This document shows, piece after piece, positions 1 through 64,000 of a stretch of 64,000 bases of DNA. A program made the position numbers and the translations under genes. The notes below the pieces were generated by a model. It did not search any database. It was not told where the DNA came from and saw only the letters and a program-made list of their open reading frames with translations. The first letter of the stretch is position 1. Each line of letters opens with the position of its first letter. This DNA comes from Cyanophora paradoxa CCMP329 (Eukaryota; Plantae; Glaucophyta): NCBI GenBank assembly GCA_004431415.1, contig QPMI01000593.1:124001-188000 (forward strand), given 5' to 3'.

Positions 1-2921
1 CGTTCGTTCGCTCGCCTGGATCGCCTCGAAAATGGCCTTCACGCGACCCTTCCTCGCGTCCGAGGCCTGCCCGGAGCGAGGGGAACGTTCCTCCATCAGG
101 CGCGGGGTGGAGGGCCGGGGCGGGGGAACGGTCTCCGGACCTTGCCCCTGCGCGGCTTGCGGCCCGTCGGGGACGACGCGTCCGCCGCCACCAGCGACGT
201 GTCCGCGTCCTGCGAACGAAGTGGGCCGGGCGTACCCCCGTAGGCCCCGGACGAGGATGGGGGTACACTACCTCCCCGCGGAGCTCGGCGTCGATCTCGT
301 CGCTGAGGCCGTCGCTCATCTGATCCTCCTCCTCTTCCAGCTTCGCGGAATAAATAATCAGGCTCGAAAAGAGGAACCAGAATGCTTCGTAGAACAAAAA
401 GCGTATCGCACCTTGGAGACGTGCTTACGGCGGAGCGGGGTGGTCCCCACGCCCGCCCCCTCGTCCTCCTCCTCCTCCTCCTGAAAGAGGACCCGTGAGT
501 CTTTTCCTCGTACCCCCCCGGAAAGAAAAAGAGGATCGCGTACCCCCGGGCCGCGCTGGGCGCGCTCGCGCTCGAGCTCGGCCACCTTCTCGTCCAGCTT
601 CGCCACCAGCGCCTGCGGGGGTACCGGCTTCAGCCTTTTTTTAGGGGGGTGGGGGTACGGGAGGCGGGCCTCGATGCGGTCCGCCACTTCGAAGGGGTTC
701 TCCTTCGGCGGGGGCGGCGCTTTGGGCGGCTCCGGCGCGGCGGGCGCGGGGGGCTCCAGCGTGGCGCCGGCGCCGACGCCGGCGCCGGCCGCCGCCTCCT
801 CCTCTCCGGTACCCAGCGCCCGGCGCCCTCCGCCGGGGCCGCCGGCTCGCCGGCGGGGGCGCCGCCTCCGCCTCCGCCTCCGCCCCCACCTCGCCCTCCG
901 AGGCCCGCCGCGGCCGGGCGGGAGAGGCCGCCACCTCCGACACGCTGCGCGAAGCGAGCCTCAAACAAAGCGAAGCGTAGCAAAGCAGAGCGTAGCGTAG
1001 GGAAGCGTGGGGAAGCCGTCGCCTGGTGTTGAGGTCGGGGGCCATGAGGGCCCGATCCAGCACCTCCTTCAGGACGGCCGTGGAGAGCTCCGCGCTCAGC
1101 TGCCGCCGCTCCTCCCCGCCGATCGCCTGCCCCGGCCGCGCGTGCCGCCCCGGCAGCGGGCTCGCCCCGGCGGCTGCCGCTGCCCCGCCGGGACCCCTTC
1201 GGGGCTCGGCGGGTCGGGCACCGGGCCCGTCGCGGGGCTCGGCGGCTCCACGGGGGTGGGTCCGGCTCGCCCCCCGGCGCCGCGCCCTCCTCCGCCTCTG
1301 CTGGGCGCGGGGCAGACTCGGCGGGCGGCGCGGCCTCCACCGAAGCGGACTCTCCCCTTCGGCCCCGGGGCCGGGGCCGGCTCCAGCCCCGCCGGTTCCT
1401 CCTCGCCCCTGCGGCCGGCGCCTCGGCCGGCGCCGGCGTCTCCTCCCGAACCGGCCCGGGCTCGGCCTCGGCCGGCGCCGGTGCCGAGGTTGGAGGAAGG
1501 GGCGCGGCGCTGGGCTCGGGGGGCGGGACGGCCGCCGGGGCGGCGTCGGACGCCTCGGGCGCTGGCTCGACGGCGGGGGCCGGGGCGGCGGCCGGCGCCT
1601 CGGCCGCCGCCGCCGCCGGATGCTCCACCACGGCGCTGGCCTGCGGATCCGGGGGAGGTGCCGCGGCGCCCTCTTCCGGGGGCGGGTGCGCGGCGGCGGA
1701 TGGGGCTGGGTCGGGGAGGGGTACGCCGGAGGGCTCTGGGAGGGTTACGCCGGTGGGCTCCGGGAGGGGTACGCCGCTGGGTTCTGGGAGGGACACGCCG
1801 CTGGGCTCCGGAAGGGGAACGCCGCTGGGCTCCGGAAGCGGCACGCCGCCGCTCGGCTCCGGAAGGGGTACATCGCCGCTGGGCTCCGGAAGGGGCACGC
1901 CCTGCGGGCCGCCGGGCTCCTGCTCCAGCAACGGCGGGGCAGGGGGAGGGGCCTTCTTGCGCGGCTCGCGCCCCTCGATCTCCGCAAAGAACTCGTCGTC
2001 GTCGTCGTCGTCCTCGGGGGGTACGCCGCCGGCCGCCGCGTACCTGCGCGGCGCGGCTTGTTCGACCCGGCACCGCTCGCCCGCGGCCCGGCGCGGGGGG
2101 GGCGGGCGGGCGGGCGCGCCTCTGCTTCATCTCAGCGATGAACTTCGCGTCCTCCTCGTCGTCTTCGAGATCGTGCTCCGCCCCGGCCGCGCTGCCGCCC
2201 GCGGGCGGCGCCTCGGGCGCCTGCGCCGCCTCCTGCGCTGGCGCGGCCTCCTCGGGCGCCGCCTGGGGCTCCGCGGGCGCGGCTTCGGGCTCCTCCGCGG
2301 GCACCGGCTCGGGCTCAGGGGCCTGCGCGAGGGGCGCTCAGCGACCGAAGCGCGTTCCGCGGGCCGCGCGCCGCACCGGAGGCGGCGCGGTCTTCTGCGC
2401 AGCCATTCTGCAAAGGGATCAGCGGCGTAGCGGGAGGCGACCCGCGACAGCCGCGGGAACGCACGTGGCTATACTGGCCCGCAGGCCGCCCGCGGCCGGC
2501 TTCGGCGCCGCCGCCGGCGCGGACTGAGTGGACTTGATGCCCGCAACTGAGGCCTTGGCGGCTGCACGCGAGCTGAGAGGCGGCTCGCTCGCAAGTGTTA
2601 GCTATGGGCTCACCAGGAGCTGCAGCCGCCTTTCCATCGCTCTTGGCAGTCGCAAGCCTGCGGCAAGGCTCGCAAGGCGGCGCGCGGGTGTCGGATTTGA
2701 AGCGTACGTGTTCAGGGAGGCAGCGAGCGTGTTCCCGGGCTTTGCAGGGGCTGCTGCGAAGGGTGAGGAGCGGCGCGAGCAGCGGCGCGGCCCTTGAGGA
2801 ACTCCGACGCACCAGCTCCGGTGGCCGGCTTAGCCGGCTTCGCAGGCGCCCCCGCGGCTGGTGCAGCGGGTGCTCCGGTATCCGCGGCCTTCTTCTGAAG
2901 GCCCCTGGCCAGCGCGCTCAT
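1..2921 (-). CDS. Hypothetical Pro/Ala/Glu-rich low-complexity protein, spliced, running off the left edge; contains a PLPEPSG tandem repeat
   Basis: ATG at 2921 (MSALARGLQKKAAD...). Coding-like segments (EHDLEDDEEDAKFIAEMKQRR, KLDEKVAELERERA) are separated by intron-like tracts. No recognisable domain. Confidence 0.5.
1704..1901 (-). repeat. Coding tandem repeat, 8 units of 24-27 bp encoding (G/D)VPLPEPS(G)
   Basis: Repeated gggctccggaagggg.acgccg unit on the + strand; the ORF track shows GVPLPEPSG-like units x8. Confidence 0.9.
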
Positions 2922-2994
2922 CGGCCCGTCACCGTCGACCCGAAATTCGTGTAGCCCCACCGGCGAGACTTCTCAGACTTGAGCAAGTGGCACC

Positions 2995-4536
2995 ATGGGC
3001 GCTTCAGAATCCACCCCTGCTGGCCCTCCGAAGTTCAAGGTTAGCCAGCACCCGACGAGCTCGTTCTGCGCTGACGAACTTGCCTCCACTGACGCACTCT
3101 CGCGTGCGCAGATCGTGTACTTCCGTACGTGCTTCCGTGCCCAGCTCTGCTAGAACGAGCTGAAGCTTGAAACGTGCAGCAATTCGCGGGCGTGCGGAGG
3201 CCGTTCGTCTCCTCCTGGAGGACCTCGAAGTGTGAGCGTCAGCGCCGCTTGACGACGCATGCGGCTCTGAGGCCCTGGAGGCCATTTACCGCTTAGCTCT
3301 GACGCCATGCACAGGCCCTACGAGGTCGTAGCGCCGACCCCCGACTGTACGACTTTGCAGTGCCGCCGCTCTTCGGCAGCTGCGCGCATGCTGAAATACG
3401 CACTTGTACAGGGCCGACGTACAAGAAGGCGCACACGGATGATGGCACTCTCGCCTTCGGTGCTCGCTTGCTTCTGCTGAACGACCAACTTCTCGAATCT
3501 CTGACGCCGTTGTCCGCGCAGGTCAGCTCCCGCAGTTCATCGACGTCGATGGGGCGTCCTGGGTCCAGTCGGGCGCGATGCTGCGCATGTTGGCTCGCCG
3601 GCACAAGGTGATCGGCTCGACGGAAAAGCTGCAGATGATTGTAAGCAGTCTCTCCCCTCGCCCGCTCCGTCTGCGCAGCCCCGCATGCAGGCCGCTGACT
3701 CCTTGTTGCGCTTGCGTACGCGCAGGCCGATGTCGCCGCCGACGGCGTGGAGGACATGCGGTGCGCCGCGCCGCGCTGCCTTTCCGCCCTTTCGATCCGC
3801 CGACGCCGGCGCTGCGCTCTGTGCCCGCCCCTTCCTTCGACGGCAGCCGCGAGTACCTCAAGACCATCTACGGTCCGTCGACGCCGCGCCTCGCCGCGCC
3901 GCGCTCCGCCCCCTTCGCCGACGCTCTCGCCGGTGCGCAGGCGACTACGACGGGACCATCGAGGCCCTCAAGAAGGAGGGCATGCCCAAGTGGTTCGTAC
4001 CCCCTCCCTCGCCCCCTTCGTAGCCCGTACCCTCCCGATCTAAGCTCCGTGTACCCCCTCCCCCCGCAGGTACGGCCACTTCGAGAACATGATCAAGCGC
4101 AACGGGGGCGAGTTCCTCGCGGGCGCGGAGATCACCTACGCCGTGCGCCGTCGCCCTAACATTCTTAAAACGGCTTTCTAGCGTTGGCTTCGAACTTCCG
4201 TGCATTTAGCGCGCGCCGCCGCCCTGCCTCTGATTCGCGCCCCCTTCTTCTCCCTCCTCCGCTGATCACAATTTGCGGTGCGGCCAGGACTACTCGCTCT
4301 TTGACATGCTGGAGAACTGGTCGCGCATCAACGCGCAGCACCTCGACGCCTTCCCCACGCTCAAGGCCTACCACGCCCGGTGCGCGCGCGCGGGCCAGGG
4401 GGGTCCGGGCCTCGGGCACGTGATTTGATCCGCGGCCCCGGCCCCTGACCGCAGCATGGCGGCGCGCCCGAAGATCGCGGCGTATCTCGCCAGCGGCCGG
4501 CGCCCCGACAAGGTCAACGGCAACACGCGTGGCTGA
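2995..4536 (+). CDS. Glutathione S-transferase, Pi-class-like (Tyr-type), multi-exon
   Basis: Spliced translation MGASESTPAGPPKFK/IVYFP/IRGRAEAVRLLLEDLE...LAFG/QLPQFIDVDGASWVQSGAMLRMLARRH...DGVEDMR...ITYA/DYSLFDMLE...DAFPTLKAYHAR/MAARPKIAAYLASGRRPDKVNGNTRG*. The YFP.RGR, FGQLP, QS.A and C-terminal NGN motifs are GST Pi-like. Confidence 0.92.
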
Positions 4537-4796
4537 CCGCTCGACGCCAAGCTGCAGTGCATGACCGTCAGACTCCGCGCCACGCGTCTCTGGCCGCGGC
4601 CGGCCCCTCGTCAGGCTGCCCTCGGTTCGCCCGCATTCCGCAACGCGATCGTTTCTTCCGCACGTGCTTCTGTAGTACAGACAAAGGCTAAGCATGATAC
4701 TGCCGCATACCATACATGCCATAGTACGGAGCAACAAGAACAAGAACAAGCCACAAGCTTGCAATATTGAGGTCCGGCCCAACGTCGACGGTCGGA

Positions 4797-5000
4797 TTAC
4801 AGCTTGGCGTCTTGGCCCCTTCGCACCGCCGAGATCGCGAACTCCAGCGCCTGCGAGCGCCGTCGGCGTTTAGGCCAAGGAGCCGGGGGGAGCTCGCGAT
4901 CGAGGGGGGGGGGGGGGGGGGGGGGGGGCATCTTCGTCATGACGAACTCGGAAGCTGGCACAGCGTACGTATACCCGGTCCGACCGTAGCGACGTCGACG
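4797..5000 (-). pseudogene. Orphan 3' gene fragment ending ...ALEFAISAVRRGQDAKL* (PTS1-like)
   Basis: A branch-like ctaaac and a cgcag acceptor precede a terminal exon (4797-4850). The upstream coding-like piece GYTYAVPASEFVMTK has no canonical donor and no 5' gene. Confidence 0.3.
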
Positions 5001-6741
5001 TCATTCGTCATAATGTCGAATCCCGTACCCTCAACGGGCGGGTCCCCCCCCTTCTCCCAGGCCGGCGCCGGCCCCGCAGGCCGAATCCCGTACCCTCAAC
5101 GGGCGCCCCCTCCTCCCCCCCCCCCCCCCCCCCCCCCCTTCCCCTCCCCCAGGCCCCCCGACTCGAGCTCGTTCGTAGTTCGCGCAACGCAATCGTACGT
5201 TCTACATGTGCAAAATATGCACGATACTGCACATACACAAAACCATAATAAAAAGGGCCACTGACTTGCCGTGCGCGTCAGTTGGGTCCGGGGAAGGGAA
5301 TTTAACCTCGGCGAATCCAAAGATGTAGATCTAGATGCTAGAGAGCAGATCTAGAGACTTCGGCCGGCGGGCCGGAAAAGGAACAAAGCCGCTGAGCCTC
5401 GGAGCTGGAGGAAGAAACTTGAAATGCAGAATTTAAGGCGGCCATGCCAGGCGAGCTGTCTTCGAGGCCTACGCGAGCTCGAGCTCGAGGCTAGGCCAGA
5501 TCTATATATATAGCTAGAGGTAGGTCGCGGGCCCCGGGCGCCGGGCCCGGGGCGCGGCCCGCGGCCGGCGGGCGGGGGATGGCCATAGCTCGGGATGGCC
5601 ATATGATCACAAATCGAACCTTATGTGCCTGCACGTGCACTTGACTCGGGGAGGCGCGCGGCCGAGGCTTGCAATTGCCTTGGAGGCTGGCCTCCGCGCG
5701 CGCGCGATCTGCATGCGCATGCGCGGGCAAAGCGCGCGCGATCTGCATGCGCGCGCGCGGTTGGAGCGGCTGTGGCGTGCGCGGCTGGCGCGCGCGGCTA
5801 GCGACATGTACAGCTGCAGCAGACTGCCAAGCGCTGAGAGCGCTATCCGATCATCGGATCGCGAGCTGTGCGGGAGTGAGCTCGAGAACTTCGGAAATCA
5901 AAGCGGCCGGGCGGGGCCGGCGGCGCGGGTGTAGGAAGTGGCAGGGGGGGCGCGGGCAGCGACGTCGACCGTCGGACTTGTTGCAACTAGCACGGCCGGT
6001 CGTGGCCATGAGCGCACGGCCGGCGTGCACGTGGCCCGCTTGCGCGCGTGGCCGGTGTGCGCGGCTGGCGCGGCTAGCTAGACCAACTGCCACGCGCGCG
6101 AGAGAGGCGTGACAGTTGAAGCCGCGGCCGGCGCCGAGCTGAAGAGGAAGCGCTGGGGGGAGGGAGAAAGCGGCCGGGGGGTACTTTAAGAGGTTTCGCA
6201 GGGTAAGTTAACGCACTCTCCAATGTGATTGGCTAGCGCACGCGGCGTCCTCCTACGCGACCGCGCACGCGTCCGGCCTCGCTCCCGCAGAACGGAATGT
6301 CGGGCATGATACGGGCAACAACCTCGAACTGGTCTGACTCGTACATCTGCTCCCTGTGCGTTGCTGGACCCGTTTTTGTCCCGGGTGTTGGTGCCTGTTC
6401 CTGGATCACCCTTTGGTCGGACGGGACCGGGAGACATGGTTTCGGGATCCCCTTGTGATGGGCTTTCAGGATATACCGCGCGGCCCGGGTTTTGCGGAGG
6501 TCGGGGAAATGGGATTTGGGGTAGGCCTAGGGTTGGGCCCGAGGGACAGGGACAGGGGAAGTGATTTTCCCTTCCCCAATAATACAGAGTAACATGCTGA
6601 ATCTATCCAGTACTAGAAACGTGGGGGCGCCCGTCCCCCGCTCAACACCGCGAGCCCTAGCTAGCTACATCGTACAACGAATCCTCAACTAATCCTCGGG
6701 ACAAGGTCCGCTTCGGAGAGCCTACTTGCAGAAGAGGGGGC

Positions 6742-9700
6742 CTACGCGAGGCAGAGGGCGAGGTCGTGGGAGGCCTCGATCTTGCCGAAGGCGTCGGCGG
6801 CACGCGCCGTGTGGTGCCGCGCCGACTCCGCCGACGACGCCGCGTGCCGCGCGATCGCCAGGTGGCCCAGCCCGACCTGCTCGCGCGCGAATTGGAGGGT
6901 TGGTTAGCTAATTCGATGGGTTGGAGGGGAGTTGGGCGCCGCTCACCTCGCGGAGCATGCCGGCCTTCTCGGCGCCGCGTATGCAGAGCTTCCACTGCCG
7001 CTTGGCCTCCGCCAGGCGCCCCGACGACGCGTACAGCACCCCGAGCTGACGGAAAATGTGAGGGGGGGGGGATGATCCGGGGAGGGGTACGGGGCGCACC
7101 CAGTACTCGGCGGGGGGGATGGCGACGGGGAGGAGGCGGCCGATGCCGAGGAGCCAGGAGACGAGGGTGCGGCAGGCCCACTCGAGGGCGTGCGCCTCGA
7201 CGCCGGCGGGGAGCGCCTCGGGGGCCCGCGGGCGCGCCGCCGGCATCTCGCCCGAGGACGCCCCGGCGGCGGCGGCGCGCTGGGCCGAGGAGGCGAGGAG
7301 GGGCGTGAGGAGGACCTCGGCGAGGGCGGAGAGGGGAGGAGGCCCCAGCCGGCGGTGGCCGCCCACGGGAAGGCCTCCGCCGGCCAGCCGCCGGCCGCCG
7401 CCGCCCGCGCCACGGCCCCCGCGACGTCGCGCGGCGCCGGCTCTACCTCGAGCCCGCGGCCGGCCGCGCCCCGCCGCCGCCCGGCGGCGGCAGCGGCGCC
7501 GCTCCCGCCGGGCGCCGTCCGACGGCAGCCGCCGCAGCAGAGGAAGCCGCCCCGCACCGACGCGTCCTCCTCGGGGCCGGCGGGCCGGCGGGGGCGGGGC
7601 GCCGGCCGCCGGGCGCGCGCGGCGGTCGCGGCGGGGTCGAGCTGCGCGGCGAGGGCGCCGACGGCGGCCACGGCGAGGGCGACGGCCGCGGCGGCGTCGC
7701 CGCTGCGGTGCGCGATGAGCGCTCTGAGGGCGTCCGCGTGGCTCAGGGCCGCCGCCGGCGCCGGCGCCTCGCTCCCGGGCCCCCCGCCGCCGCCTCGTCG
7801 GGCGCCAGCGCGGCGGGGTACGAGGCGACGGGGCGGGTGCCGGCCGGCGAGCCGCGCCCGAAGAGCGCCTCGGCCGACTGGAGGAGCGAGGAGGCCTCCT
7901 CGAGGCGGCCCCGGGGCAGCTGGCAGTGCACCTGGACCAGGCAGGCCCGAAAGGCGGCCGCGGGGTCGCCCCGCAGTCGCGCCGAGGCGGCGACCTCCTC
8001 CGCCGCGAGCGAGGCGCGCGCGTAGCCGCCCGTGGCAAGGTCGGCGAGGGCGCCGACGCAGAGGGACTCCTCCCGCCGCACGCGGTCGCACTGCGCCTCG
8101 AAGAGCGCGGCCGAGGCGATCGCCGCCTCCGCCGCCTCCCGGAAGCGCGCGTTCGCGATCGCAAAGGAGGCGGCGGCGAGGGCGGCGGCGGCGGCGCCGT
8201 CGGCGTCGGCGGGGCGAGGGCGCCGGGGCCGGGAGCGGGGCGCGGTGGGCACGGGCGGCGGGACGAGGCCCCGCATCTGCGGGTCCCACGGGTCCCGGGG
8301 CAGCTCGCGGCCGGGCGGGTCGGAGGACGGGAGGGGCGCCCCGGGTCGTAGGGCCCGCAGGCCCGCCGGGCGCGGGCGGCAAGGAGGTACGGGAGGCGCC
8401 TGGCGCGGGGCAGGAGCGAGGGGAGGGAGGGGCCAGGAACAGCGCGGCGGCCGAGGCGGCCGAGAGGGCGCGGGCGGCCTCGCCGCGGGCCGAGGCGGGG
8501 CCGGCGCGGAGGGCGAGCTGCGCGGCGCGCAGCGCGGCGTGCGCCCCCTCCCGCTGCGAGGCGGAGGGTTAGAAGAGAAGAAAGCGGGCGGGGCGGGCGG
8601 GGCGGACCGGGTCGCCCGAGTGGAAGCAGAGGGCGGCGAGGCGGCCGTAGAGGCGTGCGCCCTCGGCGCAGGCGGCGGCGTCCCCCGCGCCGGCGGCGGC
8701 GTCGGCGGGCGGCGGGGCGTCCCCCGAGTCGAGCCAGGCGCCGCCGCGGAGGCCGGCGCGGAGCCAGAGGAGGGCCGTGGCGGCGCGCAGGGGCAGTCCG
8801 TCCGCGGGCGGGCGCCGTGCCCCGCGAGGCGGAGGGCGCGCCGCAGGGCCGCCGCCGCCTCCCGCGCCTGTCCGACGCGCAGGAGCGACTCGGACAGGGC
8901 CGCCTCCCACGCCCACGCCGCCGGCGGCGCCCCGGCCGGCGCCTCCGAGGCGGCCGAGGGCGCCGGCCAGCGCCAGAGCTCGCGCGCCGGCGCCGCCGCG
9001 GGGAGGCCGCTCAGGTGGAGCAGGCGGGCGTACAGCGGCGCCGCCTCGCCGTGGGCCCCGCAGCGGCGCGCGGCGGCGGCGGCGCGCTCCGCGTGGACCA
9101 GGGCGAGGGCGCGGGACCGCTGGAGGCGCTGAGGGTCCCGCTCGAGCCCGCCCTCCTCTTGCCCCAGGGCCGCCCGCGGCGTCGGCGGGGCGCTCCCCGC
9201 GGCGCGCCGGGCGGCGAAGGCGCCCACGCGTGGCACCAGTGGAGGTGCATGGCGCAGGCGTCGGGCGCCGGCTCGGCGCCCTTGCGCAGCTCCAGAAAAG
9301 CAGCCGAGGCGGCGTGCAGCTCGCCGCGCCGCGCCGCGTCGATGCGGCCGTACGCCGCCGCCCACACGCACTCGTGCCGGAATCCGTAAAGGGCCGGCGG
9401 CGCCGCCGGCGGCGCGTCCGCGCGCCCGCCCCGCGCCTTCGGCTGGCCCCCTGGCCCGCCGTGGCGGGCCCGTCCCCCGCGGCGCCGCCGGGGCGTCGCC
9501 GGGCCCGGGGCCGGGGCGCCCGGGGCCGGGCCGGGGCGCGGGCGCCACGAGGTCGGCCTGCAGGAGGGCCGCCAGGTGGTCGTAGGCCAGGGCCCGGTCC
9601 TTCTCCGTGCGCGCGCCCAGCAGGTGGAAGAGGTGCTGGAGCGAGAAGGCCCAGCCGGCCACCGCCGCCGCCTCCAGCGCCGCCACCTCGGGGGCCGCCA

Positions 9701-12700
9701 GCCGCCGGATGCGCGCCTCGGCCGCCGCCTCCAGCGTCGCCGGGAGCTCGCCCACCTCGCGCGGCAGCGGCGCGCCCTCCGGCAGCTGCGAGCGCCTCAG
9801 CGTCCCACCCGAACCCAAGCAAGAAGATGGACGGCGGACCTCGAGGAGCTTTTTGAGGTCGGGGAGCGTGTCGCGGAGGTGGAAGGCGATGAGCTCGGCC
9901 AGGAGGGCGACGCCGCCGCTGGCCGCCCAGACCGCCGAGCCGAGGGCCCCCGGGACGCGCGGGACCTGCAGGCGCAGCGCCACCAGCGAAGCGGTGTCCG
10001 CCAGCGGCAGCGCCGGCAGCCGCACGGCCGCCACGTCCCGCCCGTGCTGCCGCCGGCGCGTCAGAGGAGGAGGAGGAGGAGGAGGAGCGCGGGCGGCGCA
10101 CGAGGGTGAGGGAGGCGGCGGCGCGGCCGAGGGGCGAGCGGCGGCCCGGGGCGGTCTCGCCGAGGACCGGCCGGCGCGTGGCGACGACCGCGAGTAGGGC
10201 GCCGCAGCGCTTGAGTGCGGCCTCGAGGAGGGCGGCCGAGGGCCCGTCCAGGCGGGAGGCGTCCCCGTCGAGCAGGACGAGCAGCGGGGCGTCCGCAGAG
10301 GCGTGCTCGAGGAGCCGCACGGCCGCCTCGCGCGCCGCGTCCTCCCGCGCCTCGCGGCGCATGCCCCGCGTGAACTCGGACTCCTCCGCCTCGGCCAGAT
10401 CGGGCGGGAGGAGGTCCGCCAGCAGCGGGGCGAGGCGCCAGAGGTCCGGGTTCGCGCGGAAGAACTCGCTCTCCGGCACGAAGAGCGGCCGCGGCGCCCG
10501 CTCCCGCTCCCGCTCCCGCTCGCGGTCCCGGTCACCGGGGGCCGCCTCGACGGACAGGTCGACCACGGTGCTGAGGGCGCCGTGGCCGGCGGCGCGGGGC
10601 GGCGCGGCGGCGGCCTCCTCGGCCCCGCAGAGGGCGGCCAGGTCGGCCAGGGCGCCGGTGAAGGCGGGGAGGGCGAGGAGCTGGCGGAAGACGGCGCGCC
10701 AGGGGCCGTAGGGCGCCGGCGGGAGCCGCACGGCGCTGGCTGAGGTCCAAGGCGGGCAGGCGGGCGGGGCCGGGGGGAGCTCGCCCCGCGCGCAGCGCTG
10801 GAGGAGCGCGCCGGCGAGGCGGCCGAGCTCGTCGAGGAGGCGGGTCTTGCCGGAGCCCTCGGGGCCCTCGACGAGGACGAGGCCGCCCCGCCCGCCCCGC
10901 AGCAGCGCCGCCAGGTGCTCCCCAGCGCCGCCGACTCGCCGGCGCGCCCGACGAGGCGCTCCTTCGGGGGCGGGCCCGCCACCTCCACCGTCGCCGCGTG
11001 CCAGAGCGCCCGGTGGCACACCGTCTCGCTGTGCAGCCGGCCCCGCACCGCCGCCGCCCCGTCCCCCGCGTCCGGGATCGACGCCTGCTCGAAGCGCACG
11101 GCGCTCCCGGCGCCCACGCGCGTCGCCTCGTCGCAGAGCACCTGCGCGCGGGCGCCGGGCTTAGGGGCGGGCGGCGGGGCCATGAAACGGCTGCCGCTTG
11201 CGGGGCCGCACCTCGTCACGGGACGCCTCGAGTAGGCGCGAGGCGAGGGCGACGGCGCGGCCGACGAGCCCGTAGGAGCGGCGCAGGTCCGTGCCCACCG
11301 GGAACTGAGCGACGAGGCCCGTCCCGACGCCGGCCGAGGCCCTGCCGCGCGCTTCAGTCGCGGGCGGGGGCGGGCGGGCGGGCGGGCGGCGCTGGACACT
11401 GCGCCGCACCGCATGCCGATGTCCCGGAGGCGCTGGCGAGCCTCAAGGACCGCGCCGACGGCGCGCGCGGCCTGCGCGCGGGCGCCGGAGTCAGGGAACG
11501 GGAGAGGGGAGCGGCCGCCCGGGTGAGTCGGGCGCACGGGGGACTGCAGGCGCCCCTGGCGCGCCGAGTGCGGGCCGTCGCCGCCGCCCGCGAACGGGAG
11601 GAAGACCGACTTGGCGTGCGTCTGAGGCGAGCGCGTCTGAGCCAGGAAAGGAAATCAAAGGAAAGGAAAGGAAAGAAGGGGGGGACCTCGGGAGAGACGG
11701 AGCGGAAGTCGTTCCCGAACTCGTCGCCCTGCCTCGGCGCTGAGCGGGGGGCAGAGGATGAGGAGAAGGGAGGGGCGGGGCACCTCGACCTCCATGGAGT
11801 CGTCCACCGCCAGGCCCGAGGGCGACGGCGAGTGGGGGACCTGCGCCGGCGCGCGCGGGAGAGTGAGCGGAGCGCGGGCCGCCCTGTGCACGCGGGGTGG
11901 GCGGACCGGGGAGATGTGCGCGAAGGGGTGGTGCCCCGAGCCCGGGGCGAACGGGATGCCGGGGGTGCGCCCGTGCAGCTCGAAGCTGCGCGCGGGGCCG
12001 GTCCGTGAGCCGCGCGGGGCGGGCGGCCGGGGCAGGAGGAGGGCAGGCGCGCCTGGCCACAAGGAACCCGTCCCCGTTCGGATCGACCGAGAAGGATCGC
12101 ATCGTCCCGTCGTAGTGCTCGAGCGCGCTGCGGAGGAGGTGTGAGCGGTTGGACGGGGCCGGCGGGGCGGCCGGCGAGGCGGGAACCTGTGGACGGCGCG
12201 CAGGGCGGCCTCGGCGGAGAGAGCGGCCTCACGGGCGAAGCGCTGGTCCCCAGACGCGAGGGCCTCGTGGAGCGAGGGTGGGTGGCACGAGACGCGCAGG
12301 TAGACCACAGAGGTCAGGGAGCCCTCGGCCGCCCAGCTCTGCAGCGGCGCCAGCGACGCGGCCGACGCGGCGCGCGCCATGAACACCGCCGGCATGTACG
12401 GCCGGAGCGCGCGCCCCAGGTGCGGCGCGTCCCGGGCGTTGGGCGGGTAGAGATCGGCGGGGAAAGGCGGCGCGGGGTGGAGGAAGGCAGATGGAAGAAC
12501 GGAGTCAACGTGGAAGTGCCCCCCGTGGCCCGAGCGGCCGGAGAAGAAGGAAAGGGCTGACAGGACGCCCCACGCCCGCGAACAGACGACGAGGCCGCCG
12601 GCCGGCGGGGTCGGCGCGCGGCGCGGCGACGCCGGTTTCGAAGAGGAGGAAGGCTGCACAGAGGCGGTGTGGTAGAGCGGATCGCCTTCGTCGTCCAGCG

Positions 12701-13405
12701 CCTTCGGGAAAGGCGCGGAGGGCTCCGGGTGCGGGAAGCCCATCTGGTGCAAGCGCGCCAGCGGATCTCCCGCGAGGATAGCCACACGGCGGTCCCCGTC
12801 TGCATCCAAGTCCACGACGGAGAGCGGCCCGAAGGAGAGACCGATCCAGACTCCGAGCGAGACGCCCGGGGCGAGATCGAAGCGGGGGTGGCATTCCCGA
12901 AGCACGGCCGCGCACGCCCCTGCACGTTCGATGAGCCTCGCTGAGATCTCGTCTCCCCCTCCACGCTGCACTGCACGCTCCGCCCAGAGAGCCGTCACAG
13001 TCCCGTGCGAAAGAGCTGCCGAAGGGGGCGGCGGTAAGAAGGCGTCAGATAGTCGGGAAAGACCTCGCCGCACCGTCCAGGGACCAAACGTCCGCGCCCC
13101 ACTGCTGGAGGGTCGAAACGAAGTCTCCGAACAGTGCATTGAGTGCGGCCCGAGCGGCGTCCAGGTGAACGCCACGAGAAAGCTTATCTGCAGGGGCAAA
13201 TGCGTCTAGAGCTGCTGACAAGCCAGGGATCTCGACGTGAAGCACGGCCGCCGCAAGCGCCGCATCGCTACACCAGAACCGCAAGACGGGGCCGCACGTC
13301 AGCCCCGAGTCGAAAGGGCCAGGCAAGAGCTACGCACCACGTGCAGTTCACCTCCAGCTGCCTGCATAAGAGCTGCGGCAAGTGTGCCGCAAGGAGGGGC
13401 GACAT
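6742..13405 (-). CDS. ADCY10/soluble adenylyl cyclase-like protein (two degenerate class III cyclase domains + STAND P-loop NTPase + helical/TPR C-terminus)
   Basis: LAAHLPQLL N-terminus; VLHVEIPGL...LNALFGDFVSTLQQWGADV; GVGTGLV...RRSYGLVGRAVALASRLL; LVGR...LVLVEGPEGSGKTRLLDEL (Walker A); PYGPWRAVFRQLL; ARIRRLAAPEVAALEAAAVAG; YGFRHECVWAAAY...RGELH. Confidence 0.8.
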
Positions 13406-13892
13406 CGGGGCCGATTCGCCGTCGTGCTGTGCACCGCTACAGCGATCTCATGGCCGCTATTTACTTCGCTTTGGGCCACCTAGCGGGTGGCAGCGCGCAC
13501 TGGCCGGCAGCAGGCTGCACGCTAGGGGGGTACGCATGCGCCGCTATTGGCCTCCGGATCCGATGCGCTTGCAAGTTGCACCTGTTGCAAGCTCGTGCCG
13601 AGCACTGCCGATCGAAAAAGCTTTAAGTGGCGATGTCCGTTGCCAAAAGCTTTATGTTGCACTTGAGCTTTCCGGATCCGTCGGCTGAGCTCGAGAAGAT
13701 CGAACCATCGCCCTCTAGATCTCCGTGATTTATGAGCCGCTGCTCAGCGTCTGCTGATTATCAAAGTATGAAACTGCTCGTATTGTGCAAATTCGTAACC
13801 TACAACTCCCCTCGCAGAAAAAAAAGCGGGGAGCACTAATAGCTACAGATCTAGACGCGCGGGCATTGGAAAAAAAGAGGGAGGGGCGCAGG

Positions 13893-16800
13893 TTAGCGGC
13901 CGGCGGGGGTGGGCGGCGTGACGATGAGGCCCGGCACCCCGGGCCCCGTCCCCACCAGGCCGAGGACGGAGGCCCGGCGGTGGCCCCGGGTCCGCGCCGC
14001 GCTCCCGGCCCCCGGCTCGCCGCCCGTGCTCTTGCGGCGAGCGCGCGAGGCGGCCGGCCGGGGCTCCATGAGCGGGATGCGGGGCACCGCCAGCAGGCCC
14101 TGCGGCGCCCTCGCCGAGTCAGTGGGCGACTCCCGAGGGCGGGCGCGGCGGGCCCCGCGGCTCGCCTTGTCGTCCGCGTGGCGGTGCGAGGGCTCCGTCG
14201 AGTACTCGTACCCCCCCTCGCCGTCGCCCCCGGGGGGCCCCTCGGCCTGGATCGACGGCACCAGCGGCGCCGGCGGCCTCTCGTCGCGGTCGGGCACGTA
14301 GGCGCCCGACGTCACGCGCGACGCCGCCTCCGCCAGCCCCGCGATCGCCGAGAGCTGTACCCCCCGGCTCAGTCAGTTGGGGGGGGGGGTGAAGCGGGGC
14401 GGGGCGGAGGGCACCGAGGAGGAGAGGTTGAGGAAGCCCATGGCGTCGGTGGCGGCGGAGGCGCCCCCGCCCCCGCCCGAGTCAAGCGAGAGCCGAGGCA
14501 CGAAGGGGGCCCCCGCGCTCGGCCCCGCCCCCGCCGCCGCGATGTCGATGACCTGCGTGCGGCGGTCGGGCGAAAGCTGAAGCAGACTGCTGAACCGCTT
14601 CCCCGAAGGCGGGGGCGGGGGCGGGGGCGGCGCACGGTCTTGGTGCCGGAGGAGTGGGCGGCCCGCAGGAGGCGTCCCAGCACGTCGGACGGGTTCGCCG
14701 CGGGCGCCGGCGAGGGCGCCGGCGAGGGCGAGGGCGAGGGCGCCGCGGAGGGGGCCCGGGGCGGGAGGAGGCCCTGGAAGGAGGCGGAGGAGCCCGGAAG
14801 GGGCGGCGGGCTGGCGGCGGAGGAGGACGAGGAGGAGGCTTCGGCTTCGACGGCGGGGGCGGGGCCGGGCGGCGGCGGGCGGCGCCGGCGGCGAAGGCAG
14901 CGAGCTCGAGCAGGTCGGCGGGGGTGGGGCCTCCAGCGCGGCCGCCGCGACCGCCGCCGGGTCGCTGCTGCTGCGCGGCACGCCCCGCGCCCGCCGCGTG
15001 GAGCGGTGCGAGCGCGACCGGGAGCGCTGGGAGCGCCGGGAGCGGCCCGAGCGGCCCGAGCGGACGGAGCGGGTGCCCTCGGAGGCGGCGGCCGCGGCCG
15101 CCCCGGCTCGACCGAGGAGGCCCGCGAGGAGGCGGCCGAGGAGGCGGCCGAGGAGGGGTACGAGGATCCGTCGGACTCGAGGCCCGAGTCCCAGCCGGAG
15201 CCGGCCAGCCGCTCCCGCCGCGCCGCGAGCTCCCCCTCGATGTCCCCGAACGACCGCCGCCGCGCCGGCGCCCGCGCCGGGCCCTTCCCTCCGCCTTCTC
15301 GCCGGCGCCCTCCGCGGGCTGGGCCCCGGACCTCGCGGCAGCGGCGCCGGCGGCCCGCGCCCGGCCGGCGATCTTCACGCCGAGCATGACGGAGAAGGCC
15401 ACGCCGGGCAGGCTCTTAGAGGGCGGCGGGAGGGACCGCCGCCGGGCCGCCGGGTCCGCCGCCGGGGGCGCCGCCGCCGGCGCAGGCTTGGCGCCTGCCT
15501 CCGCTTTGCCTCGGGCGCGGCGCCTTCGGCCGCCAGAGAGGCGCGGCGCCGCTCGCGGCGGCGGCGGCGCGCCTCGTCCTCGTCGTCGCCCTCGGCGGCG
15601 CCTGAGCCGCCGCGGGAGCGGAGGGCGGCGGTCGCCTGCAGGAGCGGCCGGAGCATCTTGAGGGTCGCGAAGGCCGACTCGGGGAGGGAGATGTGGTCCG
15701 AGTAGGGGCTCGACTGGAGGTCGGGCTTGGGGACGACGAGGCCGGCGCCAGAGAGGCCGGCGGGCCCCGCGGAGGAGGAGGAGAGGGAGGCCGAGGCGGC
15801 GGAGGCCGAGGCGAGGGAGCGCGAGCCCGTGTTCTTCGACGAGTCGAAGTGCACCTGCGAAGGCGTCAGTGCGGGCGGCAGGCGGGGCGGGGGGCGGGGC
15901 GGCGGGCGGCCGCGCCTGCTTGGAGGGGCTGCGGGGCGGGCTGTCCCTGTCCCTGGGGGACGAAGGGCCGTCGCCGCGGGCCTCCTGCACCGAGAGGCGG
16001 TGCCGGGTGGCGAGCCGGGAGGGCGACGCGTGCTCCTCCTCCTCGGGCGCCGGCCCCGGCGGCGAGGGCGGCCGCGTCGTCGAGGGCGACGTGATGACGG
16101 GCGCCCGGAAGGGGCAGGGGGCGGCCGGGGGGCGGCACGGGCTGGCGGCGAGCGGGGGCAGCGGGGAGCCCCGGAGCGGGGGCGAGTCGGAGGGCTCGGG
16201 GTGCGCGAGGGCGGGGAGGGGCGGGGAGCCCGGCAGCGGGGTGAGGGTCTGGATGGCGAGCCGCGGGCTGCCGAGGGGGCTCGGCCCCACGGGCGAGTGC
16301 GACGGGGAGCGCCGCTCGAGGGCGAAGGGAACGGAGGCGTCCAGGCTGCCGCGGCGGCGGGCCAGGGCCGGGGAGCCGGCGACGCGGGTGACTGCGGGTC
16401 CCAGGCCCAGGGCCGGGGACGGGGACGGGGACGGGGCCGGCGGGGCGGCGGGGCGGGGCAGGAGGGGCTGCACGGCGGGGGAGGGGACCTGTAGCTGGAG
16501 GGCCGAGATGGTGTCCGAGGAGGGCCGCCGCCCCAGCGCCGACGCCGCCGCCGCCGCCGTTATCGCCGGCTGCGGGGGCGGCCTTGGGTTCGAGGAGGAG
16601 GAGGACGAGGAGGCGGTGGCGGAGCCGCGCGCGGGGCCGAGGGCGCCGAGGGAGGACGGCGGGGTCGGCTGCGGCAGGGAGGGCGGCGTCGCCGACCCGA
16701 TGGAGGAGTGCGACTGCGGCGCCTGCAGCGCCGGCAGGTTGCGCGGCCGCGCCGGCGCAGCCGGCTCGCCGCCGGGGCCCGGGCGGGCGGAGTAGGGGAC

Positions 16801-18117
16801 GGCGGGTCGCGCTCGGTGAGGGGCGAGGCGGCGGCGAGGGCGGCGACCGCTGCGAGGACCTCGCTGTTCCGCCTGCGGTAATCGGGCACCGGCAGCTCGT
16901 CCCGCTCCCGCCCCTCGAAGCGCGCCTCCGGCGCCGGCGCCGGGCCCGGCGCGCCGGCGTCGAGCTTCGGGGACGGCGGCTCCTGCAGCACAGTCGCCAG
17001 CGAGCGCCGTCGCTGCCGCGCCTCCTCCGGCGGCGCCGGCCCGCTCGCTTGGAACGAGCTCCCGAGGCCGGCCCCCCCGGGGCGGGGCGCGGCCGTGGGG
17101 CGGGACGGCTGCGGCCCCGGCTGGACGTTGACGTTGATCGCTAGCGTCCTGTGCACGCTGCGGGGCCGGGGAAAGGAAGGGGAAAGGTGTTAGAAAGGGA
17201 AGAAAGCCGTAGCTATCTCGTTCGCACCGGCGACGGTCGACCAGTTGATCGGAGGCCGTCCCCGCTAAGTGGGACTCGTCGACGGGGGCGGGCGGGTCCA
17301 GGCTGCGGGCCGGCGGCGCTTGCTACGAGGATACGCGCCCTAGGAGAACAGCGCTCGGGCGACGCACCTGGGACTGCTCCCCAGCCACGCGGTGATGCGG
17401 CGGCGATCCGAGGTCTCGTCGCAGCTGTTGGCGCGCCGGAAGTCGAGCGCGGCTGCGGGCCGCCCAGGCTCGTCTTCGTCGGTCACTGTGTAGCCTGCAT
17501 CGTCGCCGGCGCCATCGTCTCCGTCCCTAGTGTAGTCGTGCAGGACGATCCTGCCCTTCAAGGAAACCTTCGGCAGCCGAGACGGCGTTGACAGGGTCGG
17601 CGGCGAAGGGGGCGTTGGCAAGGTATGCCTGATAGGTCGCAGGAGCGAGGCTTCAGAGCCCGGACCAGCCCGGCTGCGACAAGGGGGGCCTTCACTATAC
17701 CTTCGCCCGATCGTGGTGCTGGAGCCTTCGCCAGGGACCTGTGCGCCTCCCTGGTTAGTCGGGCGCACTAGATATGTCTGAGTGCCGGCCTCACCGGGTC
17801 GTGGGGCTCGCTGATGACCCGCCTAACGCTCTTTGGCCGCGGCACGCCGCGCCCGCCCGCAGCTCCCGCGGGCGAGGCAGTCTCCATCATCGATCGCTGC
17901 TACTCACTGCATACGTGCGGCTTGTACGCTTCCCACTGTACCGCTCTCGGCTGGACAGCAAGCTGGGATGAGCAAGCTTGCGACTGACTACTTCTGATCT
18001 TGTAAGCTGTTACTGCTTCTTCTTGCTCTTCAAGCCAGTGGGCCAGACTCGCCTGGGAGTCCGACCTCCGCTGGCCACGCGTCTCGAGCTCTGAGAGGGC
18101 GTACCCCGTGTCGCCAT
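13893..18117 (-). CDS. Large Ser/Pro/Arg-rich, probably disordered hypothetical protein (ends uncertain)
   Basis: Coding-biased segments (LKGRIVLHDYTRD, RTLAINVNVQP, YSDHISLPESAFATLKMLRPLLQ, RRASVLGLVG...TPPTPAGR*) with intron-like gaps and many RRxS motifs; no domain recognised. Confidence 0.5.
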
Positions 18118-18426
18118 AGAGAAACCTTGAGCTCACAGCTAGCACACCGAGCACAGCGCGGCTAACCGCAGCATCTGCACCGCGTCCTTACGGCTGTGAG
18201 CGACACTCTGGTGTCAGCCCGAGTGGATGCGTCACGCTTGCGCGTGACGACGGCAGCTGCTGAGCAGCGTTCTTGACACCGCCGCGCGAGCAAAGACCGC
18301 CGCAGAAGCAGCGGCAGTGCCGGCGCCGACTTTCGCCGCCAGCTTCGCCGCCCGCGCCGGCTGCGGCGTCTGGCTGGAGACCAGCACGCGCGCCGCGCTG
18401 CTCGAGGGCGCCGATCTCGCCGGGTG

Positions 18427-20192
18427 ATGGCGGCGGGTATCGCAGGCCCGAGCGCCGCCCCCGCAGCTGGAGCTCACCAGCGCCGGCGCCGCGAGGTCCT
18501 CGCGGGGTCCGTTTCAGGCGCAATCACGCGGATGTGTGTGGCGCCGCTGGTGAGCGCCTTGTATTGCTCATTGTGGAGCGCCATTAGACCGCGTCCAGAG
18601 GCTGGGACTCATCGAGAGAGCGCAGGATGTCGTGAAGATTAGCATGCAGCTCAACCCCGATAAGGACCGCTGCTTCGTCTCGACTTCCAAGCGCATCTAC
18701 CGCGGAGGTGCAGCGCGCGCGCGCGCCTCTTTTCGCGCCTCGAAGCCCCTCCGCCTCAAATCTCCCGCGTCCAGGCGGCATCGTGTCCTTCTGGACGGGA
18801 AATCTCGCGGCAGAGTACCTATGGGCGTGTGCGCGCGTGCCGCCCTCCCCCGTCCCACTCCAGATGCCGCTGATGCCCGCCGCCCGCGCAGCGTACGCCG
18901 CTGTTCAGTTTGTGGTTTACAGCGAGCTGAAAACGACCGTCGATGTGCGCCCTTGCCCCGCCCCGCCCGGCCCGGCCCGGCCCGGCCCGGCCCGCCCGCT
19001 TGGGCCCGGCCCGCCTTTCGCTCACCAGTCCGAGCAGCGGATGCTACCCGCCGACTCGCGCTTCAAGCCGGCCGAGGCCCTCGTCTGCGGGGCCCTGGCC
19101 GGCGCCGTCGCCACCGCAGCCACGGTCCGCTTCGCCCCCCGCGCCCTGCCCGCGCCCGGTTCGCGCGTCGAGCGGGGAGCGCGTACGCAGTACCCCCTGG
19201 ACCTCGTCCGCACGCGGCTCGCCCGGCAGGCGGGCGACCTGCAGCGCCTCCAAAGCGTGCGCCCGGCCGGCCCCCGCCCCCGCCCCCGCCCCTCCCTCTC
19301 CTCCTCTCCGCGCGAGCGCCGCGCGCGCGCAGTCCGCGGCGCGCCCGACGTTCCGCCGGGTGTTCGAGGAGGTGAGGAGGGAGGGCCCCTGGATGCGCGG
19401 TTTCTTCCGCGGGCTCGCCCCGGCCCTCGGCCAGGTCCCCCATCCCTCCCCCCCTTCCCCCCCCCCCCCCCTCTCCCCCCTTCCCCCCGCTCTGACGCCG
19501 GGCCCGGGCAGATCGTACCCAGCGTCGCCCTCCACTTCTCGATATACGAGTCCATGAGGGCGGCCCTGGAAGCGGTAACCCCACACGCCCCGTCGGCGCC
19601 GCTTCGCCCTGCCCCACTGAGCCGCGGGGCCCCGGGCAGGCGGGGGGCGAGCGCAGCCGCGCCCTCGACAGCTCGTTCGCCGGCGCCGTCGCGGGGGCCA
19701 CCGCTAAGGCTGTCACGTACCCCTTCGACCTGGTGCTCATGTATCCCCCTCCGGCGCGCGCGCCGGCTCACGCTGGGACAGGTGAAGCGGCGCATGCAGG
19801 TGGAGTGGTCCTCGGCTGCCGTACCCGGGGCGGTTCGCCGTACCCGCAGCAGACTTCTTCGTCTTCTCTGACTCAGTGAGCCCGTCGCAGGCCGGCGGCG
19901 GGGGTACCGTCGCCTCGCGCATGCTCGCGATCGTGAGGGCCGAGGGCCCCCGGGGCCTCTTCCGGGGCCTGACCCCCGCCCTTGCGGTGCACGCCCTTTC
20001 CCCTTCGGGCCTCGCCCCCCGCGCCGCCTGTGGGCTCAGGCGCGGCGCGCGCAGAAAAGCGCGCTGGCGACGGGCCTGACCTTCTGCGTGCACGACGCCG
20101 TGTCCACCCTCCTCGTGAGCTGGGACGACCCGGCTGCAGCTGGCCGCGACGAACTGCAAGGGACATCGACATCGACAGCCCGCGGCCGGTGA
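18427..20192 (+). CDS. SLC25A19: Mitochondrial carrier family protein, thiamine pyrophosphate carrier-like (SLC25A19/TPC1)
   Basis: Three PxDxx(K/R) repeats (APL/DVVKISMQ, YPLDLVRTRL, YPFDL/VKRRMQ). VLAGSVSGAITR, SFWTGNLAAEYL..YAAVQF and KSALATGLTF match my recollection of the TPC subfamily. Confidence 0.8.
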
Positions 20193-21045
20193 CGCCGACG
20201 CGCATCGATATCCTTCCCAACGCTGCCGATGCGCGTGCGCGTTGCGCGATGCGGGCATATAGAGGCCTTCGGGCCTAGGCCTTCGGGCCGAGGGACAAGT
20301 AGCTGGCCGCCGTGCCACGGTGCCTACAGCTAGCTAGCCATGTAGCTACTAGGCTACTAGGCTACGTATACAGTCCCTTGGATTCCAGAACCTTGCCCGG
20401 ATCCGGATCGACCGGGCAACCGCAGCACAGTACAGGACAGCCGATGACTTCGTAATGCAGTAGGAGTCGACGCTAGTAAATAGCTGCACTGCGGCAGGAA
20501 ACGACCGTCGGACGTTGACGTCTGTCCCGTGGCCCAGCAGCTATAAACGTGCACGTTCGCAGAAGCCCGGCCCCAGCCTGGCAGAGGCCGGGCCCAGGAG
20601 GGACTGCACTGGCAGCTACCATGCCGGCGCCCACGGCCAGCTGCAGCTGAAGCCAGCTGCGCATGCAGGCGGCGGCACTGCGGCAGGCCACGCGCACGCT
20701 AGCGCTCAGCGGCTCCTAGGCAAGCCTGCCGCCGCTGCCGGCGCCACCCAGGCCCCCGAATTCGAAGGCGCCGCTGCTGCTGTGGAGAGGCCAGTTCGCT
20801 TAATTATAAGAGGGAACTTCGCGGAAGCGCTCTGAATTAATATTCAAAACGCCCACGAAAGGGGCTCTACTGGCTCAGGGCCCAGGCCTGCCTAGGACGA
20901 CGAGCCTAGCTAGCTGCAGCCTGCAGCTGCAGCCCGCAGCCGAGTTTCCTTTCACGAAACACGCGCGCAAGCTGGGTCAGTTCGCTGAAGAGGAAAACGC
21001 TCGGAAACGCCCACGCAAAGGGGCCCCGGCAGGGGAAAAGGCAAA

Positions 21046-21118
21046 CGCTCCTGCCTGGGCTCGAACCAGGGACCTTTCGGTTAACAGCCGAACGCTCTAC
21101 CGGCTGAGCCACAAGAGC
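21046..21118 (-). tRNA. tRNA-Asn (GTT)
   Basis: 73-nt cloverleaf GCTCTTG...TTCGG-CTGTTAA-CCGAA...CCTGG-TTCGAGC-CCAGG-CAGGAGC-G; intact A and B boxes. Confidence 0.96.
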
Positions 21119-21451
21119 TTGAAAAATTCGCGATCCCGTCAGGGTCCGCGTCCGGTCGCCGGCCCAGGCCGCACAACCGATCGCGCCGGCGCGCGCCGCG
21201 GCCGGCGCCGCTCGCGGCCGCGCCGCGCGGCGGTTGATCATGAGCGGCTCTCCTAGGCATGCCGCGGGCCGCAGAGCGGCGCAGACTGCCCGCAGCTGCA
21301 GAGTCACCCCTTAAGCTCAAGCGCTAGCTAGCTAGCTAGCTATAGCCTAGCTATAGTACTGCGCGCGGCCCGCGGCCGCGGGATCCCTGAGCGGGCCGGG
21401 CCCGGGGCGAAAAGGGCGAATTCGAGAGGGCGGAGGGGAGAAAGGGGCAAA

Positions 21452-21524
21452 CGCTCCTGCCTGGGCTCGAACCAGGGACCTTTCGGTTAACAGCCGAACG
21501 CTCTACCGGCTGAGCCACAAGAGC
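21452..21524 (-). tRNA. tRNA-Asn (GTT)
   Basis: Identical copy, offset 406 bp from the previous one. Confidence 0.96.
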
Positions 21525-22198
21525 TTGAAAAATTCGCGATCCCGTCAGGGTCCGGGTCCGGTCGCCGGCCCAGGCCGCACAACCGATCGCGCCGGCGCCT
21601 CGGCTGCGCGCCGGCCGTTGAGCGAGTAGCTCAGCTCAACTGTTTACATGCCACCTCTCCTTCTGGCTTGTGCGCTCGCGTGCTGCCAGCTCGCGCTCCG
21701 AAATGTTGAGCTCGACTCTCGACAGCAGCTTTCGGGGCGGGGGGTCAAGGTCATCTCCTAAACGACGCAACCGACGACGCGCGGCCGGCAGTAGCTTTCG
21801 TTAGATAGCATCCGAATAGCAGCGATGCGGTTGCCGGGGCTGTCGGAGCCGGCCCCATCGCCGCCTGTCGTTAACACCGACATGCAAGTGATCACCGGCC
21901 AGCAGCCTTTACAGGATCCTGCGCATCACAAATACATTATAAACAGAGAGTTCGTCGCGCACGCCTTGCCGCCGCCCCGCTCGGACAAAACGCTGACGAG
22001 CCGCGGCCCAGGGCCTCCCAGTTTCCCGAGGGCGCAGTCGCGCTGCCGAAGCCGCCTCCCGGCAGCAGTCCGGCTCCAGTCCCAACTATCGGTCCTTTAG
22101 GTTCGCCGCGGGTGCCCGCGCTCGTTTGCTCTCGCTTCTAACGCCTTCGAACCAGCGCCAACGAAGAATCACAAGAAGGGGTGGGCGCCGCACCTTAA

Positions 22199-25100
22199 AT
22201 GGGATCCACGTGCGTTCCGTGTGTAGAAGCTCGCGATAGGCGCACGCGGCCAGAAGTCTCGCAGCCCAGTCGCGAGTTTTGCAGGCTGCCGACCGCTGAC
22301 CGAAACGCAGTCGGAGTGAATATCACGCGCTACAACCTGAATTGGCTCTTTACATGGTTCGCGCCGCCACGCTGGCGCCGCCCCCGGCGCCTCGCGGATT
22401 TGATCCGCCCTGAGCGCTCCCCGGCAGGGCCTTCCTCCAAATCTGGACCGGCACGGGTGCGAGGAGTTTGCACCGGTTTTCAATCCCTGTTGCCGTGCCG
22501 ACGGAACCGCCGCGCGCAGTCTTCAACGCGAGGATTATCGTCCAGGTGTTGCTCTCCTGCGGCATAGCCACCATCTTCGGCTACTTCAGGCACTCCTTTT
22601 TTCTCGCGCGCGGGGCGTGGGATCGTCTCGGCTCAGCTTTCACCGCCGCAGGTGCGACCCGGCGAAGTCGGACTGGACTAAGTTCGACAAGAGCGGCCCG
22701 ACTGTGGCGCAGGCGGACTGGCAGATCTGCATCCCGTGAGCGCCCGCTCCCCTTCTCTCTTCCTTCCGCCGCTCGCTCACGCTCGCGCAGGCTCGCCAAC
22801 GGCGAGGCGCTCCTCCTCTCCAGCGTCGTCGCCTTCCTCGTCCGCTCTCGCCCGCTCCTCCTAACGATCCGCGCCCGCCTCCTCATACCCGCCCAGATCG
22901 GCATGTTCGTGTCGCTGGTGTTCAGCCGCTGGTGGCAGAACCGGCAGCTCCTCCAGGTCCGAGAGAGCGGCGCAGGGGGGCGTGGCGGCGGTCCGAGCCG
23001 GCTCGTCCCGCCCGCGCGCAGGGGATCATCGGGCGCACGGGCAACTTCACGCTCCAGGTGGCCACGTACATCGTCGGCGACGACGACGCCACCCGCCGCG
23101 CCCGGTCCGCCCCGCCCGGGGCAGGCAGGCAGGGAGGGGCGGCGCGGGGGCGGCCCCTCGCAGCCTTCAAGCGAAGCGATGCCGGCGGGGGCTTAGGCGG
23201 AGCCGGCCTAGCCCTAGACGCCCTCACCTCGCCCCGCCCCGCGCCCCGCCTGACGCCGCCCCTGCAGGTACAACATCATCCGGTACGCGAACCTGGCGCA
23301 CGTGCTGGTGTACAAGCAGGCCGGCCTCGAGGCGGACCTGAACCCCGACCAGCTCGACGCCCACTACGACGTGCGCCCCGCCGCCCCGCTTTGTTCGCTT
23401 CTTCGCCTCCGCTTGCTGTCGTCCCTATCTTTTCTTTGTAGGATATCTTAAGACGAGTAGGCTCTTAACTGAGTTTATCTCAGCTTAGCTCGATGCCCGC
23501 CCGCCCCGACCCCGCTAGACTGCTCGGCTGCGCGCCGGACTGCCTGGCGCTGCCTTCGCTCGCTTCTGACGCGGGGGACGGGCCTCAGGATCTGGTGAAC
23601 GGTCAGCTGCAGCTCATGAGCCCCGAGGAGTGGAAGATCCTCGTGCGTACCCCCCTCCCGCTCGCCCGCCCGCCCACCCCCCGCTTCCGGGCGTGACGCC
23701 GCTGCCTCGCCCCCCGCAGAAGCCCCTCCCGAACAAGTGGCAGATGGGTGCGGGCCGCCATCTGGCCGGCCGGCCGCCCGGGCCGTGCCCCCGCCCCGCC
23801 CCGCCGCTCACGCCGCCGCGGCAGTCTACAGCTGGGTCGCGTGCCTTGTCCGCGACTGCGCTGCCACGGGCCGCATGGTGCGCGGGGGCCGCCAGCCAGC
23901 CAGCCAGCCGGAAGCCAGACCGGCGCCCTCTGAAGCATGCATGCTTCCCCGCAGGTCTTCCCCTCGACGATGCTTCCCAACTTCCAGATCGATCTGACCA
24001 CCATGCGCGGGAGCGCGGGGGTGCGCCTCCGCCCCCGCCCGCCCCGTCCCGCCCCGCCTCGCCTCGTCCCGTTCCGTCTCGGCCTCCACTGAGTGCTTCG
24101 TTCGCCCTCAGGACATCTTCATGGTCCTGCACACGCAGGTCCCCTACGCCTACGGTGCGCCCCGCTTCGCTCCGCCACGCCCCGCCCCGCCCCTCTGCCT
24201 TCCTCGTTCGCCGCGCCGACGCCGCCGACGCCCGCCCCGCCGCGCAGTGCACCTCCTCACCATCATCGTGAAGATGTCCGCACGCCCGCACGCCGCGCGC
24301 CGCCCGCTGCCGGCTGCGCGGGGCCCGGGCGAGCGTTCGCCTTGGTGCGCAGGCACCTGGTCTTCATCACGCTGTACGCCTCGACGGTGCTCGGCGTCGG
24401 GTTCCAGCAGAAGCAGGGCGAGCGCATCATCATGGGTCCGCCCCGCCCCGCCCCCCTCCCCCTCCCCCCCCCCCCCCCCCCCCCCCCCGCCCACGTCCCA
24501 TGTCACGCAGGGTACCTTATCCTCTTCTTCAACATGCTCATCTACGAGGCGAGCCCCGCGCGCGCGCGTACCCCGCCCCGCGGCGCCGCGCTGACGTACC
24601 CCGGCCCCCCGCAGGGCCTGCTCTCCATCGCCGACGAGCTCGACAACCCCTTCGGCGGCGACTACGGCGACTTCCCCAAGTACCCCCATCCCTTCCCCCC
24701 CCCCACCCCTCCCCCGCCTGACGCCCGTTCCCTCCTCCCAGGGGCAACTACATCAAGAACCTCCTGGCGGTCACCAAGTCGCAGCTCGACATCATCGGGA
24801 AGTGCGTACCCCCGGCTCGGGAACCCCCCCCCGGACGCCCCGGGCCGGCCGCTGACGAGGCGGCCGCGCTCAGGCCCCCCCCGGCGGTGACGGAGCTGCA
24901 GCGGAGCCCGCCGCCGGCCGTGCCCTCGCTCCTGGACGAGGCCTGCAAGCTCGCCCCTACGCAGGAGGTGCGGGCCTCGGGGGCGGCGGCGCCCCCGCCG
25001 GCCCCGCTGCTCGCCGCCTCGTCGGCGGGGCTCCCGCCGGGGGCCGGCAACCTCTACGCCTCGCCGGTCATGTACGAGTCCAGCGGGGCTCTCTTCCCCG

Positions 25101-25210
25101 CCGTACCCGGGGACCTCTACTCGGGCCCCTCCCCCAAGGAGGGAGGCCCCGCCGTGAACGGTGCGCGGGGTCGCCGCGCCTGTCCCGCCTCCTTCTTCTT
25201 CTTCTTCTAA
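22199..25210 (+). CDS. Bestrophin family anion channel, many small exons (3' end approximate)
   Basis: IGMFVSLVFSRWWQNR, IIRYANLAHVLVYK, VLHTQVPYAY/VHLLTIIV and GLLSIADELDNPFGGDYGDFP are bestrophin motifs. Confidence 0.9.
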
Positions 25211-26377
25211 GCGGCGCGCAGGGGTACGGAGCCCGAGCAGGACGCTGGCCATATAGCAGGGCGCGGCGGGCACTTGTGCCTGGGGCGCTGCCGGCCCTCT
25301 CATCCCCGCTTTTTGAGGGGGCCGCTGGCGTCCCATCACGTACTAAGATACTTAAAGCTTTTATTTGCATATCCATGCACCTTCGATATTGATGACGAGC
25401 CCAGTTAAGCGAGTTCTTATCATCAGAAGCAGCCGCAATTTGTATTGAAGCTCTACTTTCCGCCCGAAGTCGTACGAGAATGTCACTTTGTGCTACGTAT
25501 ACGGTAGATATCGATGTTAACGTTGCCCTTTAGTTAGGCCCATACTTAGTAGGCCGCGGTAGGCGTACCACCAGCCACAGTCCAGCCACAGTCCGGTACT
25601 AGCTTAGGCTTGCCAGCGCAAGTTGCAATTGCTCTATTTTCGGTTTGTAGAAATTAATTCCACGATTCGAAGCGTACGGTGACTGCGTACCCCAGCCGCT
25701 GGTGAACTCATGATCATGATCAGGATATCGATCAGACTCTCAGAGCGCGCGACCCGCGTCGACGACCAAGCCGGCCGCGGGGAACGGGTGCGCAGCTGCA
25801 AGCCGGGAAGAAGCCGTCTTCTGCGAAGAAGGCGCCGAATTAATCATAACTTTTAGTAATATTCGAAATTAAAGGCGGCCTGCCGCGGCCAGTGGCCGAC
25901 CGTCGGACGCCGAGCGGCAGGCGTTCGAGGCCGAGAAGGCTGGGCTGAAGAGCCGCGGAGCAAGCCGACAGCTGCAGGCCTAGGATGGCGGATGAAGCGG
26001 AGCTCAGCGGCTAGGCCTAGGACGAGCTTTTCCCGGGTCCAGGCGGACTCCGGGAGCCGGGAGCTCGATCGCAAGCTCGAGGTGCGCATATGCGTGCCTC
26101 ATGATCAGTGCCCGCAGCTGGCCCGGCCCGTAGCCCGTGGGCTGTCGGCCATGGCCAGCGGCGGCGTCCGACGGTCGTAGAAAAATCATTAATATTCAAT
26201 TACAATTAGTTACTGACGCCGACTCGGCGACGCCCGCCGCCCTGCCACATGCGCATGCGCAGGCCTTCTACTCGTCCGATAGGGAGCCCCAGGCGTAGCT
26301 ATAGATGCGATGAGTCGAGATCCCATATGCATATACATGTGCTCCGCTTCTCGTGCAAGCGGAGTTCTCGATTCGAT

Positions 26378-29300
26378 TCAGTGCGCGTGGGAGTGCTCGT
26401 AGAGGCGCGGGGTGGTGAAGGCGAGGACGTTGACGAAGCGGGGGAGGCCGACGATGAAGGGGTACAGCACCACCTTGCCCAGGAGGAGGGCGAGGGGCAC
26501 GCGGTTGGCGACGAGGAAGCCGGCGGCGTGGGCGAAGGAGCGGCGGGCGACGGGGCGCGCCGCGGAGAGGGCGGCCGCCGTCGCGAGGAAGAGCGCCAGC
26601 GGGAGCAGGCCCGAGGCCACGGAGAAGGCGAGCGAGGCCCGCCGCTCCCCGCCGTCCTTCGCCCTGCCCGCCCGAGTTGGCGCTAGGGGGGCGCGAGAGG
26701 GGGGGGGGGGGGGGGGGGGGCGCGAGGGGGGGGGAGGGGTGGGGGAGGGGGCACATGAAGGGGTAGGTCTCGTGGAGATGGACCAGGGTGCGACGTGAGG
26801 GAGACGGTCAGCGCGAACTGCGCGCTCGCGAGAAACGCAGAGAGGGCCTGCGGGGGTACGCGAATGAGCGCCGGCGGGGGTACACGATCGGGCGGGCGGG
26901 GGGTACGCGGGCGGGCCTGGATGAGCATGAGGACGGCGACCTTGCGGTGGACGCGGGCCGCCAGGTCCGCCGCGCGCAGCCCCGCGGCGACGTCGGCGGG
27001 CCCGGGCGGGCGGCGCGGCGCCGCCGCCCCCGCCCCGCGCGAGGGCCGGGGCGGGCCGAGCGGGCCGCCGCCCCAGGACGAGGACCCCTCAAAGGAGACG
27101 CGGTCGAGCCGCAGGGGGTACGGCTCGCCCAGGCCCAGGCCTCCCAGCGAGCGGCCGTCGGGGTACAGCGGCGCCCGCAGCGGGGGGAGGGCGGCCGGCG
27201 GGAGGAGGGGCAGGTAGGCGGGTGCGAGGCCGGGGAGGCCGCCGCCGCCGGTGGGGGGGGAGGGGCTCCGGGAGTTGGAGGGGAGGGGGGTGAGTGCGAT
27301 GGAGGAGGGCCGCCGGGAGGTGGAGGGGAGGGAAGCGAGGACGACGGAGGAGGGCCGACGGGGGCGGCCGCCAGGGGGTTCATCGGAGGGGTACACGCGG
27401 CGGGGCGCGAGCTGAGGCGAGGAGAAGGGTCGGGGGGAGGCGGGGGCCGAGCGCCTGGCGTGGCCGGGGGATCCCCGCAGGGAGACGGCGGGGCTGAGGG
27501 GGATCGAGGGGCGGCGGGAAGGGCGGCGGGAGGCGGCGGCGAGGCGGCGGGAGATGCGGCCGGAGGGGGAAAGAGAGCGGAGGGAGGAGGAGGCGGCGGC
27601 GGCGGCGGAGACGCCCCCGGCGAGGAAAAAGCGCTGGGCGAGGGCGAGGGCAGTGCGGCCGATCCGCCCGTCGTCGCTGAAAAACGCCAGCGCCGGCGCC
27701 AGGAGCGTCACCGCGTCGACCGCGAGCCCCGCGAAGAAGACCTGGGGTGGTACGGTCACGGGGCGGGGCGGGGCGGGAGGGGAGGAGCGGGGGGGGGGGG
27801 TACGGGGCGCGGGGCGCACGCCGGGGCTGTGGACGAAGCCGAAGCAGACGGTCTTGAAGACACGGTTGGAGGAGAGGAGGTATGCAAAGAGGAGCACGTC
27901 GCCGTCCGTCGAGGAGGGCGCGGCGGCCGCCCCCCGCTCGGGCCGCCTCCGGGGCTCGACGGAGCGGGGGCAGGCCGGCCCCAGCGAAGGCGAGGCGGGG
28001 GCGGCGGGCGGGGGCGGCGGATCGAAGGCGCGGTCAGCGAGGCGGAGGAGGAAGGGGCGGTCCGGGGGCGGCGCGGCGCGCAGGCCGGGGCGCCAGCTCG
28101 GGAGGAGGTCGCGCAGGCCAAAGGCGGAGGGGGCGGAGCGGAGGGAGGGCCCGAAGAGGGCCGAGAGGGCCCACGAGGAGCCGAAGATGAACAGCGACAT
28201 CACCTGCGGGGCGTACGGGTACCGAGGATCAGGGGGGTACCGGTCTGGGGCCGTTGCCGGGCGGGGCGCCGGCGCCGCGCGCGCATGCGCACCGCGTTGG
28301 CGAGGGCCTGCGTCCATGTGTACCGTCGTCCAAGCCCGTCGAGGAGGCTCATGCCGATCATGTACCCCATCTCGGCGACGAGGAGGAGGGAGGGTATGCA
28401 GAGGAAGAGGATGCAGGCGCGGGCGCGGCGCCAGGACTGGGAGCGGAGGAAGGGGCCCCCGCCCCAGGGGGCCTCGTGGAGGGCCCACAGGCGCCAGCTC
28501 ACGAACGCCGTCGCCGCGATGAGGAGGCAGTACCTGCGGAGACCGCGCGGCTCGGAGGGGGGGAGGGGGAGGGGGCGGGGGCGGGGGCGGGGTGCGCGCG
28601 CGCCACCAGAAGCCGAAGAGGCCGGCCCAGCCGGGCACGGCGCGGGAGAGGTCCACGCCGGCGGCGGTGGCAACGCCGGTGCCCCAGAAAAGCAACTGGA
28701 CGAACAGGAGCGCGGCGGCCACCCAGGGCTCGCCCTGCGCGGCGGGCGAGGCTCGAATCCGGTGGGGGTATGGGGGCGAGGGCCGGGGTGGGGCGAGGCC
28801 GCACCGGGCGCCGCCTGAGGAAGAGGGACCAGAAGATAACGGGAAAGCCCTGCGGCGAGTTGAGGGCGGGGCGGGGGCGGGGCGGGGAAAGGGAAGGGAG
28901 GGGCGGCGGCCCCGGGCCCGCCCCGCACCAGCAGGGGGCTGACGAGGACGGCGACGACGGCGGTCTGGCAGACGAAGGAGAGCTTGTGGAAGGGTATGAG
29001 GAGCCAGCTGCGCGCGCCGCTTAGGAGCCTTAGGAGGCTGGGCGCGGGCTCGTGCGCACGGGGCGACGACGAGGAGGCCGTAGGCGACTATGCCGAGGAA
29101 GGAGCCGGCGGCGGCCGCGGCGGAGGGCGCCGGCAGCGCCCCGCCCCGCTCCGGCTCCGGCCCGCACGAGAAGGCGCTCGAGCTCCGGACCCAGGGCCGC
29201 TCGTCGGGATCGATGTCGGGCGCGGGCGGCGCTTTCAGCGGCGATCTCGAGGCGGGCGTGGCGGGCTCTGCGCCGGCGTCGATGGAGCTTTCCCGGGTGC

Positions 29301-29469
29301 TGTAGCTGTGGGCGAGCTCGGTCGCCTCGGGCTCGGGCTCGGGCACGAGCCCTTGCAATTGGCCATGGCTGCAGCTGGCGGCGGTCCCACAGATGGGCGA
29401 TCGCGAGCTCGAGGGGGGCGAGGGCGGGCAGGCGCAGGGCCCGCGAGCTCGAGCGGCCTCGAGGTCCAT
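26378..29469 (-). CDS. Multi-pass membrane protein of unknown family with a large Ser/Pro/Arg-rich loop
   Basis: At least 8 hydrophobic segments (FLGIVAYGLLVV; WVAAALLFVQLLFW; ACILFLCIPSLLLV; VFFAGLAVDAVTLL; VAVLMLIQ/ALSAFLA; GLLPLALFLATA); ends ...RLYEHSHAH*. Confidence 0.65.
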
Positions 29470-31742
29470 ATTTATACTGACGTTGAAGCGCGCGTGCACG
29501 TGCGCGTTGATGACGCCCTCGAGCTCGGGCCCGGGGCCGCCGCTGCCGACGCCCCCTAGAGCCGACGCCGCCGGAAATTGCAATTGCCTCGAATCGAAGC
29601 TGGGCCGGGGCGCTGCAGCTGCACCGCGAATCGATCCGTGTCGGGCCGCGGTCCAAGCCACGCAGAAATCAGACGCACAGCGCTAGCTGCAGGATGCGCG
29701 CGCCACCGAAACCGCTGGGACTTGAACTCCGGCGGGTAGTCGGCGCAGAAAGCAGCTGATCGATATCAAAACTAAAGTTGATCCTGCCAAATGGCGGCGG
29801 CCGACACATGGGGCGCCGACGCGCCGTGCACGTGCTTGTCGCGACACAAGCTCAAGAAGCTAGCGCTTGATCATGAACTTGAACCAAGGATCGTACGCGT
29901 CGACGTCGACGGCGCCGGAGCGCGATCTCGATCGGTCGCGGCCGGCCAAGCGCGGACTGTGGGTCGCATCCGGGGATCCCGCCGTCATCCCCGGATTCCC
30001 GGCGCGGGCACCGCCGCGCGCGCGGCGATTCCCGGTTATCAGGGGTATGACAGGCCGGAAACCCTCTTTTCCAGATGTCCCAGAACTGTATGATTTTAAA
30101 AAAGGAGTTCGCGGCGTCTGAGGGGCTTCGTTTGTGCAAAAACATGGAGCATTATACGACTAGACCCGATATCTTTGCAGCCAGGCGGCGTCTATGAACT
30201 GGGCTCCGTATGGTCGACCTTGCAACCACGCACAAGCGCTAGCACGCAGTTCTGGGCGCCGCAAGCAGCTGCGACATGAGGCGCAGGCCAAAACGCAACG
30301 TTTCAGCTAGTTAGCCCGCCGCTTAGAGTGACGACGTCGACAGGCGGCCAGCAAGGGGGGTACGCATTGCAGCCAGCAAGCACGACGTCACTCTGCGCCC
30401 GCAGACCGTCGGACTCTGCAGGCGCAGCGCTAGCACCGCACGTGAGCAGCTGTGCGGCCGGCCGCACGCATGTGATCGTGAGCAGCTCTGCTTGAAAATC
30501 GCGAGCTCGTTGTGATTAGCAGCTATAGGACGCGGAGCGGCAAGCGCACTATAGAGCTAGAACAAGTATACAGCATAAGGAATCTATATTAGCTACACGC
30601 GCGCATTTGCCGCCCTCTCGCTCGCGTGTGCACGTACGCGTGGTCATTTGACCACACATGTACAGCATATGCATGCGCAGCATATGCATATCGCGCAGCT
30701 GCAGCTGCAACTTGCAACCGAGAGCCGGACACTTAGCAGCTCATCTAACACTGTGAGTCGCCTTACTTTGAAGCTACATAAACTGCCTAACTTGCTCGCA
30801 GCGCTAATCCAATCGCTCTCTGTGGCGTGTGGCCAATTGGCCACACAGCAGCTGAACAGAGAAGCGAGCCTTTTCACGGCGCTCGCTGAGGCTGGTTGGC
30901 TGGAAACTGCTTCGATGCATGATGCATGAGCGCACCTTCTGACTACCGAGCTCCCGGACGAATGCTGCCGGCTTGCCGAGGGGGGGGGGGTGGCGGGGGG
31001 GTATCAGTTCTCGCCAGCTCCCGCAGCTGACGGGGACCGCGCCGGGCCCCAGCTTGTGGCTGCAAAAGAACGCATATGCGCCGCGCATGCACGCCTTGCT
31101 CGCTAGACCCGCCGTAAGCGCCCCAGTGCTGAGCAGCACGCGGACGCCGCGACGTATATGGGATGACCACTGCTGGCGAGCTCCCGCGTATTTGCAATAG
31201 ATGTACAGCATGCCATACACCACTCCTGCTTGCATATTTACGCCCCCTGCGCCCCGCACTCGATACACACAAGGCATATACATACTTCATAGGATTGGCG
31301 CATTAGAACGCTAGTATTACCGGCCTGTCTAGCCCCTCGCACCCGGTTTCGCCACTGATTCGCCAGCTCGGCAGCTGCAGCTGCAGGCCGCCGCCGGCGC
31401 CCGGGAAGCGTACGCGTGCGCGTCGATCGACGTCACACATCCCATCCACGCACATACATATACGTGCGCCATCAATGAAAATTGCATGCGCCAGCTAGGG
31501 TACCACGCCGCGGTCCACGCGTACGGTAGAGGAAGTTGTGAGGAACTTGAGGAACTTATCGGGCTCGGATCGCTCTAGCTAGCTAGCTAGCGCTCGAGCT
31601 GAAGGGATGATACTGCGGCATGCCTAGGGGAGCTGGGCTGCTCGCCCATGATCATGCAACCGCAGCCGGCGCCGGCGCGATCGGTTGTGCGGCCTGGGCC
31701 GGCGACCGGACCCGGACCCTGACGGGATCGCGAATTTTTCAA

Positions 31743-31815
31743 GCTCTTGTGGCTCAGCCGGTAGAGCGTTCGGCTGTTAACCGAAAGGTCCCTGGTTCGA
31801 GCCCAGGCAGGAGCG
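31743..31815 (+). tRNA. tRNA-Asn (GTT)
   Basis: Intact cloverleaf, preceded by tttttcaa and followed by short T runs. Confidence 0.96.
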
Positions 31816-32148
31816 TTTGCCCCTTTCTCCCCTCCGCCCTCTCGAATTCGCCCTTTTCGCCCCGGGCCCGGCCCGCTCAGGGATCCCGCGGCCGCGGGCC
31901 GCGCGCAGTACTATAGCTAGGCTATAGCTAGCTAGCTAGCTAGCGCTTGAGCTTAAGGGGTGACTCTGCAGCTGCGGGCAGTCTGCGCCGCTCTGCGGCC
32001 CGCGGCATGCCTAGGAGAGCCGCTCATGATCAACCGCCGCGCGGCGCGGCCGCGAGCGGCGCCGGCCGCGGCGCGCGCCGGCGCGATCGGTTGTGCGGCC
32101 TGGGCCGGCGACCGGACGCGGACCCTGACGGGATCGCGAATTTTTCAA

Positions 32149-32221
32149 GCTCTTGTGGCTCAGCCGGTAGAGCGTTCGGCTGTTAACCGAAAGGTCCCTG
32201 GTTCGAGCCCAGGCAGGAGCG
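32149..32221 (+). tRNA. tRNA-Asn (GTT)
   Basis: Identical copy 406 bp downstream. Confidence 0.96.
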
Positions 32222-32492
32222 TTTGCCCTTTTCCCCTCTCGGGGCCCCTTTCATCAAATTCCCGTGGGCTTTGCAGAGCGTTTGCCCCTTCAGCGAACTG
32301 ACCCAGCTTGCGCGCGTGTTTTCGTGACAGGAAACTGGTGGGCTTCGGGCTGCAGGCTGCAGGCTCGTCGTCGTAGGCGTACCCCTCTTCGGTTGCCGCG
32401 CTCACCGCACCTTCGTATTGGCCAGCACCGTCACAGTCCGCTGCGAGCCAGGAGCCTCAAACACCCAGCCGACCTTGCAGCCGGTCGGCGCG

Positions 32493-35400
32493 ATGCGGGT
32501 GCAGCCGGCGAGCTTGCACCGCGTGTGCCAGGAGGACGACTATGTGAACTGCGCCGTTCTAATCGATGCCAAGGCCGATATCAATGAGCGCGAGAAGGTG
32601 CGCCGCCGCTGAGCCTGGCATCGCATATCTCGGCGTGCTACCAGCGCTCCCGGTCCGCCCGACGAGCGGGCGACGCGTGTCACGCGAGCGAGGGCCCTGC
32701 CGGCGCATAGGACCACCCGAGCGCCGCGCCGCTGCCGGAACTGCATCTCAGGGCCGTAACCGCCTGGCGCAGGACACGGGGAGGACGCCGCTGCACGTCG
32801 CGGCGATGTGCGGGAGCCTGAACTGCGCGGCCCTGCTCATCGACTACGGGGCCCAGATCGACTCGCGGGACTCCTCCAACTACACCCCGCTCCATGCGGC
32901 CTGCATGACTGGCCACTGGAAGGCGGCCGAGCTCCTCCTCAAGCACGGCGCCGGTGCGCCGCCCGGCCCGCGTCCCCGCGAGCCACGCCCGCCGCCGCCG
33001 CCGACGCGCCGCGCCGGCCGCCGGCCGCAGACGCGAACGACAGCCGGAACCGGAACGGGAGGACGCCGCTGCACACGGCGGCGGCGGCCGGCTCGATGGA
33101 GTGCGTGAAGAAGCTGATCGATTTCGGGGCGCGGCTGGACGCCAAGGACGAGGGCGGCTACACGCCCCTCCACAGCGCCGTCTTCGCGGGGCAGGACCGC
33201 GTCGTCGCCATGCTCCTCGACTACGGCGCCCAGGCCCGCCCGCCCCCGCCCCCCGCCCGCCCTTCTTAGGCTCTTGGGCTGACCGGCGGCCTCGCGGGCA
33301 GGTGGACGCGAAGGACATCTTTGGGGACACGCCGCTGCACCTCGCGGCCCGCTCCGGCGAGGTCGAGTGCGCCCGCCTCCTCATCCAGAAGATCAACGAG
33401 CCCGGTCCTTACAACTTCTCTTGCTTGCTTTCCTTTTCCTTCCTTATTCGGAGGGCAGGTGGCGACCCGAAGCGGATGGACGCGGTGAACAACTACGGGC
33501 GGACGCCGCGGCAGCTGGCCAAGGACAAGGCGCACCGGGAGATCGTGGACCTGCTCGCCCGCTCGGGGGCCGCCGAGGGCGACGCCAGCGTCGCCGGCTC
33601 CGTCGCCGGCTCCCAGCGCGCCCTGGACTTGAACGCCCCCGAGCGCGGGGGGTACAGCCGCTCGGGGGCGGCCACCCCGGGGCTGGCTCCGGCCGGCGGG
33701 GACGGGTACGGGCAGCCGCAGCGGCCTGCCTCGGCGTGGGACCGGGCGGGGTACGAGCGCGCCTACGGGGAAACGGAGCGGTCCCTGGACCAGGGGGCGG
33801 CCCCCCAGGGGGGCGGCTTCCGCCCCGCCTCGCCCCTGCGGGGCTCGCGGGGCCTGCCGGGGGCGCGCCGGGCCCAGTCGCCCTACTACGCGACCGGCGC
33901 CGGCGGAATGCGGCCGGCCGGCGCCGGCGCCGCGGGGGCGCCCCGCCGCAGGAGCCGCGCCTGCTCCCGCACAACAGCTCCTTCGGGGCGGGGCGGGCCC
34001 GGCGCTGGCCGAGCCCGGCGGCGGCGGCGGCGGCCCCGCGCAGGCGCCCTCGCGGGTCTTCCACATGGCGGAGGCGTGGCGGCAGCACGGGACGATCGCT
34101 GCCGACCCGGCGCTGCTCGCCCGCTCCTACCTCGGCGACACTGCCTCCGCCGGCGCCGGGCCCGCCCGCAGCGCCGCCCCGGGGCGCGCCCCGGCTACGG
34201 CTCGGGGTACGCCACTCCGGCCGCGCCGTTCGGGGAGGGCCCCGCGGGGCCGGCCGCGCCGCCGGCGGGCGGCCTGCACAACTCGCTGGGGGCCCACCAC
34301 GCGTCCACGCGGAGCATGGGCGGCGACCCGGGGCCGGGCGGGGGCGGGGGCCCCTCGGAGTCGTTCGCGGCGGCGCGGCAGCGCGCGGCGTCGGCGTTCG
34401 ACCCGAACAGCCGCTTCGACTTCGCGGGGGGGACCTCCGGCGAGGCGCGGGCGCGGGTGGCGCAGCTGCAGGAGGAGCTGCGGGCGCGCGACGCCGAGAT
34501 CGCCCGCCTCCGCGCGGACGTCGACTCGCTCCTCCGCGACCGCGCCGCCACCGAGCCCCTCCGCAAGCGCTGCGCCGAGGTTTGCCGGTTTGCTGCACGC
34601 CCCTAGGAGACCGGCGACCGATCGCCCGCCGCGCAGCTGGAGGGGGAGAACGCTCACCTTCGCGAGGAGAACAAGCGCATCCTGGAGGAGGCCTCCCACG
34701 ACCGGGGTACGCCATTCTCCTCGCTCTCGAGGGGGGTACACCGTATCCCGAAAACGACGCCGTACCCAGAGCTGGCGCGGCGGCTGGACGGGGCCATCGC
34801 GTCGATCCGGCAGCAGTGCCAGGACGAGGTCAACGCCGCCGCCGGCCGCGTGCGCCCCGATTTGATCTCCGATTTGATCTCGAATTTGATCTCTGATTTG
34901 ATCGCAGGCGAGGGCCCTGGAGCAGGAGCTTGAGCGGCTGAGGGGCGCCGGCCCGGGCTTCGGGGCGGGGCCGCCGGCCCCGGCGCCCCGCGATGGGCCC
35001 GCCGGTGGGCCCTACGGCTACGCCCGGCGGGACGAGCCGCCTCCGCCGCCGCCGGCGTACTACGGCGGCGGCGCCCCTCGCAGTGGGGCCGGGGGCGATG
35101 ATGGACGGGGCGCAGGGCCCGCTGCCCCCGCAGCAGGACCGCCTGCAGTTCTTCGGGCCCCGGGGCGTCCCCGGCCCGCAGCCGCACCCGTCGCAGGCGC
35201 CGCAGCAGCCGCAGCAGCCGCAGCCGCAGCCGCAGACGCCGCAGCGGGAGGGGAGCTCGCTGCCCAACCCCTTCGCGGGGCTCTTCGGCGGCTCGGACAA
35301 GAAGGAGAAGGGCGAGGGCGGCTTCCGCCTTGGCGGCCTCGAGAAGCTCTTCTCGTTCGGCAAGTCGGACGAGGACGAGGAGCAGGAGCGGCGCCGCCGG

Positions 35401-35992
35401 GCGGCCGCCCGCTCCGACCGGCCGGCCCCGCTCGGCGGGCCCGCCGGCGCGGGCGGCGCGGGCGGCATGGGCGGCATGGGCGGCGGGGCGGAGGCCTACT
35501 TCGCGAACAGCCGCTCGCAGGATTCGGCGTACGCCGGCGACTACGGCAACGGCAGCGAGGCGCGGCCCCCGCCCTTTGCCGCACTGAGACGGGGGCCTGA
35601 GGAGCCGCGCAGGTCAGCGGCGGCTTCGGCAGCCGGCCGGGCGGCGGGGGCGGCTCCATGGGGCGCCGCATGGGCGGCGGCACCGCGCACAGCATCGCGG
35701 TGCGCCCGCCCCGCCTCCGCCCCAGCTCTTTTTCGCGGCCCGCTCACCCGTTCCATCCTCCCTCCCCCTCCTCTGCGCAGCCCGGCACGACGATCAACCG
35801 CGGTGCGCCTCTGCTCTCTCGGATCAAAACACAAGCCGCCCGACCCGCGCGGCTGCTCACTGACGTGAACGCGCGCACGCAGACCCCCGGACGGGGCTGC
35901 TCCTTCCCAAGCCGCTGGAGAGCTACGCGTTCGGCAAGCAGGGCGGGCCGGGCCCCGGCCCCGGCGCGCCGGGCCCCATGCACGTCATGTGA
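32493..35992 (+). CDS. Ankyrin-repeat protein (~6-7 repeats) with a Gly-rich linker and coiled coil
   Basis: GRTPLHVAA, YTPLHAAC, GRTPLHTAA, GYTPLHSAV, GDTPLHLAA; coiled coil RVAQLQEELRARDAEIARLRADVDSL. Confidence 0.9.
34859..34903 (+). repeat. Intronic 12-bp tandem repeat (gatttgatctcN) x~4
   Basis: gatttgatctcc-gatttgatctcg-aatttgatctct-gatttgatc lies immediately before a cgcag acceptor. Confidence 0.8.
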
Positions 35993-36449
35993 TCGCGACG
36001 CCGCGATTTTTGACCCTCGTTTCGAATTCGCTTACGTTAGACGCTTCCCGCCTTCGCTCTGTTTTTGAGGGGCCCCCGGCCGGGCCCCTTCTCACAGCTA
36101 GGCTTGAAACTCAGCACTCGCCCTTTCCGCGCTGCGCCTCGAGCTCTAGCGTAGCTCGGCGCTACAATCTTTACACAGATGTCGATATTATCGATTCATG
36201 TAGATGCGAGTCACGCGACAGGACTCAAATATGACACTAGACGAACGGATGGCACAGCTGCAGTGGCACTGTACACACAAAATCACATCCCGAACGGGCC
36301 TACGCGAATAAAAGAGCTTGAAACCATTACGCTTCCTAGTCCATAAAGCAAAGCTTGAAAACGACCGGCCACTACGCCAAAACCGCTTACACATATGCAT
36401 CCCAAAGAAACAAGCGAGATGAGGGTACCCCCCGGGTTCCCCCCCCCAC

Positions 36450-39400
36450 CTACAGATCGGAGAGGTCGAGGGCGGACTGGACGCGGGCGATGGCGCCGCC
36501 GCCGCTGAGGCCGGCGTACCCCAGGAAGCGCCCGACGGTGCCGAGGCGCCCCGCGAGGCGGGAGATCCAGGCGGAGAGGGACTTGGCGCGGGCGCGGGCC
36601 GCGGGGCTCGTCGCGGCGACGGCGCGCAGCACGGCGCGCACGTTCTGCGAGAAGTGCTCCGCGCTGAGGACCTGCGCTCGCCCCGTCAAGTCTCGCAGAG
36701 AAGCTTAGGGTGGGGGCGGGGTGCACCGTCATCGTGAGGGAGAGCTGGAGGAGGGCGCGGGGCCGGAGGAGCCCCTTCACGAAGGCGCCGAGCACGTGCG
36801 CGCTCCGCATCCGCCTCGCGGACGCCTCGCTCAGCATCAGCGGCAGCGCCACGGGGCCCAGCTGGGGGTACGTCAGTTAAGTAGGACGGGGGGGGGGCAG
36901 AAGCTGGGGGGGTACCAGGAGGCGGAGGACGTGGGGCCGGAGGAGGAGGGGCATGCAGTCGGGCCCGAAGAGGAGGGGTACGACCTCCGGGCTGAAGAGG
37001 AGCCGCGCGTTCTCCTCGTTGTCGAGGAGGAAGGGGGCGTTGTGCTCGGCGAAGAGGAGCGGGGCGACGAGGGGCGAGAGCAGGAGGTCCACGTAGGGGC
37101 GCGTGAGGAGGATGCGCGCCACGTGCGGCTCGAACAGGAAGCGGGCGGTCGGGGGCGAGAGGAGCAGCGGGCCGCACTCGGGGCCGAGGAGGAGCGGGGC
37201 GATGTGGGGGCCCATCAGGTGCGGGGCGGCGCGGGGGCCCAACAAGTGCTCGGCCACTCCAGGCTGGAGGAGCAGGGCAGCGACGCGGGGCGAGAGGAGG
37301 ACGGGGCCGAAGTGGGGCGAGTAGAGGTGCGGGCCGAAGTCCGGGCCGAGGAGGAGTCCAGCCGCGTGCTCGCCGAACATGAGGGGCGCCGTCTCCGGGC
37401 TGATGACCAGCGGCGCGGTCTCGGGGCTGAGGAGGGCCGGGCCCGCGACGGGCCCGAGCATGGCGGCGCCGACGGGGCCGCTGAAGAGGAGCGGGGCGAG
37501 GCGGCGGGAGAAGAGGACCCGCGTGTTGTGCGGGGCGAGCATCAAGCGAACGTTCTCCACGGCGAACATGTGGCGGGTGATGTGCGGCGCGAAGAAGGCC
37601 TCGGCGAGGGCGGGCGATAGGAGCCGGGGGGCCACGTTGCGGAGGAGCAGGGGGCCGGCGACGGGACCCAGGAGCAGCTCGGAGACGTGGGGCGAGAAGA
37701 GGAGCGGGGCGACGTGGGGCGAGAGCAGGTGCGGGGCCGCGACGGGGCCGGAGAGGAGGGGGCCCATCTCGGGGCCGAGGAGGAGGGCGGCGCAGTGCGG
37801 GGCGAGGATGACGGGGGCGAGCTCGGGGGAGAGGAGGCGCTCGGCGACGGGCGGGGAGAAGAGGAGCGGGGCGACCGAGGGTCCCAGGAGGTGCGCGGCC
37901 ACGCGGGCGTTGAGGACGTGGCGGGCGGTCGAGGGCGAGAGGAGGCGGCGGGCGTTGTCCGGGGAGAGGAGCAGGGGCAGGAAGCGCGGGCCGAAGAGCA
38001 GGGGCGCCACGGAGGGGCTGTACAGGAGCTGCAGGACGTGCTCCTGGCTGCGAAAGGGCGGAGGAAAACTCAGCCCAGAGATAATTCGAGGAGAGCATAG
38101 ATAGATGGATGGATACCTGAAGAGGGGGGCGCTCTGCTCGGAGATGGTGGCGTGGGCGGCGGGGCCCTCGAGGAGCAGCCGGCCCATGGCGGGCGAGAAG
38201 GTGGCGGGGGCGAGCAGCCGGTTGAAGAAGAGGGGCGCCAGGGGCCGCGAGAGGGCGACGGGGAGCACGGCCGAGACGAGCGCGTGGTTCACGGCGCCCC
38301 CCGCGCGCGCCACGATCGGCACGACCGCGCGCAGCGGCGTGTGCGTCGTCACGAAGCGCACCAGCGGCGCCCCGAAGATCATCGAGGTCATCTGCGCTAG
38401 ATTTAAGGGGGGGGCGGGGAAGCGAGGCGGGGTACGACGCGCCTTCGGGTTGGCGAGGGCGACGGCGGCGGCGCGCTGTGCGAGGAGGGGGGCCAAGGGC
38501 CCCACAAAGTACAGGGAGGCCCCCACGCCGGCGACCTTGGCCGCCTGGGCCGCCAGCCAGCCGACCCAGGAGCCCAGCCCGGAGCCCTCCTCGCCCGCCT
38601 CCACAAGCCTCGATTCCTGTACCCCCTCGCCCTCCTCGCCCGCCTCGGAGGGCGGGGCCGAGGCCTCGCCATCGGGTCCGCCCGCCTCGGAGGCGGCGCG
38701 CTGGGCGTCCCACAGCGCCTTGGGGATCATCTGGCTCGTGTGCACCTCCTCCTCCACTCCCTCCTCCTCCTTTTCCGGCCCCTGCCGCGGGAAGAGAGGA
38801 GGTCAGCCGGGGAGCGGGCGGGCGGGAGGGGAGGAGCCGCGCACCTCGCGCGGGGGGGCGGTCGGGGCCTCGGGCGCCGCTTGTTCCTCCTCGACGGGGG
38901 CGGGCGGGCGGGCGGGGGATACGCGGCGGAACGCGTGCGGGGAGCGGAAGGCGGAGGCGATGTCGTGGGGGGAGGGGGGGGCGAGGCCCCGCGGGCCCTC
39001 CGAGGGGGGGCTACCCGGGAGCGACTGCTCCCCGGGGGATATGGGGTCCTGCGGGGCGGGGCGGGGCACGGCGGCTCAGCGGGGCGCGGGTGGCGCAGGC
39101 GGGGGCGGCACGCACTGGGCACTCGGAGGCCGAATCGCCGAGCTCGGAGAGGGGAGCGCGGGAGGAGCGGACGCGGCGCAGCGGCGTCGAGCGGCCCGAC
39201 TCGCTGGCGGCGTCGGCGTCCAGCAGGGCCGCGAAGATCTGCAGGCAGCTCTGCGCCACGCTCGCGTGCGGGCCGGCGGAGAGCCCATCGAATCCGAAGT
39301 CGCCCGCGCCGCCCGCGGAGGCGAGGTCGCCTCCGTCCGCAAAGTTGGCGACGGATACGGCCCTCCGCATCGGGACCGCGGCCGCCGGGGCCGGCGAGGC

Positions 39401-39718
39401 GTCACGATTCCTCGATCGAATCTCGCCCACATCCGCGAAGCTGGCCGGCCCGCGCGGCGCGGGCGACCTCGTCTTGCGCGGTTCAACGTCGTTCAAGGCG
39501 CTGTCGGCGACGTAGCGGGCCAGGAGGTCGAAGTCCGAGAGGCTGTTGTTGCGCGGGAGTCCGCAGCTGGAGGCGACCGACGGCGGGAAGAGCTTCCGGT
39601 CCCGCGCGCGTATCGACGCTGAAGGCGGCCTTGGGCTGTTCCTGGGGCTGGGCGTCCCGTTCGCCGCCGCAGCAAACTGCGTGCGCGACCGAGGCCGCCC
39701 CGGTTGCGGGGTGGACAT
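36450..39718 (-). CDS. Hypothetical protein with a ~40-fold 9-residue hydrophobic repeat (consensus ~[SG]PxVAPLL[FL])
   Basis: ATG 39718 (MSTPQPGRP...); Ser-rich N-terminus; long repeat exon ~36900-38050; ends ...VQSALDLSDL*. Confidence 0.75.
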
Positions 39719-40367
39719 GGTGCGGCGCGCGCGGGCTGAGCGGAATTGACGCTATACGAGCGTGCTGTATGTGCTGACAGGCTAGCTACGCTGGTGCCGC
39801 TCGCCGGCGGGAACCGGTTGAACCGCCCTGCGGCCCGGGAAGGACGGCGACTGCGCGCTCTGTCGAGGGAGCCTGGGAAAGGCCTTGTACGTCAGAATGG
39901 AAGCTGCTGTGTGAGCAGGAAGGTTGCCCGCACCCCGATGACGCTCAAACAGCGCGTGCTAGCGTTGAAACGGCGAAGGCCGGGGATGAGCTGGTGCTCT
40001 CTTTTAGCCCCCAGAGGCTAGCTGAAGCGTCGGAACGCGGCCGACAGCTCGGATAATGCACGCTGGCTGGCAGTGGCTGCTCGTGCCGGGGTATTGGCGC
40101 CAAGCGATCATCGACCCAGCATTGGCCGCGGTGACCGCTAGCCCGTACAGCCGGGGCGCTCTAGAATTGCGCTGGGCATGCAGAAACGGGGCTGGGAGTC
40201 AATCGCCGGGTCGCGCTGGCGAAGCCTACGAATTCGATCTCCCACGTATGTACGCCATTCGCACGCCGTGTGAATTCACGCCCCGGCGGTTGCGCACTGT
40301 CTCTCTAGCTGCAAACGAAACATATAATTTCATTCTCTGATAGATAAACTAGACTACACGCCAGCAG

Positions 40368-41738
40368 CTAGGGGCTCGCCGGCGGCGTAAGGTTGGGGCG
40401 GTCTTTGGGCCACGCGCTGAGCGTGAGCCCCGCGGGCGGAGCGATGAACTCGCCGTTCTTCATCGTGCCGAATTTATCCTGCGAGAGGTGGTGCGGGCCG
40501 CCCTCCGGCCAGATCGTGTCGGGGCACATGCCGGCCTTGATGTTGAAGTCGATCAAGTGGTCGTCCCCTGCCCCAGCGCGGCACCCGGCAACGGCTCGCT
40601 TGACGGAAGGCGCGGGGGCGGACAGCAAGCTTAAGATACGCGAGGCGCGCACCGCGGAAGTAGAACCACCCGTGGAAGTACCTGCGAGGGGCCCGGGCCA
40701 GGGCAGTCGACGTCAGGGTACGCGTCAAAAAGAGACGGGAGGGATAGGGGGAGGGGCCGCACGTGTTGGCGAGGAAGAGGGGCAGCCAGTACCGGTCGTC
40801 AAGCCTGGTGCCTTTGCGTTAGCTGCGAACTGAACACAATCTACCCCGTACCCCTACCACGCGCAGCCCGCTCTACCCCTACCCCTACCCCTAATCCACG
40901 AAGGAGAAGCGGCCCAGCCGGAGCCCGCAAGAGCCTGGGGAGGGGCGCACGTACCACATCTTGTCGAGAGGGATCTCCTTCTCGTGATACTGCACATCGC
41001 TCAGATCCTCGCTCAGAGGGGGTGGGGTGAATTCACGAAGCCGCTCACCCACTGCGGTTTCATCTGCAGCCGGGCGCGGGCGTAAGGGGCGGCAGTCGCG
41101 GGCCGGGCGCCCTCGAGCTCGGAAGGAGCGCACCTCTTCGGTCTCGTGGGGCTCGCCATCCCACTCGTGGACGGCGAACACGTGGACCTGGGCGCGCCCC
41201 GCCGAGTGAGCCGCCCCGCGCTGGCTACCGCGCGTCCCGGCCCTGCCTGCAGCGGCGTGGAGAAGGAGGGGTCCGTCCTGCGAGCGCGCGGCGGGGCGCG
41301 GCAGCAGTCAGTACGGTGCGTCGACACGCGGCGCGCGCTCTCGAGCTCACCAGTCGAAATCCAGAACGCCCCGGTGAAACATGGCGCTGCGGGATCGCCG
41401 GATGCGTGAGCCGCAGAACAGGAAGCGCGCCGGTAGAGAGCGCACCGCGCTTTGATGCCGGCCTCCTCATAGAGCTCGCGGTGAGCGGCCTGCGGCGGCG
41501 CAAGGCGTTTAGCGGCGGCAGAGCACTAGAACCCCAAAGCGCCGAGCGGACGCGGCGCCGCCGCACGCGCGCACACCTGCTCCAAGGTTTCACCCTGCTC
41601 GAGCTTCCCGCCGAAGCCATTCCAGAAGCCCTGGCCGAACCCGCGCTTCTTCTGACCGAGCAAAACGTGCCCTTCCTTGCGGACAAGGACGAGCGTGAGG
41701 ATCTTGCGCGTGTTGAACGCGGCGGTCGGAGCCGCCAT
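40368..41738 (-). CDS. NUDT1: Nudix hydrolase, 8-oxo-dGTPase MTH1/NUDT1
   Basis: TLVLV...VLLGQKKRGFGQGFWNGFGGKLEQGETLEQ/AAHRELYEEAGI (Nudix box); VHVFA...GEPHETEE/MKPQW...IPLDKMW..DDRYWLPLFL. Confidence 0.92.
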
Positions 41739-42000
41739 AGCTGAGCGAACGCACAGCCACCCGCCGCTGCCGCGGTTGTTAAGCATGCGATCGGCGCGGT
41801 CAACGCTACTTTACCGCCGCGAGCAGCGTACCTGCTGTCGACTGTGCACTGGCCTTGGCAGCGACTCGGCGGCGACTCGGCAGCGAGCTCGTCTCCGCGT
41901 GCAGCTAGCAGAGCGTTAGCTGCGAGTCACGTCGATTCGTCTCTCCTGCGCCGGCTGAACGGACGCTACGCAATGTACGCACTCCGACCCGGGTATTGCA

Positions 42001-43040
42001 ATGACCGCATTCACGACCTGCGCTCTCGCCGGCAGCCAGCGCACGTGCAACCCCGCGGCCGCCGCAAACCCGCATCGCCTCAGCGCGCACAGGTCGGCTT
42101 TTGTTGCACCGGCGGTCCGTCCGGCAGTCGCGCCTTTCAGCTTCTCCGGCGCATCCCAGCCGCGTACGTCGAGCGCCCGCGTACGTCGCACATTCCAGCC
42201 CGCCCAAATGAGCTACCAGCTGCACGTCGAACAGTCGGGGGCCGCGATCTCCGACGCCCTCGCGCCGTTCATCGTCGACTACTGCAAAAAGGCCGTCGCC
42301 GAGCGCGGCGCGGTCACGGCGGCGATCTCCGGCGGCTCTCTGCCGAAGCTCTTCGCGGCGACGCTCGGGAAGGCGCCGTGGAAGGACCAGGTCGATTGGA
42401 GCAAGTGGCACCTCTTCTGGGCGGACGAGCGCTGCGTCCCGCTCGACCACCCGGACTCGAATTACCTGCTCGTGAAGCAGCAGCTGCTCGACGTCGTCGG
42501 CATTCCCGCGAGCCAGGTGTACGCGGTCAAGACGGAGCTGCCGCCCGCCGAAGCGGCCACGGCGTACGAGGCGGCCGTCCGCGGCTGCGCGCCGCTGTGG
42601 AAGGAGGGCGGCGCACTGCCGCGCTTCGACCTCATGCTGCTCGGAATGGGCCCGGACGGCCACACCGCGTCTCTTTTCCCGGGCCACGCGCTCCTGCAGG
42701 AGTCGACCAAGCTGGTCGCGCCCATCTTCGACTCGCCGAAGCCGCCCCCGTCGCGCGTGACGCTCACGCTCCCCGTCCTCAACGCCTCACGCGTCGTCGC
42801 CTTCGTCTCCACGGGCGCGGAGAAGGCCGACGTGCTCGAGAAGATCCTCGAGGACGACGTGCGCGCCCCGCTCCGCTCCGCAGCGCCACGCCGCCCGTCG
42901 CTCGCGCTCACGCCCGATCTCGCGCGCCTCTGCAGGCGGCCGATCCGACGACCGTCCCCTCGAAGCTCGTGAAGCCGACGGCCGGCGCGCTGCACTGGTT
43001 CATCGACACGGGCGCCGCCTCCAAGCTCAAGCGCAAGTGA
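42001..43040 (+). CDS. PGL: 6-phosphogluconolactonase with a putative plastid transit peptide
   Basis: AISGGSLPK, WHLFWADERCVPLDHPDSNY, FDLMLLGMGPDGHTASLFPGH, DSPKPPPSRVTLTLPVLN; one intron at ~42859-42935; ~69-aa Ala/Ser/Arg-rich extension starting MTAF. Confidence 0.95.
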
Positions 43041-43423
43041 CTGCCCCGGCCCCGGCCCGGGCCCCGCTTGTAGCTCCCGGTGCGCCGCCTCCGTCTCCTT
43101 TACGCCCTCCGCTCAGCATCTGCGCTGCGCGCGCTGATCTTCACTGCAGCTGCGGCTGGGAGGCGATCGATTCGACTTCGTGATCCTATGCAGCACAGCG
43201 CCTTCCGAGTTCCCGCCCAGCCGACTCCAGTCTTTCTCTAAATAACAGCACCACTTTGAAATTTTCAGCAGCAGCCGCTCTTGCTTCCCCTCCTGTGAAG
43301 GGAGGGCCGAGGGCGGGCCCCGGGCCGGGGTACCTTGATGGGGTACCCCCCGGGGGGGGGGGGGGGGGGGGGACTGGGGCGCGCCTTGTGGCCGCCGAGG
43401 CATTTCACAGCTGTCAGCGTCTC

Positions 43424-44080
43424 CTAAGACCAGACGCGGACCTGGGAGAGGGAAAGGATTATCGGGGGGTATGGCTGCACGCGGGGATCAAGGTGTACCG
43501 TGTTGTCTTCGGAGCCGGAGAAGATCACGTTATTGTGCTCCACGATTGAGTAGATCTCCCGCTGGTGGCCCTGCGCCCCGCGCTCAAGGGGTACAGGCAC
43601 AGGGATGGGGTACGGCACCTGCAGGACCTTCACGCAGACATTGCTCCGCGTGTCCCACACCCGGATCGTCGAGTCTTGCAATTGCGCCCCTGAAACGGCA
43701 TACCTAGGCCTCCGCACACGCTCCTCGAGCTCCAGCCCGCGTCAGCGCGCCCGCCGGCGATATGCGGAGCGGGGAATGCGCTTGCGCCATGACCGGCGCC
43801 GCTTCGGCGGCCGCCGCCCGCCGTTCTGCCTCTTCCGGGATCCTCTAGATCTTCACGCCGGCGCCGCTGCTTTGAAGACGAGTCCTTCGTCGACGCCTCC
43901 CTTCGCCGCGCGTACTCCGCCCGCAGGGCGTCGTTCTCCGCCTCCGCCTGTCATGATCAGCTGCAGCTAGTGCTTCAGGCTTCGCCGCGAACTGGGCATG
44001 CCGTCGCGCGCCGTACGCGTCTGAGGCCTAGGGGCTGAAACTCCGGTCCGGACCTCCATGAAAACTTCCTCCTCGCTCAT
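43424..44080 (-). CDS. Short gene: coiled-coil stretch followed by ~1.5-2 WD40 repeats (possibly truncated or a pseudogene)
   Basis: SGAQLQDSTIRVWDTRSNVCVKVLQ/GHQREIYSIVEHNNVIFSGSEDNT/VRVWS*; upstream MSEEEVFME and AEAENDALRAEYARRRE. Confidence 0.55.
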
Positions 44081-44409
44081 ATATGCATGCCGGAGTATAC
44101 GTCGACCAGCGCGACGCGCAGGCGCTCTTAAAAGCTTCCCACGTCACAACCTCGCCCTCCGTCGCGCGGCCTGTCGGCGAGTGCCGCGCGCTGCTCCATA
44201 TGCTGTCGTTGCTGGGCTCCGGCGCCGGCTGGGCTCACGAAAGATGATATCGATGGGAAGCTGTTTCGGCTCACAGTGCTTCGCTCGCTTTCACGCTGAG
44301 CTCGAGGGGTCGCGTTTTTTTCGTGATCGTTTGGTTGGCGGGTCGACTCGGCGTGGGGCAGTTTGTTCTCGGGTGTCTCGGCGTTTTTCTACAGCTAGGG
44401 CTTCCAGCG

Positions 44410-46584
44410 ATGGAGGCGGCTTTCGTTGCGGGCGTGCCCGCATGTGTTCCGTTCACCAGCCGCGCCGTTGGCGCGAGCTCGGTGCGCACGAGCCAGCGGG
44501 CGGCCCCGGCTGCGCTGCGGCGGGCGCCCCGGCTGGACGCCGCGCGCTCTTTCTTCGGCAACGGGCGCCTCCTCGCTTCCTCCCCGCGCACGCCCCAGCA
44601 CCGGGAGTTCGCGGTCCACGCGGTGTCGGTCCCTACCTCTTCCCCTGCCGCCCCGGCTGCCGAGAAGCCGAAGTGGGACGAACTCCCGCCTCTCCCCTTC
44701 TCGTTCTCCAAGGTGCGCACGCCGCTCGTGCCACGCGCCAGAACGATCTGCCACTCTTCACCCTCGCGTTCCCCGCCCCGCCACGGCCTCAGCCGACGTC
44801 CTCTTTTAGCGCTGACTTTAATCCGCTAGTAAAGCGCACCGCCCCCCCTTCACCTCCCCTTGCTCGATTTGCATCACGTGCCGCTTACGCGCGGTCCGTC
44901 CAACGTACGCAGCTCCGCCGCGCGATTCCGGAGCACTGCTTCGAGCCGGATACATGGCGCTCGATGACTTTCGCTATCCGTGACTTCGCCATCGTCGGCG
45001 GCCTGCTCGCTGGAGTCTGGGGCCTCAACGCGGTCCTGCCCGTCTGGGCGATGGCCCTCGTCTGGCCGCTCTACTGGGTGTGCCAGGGAACCGTAAGCCA
45101 TTTCTTTTCGTTCCTTAATCGCCGTTCGCGGCGGCGCGGCCCCGGTGCCTCGTTCGACCCGCCGACGCCGACGTTCGCCCCGCGCCAGATGTTCTGGGCG
45201 CTCTTCGTCGTCGGGCACGACTGCGGCCACGGCTCCTTCTCGAAGGACAACAACATTAACAGCATCATGGGTGCGCGCGGCCGCGGCCGCCCCACCGGCT
45301 CGCTCCCCGCCGCGGGCGGCCGGCTCAGGCCTGAGTCGCCCCCGATCGCGTGTGCAGGCCACATCACGCACACTCCGATCCTCGTGCCGTACCACTCCTG
45401 GCGCATGAGGTTCGCACCAGTGATTCGGCGATTCTCCCTATCCCCCGGGCGGCCCTGACTCCCCAACCCGCAGCCACGCGTACCACCACGCTATGACGGG
45501 CAACGTCGACGAGGACGAGAGCTGGTACCCCATCACCCGCGAGGTTTCTACCCCAGACGACCCCTCCCCTCTCCCCTCGCCCCTTCGCGCCGCTCACCCG
45601 CGCCGCCGCCGCGGCCGGCAGGACTACGAGAAGATGAAGGCGCGGGACCGCGCGGCACGCTTCGAGCTGCCCTGGTTCCTCCTCCTCTGGCCCCTCTACC
45701 TCCTCGGCGCCCGCGGCAAGAACGGCGACTCCAAGAGCCACTTCGACCCGAACATGGACCTTTTCAAGAAGCCCCAGCAGAAGGCGCGCGCGCGCCCTCC
45801 ACCCCCCGCCCTTGTTTCCTCCCGCTGTTCTGACGACGGCGCGCGCGAGCAGAAGGACGTCGTGGTCTCGACGCTGGCGTGCGCCGGCTGGATCGGCGCG
45901 CTGGTCGCCGCCTCCACCAAGTTCGGCGCCGCGGCCGTCCTCGCGAGCTACCTCCCCCCCTACATCATCTTCTCCGCGTGGCTTGCCCTCGTCACCTACC
46001 TCCACCACACCGACCAGTCCAGTGCGCCGCCGCCGGAGCCGGCGTCGCCTCGCCCCGCCTCCCCCTGTCTGCGGCTGACGGGGCTCCGCTTCGCAGTCCC
46101 GTGGTACCGGAAGGGTACGTGGCGGAAGCTGCGGGGCGCCCTCTCGACCATCGACCGCGACTACGGCGACTTCATCAACAACATCCACCACGACATCGGT
46201 GCGGCGTACCCCCCGCCCATCCCGTTCATCACGGTACCCCGGACGTCTTAGCGGCCGCGTCTGCGCAGGGACGCACGTGGTGCACCACCTGTTCCACACG
46301 ATCCCGCACTACCACATCGTGGAGGCGACGGAGGCGATCAAGCCGATCATGGGGCCCTGGTACCACAAGTCCGACATGGGCATCTGGGAGGGCCTCGTCG
46401 ACTCCTGGAAGAAGTGCCGGTGCGCCCAGCTCGGCCCTCCCTTCCTTTTTGAACCTTGGCTAAGTTCTCTTTCTTTCTCTCCGTCAGGTACGTGCCGGAC
46501 GGGAAGCCGGTGGTGCAGTACACGTGGCCCGAGAGTGAGGAGGAGGTCGAGTACCGCCGCGCCAAGAAGGCGGAGAGCAACTAG
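44410..46584 (+). CDS. Omega-3 (FAD3/FAD7/DesB-type) fatty acid desaturase with a putative plastid transit peptide
   Basis: His boxes HDCGH, HAYHH and HVVHH; [62 protein letters not shown]; N-terminus MEAAFVAG. Confidence 0.93.
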
Positions 46585-47261
46585 GGGAGGCGAGCCGAGG
46601 AGAAGAGAGGAGAGTGGGCAGGAGAGGAGACATCAATCGATGCCGCAGCTGTACTGTAGATGATTGAGTAGGGCCCTAGATCTGTAGCTAGACGCCGGGC
46701 CGGCAGCCGCCCCGGCTTTCACTTAAACGGATGCATGGTCACGATTACGGTTTTCTTTCTTTCTTTACCTTAAGCTTTGATTCACCAATGATTCAAACGA
46801 CAGACGGGATGTTTATGATAGCACTGGCATTACATACCATGTCAGATCATCGGATTCTGTGTACTGAAGAATGTGTAGCAATAGAACATGTTTTGCCTAC
46901 GTATATACGTCGCGGCCGCGGGGCGAGTTCGACACGGGCATCCTTAAAGCCTAGCTACAGCTAAAGGCTCGGGCCAGTCGACACCGATATCCGGGTCGAA
47001 TATTGATGCGGGGGATGCCAGCTGCAGGGGCCGCGGGCAGCGAGCGTGGGCCGACCCGACCCGGCCCGGAGGCCGGAGGCCAGAGGGGTGGAGAGGAGCG
47101 CGTCGGGCTGGCCATGGGCGCGCCTGCGAAGCGGGCTCGAGCTCAGCGGTCGAACTTCGGAGGGGTGGCGCATGGGAGGCAGGGCGGCTGCACCTCGGCG
47201 GCGGGGCGTCGAGGGGAGTGCAAAGGGCCGGCAGTCGTCGCCAGAACCGGGCCTGGCTCGC

Positions 47262-48609
47262 TCACGCGGGGCGGCGCCGGGCCCACTCCGCCTCGACGAA
47301 GGCGCGCACGGCGGCGTCGGTCCCTCCGCCGGCGGCCGCGTCGGCCCGCACCGCCTCCGCCAGGCCCGGCAGCGCCCGCAGCTCCTCCAGGAGGCTGCAA
47401 GGAGGATGAGCTAAATAGCTAAAGATTTACACAAAGTACAAGAAAGTAGACAGAGGGGTACCTGCCGAGGGGCTTGCCCGTGAGGCCCGTGACGGAGCGC
47501 AGGAGGGTCCCGTTGAAGCGGGCGGCCATGGCGCGCCGCTCCGCCCGCCGGCGCGCCGCCTCCTTCACGAGCTCCTCCTTTCCGAAGCGACGCAGCGCCC
47601 AGCTGCCAGTGCGCCCGGGCAAGTTCAGTGGGGTACGGCTCCAGTGGGAGGGGGTACACGCACTCGACCATGGAGCAGCCGGCGGGGCAGAAGTTGAGGC
47701 GGGGCCGGGGCGAGCCGGAGGGGGCGTACGGGGCGCCGGCCTCGGCGCGGGCGCGCAGCCAGGCGAGGAAGCGGGCGAACATGGGGCGCTTGAACTGCCG
47801 GCGCCGGTTCTCGTGGTTCAACGCCGCGCAGTCGTACGCTTTGGGATCGAAGAGCGGCGAGGCCGTCACGAAGTCGAAGGCCTCCTCGTAGGAGTCGAAC
47901 CCGCGGGCGAAGCGGTCGTAGTCGAAGCCGAGGAACTCGAAGCAGGCGCGCGGGTCCGAGGTCAGGTCCACGCGGGGCAGGTCCGAGTCGCCAAATTTGA
48001 TCCAGAGGCCCTCGGAGCCGTAGGTCAGGCCGACGTGGTGCGCGATCGTGCCCATGATGTTCTGCTCGGCCTCAGATCGATATCGAGCCGCGCGCTGTAT
48101 TTGAAAGCGTCAAATTAAAGGAGGGCGCACGCCGAGGTCGCCATAGCTCTTGTAGGTCAGGTGCATCTCGTACTCCGCCGGCTCGATGTACTTCTGCGCG
48201 GGGCTCAGCGGCGGCGCGTAATCGAAGCTTCGAGCTGAGCGGCTGAAGGCTCACGATGTCGACCTGGGCGCCGCGGAACTCGAACGAGACGGTGGAGTCG
48301 TTCTTCACGTACTCCTTCGCGTCGAGGAGGCGGGCCACCTCAGGGACAGCCGCGTCGTAGCTCGCGTGCTGCGCCGGCTCCGAGACGAGCAGGTCGATGT
48401 CGCCGTGGTCCACCTTGCAGCGGATGTGCGGCAGCACGTTCACGCGCCTGCGGGAGAGGCTCGGCGCAGGCGGGCGGTCAAGGGGATGACGCGGCGCGTC
48501 CGGACCTGAAGAGCGGCCTCAGGAGGGCGATGAGCTCCGCCACGAGCTCCAGGTACTCGGCGTTGGGCAGGCGCCGCGTCGGCCCGCTGCGGAGGGCGTT
48601 GCCGCCCAT
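47262..48609 (-). CDS. Pol-beta/PolX-like nucleotidyltransferase (MGGNAL family), intron-containing
   Basis: MGGNALRSGPTRRLPNAEY; KVDHGDIDLLV; AQVDI; YGDLG/NIMGTIAHHVGLTYGSEGL; DPRACFEFLGFDY; RPMFARFLAWL; RFNGTLLRSVTGLTGKPLG. Confidence 0.75.
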
Positions 48610-49466
48610 CCGGAAATCGCCCGGAGCCGGCGGACGACTTCTAAAAGCTAAATCTAGCGGTTACTGGAGCTAGCACAGAGGTTGACTCTAGCCGGCGGCT
48701 GCAGGCCTAGGCGGCAGCTACGGCGGACTGGCCGAGGAGAGGCAAGCGCTTCGGCTGGGGTTGAGAACCAAGTGCTACAAGCGCTCTACTGGCGCCGTGG
48801 TTGTCGACGAGAGCCTCAGGAGCGGCCGATCGAGCCCGTGCGATCTGACTCAGGTCGATTAGGGGGAGGCGAGCCGCGAGACGGGTACAGTCAGTTACTT
48901 TTGGCAGGCTTGGCGCGGATTTCACGAGCGGCGCTGTGTTGTAGGCAATCGAAAGCGGTGCGCCGCGCTCATTGCGCACATTTGAGACGGGCGCCGCGCG
49001 CTGACGGCGCGCCCAGCAGGCCGCAGCAGGAATCGCCCTCCGCCGGCGCGGCGTTCGCGTGCGCCGCGCCGCGTCAACGTCGCAGCGATCGAGTCGCCTC
49101 CAGCTTGCCCACGGCTGCGGTAAAGTCGCGCTCCTCGTTGTCGCGGCCAATTCCCATCGGCGCCCGCGGCACTCCCGCGCACTCTTGCGTGCCCAGCAGC
49201 AGCGCAGCATTTTTCTATTACCTGCTACCGCGTAGGCAGGCATCGCCGCATCGCCCTACGGGCGGCTCTCACAATTGATCCTCGCATGGCGGGGTCCGCC
49301 TCCCTCAGCGCCGCCATGCGCACATCGCCACCGCAGCGACTCTACCTCTCCTAACTTGCATTTACGTTCGCTGCGCACGCAGGGGGCGCGGCAGCGCGAC
49401 GAACGATCCGGCCGGTATCTCAGCAAGCAACCCCAGTCCTACGCCGGGTCCTTTCCAGCAGCGCTG

Positions 49467-52400
49467 ATGGAACGCGTGGCTCCTAAGCGTCGTGGGGTGG
49501 GTTCTCGCTATGTGCGCGCGTTGTTGCGCCGTATCGCGCGGATGACGCGAGCGCAGGGTAAGCGAGGCGGGAAGAACGGCGCCTCTGAGCGCGAGGGCGC
49601 CGCGTCCAAGGGCGCGCTCTCGTTGCCTCCGTCGTTCCTCGGCGCCGCCGCCCCGATCCGCGCCGTCGCCTCCTCTCCGCCCGTCTCTGGAGCCGCCATC
49701 ACCGGCATCCAGCGCTACCTGCTGGACGAGCAGCCCGTGCTCGACCGCTCCCGCTCCCCGGCACTCCCCGCCGACGCGCTCGGCGCCCCCGCGCACGCAC
49801 CGCCGCCGCCGCCGCCCGCCTTCCGTCCTCCGATCATCCGCATCAAATCGCCGGTCGGCGCCGCGCGCCCGATCCCTCGCGAACGCCTAACTAACGTCCG
49901 CTGCGCGCGCGCGCAGCCGCCGCCGCGCGAGAGGGGAGCCTCCCCGCCCCCGTGGGGACACCCCGTCCGCCGCTTCCGCCCCGCGAACTACAACGCCGCC
50001 GGCGCCGCGTCGCCCGCAGCGAACTCGAACGGCGCGTCTCTCTCCGACTCCGCAGCGGCGCCCCCCTCCGCCTCCGCTCTCCTGCGGACGCCGGCGCGGG
50101 CCGCCGCGCGCGATCCGGCTCCCGCCATTGTACGCACGGTGACGAAGCCAGCGGGCAAGGCGCCCACGCGGCGCTTCGGGCAGCGCGCCCTCCCGCGCGC
50201 CTCGCCGCCGCCGCCGCAGCAGCAGGAGCGCAGCAACGGCAACGACAACGGCCACGGGAGCGCCCCGGCGTACGTCGAGCTCGCCAGCAGCAGCAGCGGT
50301 GTGGAGGAGACCGCGCCGCCTCCGCCTCCGCCCGCGCTCACTCCCGCGCCGGCGCCCTTCGGATCCACGCCGCCCAGGGGCCGGCCCGGAGGCAAGAAGC
50401 TCGCCCGGGGGACGCCGGCCGCGCACCCCTCCACGCCCTCCTCCACCACCGCCTCCGCGCCGCCCTCGCCGGCGCCCCTCTCCGTCCGCTCCTCCCCCGT
50501 CCCCGGTTCCTTCCCTGTACCCCCAATGGCGTCGCCTGCGGCCGGCCACGGCCCCGGCCCCGACCCGCCCCACGGCGTCGGCGTGGGGCCCGTGGGGGGG
50601 TACGGCTCCCACCCGGGCCGGCCCCAGCCCCAGGTCCGCCCGGCATCCTTCACCCCGCCCCCCCGCCCCTCTGAGTGCGTACCCCCGCCCCGCAGGCGGC
50701 GGCTGCGGCGGAGCGCAACGCCATCATGATGGAGACCTACGTTCGGGGTACGCGATTGACCCTCTACCCCTAGCCCTGTCCTGGGCCTCCTCTAATCCTG
50801 GCCGCCCGCGCAGAGACCTTCACGGCCTCGAAGATCGCGGCCTCCGAGGCGCTGCGCCGATCCCGCGCCGTCGCCTCCCCCGCCGACCGGGTACGCCGTT
50901 CTCGCCTCTCTTCTGAGCCCGGGCGAGCCTTCTCCCCTGCCGCTCACGCTCGCCCGCTCGCTCGCGCGCGCGCAGGAGCAGCGCTGCTTCGCGTGCAAGC
51001 GCAAGGCCGGCAGCGCCGGCTCGCTCCTCCCCTGCGAGCGCCCAGGCTGCACCAAGGCACGTCCGCCCGCCCCGCCCCGCCCGCCCCTTCCATCCCGGCC
51101 CCGTTCTTTCCTCTCCGCCCGCCCGCCCGCCCGCCCGCCCGACTGATTCCTTCGTTCTCCTCCTCCTCCGCGCAGACGTACCACAAGAACTGCCTCCTCC
51201 CGAGCCAGGTGCCGCCCCCCGAACCGCGCCTTCTCCTACCCCTCGCCTTGTACCCCTCGTTCTTACCTCGAACCCCGCGGCAGCGCCCGCCGGCGTCGTT
51301 CCGAGCGACGGCGCGGATGCGGGCCGAGGACCCGAACTACGTGCCCTGGGAGTGCCCCTGGCACGCCTGCTGGGCCCCGGTGCCTTCCCTCTCCTCTCCC
51401 GACGTTCCCTACGACGTCTGACGCGCGCGGGGCAGGGGTCGGGCCCCGGGGCGTGCCGGGGCCGCGTGGTGCACTGCGCCTCGTGCCCCCTCGCCCGCTG
51501 CGAGGCGCACCTCGAGGCGGACCTCCGGCCCCTCCTCGGCAAGCCCGTCCTCCACAAGGCGCGCCGCCCTGCCCGTTCCTTTGCTCGCCCCGCTCTGTTT
51601 CTGAGGGGGGCGCGCCGCCGCCTTGCCTGTAGGACTCGGACCCCGACCCTTCGGCCGTCCGCATCGTCTGCGACGCGTGCGGGCCCCTCATTGCGGTCCG
51701 CCTCGCAGCCCCCGGCCCTCCCTTAGAGGATTGGGTTCGACCGTTCGGCAGGCGGTCTCGCACTACCTGGTGCCGGTGGAGGGCGCCGCCGCCCCGCGGG
51801 AGCTCCTCGAGCGCCCGGATCGCCTGCCGGGCCCGCCGCGGCGGCGCGCCGGCGCGGGGCGGGCCACGGCAGCCGCAGCAGCAGCCGCGTCGCGGCGGCC
51901 CACTCGCACCTCGCCGCGGCGTCGGCGCCGGCCGCGGCGGCCAGAACCTCGTCTGAGCGAGAGGCGGCCTCGTCGGCGGCCGCCTCGTCCGAGCGCGCGG
52001 CCGAGGCGGGCGCGGCCCGCGCAGAGCTGGCTGCCATCGCCGCCGCCACCGCCCCGCCGCCCCGCCGGCCCGCCGCCGCCGCCGGAGTCGCCGGAGCTCG
52101 AGGCGGTGGTCATCGACGACGACCAGGCACAGGCGGAGGCGGAGGCGGAGGCGGAGGCGGACGAGGAGCAGATGTACTTCCCCTCGGGCCGGCCCCGCCG
52201 CCAGCAGCGCACGCGGCGCCCCGCAGGCGGCCGCGGCCGCGGCCGCGGCCGCCGCCGCGCCGCCGCCTCGGTCTCCGTCCCCCGCCCCGAGCCCGCCCCT
52301 GCGGACGCCGCTCCCGCGGCCGCCGCCAGCGAGGGCGAGGCGGCGGCGGCGGCGGCGTGGGCGCAGCAGATTCGAGCGGGGCGGCCTGCCGTCGAGGAGA

Positions 52401-53026
52401 CAGAATCGGAGGAGGAGGAGGAGGGGGGGAGGGGACGGGGCGAGGAGGAGGAGGAGGCGGAGCTCGCTCTCGCCAGCGAGGTCGACGAGGAGCCGGCGGG
52501 ACCGCTCCGCACGCCGCCGCGCCTGCCGGACCCGGCGCCGCCTTTGCTCTCCGCCACCGCCACCGCCGCCCTCCGCCGGACCGGACCCTGGGCCGCCGGC
52601 GGCCTCAAGCGGCGCCGGAGCAGCAGCGCCAGCAGCGGCGCCGCCGCTGCCCTCTCCGACCTCATCGAAGGCGGCGGCGGCGGCGCCGGCGCCCCCGCCG
52701 TCGATCTCGCCACGCTCCTGGGAGCGCTCCTGCATGCGCAGCGGCCGGGGCCGGGGCCGGCGGCCCCCGCGGCCACCGCGGCCCGCCCGGCGGCCCTCCC
52801 GGGCACCCTCATCGGCCAGCTGGACGAGGCGAGCGCCCTGGGGCTCGCCCTCGCAGCGGCGGCGGCGGCGGCCGCCGGGGGCGTAGGGGCCGGCGGGGCG
52901 GGGGCGGCGGACGGAATGCACGTGGAGGAGGGGGGGCAGCAGCAGCGGGGCCCGAAGCCCGAGGGGAGCCCCGCCCCCGCCCCCTTCGACGCGGACGCCC
53001 TCTTCGACTTCGGCGCCTTCGAGTAG
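49467..53026 (+). CDS. Mostly disordered protein with an NSD-type PHD-C5HCH zinc-finger module
   Basis: CFACKRK...LLPCERPGCTK/TYHKNCL...WECPWHAC...C...HCASCPLARCEAH; basic N-terminus; ends FDFGAFE*. Confidence 0.75.
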
Positions 53027-53046
53027 GCCTAGGGACCGCAGGACTT

Positions 53047-53068
53047 TCTCTCTCTCTCTCTCTCTCTC
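53047..53068 (+). repeat. (TC)n microsatellite in the 3' flank
   Basis: About 11 TC units. Confidence 0.9.
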
Positions 53069-54097
53069 TTTGAGGGCTTCCCGGTAGGGGCAGCTGCTGC
53101 AGGGGGCGCTGGCGCTTGGCTTGGGTTGTACAGTTGTAGCGGTGTCAGGATTATTCGGGGTTCCGGGTGCACAGCGGTGGCTTGCTTTTCGCTCTGATTC
53201 GAATGTGTGTTTGGCAGACGTGTGGCGTTCGGCTTTGTTTCGGATATGTTTCGGACGAGAAGCCCTCCCGTCCATTTTTGTTGCCGCAGTCCCTTGCTAG
53301 ATAACTTCTTTGAGACGTCAACGTTGGAAAAGACATCGATATCGATATCGTGGTTACGTTTACGAAAGTGTGCCCAGTCGGTGTTTATGTACATCATAGT
53401 ATATCATGATCACGGTATTAAGCGACTGCCACGTGCACGTTGCCAAGTACTAGTTGACATGACATGCACACGCACCAGGCGCGGCAGCCTAGCGCCTGGC
53501 ACTGCAGCACTGTGGCGCCGGCAGTGTGCGGAGACCGTCGGACGCGTTTATATTAATTAATCATTGAATTTGCGACTCGATCCGAGGCTCCGAGGTTCTC
53601 AGGCTCTAGATCTAGATCTAGAGGCCGAGCACGAGCCTCGGCCGCGCGCCTCGTCTCGTGGCCGTGAGTCGTACGCGTGGGCCCCGCGGCCGTGAGCTGG
53701 AATCCACGTGCACTGCGGCCCCGTGGCACGTGCACAGATCTAGATCTCGATTATGAAATTGACACATGCTTCTGAGGTAAAACTGCGTAGGATACTACAG
53801 CCTAGTCTGGCTTCATTGAATTATATACTAGCTAGCATGAACTAGCATTCAGTGAGTAATTCACACATATCAATAAGTACGCATAAGTACACAAACATAC
53901 TAAGAAAGAGAGAGGGGGGCGGCCCGCCGGGCCGGCGGGGGCCGAACCCGTACTACGGTATACACTGGGCGACGGCCAAGTCCTGACCAGGAAAAAGAAG
54001 GCCCGAAAAAGAACCGATCGGGGGGAAAAAGCGGCCGCGGGGGCCGTGGGCGTGGGAAGAGAGAGCACAGGACAGGGAAAAGGGCGGCTGCGGCCCG

Positions 54098-55100
54098 CTA
54101 AGCCTGCTCGGCGAAGATACGGAAGGAGGAAACTCGGACGGTGGGCGAGGGGCCGCCCGAGGGCGCCGGGCTCGGGCGCAGCGGGGGGCCGGGCCCGCCG
54201 GCGCCGGCGCTCGCGGGGGCCAGCGCCGAGCTGGAGGAGGGGGCGAGGGCGCGAAGACGACGGGCGGGCGCGGGCGGCGGCGGGGCGGGCCCCGAAGCCC
54301 CGGCGGGGCGGGGCGGGGCGGGCCCCGGGGGGCGGGAGCGGGCGAGGGCGGCGGCGAGGGCGCGGGCGACGCGCTCGAAGTAGAGGTCCCGGCGGCCGCG
54401 AGGGCCGAGAGCGCCTCGTCGAGGACGGGGCGCCCCAGTCCGGCCCGCCGGGTCGGCGTGCGCCGCCGAGAGCAGCAGGGCGAGGCCGAGGTCGCGGGCG
54501 TGGCGGGGCGGCCCAGGCCGCCCCGCGCGAGCGAGGCGGCCGCCTCGAAGTCGCGGCGGGCGCGGGCACGTCGCCGCGTGCCGAGGCGGCGAGGCCGGAC
54601 CCGACGAGGGCGAGCGGGGCGACGACGGGGAAGCCGCGCAGGCTCGCCAGGTACCGCGCGCCCTGCGCCGCCGCCGCCGCCGCGTCCACGGGCGGGGCCG
54701 AGGCGGGCGCCTTTGCGCCGATGCCCGACGCCGTGCGCCGGACCAGCGTCACCGCCGGCGAGGCGGCGGGGAGGCGGCGGCGGCGGCCTCGTCTGCGGAG
54801 GAGAGGGCGGCGGCGAGGGCCTCGGCGTTGAAGCGGCGCGAGGAGCGCGCCGTGGCGCCCGAGAGCATGCGCCGCGAGTTCTCCCGGCTCCCGCCCGCCC
54901 CCTCGGCCGCCTTGCGCTGCGGCACCGTCGGCAGCGTGGCGAGGAGGACGGCGCCCGGGTGCCTCTCCCGCGGCTGCTCGGCGGCGACGTCGTCGCCGGG
55001 GTCCCCGGGCCGGATTTTGGAGGACGAGGCCCCAGGTGGTGCGGAAGGCCCCGGGGCGCCGCCGCCGCTCCGAGGTCCCCGGCCGGGCGTGGAGGGCGCC

Positions 55101-55131
<31 letters not shown>

Positions 55132-58100
55132 GGTGGGCGACGAGGCGGTCGACGGCGAAGAGGGCGAGCACGTAGACGGCCCCCGCCACGTAGTCCGCCA
55201 TGTAGAACTGGGGGCGGGGCAAAGGAGCGGGGTCAGCTAGCTAGTTCGGAGGAGGGGGAGGAGGAGGAGGAGGAGGAGGAAGAGGGTTTGTTTGATCTTA
55301 GGCCATCTAGACGAGTCTTGGCTTGAGAGCGGGGCCGTTGGGCCGCTAGAGAGGGGGAGGAGGCGAGACGCAGAGTGTGGGATCCACAGATCATCACTCG
55401 TCACCATCGTCTAGGCCGTCTAGACCACCAGAGGGCGGGGCGGGGCGGGGCGGGGCGGGGCGGGGCGGGGCGGACCTGGGAGGCGAAGAAGGCGGGGGAG
55501 GTGACGAGGGCTACGGCGTCGGCGGCGGCGTGCGCGGCGGTGCGGCCGTCGGCGCCGCGCGGGCGGAGGCCGTGCGAGCGCAGCATCGCCTGCGCCTGGC
55601 ACGCAAGCAGCGCGGCGCGGTACTGGGGCGCCAGCGCCGCCACCTCGTGGGCCCGCGCGAAGGCGTCCAGCTGCTCCAGCGCCGTCCCGCTCATGTCCTG
55701 GCTCAGCAGCAGCGTCGCGGCGGCCACCGCCCCCGCCGCCATGCTCATCTCGTCGGTGAGGTCGCGGTGCCGGTCGGCGCGCGCCGCCGCGTCGAGCGTC
55801 GAGGCGTAGAGGGCGTGGGCGAGGGCCGGGGGGGTACCGGGCCCCCGCAGCGTCCCGATCGCGCGGTACATGTTCGCGACGAGCACGGGCCGCACGGCGC
55901 CGCTCTGGGCGCCCAGGTCGGCGAGGGCCGAGAGGGTGCGCTCGGCGCGGGCGAGGCGGCCGGCGGCGAGGTGCGCGGGGCCCGTGTGCCAGAGGACCGA
56001 GCGCCAGCCCTCGTCCGAGGTGCCCTCCTCCGATATGAGCTCGAGGGCGAGCTGGCAGTAGAGGGCCGACTTGCGGTGCCGCCTCTCCAGCCCGCAGACC
56101 GACGCGAAGACCGCGAGCCCGACGGCCGCCGACTCGCCGCGGATGGCGCCGGAGAGGGCGGCGCGGGCGAGGGCGAGGCCGCAGTAGTCGTGGAGGGGGG
56201 CGTCCGAGGTCTGGAGGGCGCCCCACCGGGCGACCTGCAGGAGCCTCGCCGCCTCCTCCTCGGCCTCCGCCCCCGCGCCCGCCCGCCGGCTCTTGGCGGC
56301 GCCGGCCACGGGCAGGCTGATCAGGTCCTCCAGCGCCGGGGCGCGCCGCAGGGCGAGGCCGGCCCGCGCGAAGGCGCAGCGGAGGCGGAGGAGCCAGCGC
56401 GAGGCCGGCAGCGGCCGCCCCAGCGCCCGCAGGCCCGCCCGGCACGCCTCCATCGCGTCCCGGTGCAGCCTGGAAGAAAAGGATAAGAAAAGAAAAGGAA
56501 AGAAAAGGGAGGGAGGGGTACGTACCCCATGCGGTGGAGGACCTCGGAGCGGGAGCGGAGCCAGCGGGCGCGGGTCGCCGGCTCCGCCGCCGGGTTGATC
56601 CGCAGCAGGTCCTCGTACAGCCGCGCCGCCTGAAGCCATGGTGAGCGCGGAGCTCGGGCGGGGTCGGGTGCGGTTGGTTCTAGGCTAGCCCGACGGGCTG
56701 CGTGGCCTGCGCGGGGGTACGCGCCTCGATGTTCGCGTAGTTCTCGAGGGCAGCCGCCGCGCATCGCTCCAGGTACGCCGCCGCCTGCGAACGAAGCGTC
56801 AGAGATGAGGGGGGGTAGGGGGAAGGCGGGGCGCGCCCTGTGGGGCTCGTCGGCGTGGAGGAAGTGGTTGACGAGGGTGGAGAGGGCGGGGAGGTCGGCG
56901 GCGGCGGCCCCCGAGGCGGCCTCCCCGAGGGAGGCCAGGCGGCCCTCGTGGTGGAGGGCGAGCACGCGGTGCAGCGCCCGCCGCTCCTGCACGGGCAGCA
57001 GCCCGTACGCCACCTGAGGGAGGAGAATAAGGAAGGAAGGAAGGAAGGAAGGGAGGAGAGAGGCGCGGGGGGGCGCGCGCCTCCTGCATGATGGCGTTGG
57101 CGAAGGACCACTCCTCCTCCTCCTCCTCGTCCTCCTCGAACTCGGAGGCGGAGGCCCCCCCCGAGCGCAGCGAGGCCGCGACCGACGCCGCGCGCCGCCG
57201 CCGCCGCCGCTCCTCCGCGAACTGGCCGGCGCCCCCGTCCGCCTCCGCGGAACGCCGCGCCGCCCGGCTCCGCGCCGCGGGGCCCCGCCGCTGCGCGCGA
57301 AGAAAGCAGCGCCGCTCAGCTCACATCGCATCAGAGCGGGCTCAGGTGAGCGGGCTCAGGTGAGCGAACCACGACGGCAAGGACCTCGAGCGCCTCGAGG
57401 TCGCTCGTGACGTCGTTCGCGAGCGCCTCCTCCGCCTCCGCCTCCGCCTCCGCCGCCGCCTCGGCGGCCCCGGGCGAGGCGGGGCCCTGGGGCGAGGCCG
57501 TCGAGGCGCGCCGCGGCGTCGTCGTCGCCGAGGGGCGGCCCGAGGGCGCAGAGCTCGAGCCGCGCCGCAGCCGCCGCGGGTGCACGCACGTGATCTCCCG
57601 CTGCTCAGATCGCATCAGATCGGATCAGATCGGATCAGATCAGATCAGATCAGATCTGAGGGGCGGACCACTGTGAACTGCACTCCGACGACGGCGGCGA
57701 GCTTGAGGGTGAGGAGCTGCGAGGGGGAGAGCCTGTCCATGCGCGCCGTGAGCGCCGCCCGCACGTTGTCCGAGGGCTTGATCGGCCGCAGCGTCTTGAC
57801 GAGCGAGCAGGCGCCGGCGGCGTCGACGGAGAGGAAGCCCTCGGAGAGCAGCGCTCGGGCCGAGTCGACGACGAGGAAGGGGACGCCGCTCGTCTCCGTG
57901 AAGATGAAGTCGGCGGCGGGGCGCGGCAGGCTCTCCGCCCCCAGCTTGGCGCACGCCAGCGCCGTCACCTCGTCCCGCGACATGGGCCCCAGCGTGAGGT
58001 GCACGCAGTGCGGCAGGTGCGACATCGAGTCCGTCGAGCGCGCCGCGCTGGAGAAGGGCGGCGGGGGGCGCAGCGAGACGACGAGCATGACGCGCGCCGC

Positions 58101-58359
58101 CGGGTGCTGCGGCATCGCCGAGGCCAGCTCGACGAGGGCCGCCCACGACTGGCTGTCGGCCCCGTGCATGTCCTCCAGCGCGAGCAGCACGGGCTGCGGG
58201 CCCGAGGCCCGCGCGAGGATGAGGCGCGCGAGGAGGACGCGGAAGCCGTAGCCGCGGCCCTCCGCCCCCCGCTCCGCCGGGCCCGGCGCCATCCCCGCCG
58301 CGTTGGAGACCGAGAGGCGGGGCGCCGACGGCAGCGAGTGCCCCGCCGGCGCCCACTGC

Positions 58360-58403
<44 letters not shown>

Positions 58404-61400
58404 GGCGACGGGGGAGTCGGGGCGGGAGGGGGCGCCTCGTGCTGGTGCTCGGGGGCGCGGGGCCGGCGGCGGCGACGGCGGAGGGGCGGCGGAGGCCGAG
58501 GGAGCGGAGGGCGGCCTCGGCGCCGGCGAAGAAGGCCGTGAGGGTGCTGCCCGCCGCGAGGGCCGCGGCGACGGCTTCGGCGAGCCGTGCAGCGAGGCGG
58601 CCGCCGAGCCGCCGCCCGAGCCGCCCCCGCCCGAGCCCGCCCCGCCGCCGCGGTGGACGGAGCCCTCGACCGAGGCGCGGTGGACCGAGCCTCCTCCTCC
58701 TCCCCCTCCCTCGTTGGCCGAGGGCGCCGGCGGCGGCGGCTGCTGCTGCGGGGGCGGAGGCGAGGAGGCCCGCGCGTCGTGCCCGGAGGGACCGGCGGAG
58801 GAGAGGGAGGCGTGGGAGGCGGGCCCCGGGGCGGGGGGCGGGACGGGCTGGCCCCGGAGGGAGGCCCGCCGGTGGGCGTAGGCGGCGAAGGGGAGGCCGA
58901 CGACCTCGGAGTGGGAGATGGAGGTGCGGCGCGGGGCCGCCGCCCCGGAGGCGCCAGGGGCGCCAGGGGCGGGAGCACGCGGGGCGGGCTGGCGAGCGCC
59001 TCGAGGGCCGCCGCGGCACGCGGGGTGGCTCGGGACGCGCCGCAGGCTGCCGCCGAGGGCCGGCGGGGCCGGGCGGGGGCCCTCCGCCTCCAGCTCGACC
59101 CAGCGGACCGAGGCCCGCCGGCTCGCGCCGGCCCCCGATGGGCGAGGCGCAGGGGCCGGGGAGAGAGGCGCAGGGGGCGGGCCGGCGGAGGTGGAGGGCG
59201 TGCGGGAGGGGCCCTGCTGGAGGCTCGCGAAGCCGCCGGCCAGCGCCGAGGAGCGGGCGGGGTTGCTGGGCGACGGGTCCCGCGCCGGCCCCGCGGTCGC
59301 CAGGAGGCCGTGCGAGTGCGAGTGGGAGTGGTGGGAGTGGGAGGCGGGCGGGGCGGGGCCCTGCGCCGGCGCCGGGGCCTCGAGCCGCAGCATGCGGACG
59401 AGGTCCTCGAGGAGGGCGATGTCGGCCTCCGTCTCGAGGTAGGGGACCATCTGGAGGAGGCCGAGGGGGAAGAGGGAGGCGAGGAGGGGCCCCCAGACGG
59501 CGAAGGGGTGCAGGTGGCCCGTCTGCGCCCGCGAGGCGGCGACGGCGACGGCGACGCCGTTCTCCTCGGCGACGCTCGCCGCGTGCGCCACCAGGATGCT
59601 CTTGCCCATCCCGCCTGCAAAGCGGAGCAGAGCTGAGCGGAGCGGGGCGAAGCATAGCGGAGCGGAAGAGAGCGAGGCAGAGGCGCACTGTCGCCCTCGA
59701 TGATGACGGCCGAGGAGCCGCGCTGCGCCTGCGCCGCCAGCTCCGCCAGCGTCGCCGAGAGCGAGCGCCCGGCCGCCGTCGTCGTGTTGCTGCCGCCCGC
59801 CGCGCCGCCGTTGCCGTTGCCCACGGAGCCGGAGGCGGCCATGGCCGAGGAGGCGAAGCCGCCCGGCCGCCCCGAGGGCGACGCGGCGCCGCTCTCCCGC
59901 GCCGCGCCGCGGGCCTTGAGGCTGGCCACCGAGCCGCGGCGGAGGGCGCTGGCGCGGCGGTCGGCCAGGCTCTGCCGCAGGTCCACGCTGCTGCCGCGCC
60001 GCGTGGGCCCCGGCGTGCCGTGCAGCGAGCCGGGCCCTGAGCGCGAGTCGGGCGGGGGCGCCGCGTTGAGCAGCGCCTCGATGCGCGTCTCGAGCGCCTC
60101 CACCTCCTCCTCCCGCCCCACGACCTCCTCGTAGCGCGGGGCGGCGCTGGGCGCCGCCGCCCGCCCCGAGGGCCCCGGGAGGAGCACCGAGGCGCGGCGG
60201 CGCTGGCAGGGGCGGAACGCCGGCACGGCCCCGACGATGCCCTTGAGCGTCAGCTCGGCCGCGAACTCCATCGCCACGCCCGGGAGGCTGCCGCCGGGGC
60301 TAAGAAGGACGGCGGCAGAGGCGGAGAGGCGGAGAGGCGACGGCCACGCACGCGAGGCCGTAGGTCTTGGAGTCGACGAGGATGCCGCCGAGCTGCTCGG
60401 CCTTGGACATCAGCCGCGCCGCCGTGTTCACTGCCCCGCGCGCGCCCCGTCAGGCCGCTGGGACGAGCCAGCGAGCGAGCGAGCGAGCAGACGAGCGGGC
60501 GGGCGGGCGCACCGACGGTGCCGAAGACGGAGAACTCGCAGCGCGTTGTCGAGCCGACTGTGCGGCGCGTCAGGCCGCCCGAGGCGCGGCAGGCAGGGCC
60601 GGGCCAGGGCGGGCGCACCGAAGGTGCAGTAGACGAGGCCCGTCGTGCACCCGATGTTCACCTGTCAGACGCGGCCCGGTCGGTCAGAGGCGGCGCAGTC
60701 AGAGGCGGGCCGGCGCACGTTGACGCCGACGGCGCCGAGGGCGTCGCGGACGTCCACGGCGCACGCCACGCAGCGCACGGGGTCGTCCTCGTGCGCCACC
60801 GGCCTGCGCAAGAGTCAGGGGCGGGCGGGCGGGCGGGTGGTGGGCGGGCGCGCCAGAGGCCGAAGACGCCGATGAAGACGGTGCCCTTGTCGTCGACGAG
60901 GATCTGGCGGAGGCTCCCCTCGTGCGCGTACAGCACCGCCTGCAGCGTCCGCACCTGCGGAACCGCAGCAGCTCAGGTTGGCCGGGCTCAGGGGACGGCT
61001 CGGGGGCGGGGCGCGCGGTGCGCTGGACGGCGGCGTGGCTCATGTCGGCGTGGTCCAGCATCGCGAAGAGGACGGAGACCTGCCCGGAGGAGGAGGCGGA
61101 GGAGGGGCTAAGCCAAGCGCCGGGAGGGAACGAAGGAAAGGGCCCCGCACGGATCGGAACTCGGAGAGGTAGCGGGTCGGGTCCACGTCGTCCCCCCACG
61201 AGCTCATCTCCTCCAGGCGCGCCCGCACCTGCCCGCCCGGCCGGGCGTGAGCAGCGAAGGCGGGGCGGGCCGGGCCGGGGCGGGGGCGGACGGTGTAGGG
61301 CATGTAGAGGGCGACTGCGTCGGCCTGCTCGTCGGTGAGCTTCTGCCGCGCCGCCGCCGCCGCCGCCGCCGGGCGCGCCGTCGAGGAGCCCGGGGCCCGG

Positions 61401-63066
61401 CCCCGCTCCCGCTCCGGCTCGGAGTCGGGCGGGAGGGCGCGCAGCGCCTCGCGCAGCGCGGGGAGCGTGTCGGGCCCGGCCACGACGAAGGGCGGCTTGC
61501 TGCCCGGCGGCGGCGAGCCGACCGGCGGGAGCGGCTGCGGCGGCGACGACGAGGACGAGGCCCCCGCCGGAGAAGCGACGGCGGGGCTGGGCGGGAGGGG
61601 AGGGAGGGGCGGGAGGCGGGGGCTGAGGGGCGTCAGCAAGGACGCGACCCGCGGGGGCGACGTGGGCGGGGCCTTGGCGGGGACGACGGCGGAGCGGGGG
61701 AGGTACGCGAAGAGCGACTCGCAGCAGGCGACGTCGCCCGGCTGGCAGGAGCCCAGCGCGTCGCTGGCCTCCTGCAGGGCCGCCCCGTGGATGAAGTAGA
61801 CCATGCGGCCGGGCACGGGGTCCCCGCTCTCGTTCACCAGCGCCGCGTCGATGCTGCCGGCCCCCGCGCGCGCCGCGAAGGCGGCGACGCGCTCCGCGGC
61901 GCTCTCGCCGGCCGCCGCCGCCGCCGCCGCGCCCCACGCCACCGACTGCCGCCGGGCCGACGCCGAGGCCTGCCCAGCCACGTCCCACACGCCACCGCGG
62001 CGCGCCCGCGCGGCGCGGGCCGAGTGCGGCGCGCGGCGGCCGCCCTCTCCGATGCCGCAGAGGTACTGGCGGAAGGCGCCGGCGGCGAGGGCGATGCGGA
62101 GGCGGATGCCGTAGCTCGCCTGCAGCTCGCGCTGGAAGCACTCCTGCACCTTGAGGGAGCACTCGACGGCCGCGGCCGCGCGGCGCGCCATCGCCGCCGC
62201 GTCGAGGGCCCTGTCCTCCCGCGCCTCCGCCTCCTCGTCCCACGTGCGCTCCTCCCCGTCGTCCGCCTCCGCCGCCTCCAGGCCGGCCTCCTCGCGCAGC
62301 GCGCGCAGCCGCCGCCGACGCCGCCGCCGCGCGCGCTGCCGCCTCGCCAGCTCCTCGGCGCTCAGCTCGTCATCGTCGTCGTCCCCTTCGGGCTCCTCGT
62401 TGGGCTCCAGCGGCCAGAGCACCAGCAGGCCGTCCCCTGCGAGCGTGCGCGCGCGCCCGGCTCAGCGCGCTCCCACCGGCCGCCGCGGGGGCGGGGGGCT
62501 CGCGAACCCATGAACTGTCGGCGGGGCGCGACGCGGGCGGGGCGCGAAGGGACGCGGCGTTAGACGCAGCGGGCGCGGCGAGTTAGCGGCTCAAGGCGCG
62601 TAGGGCGCACCGATAGGACCTCTCCGCCATACTCTGCGGGCGGGCGGGTCAGCGGGCGCGAGGGCGCGCGGCGCGCGGCGGCGGCGCTGGGTGGGGCGAG
62701 GCGGCCGCGGCTTGCCTTGCACGAGGACGATCTCCTTGCAGAAGCACTTGTTGATGATGTCGCAGAGGACCTCGATGTCGCTCTCGCCCCCGTTGTACTG
62801 CTCGCAGAGGGCCGAGAAGCCCGAGAGGTCGAGCACGCTGCGGGATTTGCGGCGCATCATGCCGTCAGCCGCGGCCAGGGGCCAACGCTGGGCAAGTCAG
62901 CCCTCGCTCGCGCACCCCAACACTCCAAGCACAACCGGGGTCGCCGGGCGGCCCGCGCAGTGCTTCACCACCGTCCTGATAGAATTGAGGCCAACGCCCA
63001 GTCAGTGCAAGGCGCAGGCAGGTTAGGAAACGGCCAGACGGACCCCGGGACGAATTTGCTGTGCAT
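54098..63066 (-). CDS. ADCY10/soluble adenylyl cyclase-like protein with apparently intact cyclase motifs + STAND NTPase + helical C-terminus (both ends approximate)
   Basis: VLDLSGFSALCE, YGGEVL..GDGLLVLW; HEGSLRQILVDDKGTVFIGVFGL, HEDDPVR, IGCTTGLVYC, RCEFSVFG/VNTAARLM, LTLKG; IIEGDS/GMGKS; LLALEDMH; TSGVPFL; ARMDRLSPSQLLTLKLAAVVG. Confidence 0.88.
57604..57659 (-). repeat. Intronic (CTGAT)n-like pentamer repeat
   Basis: The minus strand reads agatctgatctgatctgatctgatccgatctgatccgatctgatgcgatctgagcag. Confidence 0.85.
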
Positions 63067-63858
63067 CGTGCTGCGCCCCTCTTGGGCTGCTATCAGCTAT
63101 CCAGGAGGCATCTCCATGTGGCTGAACGAGCTGGGCTGCTTCGCCCCCGCTAACCGGCAATAGCTTCAATGGGGGTACCGGGACTTAAAGGTTGCGAAGC
63201 GGCGCCATTCACAACTTGTGGCCCAAGTTGTGGGCGCCCCGCGGCCGCGGTCTTCGCTCAGCACATTTGTCAGATGCGGCGCTAGCGCCAGCAGAGCATA
63301 GCTTCTCGCACCGACCGACTCGGCCGGCGCCCAAGCCGAAAAGGTGCTGGAGGTAAGCGTGACTCACGGGGTAGACCCTCAGCTCGATCCACGTTGCAGT
63401 ACTCTTATCGTCGACGTCCCATTTCCAGCGCGCGAGAGCGGCAACAGTACTAGCAGCCGCCAGCAGTCGTACATCACAGCGCGCCCGCCACCCGCGCGCG
63501 CAGACAAGCTTACCCGCTGTGCCCAAAGAAGCTTCGGGCGGGCAAAGTTCCGCGCACGGCCGCGGCCGCAGCGAGTTGCGCCAGAGAATCAGCTACATAG
63601 TACAATCAATCAGCTCCTGACTCCGCGCCCGGCTGCGGCGGGCGCGGCGAGATGGCCACTGCCGCCGATGCCTCCAAAGCCATGCATGTGGAGGGCGGCA
63701 TCAGCCGGGTGCGTGGCACTCATCGTTCATTCCTTTCTGCTTCTAATCGCCACCATCATGGCTCCATCGCCCGCAGAAAGAGGACAAGGTGCCTCGCTTT
63801 CAAGTTTCCCGTGAACACCAGAGCCCGCCTTCTGACAGCGCGCCTTCCGTCGGCAGTT

Positions 63859-64000
63859 ATGGCGCTTCGTGTTCAGTTTACAGCAGGCGCTCACGGAAAT
63901 CACGACGAAGAACTACAAGGTGCGGCGCCCGCCGCCGCGGCTTGGCGCCCGCGACAGCGTTCGAACCGGACGGCCGCCGCGCGCGCGCAGAACCGGAGGG
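63859..64000 (+). CDS. 5' end of a gene running off the window; weakly resembles the CNOT1/Not1 N-terminus
   Basis: MALRVQLQQALTEITTKNYK, then an intron gtgcgg...gcgcag, then NRR; recalls the Not1 stretch LVDNLTKKNY from memory only. Confidence 0.35.
   Translation, partial: MALRVQFTAGAHGNHDEELQGAAPAAAAWRPRQRSNRTAAARAQNRR

Follow-up and report, generated by a model that had tools for sequence, protein, structure and literature searches.

Mirror-image pairs of tRNA-Asn genes around a 10-kb segment in Cyanophora paradoxa: probably an old inverted duplication of a tRNA cluster, with arms homogenised by conversion

Four tRNA-Asn genes in the stretch of Cyanophora paradoxa DNA analysed here (64 kb, the window) are carried by two mirror-image arms of about 0.7 kb each, placed around 10 kb of single-copy DNA (the core). 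The original prediction described this locus as a tRNA-bounded cassette, potentially invertible or insulated. The question is whether the arms act on the genes that they enclose or whether a duplication of tRNA genes has left these genes between its two copies. The coordinates of the features are given in Table 1.

Table 1. Features of the inverted-repeat locus and its surroundings (positions in the window).
Feature	Positions	Strand	Basis or remark
Left arm	20890-21608	-	local alignment against the reverse complement of 31661-32378
Diverged outer part, left arm	20890-21039	.	3' trailer of outer tRNA; compared with 32229-32378
Identical tract, left copy	21040-21598	.	100% to right copy; putative gene-conversion tract
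tRNA-Asn(GTT), outer left	21046-21118	-	ARAGORN, Rfam
tRNA-Asn(GTT), inner left	21452-21524	-	ARAGORN, Rfam
Probable bestrophin-like gene	22513-24823	+	span of exon-like segments, many short exons
tig00021281_g19932.t1	26381-29469	-	annotated gene model, 850 aa
Non-coding tract, ~2.2 kb	29470-31660	.	between g19932 start and right arm
Extra partial repeat unit	31575-31660	+	(CTAG)4 plus the bases after it; only at the right arm, on its core side
Right arm	31661-32378	+	reverse-complement partner of left arm
Identical tract, right copy	31669-32227	.	100% to left copy, 559 bp
tRNA-Asn(GTT), inner right	31743-31815	+	ARAGORN, Rfam
tRNA-Asn(GTT), outer right	32149-32221	+	ARAGORN, Rfam
First ankyrin-repeat exon, right-flank gene	32566-33108	+	Ank, E 7e-17

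The anatomy of the arms agreed with the original prediction in each detail that was compared. It had described reverse-complementary arms, each with two identical tRNA-Asn(GTT) genes directed outwards; the alignment paired 20890-21608 with 32378-31661, the genes were offset by 406 bp in both arms, and all four are transcribed away from the core, leftwards in the left arm and rightwards in the right arm. The four sequences are identical over 73 nt, with the anticodon GTT called by ARAGORN, and each scored 68.8 bits in Rfam (gathering score 29). We also observed, as predicted, that the inner copies of either arm carry a C, and the outer copies a G, at a diagnostic base ~32 nt upstream of the tRNA, and that the CTAG repeat has equal length in both inter-tRNA spacers.

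With a cloverleaf, A and B boxes and a T-run terminator, the tRNA-Asn genes look functional. For example, the outer left gene has the A box TGGCTCAGCCGG and the B box GGTTCGAGCCC, with a T4 run ~10 nt downstream; the first T4 run of the inner left gene is ~45 nt downstream. Besides these elements, the upstream element AATTTTTCAA is present at the tRNA-Asn genes. Even with a permissive Rfam threshold, the 20-33 kb region contained no further RNA gene.

The duplication is limited to the arms. The 64-kb window holds no further copy of an arm, and no protein-level similarity was found between the two flanks or between the two halves of the core; a larger ancient palindrome was thereby ruled out.

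The identity between the arms was not uniform. The tract 21040-21598 has no mismatches in 559 bp with the reverse complement of 31669-32227. In the left arm, this tract runs from 6 nt past the 3' end of the outer tRNA to 74 nt upstream of the inner one, and it contains both tRNA genes, a common 72-nt upstream block and a 250-bp spacer. In the outer ~150 bp, 124 of the 136 aligned columns are identical; the remaining 12 mismatches (~9%) are accompanied by 5 indels. Since the difference between 0/559 and 12/136 has a Fisher p of 2e-9, uniform divergence of the arms is rejected. The identity profile that had been proposed as a check thus gave 559 identical positions of 559 in the inner part and a sharp fall in the outer part, whose divergence had been noted earlier. 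The earlier alternative, that the tandem duplication predates the inversion or is kept by arm-to-arm conversion, fits well with this step and with the agreement of the inner C and the outer G between the arms.

We think it probable that the locus arose by inverted segmental duplication of a small tRNA cluster with a single anticodon, that conversion has made the arms identical, and that the core is an ordinary bystander. The starting unit would have been two tRNA-Asn genes 406 bp apart, and the whole pair would have been duplicated in inverted orientation. The duplication appears to be old, because the outer ~150 bp, which would have drifted since, carries ~9% mismatches as well as indels. The inner 559 bp probably became identical recently; the sharp identity step points to non-allelic gene conversion between the arms of an older inverted duplication as the likeliest cause. 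Selection on the tRNAs cannot explain the identity, because the microsatellite and the non-coding spacer are identical as well. The same inner-C/outer-G difference in both arms fits one long tract copied from arm to arm.

The right arm appears to be the likelier source copy. The periodicity of the units extends past the right arm on the core side, where the extra partial unit has 87% identity to the spacer 31928-31972, and it does not extend past the left arm. In the right array, each of the two tRNAs is preceded by a complete spacer, and the left arm ends abruptly within a unit. If 569 bp had been copied anew into an older paralogous site very recently, the picture would be the same as with conversion. 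In addition, polishing of the long-read assembly with short reads (PMC6704402) could have made the inner tracts seem more alike than they are. Comparisons outside the locus returned nothing: exact-product look-ups of a 992-aa ORF and of the annotated protein had no match in other assemblies or relatives, and a metagenome scan with the tRNA-plus-upstream motif gave no match.

Nearby identical tRNA pairs are reportedly described in the Dictyostelium genome paper. Clusters of tRNA genes for the same amino acid, less than 1 kb apart, are common across eukaryotes (Bermudez-Santana et al. 2010, PMC2888827), and a cluster counts as homogeneous when two or more tRNA genes from one isoacceptor family lie within less than 1 kb (PMC2888827). 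The tRNA-Asn(GTT) genes, identical and spaced by 406 bp in either arm, form such clusters. Like other homogeneous clusters, they make up an identical parallel pair within 1 kb, with nearby copies produced by local duplication and with intact Pol III promoters and terminators; unlike them, the Cyanophora pair has a second, inverted copy at a distance of 10 kb and shows a sharp, conversion-type identity step. The genome paper on C. paradoxa (PMC6704402) does not deal with how tRNA genes are organised.

Gene conversion between the arms of palindromes is well documented in mammalian sex chromosomes (PMC6790999). The Cyanophora arms have the corresponding signature, an interior far more alike than the edges (0/559 versus 12/136 plus 5 indels), although here conversion is inferred within one genome and not by comparison of species. 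As in the sex-chromosome palindromes (PMC6790999) and the large inverted repeats of plastids, near-perfect arms contrast with the edges, the spacer is unique and inversion by crossover is possible. On the other hand, the arms at this locus are ~0.7 kb long, compared to kb to Mb in those systems, and carry tRNA genes rather than protein or rRNA genes.

The core was said to contain a bestrophin, a membrane protein and a long non-coding tract. The latter two were borne out, by an annotated model and by the lack of codon periodicity, respectively, while the bestrophin received weak, exon-by-exon support. Exon 22801-22965 had its best match in PDB bestrophins (residues 77-95, E 0.09), and exon 24591-24692 in bestrophin-2 (residues 286-306, E 0.59); the two exons are collinear on a common strand. 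From these two exons only, we consider the gene a probable bestrophin-like channel. Other searches with parts of this gene did not add to the assignment: Pfam gave no family for nine single exons, a 265-aa frame had no match in a word search, a single 55-aa exon retrieved only a spurious repetitive protein in the exhaustive representative search, an Atlas search gave no usable match, and two further exons had no bestrophin match in PDB.

The annotated model tig00021281_g19932 maps at 100%, with introns. Its product has ~9 hydrophobic helices and proline-rich linkers, as a membrane protein, and no Pfam family or relatives were found for it. The two core genes are intron-rich and convergent: the 5' end of the bestrophin-like gene faces the left arm, and that of tig00021281_g19932 faces the right arm. 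The annotated model, the introns and the GC3 above 0.9 (0.9-0.97 in frame for tig00021281_g19932) indicate that the core genes are host-like. In the non-coding tract beside the right arm, counted up to the extra partial unit (29470-31574), GC is 0.52-0.64, and neither codon periodicity nor an Rfam match was found. Outside the repeat, the ankyrin-repeat exon of the right-flank gene begins ~190 bp from the right arm. Under the duplication reading, two convergent host genes would by chance have lain between the copies, and the core as a whole would be unremarkable single-copy DNA.

Could the tRNA genes nevertheless insulate the core? At the S. pombe mat locus, B-box inverted repeats flank a domain. 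In the imr repeats at the centromeres of the same species, as here, tRNA genes or TFIIIC sites lie in inverted repeats flanking a domain; there, CENP-A or silent chromatin is separated from its surroundings, and the barrier was demonstrated by mutation and ChIP (Scott et al. 2007, PMC2040200). The Cyanophora locus instead encloses two ordinary genes and has no compositional step. Four intact B boxes are indeed placed mirror-symmetrically around the 10-kb two-gene domain. Such symmetry is uninformative, however, and the outward orientation of the tRNA genes is not diagnostic, because barrier activity in S. pombe is independent of tDNA orientation (PMC2040200). The CpG o/e was 1.07 in the core, compared to 1.10 and 1.12 in the flanks, with similar GC; the core bears genes and is neither repeat-rich nor gene-poor, and TE domains were absent on either side in the ORFs scanned. 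Any active tDNA may have a local boundary effect, but this would then apply to tDNAs in general and not to this locus in particular. We therefore regard TFIIIC/Pol III-dependent insulation by the tDNA pairs as unlikely. The evidence at the arms consists of sequence proxies only (GC and CpG o/e without a step, genes on both sides, no TE domains), and these proxies appear to give no support to a barrier or to an invertible cassette. Frequent flip-flop of the core driven by the arms, with two isomers in culture and with or without functional consequence, seems just as doubtful. Two perfectly matching inverted tracts of 559 bp at a distance of 10 kb suffice for homologous recombination, and the arms do interact, as the signature of conversion shows; still, the assembly has a single orientation, and the ORFs scanned contain no recombinase or invertase domain. 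Moreover, inversion would alter no promoter-gene link, because both core genes and their upstream 5' regions lie wholly between the symmetric arms. Thus neither mark of a programmed invertible segment, a nearby recombinase or a promoter-gene change on inversion, was observed. The Pfam scan, which had no recombinase, integrase or transposase match in the scanned ORFs of the core and flanks, was ORF-based and, in an intron-rich genome, therefore not exhaustive. Occasional inversion is plausible, because any perfect inverted repeat of 559 bp can recombine, but it would then be a side effect rather than a mechanism.

A mobile element (a TIR or composite transposon with two genes) would also place a cargo between terminal inverted repeats, and an inverted duplication can be an assembly artefact of long-read assemblers. 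Both are very improbable here. A target-site duplication is absent at 20889/32379, as is a transposase in the ORFs scanned; the outer ends of the arms are the most diverged parts, the opposite of transposon termini, which are expected to be the best conserved, and the introns and GC3 of the core genes are of host type. As for an artefact, the arms lie inside the contig, have diverged from each other in their outer sequence and are flanked by unique DNA, which is beyond what an assembler would invent. Returning to duplication followed by conversion, the arms would simply supply four active-looking tRNA-Asn genes, and an occasional crossover between them could flip the core without changing any gene's promoter. 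We infer, by an argument from absence, that the arms have no regulatory role.

The locus offers a clean, small case in which inverted tRNA-gene copies undergo concerted evolution, from an algal lineage that has received little study. It is of use for annotation, with four tRNA-Asn genes at one place, and it may be a hot spot where structural variants arise. The case would gain weight if inverted tRNA pairs bracketed genes above chance genome-wide. That C. paradoxa systematically uses such pairs as domain boundaries or as recombination arms for flipping genes we hold to be quite unlikely; if true, tDNA-bounded cassettes would organise the genome of a glaucophyte throughout. A chromatin step at the arms or two orientations of the core, if true, would extend the tDNA barrier or flip-flop biology of fission yeast and plastids to a glaucophyte nuclear genome.

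Left of the left arm, a short segment at 20795-20870 matched the trailer at 19 of 20 positions, exceeding 200 of 200 shuffles. It hints weakly at a relic of a third unit.

Gapped local alignment matched the two arms, mirror-image copies of about 0.7 kb, over 20890-21608 and the reverse complement of 31661-32378, in agreement with the original prediction; blastn of arm versus arm gave 707 columns at 95.9%. Identity was very uneven along the arms. Segment 21040-21598 is the reverse complement of 31669-32227 with 0 mismatches in 559 bp, a tract that begins 6 nt past the outer tRNA's 3' end (the outer tRNA being the one farther from the enclosed core, 21609-31660), stops 74-84 nt 5' of the inner tRNA, and takes in a spacer of ~250 bp and the CTAG microsatellite. 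In the outer parts of the arms (20890-21039 vs 32229-32378), 12 of the 136 aligned columns were mismatched, and there were five indels of 1-10 bp. Chance cannot reasonably account for this contrast (Fisher p = 2e-9): at the outer-part rate, 0/559 mismatches would have a probability of ~4e-23. The profile thus has the predicted form, with identical inter-tRNA segments, CTAG repeat included, and a diverged outer ~150 bp. In one outer-arm indel (20921-20926 vs the 32350 region) CTGCAG corresponds to CTGCAGCTGCAG, that is, CAG to CAG-CTG-CAG.

By ARAGORN, the 64-kb window contains four tRNA genes and no more, each of them a tRNA-Asn(GTT) gene with an Rfam score of 68.8 bits (gathering score 29). 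Rfam found no further RNA families in the window, and none in 20-33 kb at a permissive threshold. The 73-nt sequence is the same in all four genes; each has A box TGGCTCAGCCGG and B box GGTTCGAGCCC, as well as an A/T-rich AATTTTTCAA element immediately 5' of the gene. A T4 run lies 3' of the gene, ~10 nt off in the outer copies and ~45 nt in the inner copies. Transcription proceeds leftwards in the left pair and rightwards in the right one, in both cases away from the core, and the spacing is 406 bp in either arm; coordinates and sequence identity here bear out the arrangement first described. Within one arm, the two units have in common only ~153-175 bp at 96-99% (the tRNA and 72 nt upstream). 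One base at which they differ, ~32 nt upstream of the tRNA, is C in the inner and G in the outer unit of both arms, as had been noted.

Features located in and around the arms and core
Feature	Position	Strand	Basis or remark
tRNA-Asn(GTT), outer left	21046-21118	minus	ARAGORN + Rfam
tRNA-Asn(GTT), inner left	21452-21524	minus	ARAGORN + Rfam
tRNA-Asn(GTT), inner right	31743-31815	plus	ARAGORN + Rfam
tRNA-Asn(GTT), outer right	32149-32221	plus	ARAGORN + Rfam
Probable bestrophin-like gene	22513-24823	plus	short exon-like segments
g19932 (eukprot:tig00021281_g19932.t1)	29469-26381	minus	protein mapped back, ~seven exons, most at 100% identity
Ankyrin-repeat gene, right flank	start ~32566	plus	~190 bp beyond right arm
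ORF with DUF3474 match	44058-45458	plus	E 2e-7

The simplest account, which we hold with reasonable confidence, is that an old inverted duplication of the tandem tRNA-Asn pair would have been followed by recent non-allelic gene conversion, or a re-copying, from arm to arm. Uniform ageing of one duplication cannot produce 0% beside 9% divergence, and selection on the tRNA genes cannot keep a spacer and a microsatellite identical. A single conversion tract spanning both units would also explain the mirrored inner-C/outer-G difference; this difference and the identity step fit the suggestion that the tandem duplication predates the inversion or is preserved by arm-to-arm conversion. Plastid inverted repeats are known for the same homogenising behaviour. 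The arms of sex-chromosome palindromes also convert one another (PMC6790999), which is the behaviour we propose for the tRNA-Asn arms.

No additional arm copy was found in the window by blastn, and six-frame comparison found no protein similarity of one flank to the other, of one core half to the other, or of the core to the flanks. The inverted duplication thus extends over ~0.7 kb only, and the absent flank and core-half similarity rules out that it is what is left of a larger visible palindrome. Beyond the core-facing end of the right arm the repeat unit goes on at 31575-31660, a stretch that comprises (CTAG)4 and subsequent bases and has 87% identity to spacer 31928-31972, whereas the left arm ends abruptly inside the unit at 21608; the right-hand array therefore appears to be more complete than the left one and was probably the source. 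Immediately beyond the outer end of the left arm, 20795-20870 is possibly the decayed 3' trailer of a third tRNA (19/20 match, AAACGCCCACG-AAAGGGGC), followed by a stretch resembling a tRNA 5' part, a weak hint of a relic.

Both arms are real and not assembler-made, since an assembler cannot create, in the interior of a contig, a pair of arms that differ at their diverged edges and have unique flanks. The 2019 Cyanophora paradoxa assembly, whose contigs bear names of the form tig000xxxxx (gene ids in bioRxiv 10.1101/674762), is PacBio-based, Illumina-corrected and GC-rich at 67.6% (PMC6704402), consistent with 60-82% GC in the window. Short-read polishing could have made the inner tracts look more alike than they are.

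The core holds two convergent genes with their 5' ends towards the arms. The plus-strand gene is probably bestrophin-like: the four best PDB matches of exon 22801-22965 were all bestrophins (VSLVxSRWW site, residues 77-95, E 0.09), and that of exon 24591-24692 was bestrophin-2 (NPFG(E/D)DDDF site, residues 286-306, E 0.59). These matches are individually weak, yet top-ranked, collinear and on the same strand; Pfam on single exons and other searches with unjoined segments returned nothing. The minus-strand frame 26683-29661 retrieved one protein, that of the annotated gene model g19932, with 850 aa, ~nine hydrophobic helices and proline-rich linkers. No Pfam family and, by word search, no relative was found for it; its in-frame GC3 of 0.90-0.97 supports coding status. 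From its start codon to the right arm, 2.2 kb lack codon periodicity. Hence, of the predicted core content, the membrane protein (without family) and the non-coding tract stand, and the bestrophin is probable. Runs of ~52 C (24441-24492) and ~53 G (26699-26751), read on the plus strand, lie in introns of the bestrophin-like gene and g19932, respectively, so that each has a sense-strand poly-C of ~50 nt; the runs pair as imperfect inverted repeats, and the left-flank gene has a similar C-rich run (19430-19484).

That left flank showed a weak mitochondrial-carrier-like exon, below Pfam's cut-off, and nothing else, a further Pfam scan being blank. The minus-strand long ORFs at 36686-38757 had no Pfam match. 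The DUF3474 ORF is probably a desaturase gene, this domain being the N-terminal one of omega-type fatty-acid desaturases.

Any active tDNA may exert a local boundary effect, and occasional crossover within a perfect inverted repeat of 559 bp is certainly possible; still, the sequence proxies support neither a chromatin barrier insulating the core, which we regard as unlikely, nor a core made invertible by recombination between the arms, which seems equally improbable. CpG observed/expected was 1.07 in the core vs 1.10 and 1.12 in the flanks, GC was similar, and ordinary genes lie inside and outside the arms. Because the tDNA barrier of S. pombe is active whichever way the tDNA points (PMC2040200), outward symmetry is no evidence for such a function. 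With both core genes and their upstream DNA inside the core, a flip would leave their drivers unchanged. Among 40 scanned ORFs, there was no reverse transcriptase, integrase, transposase or recombinase domain; mobility is further disfavoured by the lack of a target-site duplication and by outer arm ends that are the least conserved. Most likely, the locus is an ordinary inverted tRNA gene pair duplication with concerted evolution of its arms; same-amino-acid tDNA clusters of <1 kb are commonplace among eukaryotes (PMC2888827). If inverted tRNA pairs proved over-represented genome-wide, the phenomenon would be of more interest than the single locus.

In intergenic DNA around the arms, GpC observed/expected rose up to 1.37 (20001-22000) and 1.52 (30001-32000), compared to ~1.1 elsewhere, owing to many palindromic words of the GCTAGC, AGCTGC and CTGCAG type. 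The word GCGCTAGC recurs at 21321, 29680, 30236 and 30427.
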